DNA of 45,943 nt from Prasinococcaceae sp. CCMP 1430 (Eukaryota; Plantae; Prasinodermophyta), in the NCBI GenBank assembly GCA_013416795.1, contig RQSC01000031.1, forward strand, positions 296,696 to 342,638, in the 5' to 3' direction. This document shows positions 1-45,943 of the stretch, piece after piece. Position numbers and translations under genes: made by a program. The first letter of the stretch is position 1. Each line of letters begins with the position of its first letter. The notes beneath the pieces were generated by a model, which was not told where the DNA came from, did not search any database, and worked only from the letters and a program-made list of their open reading frames with translations.

Positions 1-2899
1 CCGCGCGCCGCGCCGCGCGCCGCGAGGCCGCGCGCGCGTTCTACGGCTCGCGCAAGTACGCGGCCGAGGACCTGCACATCGGCAGGCGCATCGGCGAGGG
101 CTCGTACGGCGTCGTGCACATCGGAAAGGTGCGCGTGAAAGGCTCGGACGAGCTCGTACCGGTGGTGCTCAAGCACTCGCGCGGCCGCGTGGAGGACGCC
201 GACGAGTTCACCGAGGCCGAGCTGCACATGAACAAGAAGCTGGCGGGCGTCGCGGGCGTCGCGCCCTTCCTGGGCAGCTGCGTCGTCGACGAGGCCGAGG
301 CGACCGGCAGAAAGCGCGCGGGGCTGTGGCTCGTGTGGCGCTACGAGGGTGAGCGCTCGCTGGAGGGCGCGATGCGCCAGCGCACCTTCCCGCGCAACGT
401 CGCCGACACGGCGCTCGGCGCGGCGCGAGCGGCCGAGCTGCTCGAGAGCGACGCGAGCGGCCGAGCGCTGGAGCTCGCGACGACGCGAGCGCTCGCGAGG
501 CAGCTCTTCGAGGCCATGGGGCAGCTGCACGCGAGGGGCATCGTGCACAGGTGAGCGAGCGCGCGTGAGCGGTCGAGCGAACGGGCGAGCGCCGCGCCGC
601 GCGCCGCATGCCCGGGCCCGATCGGAGGAGTCGCGGAGCGCCGCCGCGCGCGTGCGCGCCAGATCGTTGACGCCTCTCGACGCGCCCCGACATCGCGCCC
701 ACGCCCGACCGCCCACGCGCGTCGCGAATCGCGCGTCCGCACGTGCCCGTCGTGGCCGCGCTCCCCCACCCACCACCACCAACCCACACACACACACACA
801 GGGACATCAAGCCGCAGAACATGCTGCTGGCCGACAGCCCCGCCGCGGCCGATTCGCCTGCGCTCAAGCTGTGCGACCTGGGCGCTTGCGCGGACCTGCG
901 CACGGGCACCAACTGGGTGCCCGACGAGACGATCATCGACCCCGGCTACGCGGCGCCCGAGAAGTACATCATGGGCACCAAGACGTGGGACAAGCAGCAC
1001 CTCGTGGGCGGGCTCGTGTGGGCGGCCAACGCGCCCGACCGCTTCGACAGCTTCAGCGCGGGGCTCGTGCTCATGCAGATGGCCGTCAAGCGCCTGCGGC
1101 CGCGCGGCAAGTTCAGGGAGTTCCGGCGGCAGCTCGAGGCGTGCGAGTACGACCTCGACGCCTGGCGCGAGGCGCACGTCAAGAGCGCCAGGCAGGAGCG
1201 CGAGCTGTGGATGCTCGACGCGGACGACGGCGCCGGGTGGAAGCTCGCGTCCGCGCTGCTCATCTACCGCAGCGTGGAAAGCTCGGCGGCGGCGCTCGCT
1301 GGGAAGCAGCGCCCCTCGGCCTCCGAGGCGCTCGCGCGGTACGCCTTCCTGGCTGCGCCGCCGGGCGTGCGCGCCCCGTCGGCCGCGACAGCGCAGGTGG
1401 CCAGGGAGCGTGCGCCCGCCGCCAAGCAGGCGCCGAGGGAGCGCAAGCTCGCCGCCAAGCCCGAGCCGGAGCCCAAGCCAGAGCCCAGGCTGACTCCGAC
1501 GCCGACGCCGACGCCGAAGCCAACGCGGCGCCCGCCCGCCGCCTCTGCGCCAAAGCAGCGCCCGTCCGCCGCCGCCTCGCGACAGCAACGCAAGCCCGAC
1601 GCGCGGGCGCCGCCGCCGAGGCAAGCGTCGGGGCCGTCAGCCACCTCGGCCGACGCGGCCGCGGCCGCCGCGGCGGCGGCGGCGGCAGAGAGTACCACGC
1701 GCATGACCGCTCTGGACGGTGCGACGGCGGACGCCGCGCAGCTCGCGGGCGACCTGCTGCAGGTTCGCGGCGCCCTCTCTGCGGGCGTCTCAGGCGCCGC
1801 CAAACTTGCGGCGGAGCAGGCGGCGCAGGCGGCCAAGTCGCTCTCGGAGCTCGTTTCGGAACTCCCAGAGATCACAGTGACGCGAGGAGACCGCAGGGCG
1901 GACGCGCCGAGCGAACGTGGGCCCTCGCCCGCTCGTCGGAGCGCGCGCGCGCAATCGCAGCAGACTGCGCCCGCAGCGGGCGAGCGACAAGGTGCCGCCG
2001 TCAGGAGCGAGCGCCCGGCCGTCGCTACCGATCCGGCGGAGATTCTCGAGAGCGTCAATGCGAGGGCAGTCGCAAGGGCGTCCGCGGTGGAGCGCGTGCG
2101 AAAGTCCACAGCGCGCGCCGCCGATAGTGACGGCGGCGCGAGCGGGTCGTCGCGTGCGCAGCCTGACGCCGCAGCCACAGACGTGTACTCGCGCCTGCGC
2201 CAGATGGAGGAGTCAATGGATCGCATCGAGCGTCTGGCCTCGGGGTCGACCGAGACGTCCGCGGTCGCGGGCGTGGGCACAGCCACGACTAGCAGCGCGA
2301 AGGAGTCCGCGCTCGAGGCTGTCGAAAGGAGAGCGCGGGCCATCGCCGAGGCAGAAGTCCGTGCCGCGGCCGAGGCGGAGGTGCGCGCCCGGGAAGAGGC
2401 GCGGCTGGCGGCCGAGGAGGCGGCGCGCGTCGCAGAAGCTGAGGCGCGCGCTGCGGCTGAGGCAGAGGCACGGATCCGCGAGGAGGCGCGGCTGGCGGCT
2501 GAGGCGGAGGCGCGGGCTGCGGCCGAAGCAGAGGCGCGGGCCCAAGAAGAGGCGCGGCTTGCAGCGGAGGCGGAGGCGCGGGCCGCCGCCGAGGCACAGG
2601 CCGCGCTGGAAGCCCACTACGTTTTCGGGGAAAGGGAGGACTCGTTTGGCTTCGCCGACGAAGACGAGACTAGCACAGATGAAGACGACAGCGGCGAAGA
2701 CGAGCCACCGCCGCTGTCGTGCCAATGGCCACCCGTTGCCTCCCTTCCACACGACGAGTGCATGACTGATGATTGTGTGCCAGTGCTTGACGCCCCGGTC
2801 GAGGCTGACGGATCCGAGACAGCGCTGCCTAAAGCCGCTGTGGCCGTGATGCCCGACGACGCGCAGGCCGCGGCGCCCGACGGCGCTGAGGACGTGTAG
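1..2899 (+). CDS. STN7/STN8 (Stt7/Stl1)-family thylakoid Ser/Thr protein kinase with long low-complexity C-terminal extension; 5' truncated by window; join(<1..550,802..2899)
   Basis: Motifs seen: Gly-loop [27 protein letters not shown], then HR|DIKPQN across a phase-2 GT-AG intron, [33 protein letters not shown]. These match the STN7/STN8 signature as I recall it; the paralog is not resolved. Confidence 0.85.
551..801 (+). other. Spliceosomal intron (251 nt, phase 2) in kinase gene
   Basis: CAG|GTGAGC donor and (CA)n-CAG acceptor; removal restores the catalytic HRDIKPQN motif. Confidence 0.92.
2340..2600 (+). repeat. Coding imperfect tandem repeat, about 22 aa / 66 nt unit ([22 protein letters not shown]) x3-4
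   Basis: Repeated gaggcggaggcgcg...gaggcgcggctggcgg units, visible in the translation of 743..2899. Confidence 0.8.
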
Positions 2900-3345
2900 G
2901 CCTGCACTGATCGTATGCGCGCGCCCGCCGAAGTGGTGCGCCACATTTTTGGGGCCACAGGGTGGTGACGGTAAATTCGCAAACTTGGGGAGGGTGAACC
3001 CCGCAGAGACAGCTCCCCCGCATCGCGTCAACCCGCCCGCCCCCTGACACCACCCTCGCGCGTGGGCATCATCGGGTAGTGCTCGGCTGCGCACGCCCCA
3101 GCACGCGATACGAACGGAGCCGGTGCCTTGGCGTGAGCTGCGAGCACTCTGCAGGAAAGTCCTCGTGCGTAGCGTTACTGTACTATTTGTATATGTGTGT
3201 GTACGCACGTAAACGGCAGCGTGACTTGCATGAGCCCTCCCCTTCCATCTCCGAAGCCCTACGCCTGCGCAGCGTTGGTAGCGATGGCCACACATCGTCA
3301 GACGTGTCTCTGTGTTTGGCCTCGGGCATCACGCCTCCCCAGGCC

Positions 3346-4734
3346 TCAGCCGAGGTTTTGCGTCCCCAGGTAGTCGGACAGGTGCGGCTCGGTGCCCATA
3401 TGCACAGGGACAGAGCCGCTCGCATCCGCCATGTCCTTCGCAGTCGCAGCGGCCTCGGCCTGTACGGCATCGGCTGCGATGGCGGCTGCCTCGCTGTGCG
3501 GATGCATGGTCACCTCGGCGGAGAGTGGCGCAGGCAGCCGACGCGCGTGTCCCTGGTTGTCATCTGCCGCCTGCGCCCCGAGCGCGCCCAGTCTCACCGA
3601 TGTGTTGGCGACCTGCGGGCGCATACGCAGCTCGTCCGCCTGCTGGACACCAGCGGCGCGCACGGGCGACACCGCCGCCGCGCTGATGCCCACGGCACCA
3701 ACGTATCCTCCGCCACCTCCGAAGGCCGCTGGTGCATTTGACGCGCCAGCGCGATGCCCGCCGGCCTGGGGGAAGTGCACTGCATCGCCTCCGGCGCCAG
3801 ATGCGTGCGCGCTCATGTGCAGCAGGGCCGGCTGGGCGGCAGCCTGATGGCCAGTCAGGAGGGGCACGCCGGTGCGCTCCCTCGCGTTCGACTCGGCGGC
3901 CGCTCGTGCGGCGCTCTCGCGCTCAGCTCTGACCTGCGCCTCTCGGATGGCCTGCTGGCGCCCGGCCTCCTCAGCTGCGGCGACCTCTCTCGCGGCCTGA
4001 GCGTCTCTCGCCGCCTGCTCGCGCGCCGCGTGCTCGGCGGCGGCCTGCTCGCGCGCAGCGCGCTGGCGCTCGGCCGCTTCGTGCGCCTCCCTCGTCGCCC
4101 TCCCGAGAGTTGCCGCCTCGCCGAGCCACCGCTGCTCGCGTGCCGCGGCCTCCTCGGCCTCGTGTTCGGCCGTCTCGCGCTCGGCGTGCGCTTGCTCCTC
4201 GATCACCGCGGCCTCTCGCGCGGCCTGCGCGTGCACCATCTCCTCGCGCCGCGCGGCTTCGAGCTGTTCGACCGCCTGGGCGTCGTGCTGCGCCTGCTGC
4301 TGTGCGAGGGCTTCCATGCGCTCGCGCGCGGACTGCTCGTGCGCCGCCTGCTCGCGCTTGGCGGCCGCCTGAGCCTGGAGGACCGCGCGGTGGGCAGCGT
4401 CGTGCTCGCGGACCGCCTCTAGCACCGCGGCCTGCTGGTCGTGGGCGGCTCGCGCGCGCGCGGCCTGCTCGGCCATGCGCTGGGCGCGCTCGGCGGGCTG
4501 TTCGGAGGAGGCGGCGGGGCGAGTCGCCGACGCCGGGCGAGGGTAAGGCGCGAAGCGTGCGGCGTCGGCGCTCCCCCTCGCCCCCACGCCCGCCGCTGGC
4601 GGCTCGCGGCCCGCGTCTCGCAGGACGCTGCCAATGAGCGGCGACATGCCGACGCCATCATCCGCAGCCTCTGCCGCTCCCTCCTCAGCCTCGCGCGCCA
4701 TCCTTTTGGAGGCGCGGCGAGTGAGCGGCGGCAT
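3346..4734 (-). CDS. Hypothetical Ala/Glu/Gln/Arg-rich coiled-coil protein (about 462 aa from MPPLTRR)
   Basis: Long ORF (3346..4899) with a helical AEQR-rich core; ATG at 4734 chosen as plausible start; no family recognised. Confidence 0.5.
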   Translation of the reverse strand: MPPLTRRASKRMAREAEEGAAEAADDGVGMSPLIGSVLRDAGREPPAAGVGARGSADAARFAPYPRPASATRPAASSEQPAERAQRMAEQAARARAAHDQQAAVLEAVREHDAAHRAVLQAQAAAKREQAAHEQSARERMEALAQQQAQHDAQAVEQLEAARREEMVHAQAAREAAVIEEQAHAERETAEHEAEEAAAREQRWLGEAATLGRATREAHEAAERQRAAREQAAAEHAAREQAARDAQAAREVAAAEEAGRQQAIREAQVRAERESAARAAAESNARERTGVPLLTGHQAAAQPALLHMSAHASGAGGDAVHFPQAGGHRAGASNAPAAFGGGGGYVGAVGISAAAVSPVRAAGVQQADELRMRPQVANTSVRLGALGAQAADDNQGHARRLPAPLSAEVTMHPHSEAAAIAADAVQAEAAATAKDMADASGSVPVHMGTEPHLSDYLGTQNLG

Positions 4735-5303
4735 CGATGCGCTGTCGGCCGCGGCGGCGCGCGGCAGACGGACCTGCCGCGCGGTCTGCCGCCCGCGGCG
4801 TCGCATCAAGAAGAGGTTCAAGGCCGAGACGCTCGCCGAGTGCCATCCCTTCGCAGGTCGCGCTGGCGCTCGGCGCCGCGCGCCAGCCGCGTCGCGCACG
4901 TGCCCAGCGAGAGCGCGGGCGCCATCCCGCCCACCGGCCGCACAGCCACCGCCCCCCTCTCCTCACCCCCAAGCCGGTGCCTCGCGCGCGCGCAGTGGCG
5001 GCCGCAGCATCAGCGCACCCACATTCATCAATTACAGTATCTATCGCAGTCACGGTCGGCGCTCACTACGCGCACGCGCAGCGCGCCACGCGCGCAGGGG
5101 CGGAGCGCGCGCCGCCGGCGGACGGCGCGGGGCGGAGGGGCACACAGGACCGGGACTCGGAGCTTACTCTGTCTGGCGCTCCGCAGACTACTCTACTGCC
5201 TCGAAGTACCACTACCATGTCGTACAAAGGTACATCCCGTGCTGCTGCCAGGAAGCGCTTCGAGCCGCGCGCGCCCCCAAGCCCGCGCCAAGGCTCGCGC
5301 CGA

Positions 5304-7283
5304 TCAGCAGAGCTGCACGACCGCCACCACTCGTAGCGTGCCTTCGGGGGTCAGGAACAGGAACTGCTCGAGCTCCTCGAAGAGAAGCGCGGTGCGCCAG
5401 CCCCATCCCTTGGGTGCCTTGGGCAGATGCGTCTCCTTCGAGTCGGGCTGGATCGATCCCAGCACCATCAGGCTGCCTGCGGCGGGGCAGATGAGCTGGT
5501 AGCGCGCGTACACCCGCTCGCGGGTGTCGACGTACGGCACCGGCATTTGACCACCCGCGGCGGCCGACGCGCCCCCGCTGCTCGACGCACCTCCGACGGC
5601 GCGCCCCCCGCGGCCGTGGCCGTGGCCCTGGCCGTGCGCGTGCCCACCGCCCGGCGATCCCTGGGCAGGCGCGCTCTCCACCGGGCAGCGCCGGTGCAGA
5701 AACAGGCCCAGCGTGCGCCGCGAGTGCGGGTCCTCGTCGTTGAAGGCCTGAACGCTCACCTTCCAGAGGGAGCCCGCGTAAAACACCTCCTCGCTGTGTT
5801 GACTTTGCCCGTTCGTCACAGAGCGCACGTTCGAGAACTCGACCGAAAAGCGAAAGGGGGGAAACGCCGAGAGCGGACGCGGCGCGGCGCCACGCGGCAC
5901 ACCGCCCAGGGTCGAGCCCGAGGGCATGGCAGACAGCGAGCGACCGAGCCCGCCGGAGGGCGACTTGACCATCTTTGGCCTGTCGCCGCCAGTGCCGTCG
6001 CCACTGCCGCCTGATCGAGGCGAGGCCGGACGCGGCAGCCCGCCGCTGCCGCCGTCGGTATCGTTGCCCGCGGCGTCACCATCGCCCCCAGCGACGCGGA
6101 GCTTGGACAAGGCCTCGGCCGCGGCATCGGCGCTCGCGCTGGCCTCTGAGGCTTGGACGTTCGGCCTGTCCTTTTCGTAGCCCTGAGCCGCACAGGCCTC
6201 CACCCTGCTCCTGAGCGCCGTTTGCTCCCACAGCCCGTCGCTGACCGCGTCGTGGGGCAGACCCTCCTCGTCGACCTCAATGCGCACGCCCAGCAGCTGG
6301 TCATGCGTCATGTGCGAGAAGGCCACGGCGCCGCTCTTTTCACCGAGCAGCTGGCGGGCCGCCTCGAGCTCCTTCTCCTCCGCGCCGCGCAACTCGTCGC
6401 CCACTTCGCTCGGGGCACCTGCGCTCTCGCTGTGCGCCTGCAGCGTCTCGGCCAGGTTGGCGCGGCGCTGGCGCAGCACCTCGAGAACGAGCTCGTAGCG
6501 GTCGTGCTCCGAGGGCACCCACAGCTCGTCGCTCGCTAGCAGGCGCACGAGGGTCTGCAGCGGTAGGGACGGCAGCAGCGCGCGCAGCTCGACGCTCGCG
6601 CCGCGGCAGAGGTAGCCCCAGCACGCCTGGCGCACGTTCTCGCCGTGCTCGCCGTAGTGGTTCTCCTCGGCGAAGTGGACGTAGCCGACCACTGTGTCCT
6701 CGGAGACGTCGCTGACGATGGACTCGGTGCAACGCGCGCATAGCTTCTCGAGGCCCAGGAAGGCCGCGGCCGCCAGCAGCGGGAGCGCGGCCGTCGGCTC
6801 GAGCGAGGGCTGGACGCCGTACAGGTAGCCGAGCGCTGCCTTGACCGCATCGGCGTCGACGTTGGGGTCGTCTATGTTCAGCTCCACGCGCAGCGCGGCG
6901 CCGTCGGCACCGTCGGCGGGCTTTTGCTGCCATCGCTCGCCCAGGACGGCATCGAAGTACGGCGCGCGGCAGAGCACCAGCCTGTGCAGCGCGTACTCGC
7001 AGCCGAAGGCCACCACTGTCACGTCTGAGAACGCCCCCTCCTCCCAGCCCTTCTTCTGCAGGTGCGTGAGCAGCGAGCCGCTGCACGCGGGGAACGGCAG
7101 CGCCGGGCCGTTCTCGCCGCCCGCAGCGTCGCCGTCGCGCGTGCCGTTCGGCGTGTCCGCCCCCTCCCGCTCAGCATCGGCCCGCGCGCTCGCCATGGCC
7201 GCGCGCACGCTCGCCGTAGACGGCAGGTCGCCGTCGGTCTCCAAGAAGCGCACGAGGTGCGGGCTCGACGCCAGCACGGGGTG
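5304..7283 (-). CDS. BTB/POZ-BACK protein with conserved C-terminal beta-rich (MATH-like) domain, plant-type; 5' end runs into N gap at 7284
   Basis: BTB core AFSDVTVVAFGCEYALHRLVLCRAPYF; BACK-like LLASDELWVPSEHDRYEL; C-terminal EVFYAGSLWKVSVQAFNDED..RRTLGLFLHRR and LPKAPKGWGWRTALLF, which I recall from a conserved land-plant BTB family. Confidence 0.8.
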   Translation of the reverse strand, partial: HPVLASSPHLVRFLETDGDLPSTASVRAAMASARADAEREGADTPNGTRDGDAAGGENGPALPFPACSGSLLTHLQKKGWEEGAFSDVTVVAFGCEYALHRLVLCRAPYFDAVLGERWQQKPADGADGAALRVELNIDDPNVDADAVKAALGYLYGVQPSLEPTAALPLLAAAAFLGLEKLCARCTESIVSDVSEDTVVGYVHFAEENHYGEHGENVRQACWGYLCRGASVELRALLPSLPLQTLVRLLASDELWVPSEHDRYELVLEVLRQRRANLAETLQAHSESAGAPSEVGDELRGAEEKELEAARQLLGEKSGAVAFSHMTHDQLLGVRIEVDEEGLPHDAVSDGLWEQTALRSRVEACAAQGYEKDRPNVQASEASASADAAAEALSKLRVAGGDGDAAGNDTDGGSGGLPRPASPRSGGSGDGTGGDRPKMVKSPSGGLGRSLSAMPSGSTLGGVPRGAAPRPLSAFPPFRFSVEFSNVRSVTNGQSQHSEEVFYAGSLWKVSVQAFNDEDPHSRRTLGLFLHRRCPVESAPAQGSPGGGHAHGQGHGHGRGGRAVGGASSSGGASAAAGGQMPVPYVDTRERVYARYQLICPAAGSLMVLGSIQPDSKETHLPKAPKGWGWRTALLFEELEQFLFLTPEGTLRVVAVVQLC

Positions 7284-7309
7284 NCCGGCCGCGGGCCGGC
7301 CCACGCGCC

Positions 7310-8863
7310 ATGAGGGGCGACGCGGGCCGCAGGGCCGGCACCAGCGCCGGCGGCGGCGAGCGCCCAGCGCCGGCGCTCGGCACGCTGCAGATGGTGGGCA
7401 TCGTTTTCATGGCGGTCGCTGGCGGGCCGTACGGGTTTGAGGAGGCTGTCGCTGCCGGCGGCCTGCGGCTCACGCTCGTGTTTCTCGCGGCGCTGCCGCT
7501 GGTCTGGTCGCTGCCGCTTGCTCTGATGACAGCTGAGCTAAGCTGCCTCATGCCGGAGAACGGCGGGCACGTCGTGTGGATAGACAGAGCGTTCGGGCAG
7601 ATGTTGGGCTCGATGAACGCGTGCGCGGCGTTCCTGACCAACGTGTTCGACAACGCGCTTTACCCGGTGCTCTTCGTCGAGTACGCCAACGACCTTCTGA
7701 GCGGCGCCGACGCGTGCGACGGCAGCGGCGCGGACGGCTGCGACCGGCTCAGCGGTTGGCCGGCCTGGGCCGCCAAGGTCGGCGTTCTCGCGGTCGCCGC
7801 TGCGCTCAATCTGCGCGGCGTGCGAGCTGTCGGCGACGGCTCGGTGGCCATGACCGCGTACGTGCTGCTGCCTTTCGCGGTCATGGCGGCGCTGGCGCTG
7901 TGGGCGACCGTTGCTGGCGATGGCGAGGACGTGGCTGCGCCGGCGCCCTCGCTCGCCCCGCCTGGCAGCGGCGGCGGCGGCAGCAGCGGCAGCGGCGGCG
8001 TCGCGTGGGGCCAGTTCCTGGCCATCATGACGTGGAATCTGAGCGGCTTCGACAGCGCGGGCGCTTGCGCGGGCGATGTTTCGAACCCCAGTGCCGTGTA
8101 TCCGCGTGCTATGGCGATCAGCATGGTGCTTCTCGTCGTCAACTACGGAGCACCGACGCTCTCTGCCAGTGTGGTCCTGAAGGAGGACCAATTCAGCGAC
8201 GGCGCGTACCTCTACGCGGCGGGGGCACTTGGCGGCCAGTGGCTGAGGGTGTGGACGGGCACTGGCGCGCTCGTGTGCACCTTCGGGCTGCTGGTCACGC
8301 TCCTCTTCACGAGCTCCAACTCGGCGTACGGCATGGCGCGTCTTGGGCACATGCCGCGCGCGCTGGGCAAGCTCGCGCGCGGCGACACGCCGTACGTCTC
8401 GATTCTGACCAACGCGGTCCTCAGCGCGCTGGTGCTCAACATGAGCTTCGAGTTGCTCGCGCAGGTCGACATGGTCTTCTATTCGGTGTCCACCATACTC
8501 AAATTTGGCGCGCTCCTGAAGCTCAGGGGAGAGGGTGCGCTCGCGAGAGCGGACACAGCATACAAGGTCCCGCTGGACGGCCTTCCGCTCGTCCTCGCCT
8601 GCGTTCCTCCGTGCACGTGCTGCGCTTTCACCGTGCTCACGGCGCCCCCGCCGGCGCTTGCGGCCAGCGCCGCCGCACTTCTGGCGAGTGCCGGTGTGTA
8701 CTACGTGCGGGATTGCTGCCTTGGGCAGTATGGGAAGAGCGGCGATGAGCGGCTGGGCAGCGCGATGGGACTCCCGCGCGCCGATGGCACCGGTGTCCGC
8801 TCCGTGACCGAGAATGCCGGGCGCGCTTATGAGCCCCTCGACCAGGAAGAGGGCACGAGCTAG
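7310..8863 (+). CDS. APC-superfamily polyamine/amino-acid transporter (PUT/RMV1-like)
   Basis: TM1 VAGGPYGFEEAV, WSLPLALMTAEL, PENGGHVVW, WNLSGFDSAG; multiple hydrophobic segments; intronless 517 aa. Confidence 0.85.
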   Translation: MRGDAGRRAGTSAGGGERPAPALGTLQMVGIVFMAVAGGPYGFEEAVAAGGLRLTLVFLAALPLVWSLPLALMTAELSCLMPENGGHVVWIDRAFGQMLGSMNACAAFLTNVFDNALYPVLFVEYANDLLSGADACDGSGADGCDRLSGWPAWAAKVGVLAVAAALNLRGVRAVGDGSVAMTAYVLLPFAVMAALALWATVAGDGEDVAAPAPSLAPPGSGGGGSSGSGGVAWGQFLAIMTWNLSGFDSAGACAGDVSNPSAVYPRAMAISMVLLVVNYGAPTLSASVVLKEDQFSDGAYLYAAGALGGQWLRVWTGTGALVCTFGLLVTLLFTSSNSAYGMARLGHMPRALGKLARGDTPYVSILTNAVLSALVLNMSFELLAQVDMVFYSVSTILKFGALLKLRGEGALARADTAYKVPLDGLPLVLACVPPCTCCAFTVLTAPPPALAASAAALLASAGVYYVRDCCLGQYGKSGDERLGSAMGLPRADGTGVRSVTENAGRAYEPLDQEEGTS

Positions 8864-9139
8864 AGAGGGGTCCGTCGCTACGGAGGCAGGTAGGTGGGTG
8901 TAGGTAGGTAAGTGGCTTAATACATGGCTAGCTCTAGAGAGTCCCTAAATTCTACTACTACGTCGTCTGGTTGATCTGGAGGCACCAAAACCGCACGCGC
9001 GGGAGAGCTCAGTGCGCTGCCCGGAGCACGTGCGCGCTCGCCTGGCGCAATCGCCTTCGCCTCCTGCGGTCCTTTGCAACTTCGATCCGATGCCACCCCC
9101 CATCCCCTTACCCCCACCCCACCGCAGCCCAGGCCTCGC

Positions 9140-11161
9140 TCATGGCCCGTTGGACATGAAGAAGGTCCGATTGCCCGTGCGCTGCTTGCCGGACGCGTCG
9201 GGGTCTTGGTTGCGCATCTCAAGGAGCTTGAGCCTCTCGAGATGGGCGCGCATGGCGGTGGCCTTTGACTCGAGCTTGGCGCGCTGGCGGCGCTCGAGAT
9301 CGTCATCGAGCCTCGCGCAGCGCTTGCTCATCTCCTCCGAGTGCTTTCTGATGCGCGCCTGGCGCGCCTCAGCGCGTGAGCGCATGCGAGCGCGCTCCTG
9401 TGCCTGCTGCGCGCTGAAGATCTGCTCGCGGCTGGCCGGGCGGCGCACCGAGGCGTCGCCGTACGCGGGGGTGCCCGGAGGCGCGCTCAGGACGAGGCCC
9501 GTGTTGCGACCCACGGGTGTGGAAGCGAAGCGCCCCCTGCCACCTCGCACCATTCGCGTGTCGGCCGAGCGCGGGCGCGTTGGCGATGCCACGCGCGACC
9601 TCGCCATCGGCGTCGACGCTGTCGCGCTCGCCGAGTCGGTGCCGGCGCTCGCCGGGCGCATTGCCAACGTCTCCGAATGCACGCCGCTGCCATGCACGCC
9701 GCCACTGGTACGCGGCCGCAGCCGCCCACCCGGGCGTCGCACGCTGACGCGCGGGTCGCGCGCGCCCCACGCTGCGCCGTCTTCCCTGTTCATGAGCTCC
9801 AGAGGCTGGATGGGCTGGGCTTCCTCGGGGACCAAGTGACCCGCCATCGGGTTGGCGGTGTACGCGCGCGCCTGCGAGAGCTGTGAGGCGTCTGACAGGT
9901 CGCTGAGCCCGTTGACGAACTCACGGTAATCGACGTAGCCGTCGCCGCTCGCGTCGATGGACGCCACCACCTCGGCGACCTCCGCCTCGTCGAGCACGGG
10001 GCACGCAGAGGCGAGGCCCAGCTTGAACTCCTCCTGCGAGAGCACGCCATCGCCGTTGATGTCCATCTGCTTGAAAGCGTTCCTCAGCTTCTTCGAGGAG
10101 CGGTACATCGTGTCGCCCAGGACGCGGATGGCGCGCGTGCCGCCAATCCGCGCGATCGTTTCGTCGCGCCGCGCGGCTGCCGCGCGCTCCTCTTCGGCGG
10201 TGCGACTGGGACGCGACGATTCGAAATCCATTCCGACGATCTCGTGGCGGTCGAAGCGCTTGAAGAATTCCTCGTAGTCGATCGCCCCGTTGCCGTCCGC
10301 GTCGACCATCTGGCAGAGCCGCCGCACATGCCGCGGCTGCAGCCCCAGCCCGAGCTTATCGATGCCGCTCGTGAACTCCTCGTACGACAGCCCGCCGCTG
10401 CGGTCGGAATCCATCGCGCGAAAGGCGCTTCGGATGGTCGGCCCCGACTCTTCGAACTTGCGCACGATCAGGCGCGTGAGCAACTGGTCCGCGCGTCGCT
10501 CCTCGTACGAGCCCGGGGGGTACACGGGCTTGGCACCCACCGCAGGCGCCAGCTCGGCGCGCTTGCGGCTTGCCAGCAGCTCCTCGAAGCGCGAGTGCAC
10601 GGGCTCCCACGGGGCGCCGGTGAGCACGTTGTCGCGTGGATGCATCTGCTCCTCGTGGATGTTCGGCTGCAGCGGCTGGTAGCTAGCGAAGAAGTCGATG
10701 AACTCTTCGTAGTCGATTGTGCCGTCGCCGGTGCGGTCCAGCGTTCCCACCACGCCGTCGATTTGCGCATCTTCCAAGCCAAAGTTGAACTGTTCCAGGC
10801 CCTTCCGCAGCTCGCCCTTGTCGAGGGTGCCGCTCTGATCGACGTCCATGGATCGAAATTGCTGGCGCAGCTTGTCGAGTTTGTCGCCCATCGAGTAGAA
10901 CTTGTCGCCGATGCGCTTGAGCAGCGCACGCTCGTCGCGGACGCCGTATGATAGGGCGACGCGCTTTTTCGTGGGCTGCGCCGCACTTCCGGGTCTTTCC
11001 GCGTCCGTTGACGCCGCCGAGGCCAGGCCGGCGCGCGCCCCAGCGCTGCCGGTGCTCGCAGGACGGCTCGCTCGGCAGCCGCCGGGCGTCCTCGCGCCGG
11101 GCGTGGAGCGCGCGGTGGGCCAGAAGTCGCCCTTGTTGGAATACCTCGTGTACTCGCCCAA
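9140..11161 (-). CDS. Multi-EF-hand Ca2+-binding protein (6 EF-hands in 3 pairs); true start unresolved
   Basis: Loops DVDQSGTLDKGE, DRTGDGTIDYEE, DSDRSGGLSYEE, DADGNGAIDYEE, DINGDGVLSQEE, DASGDGYVDYRE. The track start is TTG; the frame stays open upstream to about 11360. Confidence 0.85.
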   Translation of the reverse strand: MGEYTRYSNKGDFWPTARSTPGARTPGGCRASRPASTGSAGARAGLASAASTDAERPGSAAQPTKKRVALSYGVRDERALLKRIGDKFYSMGDKLDKLRQQFRSMDVDQSGTLDKGELRKGLEQFNFGLEDAQIDGVVGTLDRTGDGTIDYEEFIDFFASYQPLQPNIHEEQMHPRDNVLTGAPWEPVHSRFEELLASRKRAELAPAVGAKPVYPPGSYEERRADQLLTRLIVRKFEESGPTIRSAFRAMDSDRSGGLSYEEFTSGIDKLGLGLQPRHVRRLCQMVDADGNGAIDYEEFFKRFDRHEIVGMDFESSRPSRTAEEERAAAARRDETIARIGGTRAIRVLGDTMYRSSKKLRNAFKQMDINGDGVLSQEEFKLGLASACPVLDEAEVAEVVASIDASGDGYVDYREFVNGLSDLSDASQLSQARAYTANPMAGHLVPEEAQPIQPLELMNREDGAAWGARDPRVSVRRPGGRLRPRTSGGVHGSGVHSETLAMRPASAGTDSASATASTPMARSRVASPTRPRSADTRMVRGGRGRFASTPVGRNTGLVLSAPPGTPAYGDASVRRPASREQIFSAQQAQERARMRSRAEARQARIRKHSEEMSKRCARLDDDLERRQRAKLESKATAMRAHLERLKLLEMRNQDPDASGKQRTGNRTFFMSNGP

Positions 11162-11734
11162 GATCGGGGGATCTGTGTCGGTCAGGAACGACGTCAGCTT
11201 GTCGCGGCCGGCATGCGCGGCGGCGGCAGCTGCCGAGGCGCGCCGCGCTTCGCCGCGGCGCAGCGGCGTCGGCGGCCTGCCGGGCGGGCCGAGTGCGCGG
11301 CCTGCGCCCGTTCCGGCGCCGCGAGAGCCACTCGCGAGGCGGCGCCGCGGATAACAACATCAAAAACAACAACAACAACAACCGGAGCGATTTGGGTTTG
11401 GGTCGCGCGCGTTCCGTTCCAGACCCTGCAAATTGGGTATGAAGAGGGCACCAGAACCGGGCATAAAGGGACCGCCGCAGGGCTACCATGCATTTACCAT
11501 CAAAATGCATCAGCGAGGCCGGGCCATGTGCGTTCGCGCGGCCGCGTTGCCCGCCCGAAGCGTCGCCGCACATCAAAACGCATGCGTGTCCGGGTGGCCG
11601 CGCTGTGACAAGGTCAAAATCAACGTAAACCACCATCGGCGAGTGCGCCCCCTTGCCAGAGCGCAGGCGGCCCCCGCAGAGCGCGCGCGCTCGGCCGCTT
11701 TCCCTCTCTCGCTGCCTGTGCTTCCGTTCTTCCT

Positions 11735-14700
11735 TCAGCCCATTGCTGCGTCCTCCGCCCACGCCCTGAGCAGGTAGCGCAGCTCTGCGCCGGCGAAAGC
11801 CCACGTCGCCAAACGCTCACGCGACGTGTGCCGGCGGTCCTTTGCCAGCGCATCAGCAGCCTGAGTAGCAACGCTGCAGAGCTCCAATCCGACCAGCCGC
11901 GCCTCCAGACCACGACGCGCGATGACATCCAGGCTTGCGAGCTCCTCCCGTGCGGAGATGAAGCGCGCGCGGAGAGCGCGGAGGGCGTCCCAGTAGGCAT
12001 CCTTGCCGCGCCGCTCCGAGACGCTAGCGGCGGCGGTCGTGTTGATCTCCTTGAGCTCCGCCAGCAGCCCGCGAGCGACCCGCTTGTACTCCTTGAGTGC
12101 AATTGCGGGAATGCGCGTGTTAGACCAGAACGGGCGCGGCGGCGGCGTGGATGCTGCAGGGGGCATCGGCGGCGCTTGCGGCGCGGATCGCGTGCGCTCG
12201 TCGAGCTCCACCAGCTTGTCGTTGACGGCTGCAAGCAATGAGGTTGATCGGTAGAACTTGGCACTTGTGCCCGACAGACCAAGCCCGGGATGCACCTTGC
12301 GGCTGCTGCTGCTGCTGCTGTCCTCGAAGTGCGCCAATCGCCAATGCGACTGGCCGTGCTCATCGTCATAGGTCGGCATCGCACAGGCCTCCTCTTTCAT
12401 GAGCGCGCGCGCAGCCTCTGACACGTCGTAGCCGTGTTTGGGAGCGTCGATGGCCAGAACGGCCAGGGAGCCCAGCTGGCGGAGCTGAGGCTGGAGAGCA
12501 CCGGGACGCTCTGTGAGAGACGTCTGAGCATCCACACAGCGAACCCACCGCGAAGAGGCGATGCCAAGCACGCGTCGCTGCTCGACGCTGAAGACGGCGT
12601 GCTCGCGAACTGCCTTGACCAGTCCGCCCATGTCGCGCACACTCCTCGCGTGGGCCGCAGATGCCTGCTTCACCCGTTCCACGTAGTCGGTGGTCCCAGG
12701 ACTTGAGGCGGGCGCGACCGTGCCCATGTTTGTCTTGGTTTTCTTCCTTGCACTCTGTTGCTCTTCGGTGCCATCGGACGCGGTGCTTCTGCTCCTCTTC
12801 TCACTCCTCTTCATCTTCTCCTTTTCGTCTCGCTTCGAGTTCTCAGCGCGGCACACCTTCCCAGCAGCGCCCTTGGTAGGCGCGGGAGCGCGAGGCGTCG
12901 CCGCGGCCGCCAGCGGCGATCGCCCGCCCGCCGCGCTCCTTGATTGCGACCGCGGCTTGGACGGCGATGGCGATGGCGCGAGGGCTGCCGGCGGCTTTGG
13001 CGGCGGCCTCGATCCCGGGGGCAGCGGCGGCTGTATGTCGGGCAGCAGCGCGAGCGCCGCCGCCTTCTTGGCCTGGCGCTCCTCCTCGGTCATGGCGGCG
13101 CAAACCCTTAAACCCTCCTTCTTGTGCAGGGAGTCGACGAAATCTCGCTCATAGACACACCACGCCGTGTCACCGTCGAAGTCGCCATTCGAGAGCCGCG
13201 AGGCCATGGAGGTCGTCTCGTCCGAGCAGTTTATGAAGATGACCCCTGGCATGAACACATCCAACTCTTGGCACGCGACCGCGGTTGCGACGACGACATC
13301 CTCCGGCTGATAGCTCGGCGACCTCCAGAGCGCCACCGGGCCCTCTACCCATCCATCTGGGCCGCGCACCGCTACCTCGCCCGGGCCCAACACCCCGAAG
13401 GGATCGGGGATCATGTACAGTTGCACCGCGGCCTGCAAAGGGATCTTGAAGTCAAAGAGCTCCTTGACCTCAGTCGCTTGGCGCCGCCTGAGGAACGCGG
13501 CAGCCTGTGAGGCGACGTCACGGTCATCGCCAGCTTCAATCGCCATTGAGACGGAGCTTGAACCGCGACGGCTAAGCAACTCCAAGAGTGCCTGCAGATT
13601 CTGCTCATCCTCGCGGACGCAGCGCCTCGGTAGACGCTCCAGTAGCCGCTGAGGACTGTTCGAGTCCGCCCAATTGTTGACCACAGCAGAGTGGGCCTCT
13701 GAGGCCATGCGCAGCAAGGCATTACGTAAGGCGAGAACCCCATCGTTCCCATTGGCCAGCCACGCACTAGCCTCCAGGACAGGGACAATCTCTCGGTATA
13801 GCCTAGGCGTATGGTGGATCGAGTCAGCCTTGCAATGCGCGACAACTTCAAACATGCACAGGCACGCATGTGGCGCGTCGCCGACGTCATACTTGACCTG
13901 GCTGTGCCTGATGGCCAGCGAGGATGTCTTCTCGAGCCCTAAGCGCTCGACGTAGTCCCTTTCCCTCAGCACAAGGAACATGCCCTTCGCTCCTCCGATG
14001 CGCGCCTGGAATGCGCTCGGAACAGATGATAAGGACAGCTGGTCGGCCACCCTCCTTCCGAGGCCCTCGCGCATGAATCCGCACCCATCGGTGAAGCATT
14101 CGCCGCGCTCATGGTCCGGGATCAGAGTTATATCACGGCTCCAATCGAGCTCGACGGTGGGCCGAGTCAGACTCAGGGAGAGTTCCAGATAGGCGCACGC
14201 CTTGAACGCCGGCTTGTTCAAGTTAGCCGCGCACTGAGGCATCATCTCCGCCAGGACGTCCTCGACGGCTATCCTATCAATGCCTCTCGATGACGAGTCG
14301 GAACTCTCAGCGAAGAAGTGCAGCACGCCAGGCTTGCAACAAAGCAGTCGGTACTGGCGACCCGCCACTGAGAGCGTCTCCCCCGTGAGCCGGCGAACCG
14401 TCGCGGCGCTGAGGTTGCCGATTCCAACCCTCAAGAACCTTCCATATCCAAATCGCCGCATAACGCGACGAGTGGCCTGCCCACTGCTCACGCTGTACTC
14501 CACGGGTGGGAAGAGCTCGATCTGAAGGCCGCCATCGTCGTTGTCCCGCGCTGCCGCGACGAAGACGAGCTCGCCTTGGCACGCCTGAGCGGCAGCGCTT
14601 GTTCTGTCGTGACCCCTGATGTCCTCGAAAGATTTTAACGCGTCTCTACTGTCGAAGGCGCTCGCCCAGCCTCCTGTTGCCCAATCAGGCTCCTTAATCG

Positions 14701-17700
14701 GCTCAGTCGAGTCCATCACGCAAGCGCACTTGCGGAAGGCGGAAGCGAGCTTGCGCTTGGCCATCAGCATCGACTCCGCTTCGCTCACCTCGGCAACGAG
14801 GCCTGCGGCCAGCATCTCATCAATGACCTCGACCTCCTTGCCCTCGTCGCGCATCGATTGCATACAAGCCGCAACGGCCCACTCCAGTAGAAACCGCCTG
14901 TCGAACGCCAAGGCATCCCACGCCTGCCAGAATGAAGCCCCTGTGGTGGCCTTGCCGAGGAGCTGGTAGCCTTTGCTCCGCAACGAGCGTCGCCCTTGAG
15001 CGCTGCCGGAAGCCGCTGTGGCCGGGCCGGCGGCGACGGTGCCGCGCAACAGCCGTTCTTGCACCGCCCTGATGCGATCGATGTTCTGCTGTTTCTCGAG
15101 TTCGTAAGGCACCAACGCAGCCGCATCCGCGACAGCCAAAGGAGTGTCGTTGTTGACCGGACAAGCGCCTTGAAGTGACTGTAGCGGCGGCACCACGGCC
15201 ACAACCGGACGCTTAAGCTCCTCCTCGATGGCCGCGATGATCTCAGTCGCTCGCGGCTCCGCGCACGCAGCGTCGAAGTCCTGTAGGCTGCAGTGTGTCG
15301 AGGGCTTCTTGGTCTTCGGCTCGACCTGGCTTGCCGCGATGAAGTTTCGAGCTTGCTTCCACGGTACCAGAACGCAGCCCTGATTGTGCGTGGCCGGCGG
15401 GACAACGAGATATGCCGAGAAGCGTGGCTGCGCGCAGCGACAAGTCAACCAGGCGAGCCCGTACCGGCCGATCGCGCGGCTTGAAAGGATGCCCTTGGCA
15501 AGGCTGGATTGAGAATTCGCGCTCGTGTTCGCGCGACGCGTCGCCAACTCATTTTCGCTGCGTGCCTCGTATCGTCGGCACGAAAGCAGCAAGGTGCCGC
15601 CGGTCCTGAACTGCAGCTTGCTGCGAGCCTGGGCGCTAAGAGCGTCCCAGCGAGGGATTTGCTGCAGCTTGAGGTCATTGCGAATGGCATCGAGGAGCTT
15701 TGTCGAAAGATCCGCTCGCCATGTGTTGGAAGCCTTGCCGTCAATGAGGCGTCTGAGGAGCGCGCGACAGCGTGCAGACACCAAGGCGTGGCCCGCGTAA
15801 TTTGCCGCGTGTATTAGTCTGAGGCGGCTTCGGTGGCTTGACACAGCCAGATCGAAGAGAACACCTTCCCGAAGAAGCAAGTCCTTCCAGCCCAGCCTCT
15901 CCTCTTCGGGGACGTGCGTCGCGGATGGTGCCTCGGCTGCTGATGATGCAATGCCAAGGCAGCACGCCGCCGCGTGCTCCACGTCGCTCTCAGTGTCGCT
16001 CTGGTCATCCCACTGCTTCGTAAACTTCCCACCGCAATCCTTTCGACGACGAGGCGTCAAGGACATGCATTCTATGCAGTCAGGACACTTCCACTTGCTT
16101 GCTCCAGCGCGATCTTGGGCTCCATCCGGCAGGCAACTCCGGTGAAACGCTCGCGGACACGTCGCGCAGCAAATGAGAAGCCCGGGCCCTGCGCACATGC
16201 TGCAAATCGACTCGTTGGGGTTCAGGGACGCCGGCAGTTCGAAAGTGGCCCAGACGTGCGCCACGGTAGTAGCTCCATTCGGGTGGCCCGCGCGCGTTTC
16301 CTCCAGGACTCTTTCGAAAGAGCGCTCCCATTCTATCCCTGCGGGGGTCGATGAGAAAACGAGGTGGCTGGCGTACTTCTCGTTCACACGCTGCACCCTG
16401 AACTGGAGGAGCCCCTTCACGATGAGTACACAGATCAGCTTCGAGAGGAACCACTCCACCAGACGCGGCGAGCAGCACGAAAATGGAAGAGCGGAGAGAT
16501 CGGCACGAGTTTTCTCGAGGAGCTGATTGAACGTCATGCTCTTCGCGGAGGACGTGAAAGCGGATAGAACACTGTGTGCAGGGACAGAGATGTCCTCCGA
16601 TTCGGCGTAGCACTCCTCGTCGAGGCCTGGATGTAACTCCAGGCAGACGTCGCAGAGCCCACAGTTCCCCCCGACGTCAGAGCTCTCGAGCGCTCGCTCG
16701 AGGGAGACCTTGCGGCAGGTGGCGACTGAGTCGAGCATGCGGAGGACCCGTATGGCATCATCGCGCCATGAGCGATCGCCGTGACCTAACACATTTGACC
16801 AAATCTTGAGGTCCTGGATGTGCCACGAGATAGAGCAGGCACCCGCGCCTCTGATGCGCCCCGCCTGCTCCATCAGCGCAACAGGGCTGGGAGGAACACA
16901 CAGCATTGCCACCCACTCTACATTGGGGTGTGCCTCCGCATGCGACAGCGCGGAGGTACTCACAACCACTTGCGTTTTGCCCTCGCGCCAACTATGGAGC
17001 ACCTCGCGCCTGGTCTCAGCGTCCATCCCACTCTCGCCTCTCCCGCTGTAATACGAAGCCAAATTTCCGAGCCTTGCAGCAAGGCTGCGCCCGTCCTTCT
17101 TCAGCTTGGAAAGCTCCATTACTGTATCGTTTGCGTCCGTTTTTCTCGGAACGAAGATGATGCCAGGACGCCCCAACAAAGTTTGACCTGGGTTCTGCGC
17201 ACTCGGGACTGCATCGAGCCCCCTCAGCAGCCTCTTCAGCGAGGCAGGGTCGCTGGGCCTTGCGCTAAGACGCTCCGTCACATCGTAAAAGATCCTGTGC
17301 TGCCTGCAGGACAGACGGAAGAACATGACGTTAGCGGTCTCGTCTGCCAGGCCAGTGATCTCACGAATCGCTGGCCAAAGAGGGCCAAGGGGGACGGCAG
17401 ACAATAGAGAGACCGGGGTCGTGCCACAGGACTGACGCACGCGTGCGACCCGCAGCCGGTACTCGTCAGCCTTGTCGTCGGCCAGCAGGTGGACCTCGTC
17501 GAGGCAGATGCGGCGGAGCCGTCCCTGCCTGCGGAGATCCTCGAGCGTCGACAGCAAGGCGGTTGGCCCGTGGGAATCGCCCCCGCTTGCTTTATGCAGA
17601 GTTGCTACGACGAGTGCCGCGCCCTGATGCCCCCGCAGCTCGGCGAGTTGGGCACGCTCAGCAGCGATCTTGTTGGGTTCGCTATCATGAGCCTCCAGCA

Positions 17701-18267
17701 GGAAGATCCTCAGCCCACCCACTGCCTGGCAGTTGCTGAGACTCGCGACCAGGGCGGTGGGCATTGCCTGCAGCGGGCAGAGGACCAGCGTGATTCCCCC
17801 AGCGGCGAGCGAGGGGCCCGCGATGGCCATGGTCTTGCCATGGCCCGTCGGCCACTCGCACACGACGTGGCGTCCGCTCAGCGAGGCGCGGAGCGCTTCC
17901 CTCTGCTGCGGCCGGAACTTGAAGCTCGCGGCGGAAGTGTTGCAAGCGGCGGCGAGAAAGGGCACCGACTCATCCAAGCGGCTCTCCACCGCAGCCTCGC
18001 TGGCATGACCGTAGCTGTGCATGCCGCTCATCCAGTCGGGCAGCTCAGCGTCGCGCAGGGCAGCCCTAAGCGCCTTCGCCCCTTCGCGGGACTTGATGAG
18101 CGCATCGAGCTCCCCGCCCCGCTCCCGGAGCTGCCGCTTCGCCTCAGCGAGTGCGGCATCGCCTGGTGCCGGCTGGTTTACCGCGGCGGATGCATCCTGC
18201 AGCCACTCGCTGCTGCTGTCCTCCCGCACTTCCTGCGCGCGCTCGAACGTGCGAAGAAGAATCACGG
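11735..18267 (-). CDS. RecQ-like helicase + RecQ Zn module + PHD finger + eukaryotic (RDR/QDE-1-type) RNA-dependent RNA polymerase fusion, main exon
   Basis: Helicase: FRPQQREAL, PTGHGKT (17831-17851), DEVH (17489-17500), PGIIFVPRK, EQAGR. Zn module: CRK..CGLCDVC (16643-16663). PHD: CSMC..CCATCPRAFHRSC..WKCPDC (16076-16204). RdRP: FTDGCG, FQARIGGAKG, GVLGPGEV, RSPSYQPEDV, catalytic GDFDGD (13169-13186), LAIDAPKHG. Confidence 0.88.
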
Positions 18268-18441
18268 CTTCAGTTTTTGTATTTGTTCAATCGCAACCGC
18301 GGTCGGTGCGTGCGACGTAGCGTGTGCGCACACGCGCGTGTGCGTGTGTTGGTTAGCACGTTGTACCATGTGTATATGTAGGCCGTAGGGGGAGCGGTCC
18401 GCGGATGGTGGGGCGCTGCATGCAATGCAGAGCGGACGCAC
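18268..18441 (-). other. Predicted phase-1 intron (174 nt) joining ePHD exon to the RecQ-RdRP exon
   Basis: AAAG|GTGCGT donor and GCTAAC branch-point. The first AG after the branch point (CTGAAG|) is phase 1 and gives an in-frame join ...MLSK-A-VILLRTF. Confidence 0.65.
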
Positions 18442-19147
18442 CTTTCGAGAGCATGCGACTGCTGCTGCACTTTGAGGCGCAATCTTTCGTACAGTACGCC
18501 TCGAAGTGCTCCTCTGACAGCAGCGCCACTCCATGCCGCGCCGCTACCCATAGACATGGGTAGTGCCACGCCGCGCCGCTCGTGCACGTGCCTGTTCGAG
18601 CGGTGCAGCGCACGCTTGCGCCCCCACGGCCGCAGTGTGCGCACGTCGTGGTCACCCCGTCGCACATCATGTCTTTACAGACTCGATGTGCGACGCCGCC
18701 ACGGCAGGCTTCCAGGGCACGCTCGTCGTGCACATCGTCGAACGCATACGGCGGCCCTTTGGCCGCCTCGTACGTAAGCCCGCAGAGGCAGCATGTGTCC
18801 GCCGCGCCGGATCCGCCCGCCGCGCCGGATCCGCCCGCCGCGCCGGATCCGCCCGCCGCGCCGACCGCTGCCGGGCAGCGCGCCGGCGACAGAGCTGGCA
18901 CGCCCAGCGCCGGCAGCTGCGACAGCGGCGTCGCTGCTGCCTCGCTGCGCCTTGCGCCGCAGAGCGCGGAGCTGGCGCTCCTCACGCTGCGCCTCGCGTA
19001 CGGGCGCCCTGCGCGAGCGCGCACGTGAGGAGCGCTCGCAGGCCCTGAGGATGTCGTCCATGAGGGGTGGCGGCGCGTGTGAGCGCCGCGGCGCGCACGA
19101 GTGACCCGCTTGTGCGCGGGGGGAGGGGGGGTATGGCCGCCCCCCAC
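18442..19147 (-). CDS. Extended PHD (ePHD, zf-HC5HC2H-like) exon; probable 5' exon of the RecQ-RdRP gene; start unresolved
   Basis: CCLC...AHRVC...TCAHCGRGGASVRC..TC...WHYPC...YCTKDC ligand pattern; no in-frame ATG before the first Cys pair. Confidence 0.65.
18799..18863 (-). repeat. 18-nt tandem repeat x3 (GAAGGS linker)
   Basis: (ccgccgcgccggatccgc) repeated three times. Confidence 0.85.
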
Positions 19148-19523
19148 TTTTGTGCGCGCGCGCGCGCCCGCGCACCGCTGCTACTTGCGCGCGCAGCCCG
19201 CACGCTCCGACGCGACAGAGCGCTGAGTGGTTATTGATTTGATTGATTGATTGATTGCCAGCCGAGGTGACAGCGAGGTGATGGCGTTCAACGCGGCACG
19301 CACCTCCCAACTTATTGCAGCGCACCTATTTTCCGCCCGCAGCGGGGCGGGCGGGCGGTGCGCGCAGATATACGCGCGCGATTCCGTATCAAATCGAATG
19401 GGAGGGAACATGCTTCTTAAAAAATGGCAGCAAAAATGAGGTGCGCCCGCCGGGGCGGCAGCCGAGGGGCGCGGCGCGCCGGCAGCGCGGTCGGCAGCAG
19501 TGTCGAAGGGCGCCGGCTCGCGC

Positions 19524-20559
19524 TCACGCCGCCGCGGGCTTGGGCGTGGCCTCCGGGCCAGGGCCGTCGTCCTTCGCGGGCGCGAGCGGCAGCAGCTTGG
19601 CGCGGCTGTACGCGTACGATCCCGCGATCGCCACGCACGTGCCCGACACCGACGCCGCGGTCACCGGCGTGCTGAAGAAGAGGATGGAGCTGAAGATGAT
19701 GAAGACGCGCTTCATGGTGTTGACCACGGCGTACGTGACGGGCTTGAGCGAGGTCAGCGCGCCATAGCTCGACATGTTGTACAGATGGTACGTGATACCG
19801 CCGCCGAGCACCAGGTGCGTCAGCTGCGCGGTGCCGACCTTGGCGGCGCCCTCCGCGAGCCCCGGCCCCCAGTTGTGGCCGTCGAAGAGGATGGCGCCGG
19901 GCAGCAGGAAGCACAGCGACAGCATCGTGATGCACCCGTACAGGTTGATGCCCGATATCTCAATGCCGTCGAGCAGCTTTTTGCTGACGATGGTGCGGGT
20001 CACCACCGCCAGGTTGGCCACGTTGGCCGTCACGAACGCCGCCGTCGAGAAGTTGAGCTCGGTTATGGCCGCCACTGACACGCCGGCCACCACCGGGATC
20101 AGGCTCAGCCACACCAGCGCGTGGAAGCGCTGCTTGAGCACGAGCGCGCACACCGCCACCGTGTAGAGCGGTTCGGCGCTCTTGATGACGTGGGTGAAGC
20201 TCACCGCCGACTTGGACAGCGCGAAGCACGTGCCCACGTGGTTGACCAGGTGGCAGAGCGCCACCGGCAGCAGCTTCTTCCAGAAGCCTTTGGGCAGCTT
20301 CGGAGGCTCGACCACGCGCGTCAACCACAGCAGCGCCATGAAGATGCCGCCGCACAGGAGCTCCATCGTGCACATGAACATGGGATAGGGAAAGGCATTG
20401 AGCACGGACTTGTTGTAGAGGTTGAAGGCGACGTTGAAGGTGTACCATGCGACGACGAACCCCACGAGCTTGAGGTTCACCCCCGCCAGCGGCCCCGCTT
20501 TGCCCTCCTCCTCCGCACCCCCCTCGCGCGCGCCGGCGACGGCCGCGCGCGGCGGCGCG
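19524..20559 (-). CDS. Plastid phosphate translocator family (TPT superfamily; GPT/XPT-like); 5' part crosses N gap 20560-20606
   Basis: WYTFNVAFNLYNKSVLNAFPYP, AVSFTHVIKSAEP, YHLYNMSSY, NTMKRV. Confidence 0.85.
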
Positions 20560-21250
20560 NNNNNNNNNNNNNNNNNNNNNNNNNNNNNNNNNNNNNNNNN
20601 NNNNNNGCCCCTCTGCACGCCGGGTCGTCGCCGCCTCCGCCGAGGCGAGGCGCGCCCCCCCAGGGCCCGCGCCGCCGTGGCCCGCCAACCCCCGCGACTC
20701 GAGCGCGCTGTGCCGCCGCCGCCGCCGGCACACACCGCAGCCCTCGCCGCGACGCGCGAAAGAGGGACAGGTCGCGTTCGCGGTCGCGCTCACACAGAAA
20801 CCCTTTCAGCACTACCGAACCTTTACGTAAAATCAAGCCGTAACCGTAACACCCGCGGCACGCGCTCCGCTTTGCGGTTCCCCGGGCGGCGCGCGATATT
20901 TGTCCGCCGCCGCCGCGTCCGCGGGGCAGTTGCGCGGGCGGGGGAGGGCGCGGGCGCGGGGGCGACGCAGTGCGGTTTGATGGGACGGGGCGGAGGGCGC
21001 CGCGCCGCGCGCAAGGTCGCTCTGGCGGTGCTGCTCGATGCGAGCGGAGCGATGGGCCCAGCCGCCTGTGCCGGGGGATCGCGCGCCGGGCCGCATCGCT
21101 CGCGCTCGCGTCAGCGCGCCCTTCCAAGCGTCCCTTCGCGCTGACCGGACCGAACGACTGCGCACGCGCGGCCCCCCGCCCCCCACGCCGGCGGTCACCC
21201 CCCGCGCCCCCCTCCCCCACCCATCCCCTACCCGCGCTGCGCACTCACAG

Positions 21251-23453
21251 GCGCCGCAGATCGTCCTCCTCAGGGAGGGCACCGACACCAGCCAGGTGCG
21301 CGGGCGCGCGCGCCGCCGCCGCCAGCGAACGCCCGATCGGCGGTCAACGCCGCGCGCGCCGATTGAGCGGCATTTCGAAATTTCGGACGGAAATTCAGCC
21401 CGAAAATGCGCACGGAAAAAACGCGCGGACGCGCTGGCGCGCGCGCGGGCGGGCGTCCAACCGCGCGGCTGCCTGGCACGCAGGCGATGGGGAAGGGATT
21501 GCAAAGCGTGCGAAGGGACGCGTGACGCCCCCGGCCGCCCGGGAGAGGCCGCCGAGCGCCCGCTGAGACGGTCGTCACCCGCTCGCTCCACCTCCCACGC
21601 GCGCGCGTTTTTCTTTTCGAGCGCATTTTCGGCCAGCGGCTTTTGTTGCTGTTGCGTGTGCCGCCGGCCGCGCCTGCGAGGTGATCGGCGCCCACGCCGC
21701 CGCCGCCGCCGCCGCCGCGGCGCCCCGCACAGGCGACTTTCCCCCCTCCTAGCTCCGCAGCAAGACTGCGTGCTCCCCACTACCGTGACTCGAGCCTGAC
21801 GATGTATTTCTCCGCGCTCCGCATCCGCAGGGCACGGCTCAGCTGGTGAGCAACATCAATGCCGCGCTGGCGATCGTCGACATCGTGCGCACCACGCTCG
21901 GGCCGCGCGGCATGGACAAGCTCGTGGTCGACAAGAACAAGGGCCAGTCGACCATCTCGAACGACGGCGCGACTATCATGAAGCTGCTCGACATCGTGCA
22001 CCCCGCGGCCAAGACCCTCGTGGACATCGCGCGCTCGCAGGACTCGGAGGTGGGCGACGGCACCACCACCGTCGTGCTCCTCGCAGGCGAGATGCTGCGC
22101 GAGGCCAAGCAGTACGTCGAGGACGGCGTGCACCCGCAGCTCATCATGCGCGCGTTCCGCACGGCGCACCGCCTGGCCACCGCGCGCCTCAAGGAGCTCG
22201 CCGTGTCGATCGCCGGCAAGGACCCCGCCGACCGCCGCGAGCTGCTCATCAAGTGCGCCAAGACGTCGATGAACTCGAAGCTCATCGGCGGTGAGAGGGA
22301 CTTCTTCGGCCCCATGGTGGTCGATGCGGTGCTCGCCACCGAGGCCGCCGACCTGCGCGAGAACCTCATCGGCATCAAGAAGGTCACAGGCGGCACCATG
22401 CGCGACTCGTTCCTCGTGAGGGGCGTGGCCTTCAAGAAAACCTTCTCGTACGCCGGCTTCGAGCAGCAGCCGAAGTCGTTCACCGACCCCAAGGTGCTGC
22501 TGCTGAACGTCGAGCTGGAGCTCAAGAGCGAGAAGGAAAACGCCGAAATTCGCCTCAAGGACCCCACCGAGTATCAGAAGATCGTCGACGCCGAGTGGGC
22601 CATCATCTACGACAAGCTCGACAAGTGCATCGCCTCGGGCGCCAAGGTGGTGCTGTCACGCCTGGCCATCGGCGACCTCGCCACGCAGTACTTCGCCGAT
22701 CGCGGCGTTTTCTGCGCAGGCCGCGTGGAGGCGCTGGACATGGAGCGCGTCGCCAAGGCCTGCGGGGGCATGGTGCAGACCACGGTCAACAACCTCATCC
22801 CGGAGGTGCTTGGCTCGTGCGGCGGGTTCGAGGAGAAGCAGGTGGGCAACGAGCGCTACAACCTCTTCACGGGTTGCGAGGAGAGCTCGACGTGCACGAT
22901 CGTGCTGCGCGGCGGCGCAGAGCAGTTCATCGAGGAGAGTGAGCGCTCGTTGCACGACGCCATCTGCATCGTGCGCCGCGCGGTGAAGCACGCGGAGGTG
23001 GTGCCCGGCGGCGGTGCCATCGACATGGCCTTGTCGGCCCACCTGCGCGCCCACGCGCGCTCCATTGCGGGCAAGTCCCAGCTCTTCATCAGCGCCTTCG
23101 CCAAGGCGCTGGAGGTGATCCCCAGGCAGCTGTGCGAGAACGCCGGGCTGGACGCGACCGACATGCTGAACAAGCTGCGCCAGAAGCATGCGCTGCCCAA
23201 CGGCGAGGGCGCGCGCTTCGGTATTGATATGGAGGGGGCGTGCGTTGGGGACACGTACGAGCTCTTCGTCTGGGAGCCGCTGCTGGTGAAACTGAACGCG
23301 ATCGCATCCGCCACCGAGGCGGCGAACGTCATCCTGTCGGTCGACGAAACCGTCAAGAACCCGAGCAGCGAGGAGGTGGGCGCGGCGGGCGCGGCCATGA
23401 GCGGGCGGGGGCGCGGGCGCGGGCGCGGCAGAGGTCGTGGCATGCGGCGCTAA
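21251..23453 (+). CDS. CCT7: T-complex protein 1 subunit eta; join(<21251..21295,21831..23453), initiator exon not identified
   Basis: [14 protein letters not shown]|[11 protein letters not shown] across a phase-0 intron, [29 protein letters not shown]-terminal GR repeat. Confidence 0.93.
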
Positions 23454-23588
23454 ATCACACCCCGCCGTACTGTAGCACATTTAATGGCCGGCGATAGAGC
23501 GCAGCCCGATAACAATTGCGATTGGCAACACGCGGAGGCTCGGTAGTGTACAGAGTCAATTTACACGAGCGCGTGCCGCCCCGCGCGC

Positions 23589-24376
23589 TCAGGCCTCCTC
23601 GCCCTCGCTGCCGGACGCTTCGGCGTCGTAGTCGTCGTCGAGCTCGGCGGCGCCCATGAGTGCTTCGGCACCCTCGGCCGCGCCCTCGGCGCCCACGTGC
23701 CCCGCGTCGACGTCGCCATCGCCGCCGTCCTCATCCTCGAAGAAAAGGTCGTCATCGAGGGCGTCCTCCACCTCGTCGTCGCTCCCGCTCTCGTCTTCGT
23801 CGCTGCCCTCATCGGCGCTGCCGCCGTCAGCGTCAGCACCAGCATCGCCAGCGGTGTCGACATCGGCGGCCACGAAGCCCTCGGCTGTGAGCACGACGGG
23901 CTCGTCGGCACGAAGTGCGTCTGCGATGGCGTCCTCCACATCACACTCCTCCGCGCCGGCCTCGTCCGACCACTCCTCCGCTGCGGCCTCGAGCGCCACG
24001 CCAGCGGTGGTGGCGGGGCCAGCGTGCAACCACGCGCACGCCGCCGTGCCATCGCCCGAGACGCACTCCCGCGGCGCCCCGTCCATGCACTCGGGCGGTC
24101 CGTCGGTGCCGTTTGCGCCCCGACCGGTGAGCCACTCGCGCAGGTGGCGCGGCGCGCGGCTAGCGATCGCGTCGGGCGGCGGCAGCCCCGCCGCGCGGCG
24201 CAGCTGCGCCTGGCGCAGGTACAGCAGCGCGCGCGCAGCTGGCGCGTCACGCGCGTCGCACGCAGTCCCATCCCACGAGCTGTCGGCGAGCGCCGGCCGG
24301 CGCACGACGGCGTCGGCGAGCGCGGCACCCCACGGCTGTGCGCGCGCGGAAGCGCCGTTGGCGAGCAGCGCCCCAG
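23589..24376 (-). CDS. Hypothetical protein with acidic C-terminus, 3' part only (5' in gap)
   Basis: Open frame from the gap edge to the stop at 23589; D/E-rich tail with GC3-biased codons. Confidence 0.55.
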
Positions 24377-25355
24377 NNNNNNNNNNNNNNNNNNNNNNNN
24401 NNNNNNNNNNNNNNNNNNNNNNNNNNNNNNNNNNNNNNNNNNNNNNNNNNNNNNNNNNNNNNNNNNNNNNNNNNNNNNNNNNNNNNNNNNNNNNNNNNNN
24501 NNNNNNNNNNNNNNNNNNNNNNNNNNNNNNNNNNNNNNNNNNNNNNNNNNNNNNNNNNNNNNNNNNNNNNNNNNNNNNNNNNNNNNNNNNNNNNNNNNNN
24601 NNNNNNNNNNNNNNNNNNNNNNNNNNNNNNNNNNNNNNNNNNNNNNNNNNNNNNNNNNNNNNNNNNNNNNNNNNNNNNNNNNNNNNNNNNNNNNNNNNNN
24701 NNNNNNNNNNNNNNNNNNNNNNNNNNNNNNNNNNNNNNNNNNNNNNNNNNNNNNNNNNNNNNNNNNNNNNNNNNNNNNNNNNNNNNNNNNNNNNNNNNNN
24801 NNNNNNNNNNNNNNNNNNNNNNNNNNNNNNNNNNNNNNNNNNNNNNNNNNNNNNNNNNNNNNNNNNNNNNNNNNNNNNNNNNNNNNNNNNNNNNNNNNNN
24901 NNNNNNNNNNNNNNNNNNNNNNNNNNNNNNNNNNNNNNNNNNNNNNNNNNNNNNNNNNNNNNNNNNNNNNNNNNNNNNNNNNNNNNNNNNNNNNNNNNNN
25001 NNNNNNNNNNNNNNNNNNNNNNNNNNNNNNNNNNNNNNNNNNNNNNNNNNNNNNNNNNNNNNNNNNNNNNNNNNNNNNNNNNNNNNNNNNNNNNNNNNNN
25101 NNNNNNNNNNNNNNNNNNNNNNNNNNNNNNNNNNNNNNNNNNNNNNNNNNNNNNNNNNNNNNNNNNNNNNNNNNNNNNNNNNNNNNNNNNNNNNNNNNNN
25201 NNNNNNNNNNNNNNNNNNNNNNNNNNNNNNNNNNNNNNNNNNNNNNNNNNNNNNNNNNNNNNNNNNNNNNNNNNNNNNNNNNNNNNNNNNNNNNNNNNNN
25301 NNNNNNNNNNNNNNNNNNNNNNNNNNNNNNNNNNNNNNNNNNNNNNNNNNNNNNN
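24377..25355. other. Assembly gap (979 N); other gaps at 7284, 20560-20606, 30283, 31089
   Basis: Runs of n in the sequence. Confidence 1.
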
Positions 25356-25460
25356 GACGCCCCACCCCCACCCCCACCCCCACCCCGCGTCCCCACCCCT
25401 CTCCGACGACGGCGCACAAACGGCGGCTGGCCGGCGGCTGGCGCCAACGCGCCGCGCGTG

Positions 25461-25485
25461 AAAAAAAAAAAAAAAAAAAAAAAAA
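25461..25485 (+). repeat. A25 homopolymer
   Basis: 25 consecutive A in otherwise very GC-rich DNA. Confidence 0.95.
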
Positions 25486-26359
25486 CGCGAGCGAGCGAGC
25501 GGGCGAGCGGGCGAGCCTCCTCGCCATCACGAGCGCGCGCCGCGCGGCGTGCGCGGACGCCCGATGTGGGCGCGCGGACGAATGATGTGCCCACGGGAGC
25601 GCACAGTCAGTCAGTGCACAGGCTGCGCGCAGGCACGCAGCAGGAGTGCATGCATGCAGGCAGGCCGGCCGGCCGGCGGCTGGATATTTACCAGGCTGCG
25701 CGCTTTTCCTCTTCGCCGGGCGCGCGTCCGTCGCCTCGTCCGGAAGGTTCCGAATTTCCAGTAGCCGGCGATGGGCCCGTTCGGCGGTGACTCGCTCGCG
25801 CGGCGTCGTCTGTGGCGCGCGTACATGCATTTTGATGTGCGCGTTGGCGTTGCGTTGCGTTGCGTTGTGGCGCGGCTGCTGCGGGCGGTGCCGGGGGCGG
25901 CGGCCGCCGCAGCCACAGCGCGCGCGCAAGGGGGGGTACGGCGGCGGAGGGTTTCGAGGCGCTCTCTCCTCTCGCGCGCGTCGAAGGGCTTTCCAGGGGG
26001 GCGATGGCGGCGATGGCGGCGACTTCCATGGCGGCCGCGCGGCCGACAAGTGGCGGCGCGCGGGCGGCGGCGCGGCGCGCGGCCGCAGACGCGGAGCCTC
26101 GAAGGCGGGGCGGAGATGCCGCTCGCTGCCGCGCGCACGGGAGGCGCAGCGTGCCCCACTTTTAGCGTCGATCGGCGACTGGTGAAAGGGGAGCGCGCTG
26201 GCCGCTGCCCGCCGCGTGCGCCACGCCTCCCGAAACCCTCATGACGTGGCGGCGCGATCGAGAGGGGGGTAGGACGCGCCCGCAGCGCGCGCGCGCGCCC
26301 GTGGCGCGTCGCTGCTGCGCGCTGACGCCAGTTCCCGGCCCCGGCCCCGCGCGCCGCAG

Positions 26360-28408
26360 GTGAACCGCCTGATGGACCTCATCGTGAACAGCCTGTACTC
26401 GAACAAGGACGTGTTCCTCCGCGAGCTGGTGTCGAACGCGTCCGACGCGCTCGACAAGATCCGCTTCAAGAGCGTGCAGGACGCCTCGGTGCTCGACGCC
26501 GACGCGCAGCTGGAGATCCGCGTGAAGGCCGATCCGGAGGCCAACACGCTCACCATCGAGGACAGCGGCGTGGGCATGACGCGCGAGGAGCTCGTGTCGA
26601 GCCTGGGCACCATCGCCAACTCGGGCACGCGCGGCTTCCTCGAGGCGCTCGAGGCGCAGGGCGGCGCCGCCGACTCCAACCTCATCGGCCAGTTCGGCGT
26701 GGGCTTCTACTCGGCTTTCCTGGTCGCCGACAAGGTCACCGTGCGCACCAAGAGCAACGACGACGGCCAGCAGTGGCGCTGGGAGTCCACCGTCGAGTCG
26801 TCCAGCTACACCATCGACGAGGACGACTCGGGCGAGGCCATCGCGCGCGGCACCTCCATCACCCTGCACCTCAAGGAGGATGCCACCGACTACGCCGACG
26901 CCGAGAAGCTCAGCACGCTGCTCAAGCAGTACTCCGAGTTCATCTCCTTCCCCATCATGCTCTGGAAGAGCGAGAGCGTCCCGCGCGAGGTCGAGGACAC
27001 CGAGGCGACCACCAAGAAGAAGGAGGAGTGGGAGGCCGGCGGCAAGGAGGGCGACGAGCCCGCGACCGTCATGAAGACCGAGTGGGACACCGTCTGGGAC
27101 TGGCGCAAGAGCAACGAGTCCAAGCCCATCTGGGTGCGCTCGTCCACCGAGGTCGAGAAGGCGGAGTACGACGACTTCTTCAAGGCGACCTTCAAGGAGT
27201 TCCTGGAGCCGCTCGCGCACTCGCACTTTTCGGTCGAGGGCCAGATCGAGTTCAAGGCGCTGCTGTACGTGCCGGGCATGGCGCCCTTCGAGCAGCAGGA
27301 CATGATGAAGAAGAGCCGCTCCATGAAGCTCTTCGTGAAGCGCGTCTTCATCTCGGACGAGTTCGACGAGGACCTCATGCCGCGCTACCTGAGCTTCATC
27401 AAGGGCATCGTCGACTCCAACGACCTGCCGCTCAACGTCAGCCGCGAGATCCTGCAGGAGAGCCGCGTGGTGCGCATCATCAAGCGCCGCCTGCTCGCCA
27501 AGTCGATCGACATGATCGCCGAGATCGCCAACCGCGAGGACAAGGCCGACTACGAGAAGTTCTGGGAGGCCTTCGGCCGCAACGTCAAGCTCGGCGTGAT
27601 TGAGGACAAGGACAACGCGCCCAAGCTGGGCAAGCTGCTGCGCTTCAGCTCGTCGAAGAGCGGCGAGGGCCTCACGAGCCTCGAGGAGTACGTCGAGCGC
27701 ATGAAGGAGGGGCAGAGCGGCATCTACTTCCTGGCGGCCGACAACCGTGCCGCCGCCGAGCGCGCGCCCTTCGTGGAGCGCCTCATCAAGCGCGACATCG
27801 AGGTGCTCTACCTGCTGGAGCCCATCGACGAGGTGGCGCTCACCAACCTGGCCAAGTTCGACGAGAAGGAGTTCGTTGACGTGTCGAAGGAGGACGTGGA
27901 CACCGGCGACGAGGAGGACGCCAAGCAGGCCGAGGAGGACGCCGCGCTCTTCGAGGGGCTGACCAAGTGGCTCGCTTCCACCATCGGCAGCGAGCAGGTG
28001 GAGAAGGTGGTTGTCAGCAAGCGCCTGGAGGGCTCGCCGTGCATCCTGGTGACCTCCAAGTTCGGGTGGAGCGCGAACATGGAGCGCATCATGAAGGCGC
28101 AGGCCATGGGCGACAACCGCGCCTTCGAGTACATGAAGGGTCGCAAGATCATGGAGATCAACCCGAGGCACCCGGTCATCGAGAAGCTCAACGGCATGGT
28201 GAGCGCCAACGAGGACGACGCGGAGGCCAAGGCGATGGCCGAGCTGCTCTTCGACACCGCGCTGATGACCTCGGGCTTCCAGCCGGAGGACCTCAACAAG
28301 TTCGCCGACCGCATTTACGCCAGCATGGCGCTTGGCGCGAGCGGCAGCGCGGCGGCGCCCAAGTCGGACGACGGCGGCAGCGAGCGCGTGGACGCTGAGA
28401 TCGTCTAA
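26360..28408 (+). CDS. HSP90C: Organellar (plastid HSP90C-type) heat shock protein 90, main exon; 5' exon(s) not identified
   Basis: CCGCAG| acceptor then VNRLMDLIVNSLYSNKDVFLRELVSNASDALDK, IGQFGVGFYS, LPLNVSREILQ, GWSANMERIMKAQ; no MEEVD or K/HDEL tail. Confidence 0.85.
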   Translation: MNRLMDLIVNSLYSNKDVFLRELVSNASDALDKIRFKSVQDASVLDADAQLEIRVKADPEANTLTIEDSGVGMTREELVSSLGTIANSGTRGFLEALEAQGGAADSNLIGQFGVGFYSAFLVADKVTVRTKSNDDGQQWRWESTVESSSYTIDEDDSGEAIARGTSITLHLKEDATDYADAEKLSTLLKQYSEFISFPIMLWKSESVPREVEDTEATTKKKEEWEAGGKEGDEPATVMKTEWDTVWDWRKSNESKPIWVRSSTEVEKAEYDDFFKATFKEFLEPLAHSHFSVEGQIEFKALLYVPGMAPFEQQDMMKKSRSMKLFVKRVFISDEFDEDLMPRYLSFIKGIVDSNDLPLNVSREILQESRVVRIIKRRLLAKSIDMIAEIANREDKADYEKFWEAFGRNVKLGVIEDKDNAPKLGKLLRFSSSKSGEGLTSLEEYVERMKEGQSGIYFLAADNRAAAERAPFVERLIKRDIEVLYLLEPIDEVALTNLAKFDEKEFVDVSKEDVDTGDEEDAKQAEEDAALFEGLTKWLASTIGSEQVEKVVVSKRLEGSPCILVTSKFGWSANMERIMKAQAMGDNRAFEYMKGRKIMEINPRHPVIEKLNGMVSANEDDAEAKAMAELLFDTALMTSGFQPEDLNKFADRIYASMALGASGSAAAPKSDDGGSERVDAEIV

Positions 28409-28746
28409 GCGAGACGGCGGGGAGGGGGATCTCGAGCGCTGCTCGCGGCGCAGGCGCGGGGGCACAATACAGAAACCACACACACAGACACACACACGTG
28501 TCACACACACACACACTCGCGCGCGCGCGCGTAGCGGCGACGACGGCCCGTGCACGCGTATTGTATGCGACCATCGATGGTGCACTGCGCGGATCGCTCG
28601 CGGTACAGACGGTAAAGTAAAACATTCTTGCAGGCAGTGTTCCCCGCAGAGCGCGCGTGCCCGCGCGTGCACACACGTGGAGCGTTGAAATGTACAAAAG
28701 CGTTACAGTGTGTGTGTGTGTGTGTGTGGACGGGGGGGGAGAGAGC

Positions 28747-30114
28747 TCATTCTTGCTCCTCAATTATCCTCTTCTTCCTCGCCGCTTTGTGCTCGTACGT
28801 GCCTTCCGCCGCGTGGGCCTCGCGCCTCTTCTGCTTGCGCCTGTCGGCCTCGGTGATGGTCCTGCGCAGCGTCTGTGCCTTCTTGATGGCCTTGGGCACG
28901 TGCGTGTGGCGCAGGATGCGCCCCACCTCGGGCAGATGCTTGTACCTGTCCTTGAGCTTCTTCTGGTACGCGAGCTTGGTCAGCTGCTTGGGCGTGCGCA
29001 CGCCCGTGAGCGCGTCGGCCTGGCTCTTCCAGATGCGCACGTTCGTGTCGTCGCTGCCGCTGACGACGTACGAGCCGTCGCCGCTGAAGCGCGCGGCGAA
29101 CACGCGCTGCATGCGCTTGGTATGGTACACGTTGCGCGAGTGGCCACCGTTGTACGCGAACAGGCGGATAGAGCGGTCGTAGCCCGCCGTCACCAGCTCG
29201 CGGCCCGTGGGCGAGTAGTCGACGTCCATGACAGCGCTCACGTGGTCGCGGTGCACGCACAGCGCGCGCTGCAGGTTGCGCATGTCGTACGTGTACGCCG
29301 AGCAGTCCTCGTTGGCCAGCGTGAAGTTGAAGGGCTCGCGCGGGTTCCACGCGACGGCGTTCGACTTGGTGGCCATCACGAGCTTGCGCGTGGGCGTGTT
29401 GGAGCGCATGTCGTACAGCGCGACCGCGCGGTCCGAGCCGCACGTGGCGAACACGTCGACCTCGCTCGGGTTGAAGCGCACCGCGTACGTCGAGTCGGCG
29501 CCCCACGAGTACGACGCGAGCGGCTCGGACCGCTCGGCGTCCCACAGCTCCACGGGGCCCGTGCCAGCGGTGGCGAAGCGCCGCTGCTGCCAGTGGCAGT
29601 CGACGGCGCGCAGCGCGTGGTCCGACTTGAAGGTCGCGACGGCGTCGGCCGCCGCGTACCGAGGGCAGCTCTCCGACGCGGCGGCGGCCTCGCGCGTGGG
29701 CAGCGACCAGAGGCGCGCGGTGCAGTCGTCGCCGGCCGAGATGGCGTACGCCCCGCCCTTCTCCATCGCCGCGCCGCGCACGGCGCCCGCGTGCCCCTCG
29801 CACACCTGCAGGCACCGCCGCCGCTTGAGGTCCCACACGCGCAGCGTGCCGTCGGCCGCGCCCGACGCCATCACGCCCAGCAGCTCGGGGCACCGCGCGA
29901 GCGCGTACACGCCGTCGGCGTGGCCCTCCAGCGCCGCGACGAAGGGCTTGGCGAACACCTTCGAGAGCTTGGCCGCCTGCAGCGCGCGCCCGTACTCCTT
30001 GGCCTTCTCCATCGGGTGCAGCGCCGGGTCGGGGTTGCGGTGCACCGCCGACGCGTCGCCCGACCGCGCCTTGGTGAACGCCTCCTCGCTCCTGCTCAGC
30101 ATCTTCACCTTCAT
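28747..30114 (-). CDS. SOF1: U3 snoRNP/SSU processome WD40 protein SOF1 (DCAF13/WDSOF1)
   Basis: MKVKMLSRS...HRNPDPALHPMEKAKEY.RAL.AAKL.KVFAKPF N-terminus, WD40 repeats, YHTKRMQRVF, Sof1-type C-terminal domain; intronless 455 aa. Confidence 0.93.
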   Translation of the reverse strand: MKVKMLSRSEEAFTKARSGDASAVHRNPDPALHPMEKAKEYGRALQAAKLSKVFAKPFVAALEGHADGVYALARCPELLGVMASGAADGTLRVWDLKRRRCLQVCEGHAGAVRGAAMEKGGAYAISAGDDCTARLWSLPTREAAAASESCPRYAAADAVATFKSDHALRAVDCHWQQRRFATAGTGPVELWDAERSEPLASYSWGADSTYAVRFNPSEVDVFATCGSDRAVALYDMRSNTPTRKLVMATKSNAVAWNPREPFNFTLANEDCSAYTYDMRNLQRALCVHRDHVSAVMDVDYSPTGRELVTAGYDRSIRLFAYNGGHSRNVYHTKRMQRVFAARFSGDGSYVVSGSDDTNVRIWKSQADALTGVRTPKQLTKLAYQKKLKDRYKHLPEVGRILRHTHVPKAIKKAQTLRRTITEADRRKQKRREAHAAEGTYEHKAARKKRIIEEQE

Positions 30115-31089
30115 GGCCGCCAGCGGAGGGGGGGAGCGGGGAGCAGGTGGGTGGGTGGGTGGTGGGTGGGGTGTGCGCGGCGGCGTGCTCTCTCGCCTAG
30201 ACAGGTATGTCTCCCGTGCCGGAGGTCGGTTGTGATGTGGGGCTTGACGTCGGCGATGAGGTGGGAGCGCCCGTCGGGGCTGNCCGCAGCGCGCGCGCGC
30301 GCGCGCGCGAGCGCCGCCGAATCCCCATCGAAACGAGGGTCGGAGCCGGAGGCCGCGCCGTCGCCCGGTGCGACGCTGCGTGCGGTAACAGCACCTCGGA
30401 TCCGTATTCTCTTCCGTCTGCAGCTCGGCCAGTTCTTCTGCAGCGGCGGGACGGATCGGATCGGATGTGGACCGCCTCTCCTTTAATTTGCCGCCGTCGC
30501 CGTGGCGTGGGTGGGTTCCAACGCTGCCAAAAAATTAGCCGTTCGATGGCATCCGACCCACAACGCTGCGGCCCCGCCGCCGTCGCGCGGCCGACGACGC
30601 CGAATGGCTGAAAATGAGATGAGGGCCGCGCGCCGGCGAATCCCACATCAAAACGCATGCGCTTGCGCGCTCGCATGAAGTCGCCCCGCGCGCGCCCCGC
30701 GAGTACATGAAGTCGCCCGTGGGTGAATTATCCTAACGAGCGGGCGCTCGATCGCGGCGATCGCGCGCGCGCACGCGTCGCCCGCGCTTCGCGTCCGATG
30801 AATCGCGTGCGGCCGCCCTCGCCCTTTTGGGGTATGGCGCCCGAAGACCGCGTCAAATCTCACATCGCAGCGAAGGGAGAGAAAATAGGGTCTACGGATG
30901 CGCGTTTTATTCGTCATTTGATGATGGTTGAGCGCGGCTGAGGTTGGGGTTGGGGTGTGTGGCGCGCAGCAGCAGCAGCGCGCGCGCGCCCGCCCGCCGG
31001 TGCGACCGGTGGGTGTGCGTGTGGGACTGTGGGTGGGTGGGAGGGAGGGGCTGTACCACATCGCCGCGCGCACCTCGAAGGCCTCAGGN

Positions 31090-33213
31090 GCGCGCGGCGC
31101 AGCCGGGCGAGGCGGGCGAGGCGCGACGCAAGGGGCGCTCGCTGCGCGAGCTGGCGGCGTCGGGGGGCGACATCCCGCGGGATCTCACGCTGCGCGGCGC
31201 CCTGCGAGAGGCGACCGGCGTGCGCGACGTACGCGCTTCGCCACAGACGGTCTCCGGAGGCCACTACGTATCGCTCGGGCCCGAGACGACGCGCGCCGCG
31301 AGCACCGTCGCGGTGAGCGCGGCGTTCGCCAGGGAGCTCGGGCTCAAGCAGGTGCGAGGCGCGGGGTCGCGCGGGGCGGGATGAGAGTGCCGCGACTCGC
31401 GCGACGCACGCGCGCTGGCACGCTCTCGGCGCTAACGTCCTCGACCATTGGCGCGCCCGCTCGCCCCGCGCGCGCGCCCCCCGCACAGGACGAGGCCGAC
31501 AGCGACACGTTCGCGCGCGTCTTCAGCGGCAACGCGCAGCTGCGCGGCCTCGACGCGCCGTGGGCGAGCGTGTACGGATGCCACGTGTACGGCACCTGGT
31601 GCGGTCAGCTGGGCGACGGGCGCGCGGTGTCGCTCGGGGAGGTCACCGTTGGCACCGACGAGGAGCGCGACGGCGGCGGCGGCGGCGGCGTGTACGAGCT
31701 GCAGCTCAAGGGCAGCGGGCGCACGCCGTTCTCGCGCAGTTTCGACGGGCGCGCGGTGGTGCGCTCCTGCGTGCGCGAGTTCCTGGCGAGCGAGGCCATG
31801 GCCGCGCTGCGCGTGCCCACCACGCGTGCGCTGTGCGTCGTCGAGACGGGCGAGGTGGCGCGTCGCGCGTGGTACGCGTCCGAGCCGTCCCCCATCAACG
31901 CCGGGGCGAAGGCCGCGGAGGCAGCGGGCGGCCCCCTGGGCGCGCTCAAGCGCCGCGCCCAGCGAGCGGGGGGTGGCGGCTCCGATGGCGGGGCCGACGC
32001 CAGCGGCGCGTGGCGCCCGGCCGCGCCCCGCAAGTACCGGCCCGACACGCTGGTGGAGGAGCGATGCGCGGTGATGTGCCGCGCGTCGCGTTCCTTCGTG
32101 CGCTTCGGGCAGCTGGAGCTCTTCGCGCTGCGCGAGGCGGCGCAGGGCTCGACGCGCGAGCTGCGCGAGCTCGCCCGCTTCGCTGCGCGCCGCGAGTTCT
32201 CCGCCGAGGTGGACGTTGACGCCGACGGATGGGTGGGCGAGCTCGCGGATGCGGCCGCCCGCGCGCAGGCGCGGCTGATCACCGAGTGGTTGCGCGTAGG
32301 CTACGTGCAGGGCAACATGAACAGCGACAACGCGCTGGTGGGCGGTCGCACGCTCGACTACGGGCCGTTCGCCTTCATGGAGGCGTACGACCCCGAGTTC
32401 CAGCCCTTCACGAGCGACCCCGAGGGCAAGTTCGCCTACGCGCGCCAGCCCCAGGCGGCCTTCGTGAACGTGCAGACGCTGGCGGCCGCGCTGGCGGTGC
32501 TCGAGGCGGAGGACCACGGCCCGCAGGCCGCGGAGGCGCTGCAGGCGAGCGCCCGCGAGGCGTACGCGGTCGAGTTCGAGGCGCAGTGGCTCGAGGTCCG
32601 CCGGCGCAAGCTCGGGCTGTCGCCGGGCCACCACGGCGTGGACGACCTGTACGGCCGCCTGTCGACGCTCATGCAGCGCTCGCGCGCGGACTTCACGATG
32701 GCCTTTCGCCTGCTGGCGGTCGCGGCCGACGGTTTCAGCGACGAGGACGCCGACGCGGGGCTGCGCGCGCTGGCGCCGGCCTTCGGCGTCGGGGCGGCCG
32801 GCGCGAGCGGCGCGACCGAGATCGGCGGCGAGGGCGACGAAGGCGGCGGCAGCGACGGGCGGGCGGGAGGCGACGGCGACGCCGGGCGGGGCGGCCTCCC
32901 GTGCGGCGAACTGCTGCGCTCGTGGCGCACGTGGATGCTCGACTACCAGCGCGCCGTCGCTCGCGACGCGCATCCGAGCCGCGAGGAGGAGATGCGGCTG
33001 GCCAACCCCAAGTACATCCTGCGCAACTGGATGGCGACGCAGGCGTACGACCGGGCCGCGGCGGGCGACTACTCGCTGGTCGACGAGCTTTCGGCGCTGC
33101 TGGAGCGCCCGTACGACGACGGCACCTCGGAGCAGGAGGCGCGCTACTTCCGCCCGACGCCCGACTGGGCGTACGGGAGGGCCGGCGTGGCCTTCCTTTC
33201 CTGATCGAGCTAA
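31090..33213 (+). CDS. SELENOO: Selenoprotein O (SelO/YdiU protein adenylyltransferase) with Sec at UGA 33202-33204; join(<31090..31351,31489..33213)
   Basis: QLGDGRA, ELQLKGSGRTPFSR, DGRAVVRS.VREFLASEAM, NMNSDN, LDYGPF, NPKYILRNW; phase-0 intron 31352-31488; C-terminus GVAFLS-TGA-SS-TAA. Confidence 0.88.
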
Positions 33214-33339
33214 GCCGCGGGTCGCGACCTCGGTGGGGTGGTGGACCCCCATCGAGGGCGTGATCCGCGCGAGGCGCGACGGGAGGCGAGGCGAGGCGAG
33301 GCGCGCGCGCCTCGCTCTCAGCCGTCTCTTGAGGAAAGG

Positions 33340-33429
33340 GGCTGGCCCACATGACGCCCGCGGGGGCAATGCACACGGCTCCACCCATGCCGCATCCCCG
33401 CGAGGCCGAGGACTCCCACCGAGCCAGCC
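33340..33429 (+). promoter_or_regulatory. Candidate SECIS element in SelO 3' UTR
   Basis: ATGAC (33351-55) and CGAG (33407-10) form the non-Watson-Crick core. Helix II is GCCCGCGGGG/CCCCGCG(A)GGC, with apical AA plus an ATGC/GCAT mini-stem; helix I is GGCTGGC/GCCAGCC. Folded by eye. Confidence 0.7.
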
Positions 33430-34564
33430 GCGCAGCCGCGCCCGGCGCACTCTCCCGCGCCGTGCCGGCCGCGCGCGCCCCCTTCGCCTCTTGCCGACAG
33501 CCGCTGCGCACCTGTTTTGGTGTGATAATGGATTGCAAGCACGCGGCGCATCGAGCACAGTAAGTACAGACAGCATCATACGCACCTCCACACTGCGTCT
33601 AGTAGGGCGCTGCTCGGACCGCGCGCCGCATGCGGTCCCCGCGCCGCCGCCGCCGCAACGCGGCAGCCGCCCGCACCACGGCGCGCCGCGGGTCGCTCAC
33701 GAGGCGCCGCCCTGCCAGCGCCGCGCGGCGCCCCAGCGCCCGCACCGCTCACACCGCGCCCACCACGCCCGTCCACAGTGCGCAGTCAACGACGCCCCCA
33801 CCACCGATTCTGATGTGTGTCGCCAACGGCCCAGTATTTGTTTGACGGTCTGACATTGGCATCAGCTCCTATCGCACCACCGCTCGCATACTGCATTCGA
33901 AATGTGCGCCCGACCACATCGGGGCAGCCGGCACGAGCTCCAACGCCTCCACGGCGCGCGCTCGCGTCGGCGCGAGAGGACTCCGAGGGGCACGCGTCGT
34001 CGCGTCGGGCCGAGTGTCAGCGCCAGTCATAGCCGATAGTCAGACCTTCGGCCGCCCGAAGTGCGCTCACTCCCGGGCTTGCTGAGGGCGCGAGCTACTC
34101 TAGCTAGGAGCTCTACCCACACCCACACACCTCCCCGACCAGGTGCCACCGCGCGGGAGGACCTAAGGTTGAAGAGGGCTGCCGAGTCGCTGCTCCCGCG
34201 CAGGCGTGCGCGCTCGTGCGTGCGTGTGCACATCTTCACGCCCCCTCGTTCACTGCCAACGATCGCATTCTCGTGCGTCCGTTGGCGCGCGCGTGGGCGA
34301 AAGGCATCTTCGCTGGGCAATGCCGTGCGCTCGAGCGAGGGGTGTTCGCGACGGCGGGGCGGGGGGAAGGGGCGGGGAGGGCGCCCTCGTGATGATGATG
34401 ACCACGGCCGGTTCCGGTTCCGTTGGTGGGTGTGTTTGCGGGGCGGCGGGTGAGTCGACGGCGCCGTCGCGCTCGCGCCTCCTTTTTTTGTGCGGAGCGC
34501 GCGCGCGCGCGCCACGCGCCGCGCGCCGGGGGGCGGCAAGGGCGAGGGCGCGCAGGGAGGCGCC

Positions 34565-35089
34565 ATGGCGGCGGCGGGGCTCGCGCCGGGCGCCCTCGTG
34601 TGGGCCAAGTTCGGCGGCTACCCGTGGTGGCCCGCCGCGCGCGCCGACGAGTCCTCGCCCGACGTGGCCGCCGATAAGCCGGGGGGCGCGGACGCCGATG
34701 CGCTGCTCGTGCGCTTCTTCGGCACGCTCGAGTACGCGTGGATGGCGGGCGCGAGCGTGCAGCCGTTCGCGCACAACCGCGAGGCGCGCGCGCGCGCGCA
34801 GAAACCCGCCTCGCTGCGGCGCGCCGTCGCGCAGGCGCTAGCGTACGAGGCGAGCGGCGCCACGCCGCCCGGTTGGGCCGTGCAGTACGTGCCGCTTGCG
34901 AACAAGGCGGCCGCCGAGGCCGGCAAGGCCAAGGGCGGCGCCGCGGCTGGCAAGGCCAAGGGCAAGGGCAAGGACGCGGCGGCGGAGCGTCGGCTGCGCG
35001 TGGCGCGCACGCTCGGCCTCGCGCCGCCCGAGGGCTCGCCGTGGGCAAGGGTCAGGGGGGCGGCCGCCGCGCCTGGTAGCAGCGAGTGA
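34565..35089 (+). CDS. Small PWWP-domain protein (174 aa)
   Basis: LVWAKFGGYPWWPA...LVRFFGTLEYAW...LRRAVAQAL. Confidence 0.8.
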   Translation: MAAAGLAPGALVWAKFGGYPWWPAARADESSPDVAADKPGGADADALLVRFFGTLEYAWMAGASVQPFAHNREARARAQKPASLRRAVAQALAYEASGATPPGWAVQYVPLANKAAAEAGKAKGGAAAGKAKGKGKDAAAERRLRVARTLGLAPPEGSPWARVRGAAAAPGSSE

Positions 35090-35359
35090 GGCACGCCGCA
35101 TCGCGCCATACATGAACGACTGCTGCTTTCAGTGCCGTGGGGAGAGGGGGGAGGAGGGGGGGGTGAGACGGCCCCGCGCGGCCGTGCGCGAGTCACACGC
35201 GCCCGGTCGCTCTCGAGCGCCAGCCTGCGGGCCATTTGGCGCGGCTAAGTGTGGGGGGAGGGGGGCAGCGGGGCAGCAGACGGTCATGCACCGGTCTCTC
35301 CCGGCGGGATCGGGGTGCGCGCGCGGGTGCGAGCGCAGCATTCGACTTTTTAGGGTATT

Positions 35360-38300
35360 GTGTGCAGGGTTAATATGCCAGCTCAGCAGCTCAGCAGCGC
35401 TGCAGGGGGACTCCCTCGGTGGGAGGGGGGCACCACACGGGCCCCGCCTCCCCCTCCTCCCTCCCCCCCCTCTCTCTCGCGCGCGCGGCATGCGACCGTC
35501 CTGCGCCGCCGCCCGGGTGGCGTTGGCGGCGCTGGCGGCGCTGGCCCCGCCGACGGGCTGGCGCTGTGCGAGGAGCCCCAGAAGTGCGTCTGGCCGGCGT
35601 GGGTGCCGCTCGTGTTGCCGTCCGGCGAGTTCAGCGGCTTCAAGGAGCTCGAGGGCTGGGACCACTGCCTAGAGTGGTGCGCGACCAACCAGACGGCCAC
35701 GCCCGAGGAGTGCTGCGCCAACTGCGCGGAGGACGCCGCGTGCGACCCGCCACCCGAGGTTGGCGGAGGGGCGAGCGGCAGCGGCGGCGCCGGAGGCGGG
35801 CTCGCGCTGGCCAACCCCTTGGGCGGCGCGGCCGAGGAGGTGCCTCCGGCTGACTGCCCCGAAGGGTACGCCAAGGGCTGCGACGGCTGGTGCATCGCGC
35901 TGGCGAAGCTCGGCGACGGCGTGTGCGACATCGAGGAGAAGGCCGACCTCAGCTGCATATCCTACAACTACGACGAAGGTGACTGCGTGCCGCCGGTGGG
36001 CCCGGACGCGTGGGGCGTGTGGGACGGCGGCGCGTTCGGCCAGGGATGGGAGCTGGTCACCAACAACGACTCGAGCGACCCGACCTCCCCGGCGGCGGAG
36101 CTGTCGTACCCAGCGGTGGGTCCGCAGAGGGTACGCGGTGACGTCATCTGGGTGCAAAACCTCGAGCCCGGCGCGCAGATTACCTTCTTCCGTACCGACG
36201 AGGTGTTAATGGCCGGGAACTTTAGCATCGTCCTGGACGCCTACCTCGCCGCGCCGCTGGCCGCGGCGGGCCAGGGCGAGGGCGGCGTGGGGGGCAGCGC
36301 CTGCGCGCGCACCATCAGCGCGTTCGTGGCTGTGCCGGGCGACGCCAACGAGCCGGCAACGAGGCACGCTCTCCCGCTTGCAGATTACGCGGTGGCGGAG
36401 AGCTCGAAGGCAGGCGAGCAGGAGCCAGCCGTTGGCGCCGGTGCCGGACTGCGCGAGAACGAGTGGGTGCGCGTGCGTCTTCCCGTGGAGGCCTTCAACT
36501 CGAGCGGGATGTACGCCGGTCCGAACACCGTCTTCGACCGCTTCGGCATCTCCAACGAACCTGTCGAGGGCGCAGGGAACTGCGAGCTGTATCTGGACGC
36601 GCTGGTGCTCGAGCCCCAGCCCGGCATGGTGGAGCCTCAGGGCGCGGGGGAGGCGGCCCAACAAGGCCAACCCTCCCCGCCTCCTGCCAACCCCGACGGC
36701 GCCGGCTCGGAGCCTGCATCGGAAGACGACGGGGCGCTCGTGCCGCCCTCCCCGCCGACGGGCGCGGATGGCGAGGACGTCGCGAGCCCGCCCGACGCCG
36801 CCGTGGCTGCGGCGGCGTCGCCATCGGACGAGGACTGTGCGACGGTGCCCGACGAGTGGCCCTTCTGTCGGGAGCTCGTCGCCGTCCACTCGTGCACCGA
36901 CCTCAACAACAACTTGACGGTGCTGATTGCGCTGCACTGCAAGACGAGCTGCAAAGTGTGTTCCTCAACACCGCCCGGCGGCGCGCCCCCCGGCGATGGC
37001 AGCGGCTACTTCCCGCCTGACGGAGGCAACGCCAACAGCGGCAGCGGCGAGGGCGGCACGAGCTCGAGCTCCACCCTCGTGCTCGGCATCGGCATCGGCC
37101 TGATCTCGCTCAGCGCATTCTTGCTCTTGATCACCGCCGTCGGTGTCTACCGCTTGCGTCGCCGCCTTCGCCGCGACGCCCTGCCAGGCCGCGCTCGGCT
37201 GGAGCGCGCGCCGTCGGACGCGTCGACGGCGAGCCAGGCGATGAACTTGTACGCGATTGATCCCGCCGGGGTGCCGGGGGCGTCGCCGCCGCCCAGCGTC
37301 GATCCCCATCATGGAAAGACCGCCCATCGTGCACTTGCCGAGGCGCAGGGCGGGAGCGACGGCATCCGCGCCTTCGTCAACCCAGCGCATGCGCTGCGGT
37401 CCCCCGTTCCCCCCCAGCCGGCGAGCGCGGGCGCGGAGGGCGCTGCGACCGCCAGGGGGCAGGACAATTCGGCGCTCGCGAGCTGCCAGTGGATCATCCC
37501 CTTCGACGAACTGCGCTTCATCGATCGCGTCGGCATAGGCGTGCAAGGCGAGGTCTTCCACGCGGTGTGGAACGGCCACACCAACGTCGCTGTGAAGCGG
37601 CTGTTCTCGACGCCACCGCCGGCGCCGCAGGGAGACGGCGCCGCGAGCGGGCAGCAGCGGCAGCATGGCGCGCTTGCGACGCCGGCCGCGTCTTCTCCGT
37701 CGAGGGGCGGTGTCGTCGCAGAGAACGACCCATGGGCGCGGCTGAAGAACGAAGTCGACCTCCTGGTCAGCCTTCGCCACCCGAACATCGTGCTCTTCAT
37801 GGGGGCGTGCGAGGTGGCGCCAAACCTTTGTTTGGTGATGGAATTCTGCCCCCGCGGCTCGCTCGACCAGCTGCTCGCGCAGGGCGGCAGGCTGGGCAAC
37901 GGCAAGCTGCTCGACAGGCGGAGGAGGACGCGCCTGGCGCTCCAGGCGGCGCGTGGGGTGGCCTATCTGCACTCGCACAACATCATCCACCGAGACTTGA
38001 AGCCCGGCAACCTCCTGGTCACGTCCAACTACGACGTCAAGGTCGCCGACTTCGGGCTGTCTCGCTTCACGCCGGAGAGCGTGGTGTCGCGCGCATCGCA
38101 GGTGGGCACCGTCGGATACATGGCGCCAGAAATCCTCAAGTCCGAACGCTACTCGACGAAGTGCGACGTGTGGAGCTTCGGCGTGGTGCTGTACGAGATC
38201 CTGACTGGTCACTCACCGTACGCGCACCACGAGAATCCGGTCCAGTGCATCCTCGCCGTGGCGTGCCACGACGAGCGCCCGCGCCTCCCGGAGGCCATGC

Positions 38301-38755
38301 GCGAGGACGAGGCGGGCATGCGACTCGGCAGGCTGTGCGACGCGTGCATGCAGCCGGAGCCCAGCATGCGCCCGTCGTTCCTCGTGATCGTCGAGGAGCT
38401 CCAGGCGGTCATGTCTTTGCTCCAGCCGCCGCTGAGCGCCCGTCAAAATAGCGCGAGGGGGCTCGCGACGGGCGCGTCGAACGCCTCCATGCAGTGGCAC
38501 GAACATCAGGAGAGCGCCTTCACCCCGCGCGGCATGCCAACGCCCTCGCCCGAGCCGGCCACGCTCGCGGAGCAAGAGGCGCGACGAGCGCCGCCGCAGG
38601 AACCACAAGCCCCCCTGGAGCTCCGTTATGGCGAAGCGCCGGAACAGGCGCGCGCCTCGCCGATGGGGGGCGCTATCACACATGAAAACCCGGTGCACTC
38701 GCCGTTGCAACGATCGCGCAACGAGCATGCCGGGGGAAGTGTGAGTGTGGAGTAG
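35360..38755 (+). CDS. Single-pass receptor-like kinase: Cys-rich + LNR-like + CBM-like + ShKT-like ectodomain, TM helix, Raf/TKL kinase; likely true start ATG 35490 via a 1-nt frameshift
   Basis: TM LVLGIGIGLISLSAFLLLITAVGVY followed by RLRRRLRR. Kinase motifs IGIGVQGEV, VAVK, RHPNIVLFMGAC, HRDLKPGN, DFGLSR, GTVGYMAPE, DVWSFGV. Confidence 0.85.
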   Translation: MCRVNMPAQQLSSAAGGLPRWEGGTTRAPPPPPPSPPSLSRARHATVLRRRPGGVGGAGGAGPADGLALCEEPQKCVWPAWVPLVLPSGEFSGFKELEGWDHCLEWCATNQTATPEECCANCAEDAACDPPPEVGGGASGSGGAGGGLALANPLGGAAEEVPPADCPEGYAKGCDGWCIALAKLGDGVCDIEEKADLSCISYNYDEGDCVPPVGPDAWGVWDGGAFGQGWELVTNNDSSDPTSPAAELSYPAVGPQRVRGDVIWVQNLEPGAQITFFRTDEVLMAGNFSIVLDAYLAAPLAAAGQGEGGVGGSACARTISAFVAVPGDANEPATRHALPLADYAVAESSKAGEQEPAVGAGAGLRENEWVRVRLPVEAFNSSGMYAGPNTVFDRFGISNEPVEGAGNCELYLDALVLEPQPGMVEPQGAGEAAQQGQPSPPPANPDGAGSEPASEDDGALVPPSPPTGADGEDVASPPDAAVAAAASPSDEDCATVPDEWPFCRELVAVHSCTDLNNNLTVLIALHCKTSCKVCSSTPPGGAPPGDGSGYFPPDGGNANSGSGEGGTSSSSTLVLGIGIGLISLSAFLLLITAVGVYRLRRRLRRDALPGRARLERAPSDASTASQAMNLYAIDPAGVPGASPPPSVDPHHGKTAHRALAEAQGGSDGIRAFVNPAHALRSPVPPQPASAGAEGAATARGQDNSALASCQWIIPFDELRFIDRVGIGVQGEVFHAVWNGHTNVAVKRLFSTPPPAPQGDGAASGQQRQHGALATPAASSPSRGGVVAENDPWARLKNEVDLLVSLRHPNIVLFMGACEVAPNLCLVMEFCPRGSLDQLLAQGGRLGNGKLLDRRRRTRLALQAARGVAYLHSHNIIHRDLKPGNLLVTSNYDVKVADFGLSRFTPESVVSRASQVGTVGYMAPEILKSERYSTKCDVWSFGVVLYEILTGHSPYAHHENPVQCILAVACHDERPRLPEAMREDEAGMRLGRLCDACMQPEPSMRPSFLVIVEELQAVMSLLQPPLSARQNSARGLATGASNASMQWHEHQESAFTPRGMPTPSPEPATLAEQEARRAPPQEPQAPLELRYGEAPEQARASPMGGAITHENPVHSPLQRSRNEHAGGSVSVE

Positions 38756-39408
38756 ATGGAAGGCAGACGCACAGGTAAACGAGAGACGGGAGTGCATGCG
38801 CCTTGCGGCACACGCATGCGCACCGTAAATTAATCATCGCGGCACACAGCAAAACTCGTCCGTTTGTAGCCTAGGCATGGCGACACTCGGAGCTGAGCGC
38901 GCGCATGCCGCCACGCCCGCGAAGGGCGTTTCGTCTATGACGGCCAGGACGGCGCCACTGCGCGTGCAGACAATTTCTTGTTCGCCGTGAAAAAATTGAA
39001 TGGCCAGATGCTCACGAGTTCTCGTTGTAGCAGTTTTGCTCGCTAGACTGCATGGTGGCGCTTGCTTGTCAGACCGTGCGCATGCAGCGGCGGTGGTGCC
39101 TGCCGCACGCTCACCAGCGGGCGGGAAGGACGCGGCGAGGGAGGGGAGCGCGTCCAACGCGCAGCTCGGGCGCGCGCTCCTTTTCTTTGCTCGCTGCCGC
39201 AGCGCGTGGCGGTGTCGCTGCAGCACCGGTGTCGGGCGCTCGCTGGCGCGCGCGCGGCTGTTGAGCGGCGCAGGCCGTGCCAGGCCCCTACCATCCTCTC
39301 TATCCCCATCCCTGCTGGGTGCGGGTGGGCGAAGCTGCCCCCGTGCGCATCGCAGCGCGAGCGCAGCGCGGTGTGGCGCGACTCGGAGTCTGCGATTGGG
39401 GCGTGCCT

Positions 39409-40975
39409 ATGGCGGCGGTGATGCCGATGCGCAGCCGCAGGTGGTCAAGGCGGGAAAAAAGGTTGGCGGCTTTGGCCATCGTGCTCGCGGCAATTGCCGC
39501 CACGACATGTGCGTGTGCCGAATCGCGCTGTCGGCAACAGTCGCTCATGTGCATCGACTCGGACGCGTCGCTGTGTTCAATTGTGCGCGTCGCTGTTCCG
39601 CCGGACTGACTGACTCGCGTGACCGCACCCACGCCGCCACACCCCCATGCACGCAGGCGCCGTTGTATACACCGTCGGATACACGCGTGCGCGCCTTGCG
39701 AGCGCGGCTGCGCTGCGCTCCGCCCGCACGTCGGCGGCGGCCACCGCTGCCGAGGCGCGGGCAGCCTACGGGGCGGCCGCCAGCGCGGCCTTAGCCGCGT
39801 ATGAGAGCGTCGCGAGCGCCGAGTACGTGAAAAGCAGGGTGGCGCTTGCGGGAGCAGGGGCAGCCGATGCCAGTCAAGGAGCGTCACCGCAGAAGCTCGC
39901 CGCTGTGTTCCAGAACACGACGCTCTTCCCCCCTGCGCGACGCGCGGCAGTGGCACCGCCGCGTGGGAAGCTCGCCCGCGGGCCTGGAGGGCGAGAGGAA
40001 GCTTGGGGAAGCGCTGGCGACGTCGGGGAGGCGAACAAAGTGTGGATCGATTGGCATGGCACGGTGCCCGTCGAGCGCGACCCCGCGCGCGCGGCGCGCG
40101 AAAGGTACCTCCCGCGCGTCGCCGCGCTGCCCCCACGCGCCGACGGGCGGCCGCGTACGATGGGCCCCGGGTTGAGCACGGACGACGCGAAGTGCCCACT
40201 GAGGCAGAACAAGCCCAATATGCGCACGTGGGTCGCCAAGCTAGATTATCTACCGGAACTGGGCGTCGCCTTCCTGCACGTGCCCAAGTGCGGAAGCAGC
40301 TCCCTGCGTCGGCTGCTCAGCCACACCTTCGGGGGGTATGTCATGATCAATGTCCACAAGTTGCCGCGTGACGTCTTCACCGTGGCCATCTTGAGAGACC
40401 CCGTCGAACGCTTCCTCAGTGGCTACGAGGAAGGCGTTTTCAGGGCGCTCCGCTACGGCAACACCTCACACAGCTTCAAGGAGGTCCAGAAGAGCGCGCC
40501 ATTCATCGCCGAGCGCGTCGGCCCATACAAGCACTCGGGCGCGTTCTGGGACGACGCGGAAGTCGCCGAAGACACTTTCAACGAATACATCCGCGACAAG
40601 TACGACCCTCTCGTGCCTATGGATATCCACGGCACGCTCATGAGCTACCTGGTGGCGGCTGAGGCAGACAAGGTAGACTTCGTAGGCTACGTCAACACCA
40701 TCGACGACGACTGGACGACCATCCTGAAAATTCTGGGCATCGAGAACATGCACGGAGACGACAACGTCGCCCCGCTCGGGAGCGGCACGCCCACCGAGGA
40801 GAGCGGGCTGCGACCAGCCGCCTGTGCCGACCCGACCGGCGCAAAATGCGTCACGTACAAACGCGACAAGCCGCACCTCGCTGCGGCCAACCTAACCGGC
40901 ACTCAGCGCGCGCGGGTGTGCGAGCTCGTCAGGCAGGACCTCGAGTGCCTGGAGCTCCGCAGCGAGTGGTGCTGA
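39409..40975 (+). CDS. Type II membrane carbohydrate sulfotransferase (Sulfotransfer_2-like); join(39409..39508,39657..40975)
   Basis: 5'-PSB FLHVPKCGSSSLR and 3'-PB ILRDPVERFLSGY. A phase-1 GTGCGT..CTGAC..CAG intron joins the signal-anchor RREKRLAALAIVLAAIAATTCAVVYTVGY. Confidence 0.78.
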
Positions 40976-41134
40976 CGGATACCGCTGGCCCGCGCACAGC
41001 CGCGGGCGGAGCGCTCCCAGCCGCCCTTCTTCCGTAGGCTACCATCTCCAACCCGCCTCGGCATCCGCGGTCTGGTTAACTAGACCCTTGCCACGTCATT
41101 ACTACGTACTGTACACTGCACTAGTCTAGTGGGA

Positions 41135-41950
41135 CTATGCCACGCCTTTCCTGCGCTTGTAGCGGGTTTTGCGCGCCTCCTTTATCCGGTTCGGGACCGC
41201 GATCTCCATGACCTCCTCCCAGCTGGCGGTCGTCTGTTTCGTGAGCACGCACTCCACCGCGCTCACGATCGACTGCCGTATGAGTGGACGCGCGCGCACA
41301 CACCGCAGCATCGGGGTCAGCTCCGAGGCCACTCTGGGTGTGCCGAGATATCGCCTGGGGGCGCGGGGGCGCACGCACCATGACTGTGGCGCTCGCGCCC
41401 GGATAAAACTCGCGCACCGGCAGCCGCGCGGTGCGCACGCCGAGCGACTCCGCGCGTGCGCGGCTGAGGTTAGGCGTGGGCGGGTTGACGTCGATGAGCC
41501 CTGCGAAGACGTAGACGACCCCGCTCTCCACCTCGCCGGTGAGCACCTCTTCGCCGTCTGGCGACATGTACACAAAATTGTTCAGGTCGCCTCCCGCAGC
41601 GTCGAGCAGCTCGGGGACCTCGGTGAACGCGTCGGCGTGCGTGTCCATGTCCTGCCATGCATCGATGGCGTGCTTCTGGCGCACACTGGCGGCGACGTCG
41701 CCGGCAAACGACGTCGCGTGCAAGCGCGCAGGTCTGCGCGCGCGCCTGTTGGTGCCGACGATCATGCTCAGCTGCTTGCCGACGCTGTGCAGGGCGCGCG
41801 CGCTGTCCTGCGAGTAACCGCAGTCGATGGCCACATGGATTGGCTCATAGTCGCGCTCGACCACGGCACACGCTCGCGAGGCCACGCGCGCCCGCGCCCA
41901 GCCTCGTGCTCGGGATGCCTCCCTCTCTCGCGCCGGGATCCCTCCCGCGC
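41135..41950 (-). CDS. TRM10: TRM10-family (tRNA m1G9/m1A9) SPOUT methyltransferase; exons 41379..~41950+ and 41135..41272; start unresolved
   Basis: VAIDC, QL....GTNRR, FVYMSPDGEEVL, VYVFAGLID, TARLP. Phase-0 intron 41273-41378 gives VM|SIVSAVECVL...SWEEVM..AVPNR. Confidence 0.75.
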
Positions 41951-42279
41951 TGCCCCGCCGCCCTCCCGCCGGGCGCCGCGGCACACCGGCACACTCCGAG
42001 AGGCAGACCACCTGCTGCAGCCAGTGCGCGTGCCGATCGATGCGGCCGGCGCCCCCTCTGCCACCCCGCACTCCGCCTCCGCATGCGCCGCCGCAGCCGC
42101 CGGCCGCCCGCGACGGCACCCCGCCGCTTTGCACAGTTGCGCGCACCGACGCCGACACGGCGCGAAACGGCCGTGTCAAATCGCATCAGAAACGCCACTG
42201 CCGCGCCCATCGCGTGACGCTCCTGTGGGTACATACATAGTTACAAACAGTTCACGATACGTTCGTGCGAGCGCGGTGT

Positions 42280-43833
42280 TCAGCCGGGCGTTTCGCCCGC
42301 AGAGGGCGCGCCGCTGCCGTCGTAGGCGCGCACGGCCTCGGCGAGCCTGCGCACGCCCGCGCGCAGCTCCTCTGGGGTGTGCATGGCGAAGGACAGCCGG
42401 ACGTGGTGGGCGAGCGCCTCCGCGGTGGGCGCGCGCGCGTCGGCGGCGCAGCGGCTGCCGCAGCAGAAGGCGACCCCCCGAGAGACGGCCTGGGGAAGCA
42501 ACACCTCCGATCGGACGCCACCCTTCAGGCGCAGCCAGAGGAAGTAGCCGCCGCGCGGTCGCGCGTGAAGCTCCCAGAGCTCGCCCTCGTGGACGCGCAG
42601 CGCCTCCACGAGCGCAGCGCAGCGCTCTGCGAGCGCCGCACGCATGTGGTCGAGGTGGGCGGCCGCGTCGCCGCTCCGGAGCGCATGTGCCACCGCCGCC
42701 GTCCCGAGCGGGTTGCCGCAACCACCCGAGGAGATGACCCCGTCGTCCCCCAGGGGCGCGAGCACAGTGTCCGCGCACCCCTCGACCCATCCCACGCGCA
42801 TGGCGGGCGCCATGTACTTTGCGAACGAGCCCACGCTGATGACCGTCGCACCGTCGGGGTCGAAGTGACGCATGGGCGGCGGCGGGGCGTTCTCGGCGCC
42901 AGGAAAGCTCAACAGCTGGTACACCTCGTCGGCGACCACGCGCACACCCCTGCTCGCGGCAGCGGCGACGAGTGCCGCGCGCGTCCGCGCGCCGAGCGTG
43001 AGCGCCGTCGGGTTCGCGAACGTCGGGACAAGGTAGAGAAGCGCCGGGGGGGCGCCGCTCTCCTGCGAGACTGCATCGCACGCGGCTTCGAACGCGGCAA
43101 CGATGCCTAGGCCCGCAGCGTCACCCTGCGCGTCGTCCGCCCCATTGTCGTCCTTCCAGACGAGTGCTCTCGGCTCGAGCCCCGCCTGCTCGACGATGGG
43201 ACGCGCAAGAAAGTAGGTCGGGTCGGCCAAAAGCGCGACGCGGCGGCCCGCGTGATCCAACCGAGCGCAGCACAGCGAAAGGCCGTGGCTGACGCCGCTC
43301 GTCGCGAAGACCTCGTTCGGAGACACGGCGCGCACGGTCGCAGCCGAGGCGGAAGCCGCCGAGGCGCGCGCAGCCGCGTCGCTGGCGTGCCGCGCGTTGA
43401 GAAAGTCCGCGACGGCGCTTCTGAAGCGCTCCGAGCCCGCACGGCGTGTGTATTGCAACATGAGCGCGGCCTCGTGGTCGTACGCGTACCCGTGGCCGTC
43501 GCCGTCGTTGCCGCGGCCGCCCTCATGCTCGTCTGGCGCGAGCGCAGCGGCGTGCGCACGGCGCACGAGGTCAAGTGCCCCGGCGAGTAGCGCTGGGGCC
43601 GGCTGGCCGAGCGCGAAGTTGACCATGCCAGCGTCAAGCGGCGAGGAAATGTGCTCGGCGGTCTGCGACGTCCATTTCATGCGCCCAGGCGCGGCGCGCC
43701 CGCTGCCACCCACGCCGCCCGCGCTGCCGACCGCCGCGCGTGCGCGCGCTCGCGAGCGCGCGCGTCCACTGCCGTGCGCGCCAGCAGGCGCGGCGGCGGC
43801 AGCGGCGACAACGCAGGCACGTGCGGCGCGCAT
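42280..43833 (-). CDS. PLP-dependent class I/II aminotransferase (LysN/MocR-type catalytic domain, no HTH) with Ala/Arg-rich presequence
   Basis: VNFALGQP, YLVPTFANPTA, VADEVY, SFAKYMAPAMRVGW (PLP lysine), RPRGGYFLW, VRLSF. Confidence 0.85.
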   Translation of the reverse strand: MRAARACVVAAAAAAPAGAHGSGRARSRARARAAVGSAGGVGGSGRAAPGRMKWTSQTAEHISSPLDAGMVNFALGQPAPALLAGALDLVRRAHAAALAPDEHEGGRGNDGDGHGYAYDHEAALMLQYTRRAGSERFRSAVADFLNARHASDAAARASAASASAATVRAVSPNEVFATSGVSHGLSLCCARLDHAGRRVALLADPTYFLARPIVEQAGLEPRALVWKDDNGADDAQGDAAGLGIVAAFEAACDAVSQESGAPPALLYLVPTFANPTALTLGARTRAALVAAAASRGVRVVADEVYQLLSFPGAENAPPPPMRHFDPDGATVISVGSFAKYMAPAMRVGWVEGCADTVLAPLGDDGVISSGGCGNPLGTAAVAHALRSGDAAAHLDHMRAALAERCAALVEALRVHEGELWELHARPRGGYFLWLRLKGGVRSEVLLPQAVSRGVAFCCGSRCAADARAPTAEALAHHVRLSFAMHTPEELRAGVRRLAEAVRAYDGSGAPSAGETPG

Positions 43834-44152
43834 TGTGGCACCCCGTGCACAGCATGGCGGCCAACCGCACCGTCGGCATCACGCGTGCCCGACGATGCGT
43901 CCTCGGTTGTGGTTCCTGATGCGCCTCCCGCCCCGGGCCCACTCGGCTACGACACACACGCCCACAGCGCACCCCCCCATCGGCTCACGACGCGCGTGCC
44001 CGCGCGGGCCCGCGTGCGTGGCTCGCGGGCTCGAGCGTACGCACAGGGGCGCACATGCGTGTTGGCAGATGTGTATTACGTGGCGACCGCGCGGGTGCAC
44101 GTGCGCTGCGAAGAGAGTGCCTTCCCTCACTCCGCGCCAGCCGTGTGTGCTG

Positions 44153-44785
44153 CTATCGCGCGCCTGGGCCTTCTGCGCGGCCAACGACCATGAGATCGTC
44201 GACGAGCGCGGCGGCCTCGATGGCGGCGCCGTCGGCTGCGCGCGCGGCCTCCTGCAGCAGCAGCTGTGCTCGCTGCGCGGACGCGTCGGCGCCGCGCAGC
44301 TCGCGCTCGGCGCGAGCGAACGCGGCGCGCGCCTCGTTTTCGATGCAAGCGCCGATTGCACGGCAGGACGCCAGAAGCTGCGCACCGCTCTCCGTCCGCG
44401 CCTCGAATGTGCCCTGCTCGACACCTGCGCTGTACTCACCTCTTTCCCCGCCTCGCGCACCACCAGCTTCGGCGGCCTGGGTATGCATCTCGCCGCCGTC
44501 GCTCTCTGACTCGGAGTCTTCACCGCCAACGACCACGCAGCCGCCGCTTTGCTGCCGCATCTGCCGCAACTGCTCCTCCAGCCGAGCCGCGCGTGGCGCG
44601 TCGGCGTCCTCCTCGGACTCGGAGTCTTCCCCAGCGACCATCACGCCCCCAGCCTGGTGTCGCTGCTGTTCGCCGCCGCCAGCCCCGCCGCTTCCGCCGC
44701 TGACGGCGGGGGCGGCGGCGCCGCCGCCGTCGCTGTCGGATTCTGAGCCCTCGCCGGTGACAAAGCGCGCCGTGGGGGCGGACAT
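44153..44785 (-). CDS. BLOC-1 subunit 3 (BLOS3)-like protein, 210 aa
   Basis: Three V-x-G-E-x-S-E-S-[DE] motifs followed by a C-terminal helical region; architecture and length resemble animal BLOC1S3 as I recall it. Confidence 0.55.
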   Translation of the reverse strand: MSAPTARFVTGEGSESDSDGGGAAAPAVSGGSGGAGGGEQQRHQAGGVMVAGEDSESEEDADAPRAARLEEQLRQMRQQSGGCVVVGGEDSESESDGGEMHTQAAEAGGARGGERGEYSAGVEQGTFEARTESGAQLLASCRAIGACIENEARAAFARAERELRGADASAQRAQLLLQEAARAADGAAIEAAALVDDLMVVGRAEGPGAR

Positions 44786-45035
44786 GCCCGCGGCACGACG
44801 GATGGCGCCACGCCAAGGCCGCAAGGCGTGCGAGGTCGAGCGCGAGCGAGCGCGCGTGGGGTGGCGCGGCACGCGCGCGTTGTGGCCCCCGCCGCGGCCG
44901 GGGCAGCGCGCTCGGGCCGAACTGTTTTTGATATGGTGGTTAACGGCGGTGGGCGCGTGCGTAGCCAAGCGTCGCTCAAAGCTACCGTCGCAACCCCTGT
45001 CCATCCCCCTCTCCCCCCCCTCCGGCAGCTCTGGC

Positions 45036-45943
45036 TCAGAAGACGCCGAGCGCGGTCATGACGGCGAAGGCCACGAAGAGCCCGCCGCCGATGACGCCGA
45101 CCACCTTCTCCGAGATGTAGCGACTGAGCAGCGCGCCGCCGCAGACGGCGATGGCCGTCGCGGCGGCGTGCCCGGCGATGGCGCCCGCGGCGACGCCGAG
45201 CGGCGGCTGGGCGGCGCCCAACGCGATCGTGGCGAGCATCGAGCGGTCGCCCCATTCCGCCAAGAACGTGAGGCTGAAAGCCTCACCGACCACGCTCAAC
45301 GGATTCGCACGAGCACCCGCCCTCCCTGCCCTCTGCGACACGACCTCCTCCGCCTCCTCGAGCTCCGACGTGTCGCTCTCTCCAACGGCGCCGACGTCGG
45401 TCTTGTCCCCCCTCAGGCGCTTAAACCACCGAGACACCGACGCGAGCGCATCAGCGTCCTGTAGCGTGCGCACGCCGAACCACAGCAGCAGCGCGGACGC
45501 CACATATCGCGTCACCTCGTCGCTCCGCGCGACCGTCTGCGGCACAGCGTTGAAGGCAGCTCCTATGCCGACGCTCACGAGCGTCATCGCCGCCAGCGCG
45601 AGCACCGCGCCGACGAACACCGCGCGCTGGCCTCGGCGCATTGCTAGCAGCGCCGCTATGAAGAAGGTCTTGTCGCCCAGCTCGCTCACGAAAATGAGCA
45701 GGAAGGCCTCCACTGCGGCCACCTTGACGCCCACGGTCGCCTGCAGCCAGGGCACCCCAGCGAAGCTGCACGTGACCAGGACCCCCAGCAGCGTCGCGGT
45801 CGCGGCGGCCGCCGCGATCGCCGCACGTGGCGGGGCACCCGCATGCGCCACCTCTGTGTCCATCGGCGCGCCGTCGCCGCTTGCCGTCGCCGCCGCCGCC
45901 GCCCAGCGCCCGCGCATCCGCGCCACGCCTCGCCTCGGCGATG
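45036..45943 (-). CDS. GDT1/TMEM165 (UPF0016) Mn2+/Ca2+ transporter, CMT1/PAM71-HL-like; 5' probably beyond window
   Basis: Two E-x-G-D-[KR] motifs: SELGDKTFFIAALLAMR and AEWGDRSMLATIALGAAQ. Confidence 0.88.
   Translation of the reverse strand, partial: SPRRGVARMRGRWAAAAATASGDGAPMDTEVAHAGAPPRAAIAAAAATATLLGVLVTCSFAGVPWLQATVGVKVAAVEAFLLIFVSELGDKTFFIAALLAMRRGQRAVFVGAVLALAAMTLVSVGIGAAFNAVPQTVARSDEVTRYVASALLLWFGVRTLQDADALASVSRWFKRLRGDKTDVGAVGESDTSELEEAEEVVSQRAGRAGARANPLSVVGEAFSLTFLAEWGDRSMLATIALGAAQPPLGVAAGAIAGHAAATAIAVCGGALLSRYISEKVVGVIGGGLFVAFAVMTALGVF

Follow-up and report, generated by a model that had tools for sequence, protein, structure and literature searches.

A predicted protein of a prasinodermophyte alga that joins a RecQ-type helicase, PHD modules and a QDE-1-like RNA-dependent RNA polymerase

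The stretch of Prasinococcaceae sp. CCMP 1430 DNA analysed here (45,943 nucleotides, hereafter the window) carries on its minus strand a locus that is best explained as a nuclear gene with two exons, belonging to a marine green alga with a GC-rich genome. The encoded protein of about 2390 residues would contain, in order, an extended PHD module (ePHD), a RecQ-type helicase, a canonical PHD finger, a long linker and a QDE-1-like RNA-dependent RNA polymerase (RdRP). We give a probability of roughly 0.55 to this reading as a whole, that is, to the gene model, to its membership in an old fusion family of the green lineage and to a quelling-like role assigned by analogy. The features are as follows.

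Positions 18442..19061, minus strand: exon 1, with the ATG at 19061-19059, a basic, Ala/Gly-rich N-terminus and then the extended PHD
Positions 18799..18863, minus strand: GC-rich tandem repeat of 18 nt, 3.6 copies, within exon 1
Positions 18479..18793, minus strand: extended-PHD-like Cys/His module, CxxC ... HxxC ... CxxC ... C ... C ... HxxC
Positions 18268..18441, minus strand: intron of 174 nt, with donor AAAG/GTGCGT and a CTAAC branch-like site
Positions 11735..18267, minus strand: exon 2, a frame of 2176 codons with the stop codon at 11735-11737
Positions 17396..17914, minus strand: RecQ-type helicase lobe 1, aa 118-290, with motif 0 FRPQQ, Walker A PTGHGKT, DEVH and a degenerate aromatic loop
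Positions 17575..17584, minus strand: hypervariable poly-G tract, codon ~228
Positions 16853..17161, minus strand: helicase lobe 2, aa 369-471, with degenerate motifs V and VI
Positions 16643..16717, minus strand: RecQ zinc-binding module, C517, C535, C538 and C541, all invariant in the family alignment
Positions 16286..16603, minus strand: winged-helix (RQC-like) domain, aa ~555-660, AF2 pLDDT ~87
Positions 16076..16204, minus strand: canonical C4HC3 PHD finger, aa 688-730
Positions 14522..16060, minus strand: linker of ~510 aa, mostly predicted disordered, with a short helical region at ~aa 1050-1185
Positions 12353..14476, minus strand: cellular RNA-dependent RNA polymerase, PF05183, aa 1264-1971
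Positions 13169..13186, minus strand: catalytic loop GDFDGD, aa 1694-1699
Positions 12857..13114, minus strand: 86-codon Pro/Ala-rich segment of a low-complexity insert, just past the catalytic loop

The single frame of about 2177 codons reported in the original prediction is present as an uninterrupted ORF of 2176 codons (window positions 11735-18265, minus strand), in which all the motifs quoted for it (FRPQQ, PTGHGKT, DEVH, GIIF, QAGR, CRK..CGLCDVC and GDFDGD) are found. Position 18267 is the first base of exon 2, and the gene extends further upstream via the intron to the ePHD exon; when exon 1 (phase 1) is spliced to exon 2, the reading frame is continuous. The intron is supported by the finding that inter-haplotype indels which are not multiples of three are confined to 18268..18441. 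Moreover, its donor, CTAAC site and acceptor are conserved among haplotypes, the acceptor reading AAG in the window and CAG in the remaining ones. In the five environmental haplotypes L001-L005, exon 1 reads through as a single ORF between the ATG and the splice donor, with a length of 640 or 622 nt; in the window assembly it has 620 nt, so that the frame is broken between the ATG and the ePHD. At the 18-nt repeat the window has 1 nt extra and 21 or 18 nt missing compared with all other haplotypes, which is either an assembly error or a genuine frameshift. The neighbours of the locus are ordinary nuclear genes, which encode a TPT transporter, CCT, HSP90, an EF-hand protein and a permease. A low-GC block at 24-26 kb of the window turned out to be merely an N gap.

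Long spurious ORFs are abundant in GC-rich genomes and this assembly has gaps, so that a frame of this length could have arisen from chimeric assembly or from an ORF running by chance across two adjacent genes. This is effectively refuted: more than 12 independent metagenome assemblies contain the locus in the same unbroken form, and the same domain order is found in a transcript and a genomic contig of Picocystis and in Chlorokybus.

In the helicase half, Pfam matches DEAD (aa 118-290, 39 bits) and Helicase_C (aa 369-471, 27 bits); there is no Pfam RQC match in the protein. The best family, PDB and fold matches are all RecQ, and the helicase domain is not of the Dicer/RIG-I-like kind. The best matches among solved structures are RECQ1/RECQ5/BLM/RecQ. 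When the AF2 model of aa 1-760 is superposed on RECQ1, ~570 columns align, the zinc module and the winged helix among them, and the target-normalised TM-score is 0.79-0.80, a fit to be read with the caveat that the model was built from a RecQ-rich alignment. The homologues P0172 and P0173 were left out. TIGR00614 (recQ_fam) is the best family for the window protein (aa 116-584), but the score of 65.5 bits does not pass the cutoff of 219.8, whereas Picocystis P0021 passes it with 224.5; Chlorokybus scores 189.8. The RecQ identity holds by best family, zinc module and fold, and it is that of a strongly diverged member. FRPQQ, PTGHGKT and DEVH are invariant across the fusion family, and the four zinc cysteines are conserved at 85% or more, mostly at 90% or more, in an alignment of 42 RecQ sequences. 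On the other hand, the aromatic loop of the window protein reads HLLAD--DKADEY, motif V is ALSHAEAH where AxGxGxDK is expected, and motif VI is GRIRGAG where GRAGRDG is expected, while the Picocystis homologue retains HVLLDWSNSFKPDY, ALGLGVDK and GRAGRDG at these places. The window protein keeps 42 of the 83 RecQ-conserved columns and Picocystis 64 of the 83; the branch of this alga in the helicase tree is about 3.5 times as long as that of Picocystis, and haplotype comparisons give a dN/dS of 0.45-0.72 for the helicase. By its sequence, the helicase of this alga is eroded, with about half of the RecQ-conserved residues lost and motifs V and VI damaged, and it is probably no more than a scaffold that binds DNA or nucleotides.

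The RecQ aromatic loop couples ssDNA binding to ATP hydrolysis, and its loss in the window protein would suit a helicase that acts on RNA rather than on DNA. It is well established that RNA-acting helicase partners of RdRPs are common, as in the RDRC of fission yeast, where the RdRP Rdp1 is found with the helicase Hrr1. The protein could then be a one-chain equivalent of the RDRC or of the Dictyostelium enzymes that remodels the template or the double-stranded product, with the PHD modules serving only for localisation. We consider this quite unlikely, as the family model, the zinc module and the fold are clearly those of RecQ and not of a Dicer/RIG-I or DEAD-box RNA helicase, and Picocystis keeps the aromatic loop and the RecQ motifs intact.

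The PHD finger that follows the helicase matches Pfam PF00628 with 26.5 bits (cutoff 24), and its ligands are invariant at 8/8 positions in the fusion family. The nearest solved PHDs are those of CHD4, AIRE PHD1 and Rco1/Cph; several acidic residues of the AIRE, CHD4 and Picocystis fingers are replaced in the window PHD, and histone binding there is therefore putative. Pfam gives no match for the ePHD exon upstream, which aligns to residues 77-137 of Picocystis P0021 (BLASTP E=0.003), where the N-terminal zf-HC5HC2H domain is itself a Pfam match. In the linker, Pfam finds no known domain and the low-confidence AF2 model reveals none.

The polymerase half was predicted as a complete cellular RdRP with the catalytic GDFDGD, and it is recovered as such by PF05183 (202.4 bits against a cutoff of 23.8, profile positions 15-560 of 582) and by its fold. 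Residues D1695, D1697, G1698 and D1699 are invariant among 33 aligned RdRPs. The AF2 model of the polymerase core has a pLDDT of 80-95, and a Foldseek search with it returns QDE-1 as the top 14 matches (E 3e-26 to 1e-23), followed by RDR2, which supports a two-barrel polymerase fold as in these two enzymes. By sequence, too, QDE-1 is the best match among solved structures. The dN/dS of the RdRP core is 0.07-0.27, even against a frameshifted haplotype; the polymerase core is under purifying selection in this species. The 86-codon segment at 12857..13114 shows in-frame presence or absence among wild haplotypes. An intron was considered for these 258 nt and rejected, because the indel between DNA haplotypes is in frame and the only GT..AG option (257 nt) breaks the frame.

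The architecture is also present in two distant green algae, in one of them as a transcript. In the Picocystis transcript P0021, the Pfam order is zf-HC5HC2H, DEAD, Helicase_C, RecQ_Zn_bind, PHD and RdRP, and its genomic counterpart, contig L006, has a single ORF of at least 2356 aa. Chlorokybus P0031 has RecQ, PHD and RdRP in the identical order, without the ePHD, and in the AT-rich environmental contig L031 a RecQ helicase and an RdRP are fused without a PHD. The Picocystis and Chlorokybus fusions were found by an exhaustive phmmer search with aa 1-760 as the query; word-indexed searches, run with either the complete protein or its RdRP region as the query, returned only the same-species cluster and weak fungal RdRPs. 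In separate phylogenies of the two halves, the fused proteins cluster together in the RdRP tree (UFBoot 86), and in the helicase tree they are set apart from 38 other RecQs (UFBoot 97). This grouping in both trees suggests a single, ancient fusion event in the green algae. Taken together, these data establish in what order the domains lie, which catalytic motifs and folds they have, that they are conserved, and that each half descends from a common ancestor.

Wild haplotypes differ at the poly-G tract of helicase lobe 1. The window and L001 read G5-CGATT and L005 has G8, in frame, while G7 in L086 makes a -1 frameshift and G10 in the L002 type a +1 frameshift, the latter allele being present in 7 independent assemblies. 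Altogether, at least 8 independent environmental assemblies carry a +1 or -1 frameshift at this tract and at least 4 are intact. The overall dN/dS is 0.5-0.6, and outside the polymerase core it is near 0.5-1. The gene may be dispensable in this species, and one alternative is that it is here a decaying, partly pseudogenised relic of a family that is functional elsewhere, with no working helicase-polymerase. The frameshift alleles, the out-of-frame exon 1 of the window, the long helicase branch, the missing RecQ residues and the dN/dS outside the core would all agree with such decay. However, the 2176-codon frame is uninterrupted in the window, as it is in several haplotypes, the low dN/dS of the RdRP core extends to a frameshifted haplotype, and the catalytic, zinc-ligand and Walker A/DExH residues are all retained; furthermore, the exon-1 break falls within a GC-rich repeat, in an assembly of draft quality that contains N gaps, and could be erroneous. 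We regard the relic as unlikely, but as the alternative to be taken most seriously.

Under the preferred reading of a chromatin-linked fusion enzyme, and by analogy with QDE-1 and QDE-3, attachment to chromatin would fall to the PHD modules and the binding or opening of DNA to the RecQ module, and the polymerase would use ssDNA or nascent RNA as the template for aberrant and double-stranded RNA. Such RNA would then enter an Argonaute pathway that silences repeats or damaged DNA. On this analogy, the likely role is to make aberrant or double-stranded RNA for quelling-like silencing from a position on chromatin. To our knowledge, every characterised PF05183 polymerase functions in RNA silencing, which argues against a DNA-repair or transcription-coupled factor without any small-RNA link, for example one that supplies stalled forks or breaks with RNA primers or R-loop RNA. 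Such a factor, which we consider improbable, would fit with RecQ helicases being repair enzymes and with the ability of QDE-1-type polymerases to copy ssDNA (PMC2950127). The original prediction saw in the protein a self-contained machine. Its RecQ-PHD-RdRP architecture is real, but about half of the RecQ-conserved residues are lost and the helicase is frameshifted in natural haplotypes, and for these reasons a fully working machine is doubtful in this species; Picocystis and Chlorokybus are more likely to have one.

More tentatively, RecQ-PHD-RdRP might be an ancestral enzyme of the green lineage that, in a single polypeptide, reads chromatin, opens DNA and transcribes ssDNA into aberrant or double-stranded RNA. 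In that case, RecQ and a QDE-1-like polymerase would have been partners, as in quelling, before the green algae split and perhaps, considering that L031 is an environmental fusion without a PHD, even before plants and fungi diverged; this would also hint at the original function of the gamma-type (DFDGD) RDRs of plants, which are poorly understood. When two proteins are found fused in nature, this is genetic evidence in its own right that they cooperate. The present fusion links a RecQ helicase with a QDE-1-type polymerase in organisms other than fungi and brings in modules that read chromatin, which suggests how RNA-silencing polymerases may be directed to particular DNA regions. The Picocystis and Chlorokybus proteins, with their intact helicase, are the best material for asking whether a single chain can turn duplex DNA into double-stranded RNA, and in the wild frameshift alleles we may be seeing a tiny marine eukaryote in the course of losing a component of RNA silencing.

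In agreement with the original prediction, which knew of no account of this architecture, no description of a RecQ-RdRP fusion was found in the searchable literature; the fusion sequences themselves are already in public databases. A similar arrangement is known in RrpA/B/C of Dictyostelium, where an SF2 helicase, related to that of Dicer, lies N-terminal to a PF05183 polymerase in a single protein. The order of helicase and polymerase is alike, but here the helicase is of the RecQ type and has a zinc module and a winged helix, and the Rrp proteins are not known to carry PHD fingers. Among green algae, Wang et al. 2021 (PMC7994812) described long-branch 'ancient RDR-like homologs' in Chlorophyta, Mesostigma and Chlorokybus. 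These are likewise RDR-like genes of green algae, including Chlorokybus; that paper mentions no helicase, RecQ or PHD for them, and the Chlorokybus fusion gene Chrsp187S02905 is absent from its supplementary table. The gamma-clade RDRs of plants (RDR3/4/5, tomato Ty-1/Ty-3, OsRDR3), which are also of the green lineage, have a DFDGD-type catalytic loop in common with the fusion protein, a likeness in loop type, but they are stand-alone enzymes with no known helicase or PHD; rice OsRDR3 copies ssRNA and ssDNA and acts on repeat-rich regions (PMC9290346). The same two enzyme classes, an RdRP/DdRP and a RecQ helicase, act in quelling and qiRNA production in Neurospora crassa, where QDE-1 takes ssDNA and RNA templates and needs RPA and QDE-3, the latter being required for the interaction of QDE-1 with RPA (PMC2950127). 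Here, by comparison, the two are joined in one polypeptide that is known from sequence, with a helicase that is degenerate in the present species and with two PHD-type modules, for which the fungal proteins have no known counterpart.

The single uninterrupted reading frame of the original prediction, joining RecQ helicase, PHD finger and cellular RNA-dependent RNA polymerase (RdRP), is present in the window assembly as 2176 codons at 11735..18265 on the minus strand without any break. All the motifs quoted for it were found, and Pfam matched four domains (residue numbers refer to this long ORF, which is exon 2 of the gene):

aa 118-290, minus strand, DEAD domain
aa 369-471, minus strand, Helicase_C domain
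aa 688-730, minus strand, PHD finger
aa 1264-1971, minus strand, cellular RdRP (PF05183, 202 bits)

The linker of 510 residues contains no domain recognisable by Pfam or in the AF2 model, and is mostly disordered by prediction. In a search of solved structures, the helicase part matched RECQ1, RECQ5, BLM and bacterial RecQ, and the best match of the polymerase part was QDE-1. The AlphaFold models point the same way: the AF2 model of aa 1-760 (pLDDT 77.8, pTM 0.75) fits RECQ1 (TM 0.79-0.80) from the two RecA lobes through the zinc module to the winged helix, and the polymerase core model has QDE-1 as its first match (E about 3e-26) and plant RDR2 as its second, an order reproduced by sequence searches. 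By score, the window helicase (65.5 bits) is below the NCBIfam RecQ cutoff of 219.8, with RecQ still its best family.

Comparison of haplotypes revealed that the gene reaches further 5' than this ORF. The model of exon 1 was built on five conspecific environmental haplotypes (97.6-98.3% identical), in which an ORF of 640 or 622 nt, from the ATG (window 19061) to the splice donor, encodes a Cys/His-rich extended-PHD (ePHD) module. The splice features are:

18442/18441, minus strand, splice donor AAAG/GTGCGT, conserved among haplotypes
18441-18268, minus strand, intron of 174 nt, from the haplotype indel pattern and splice signals

Indels that are not multiples of three between haplotypes are confined to this intron, which contains a conserved CTAAC and ends in an AG acceptor (non-window haplotypes read CAG), and splicing it out puts exon 1 in frame with the long ORF. 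Moreover, the ePHD gives a weak but in-register alignment to the zf-HC5HC2H domain at the N terminus of the Picocystis homologue. Exon 1 of the window assembly itself is out of frame, with one additional base and 21 or 18 bases missing within an 18-nt GC-rich tandem repeat; since this draft assembly contains N gaps, the break may be an assembly error or a true null allele. The surroundings of the gene are as follows:

5304-11161 and 19524-28672, flanking genes, mostly single long ORFs
20560-20606 and 24377-25355, assembly gaps (runs of N)

Of these gaps, the second accounts for the seeming low-GC block at 24-26 kb. The TPT transporter gene, a neighbour beyond the 5' end of the fusion gene, is broken by one N gap in its 5' part. 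The neighbours encode a multi-EF-hand protein, an amino-acid permease, a BTB protein, a triose-phosphate/phosphate translocator (TPT), a CCT/TCP-1 chaperonin subunit and HSP90. That the fusion is a mobile element or a chimera is disfavoured, because these are ordinary nuclear genes and the synteny of the locus is kept across metagenome contigs.

Exhaustive phmmer with aa 1-760 returned close kin only within the species' own cluster. The top distant match was a protein of 2784 aa from the Picocystis salinarum MMETSP0807 transcriptome, with the Pfam order ePHD, DEAD, Helicase_C, RecQ_Zn_bind, PHD and RdRP; its source means that at least one alga expresses the fusion on a single mRNA. Its helicase scores 224.5 bits, above the RecQ cutoff, and matches RecQ, RECQ1, BLM and RECQ5 at about 1e-44. 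A Picocystis-like genomic contig (L006) carries the same gene as a single ORF of at least 2356 aa, and in Chlorokybus atmophyticus a gene model of 1902 aa combines DEAD, Helicase_C, PHD and RdRP. Thus, the predicted architecture is real; it is not confined to the window alga and is common to chlorophyte and streptophyte lineages. A EukProt protein labelled as the haptophyte Pavlova lutheri (scaffold694) has the architecture of the Picocystis fusion and is 85% identical to it over the RdRP region; the assembly behind it is likely to be contaminated or to carry a wrong label. In addition, the environmental contig L031 (Ga0307404_10000418, 37.5% GC) carries an RdRP (PF05183) downstream of a RecQ-like helicase that has a zinc module; the fusion lacks a PHD finger and has one frame shift, in an A7 run:

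L031:1-5437, helicase-RdRP fusion, motifs APTGHGKS, DEFD, QEAGRAGRDN, CDNC zinc module and GGDFDGD

An RdRP fragment also lies at 267-3092 of L063 (Ga0308009_10015346), a short, very GC-rich (71.7%) environmental contig, which ends before any upstream helicase could show.

A maximum-likelihood tree built from 360 columns of the RdRP core in 42 sequences unites the enzymes of the window, Chlorokybus and Picocystis in one group (UFBoot 86), with L031, L063 and a further contig, L067, as its sister. The separate maximum-likelihood tree of the helicase core splits the three fused helicases from 38 other RecQs (UFBoot 97). The agreement of the two trees, on which long-branch effects may act, suggests one old fusion inherited vertically.

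The two enzymes differ in their state in the window species. The polymerase core has a dN/dS of only 0.07-0.27 among haplotypes, which indicates that the polymerase is constrained; the helicase reaches 0.45-0.72, and the overall value is 0.5-0.6. On a generic RecQ alignment the window helicase keeps 42 of the 83 conserved columns, against 64 in Picocystis and 58 in Chlorokybus, and its branch is about 3.5 times the length of the Picocystis branch. Its aromatic loop and motifs V and VI are altered; Walker A, the zinc ligands and DExH are kept. At codon ~228 a poly-G tract varies in length, with in-frame alleles (G5-CGATT or G8) and others that shift the frame: G7 (-1), seen in a single Tara contig, and G10 (+1), seen in seven independent assemblies. 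Taken together, the higher dN/dS, the lost residues and the frameshifts argue that the helicase is eroding, with apparent loss-of-function alleles common. A low-complexity segment of 86 codons after the catalytic loop shows in-frame presence or absence among haplotypes. Directly after this loop, the window protein has a low-complexity insert of ~150 residues (window 12700-13160, aa ~1716-1860), Pro/Ala-rich and then with a Lys/Arg/Ser/Glu-rich stretch resembling a nuclear localisation signal, which is absent from the Picocystis and Chlorokybus proteins.

For the family as a whole, we propose, with a probability of about 0.55 and by analogy with Neurospora QDE-1 and rice OsRDR3, a chromatin-anchored RecQ-polymerase: the ePHD and PHD modules would anchor the protein to chromatin, the RecQ module would bind or open DNA, and the polymerase would synthesise RNA or dsRNA to be passed to Argonaute. 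In the window species, the helicase part of this scheme may be weaker or gone.

As in the original prediction, which knew no description of this architecture, our full-text literature search found none of a RecQ-RdRP or RecQ-PHD-RdRP protein. The fusion sequences are already in public databases without a name. A survey of small-RNA genes in Viridiplantae (Wang et al. 2021, PMC7994812) reports 'ancient RDR-like homologs' in algae without mention of helicase or PHD, and its table does not include the Chlorokybus fusion gene. The catalytic loop is DFDGD in the window and Chlorokybus proteins and DYDGD in Picocystis, unlike the DLDGD of plant RDR1/2/6, and by literature comparison (PMC9290346) it resembles the QDE-1 or gamma-type class more than RDR1/2/6. 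Rice OsRDR3 of the gamma clade copies ssDNA and acts at repeat-rich loci (PMC9290346). Neurospora QDE-1 uses ssDNA and RNA as templates, and requires RPA and the RecQ helicase QDE-3 for aberrant RNA and dsRNA (PMC2950127). The enzymes and their partnership are already known, and the new part is the conserved single-chain architecture with chromatin readers.
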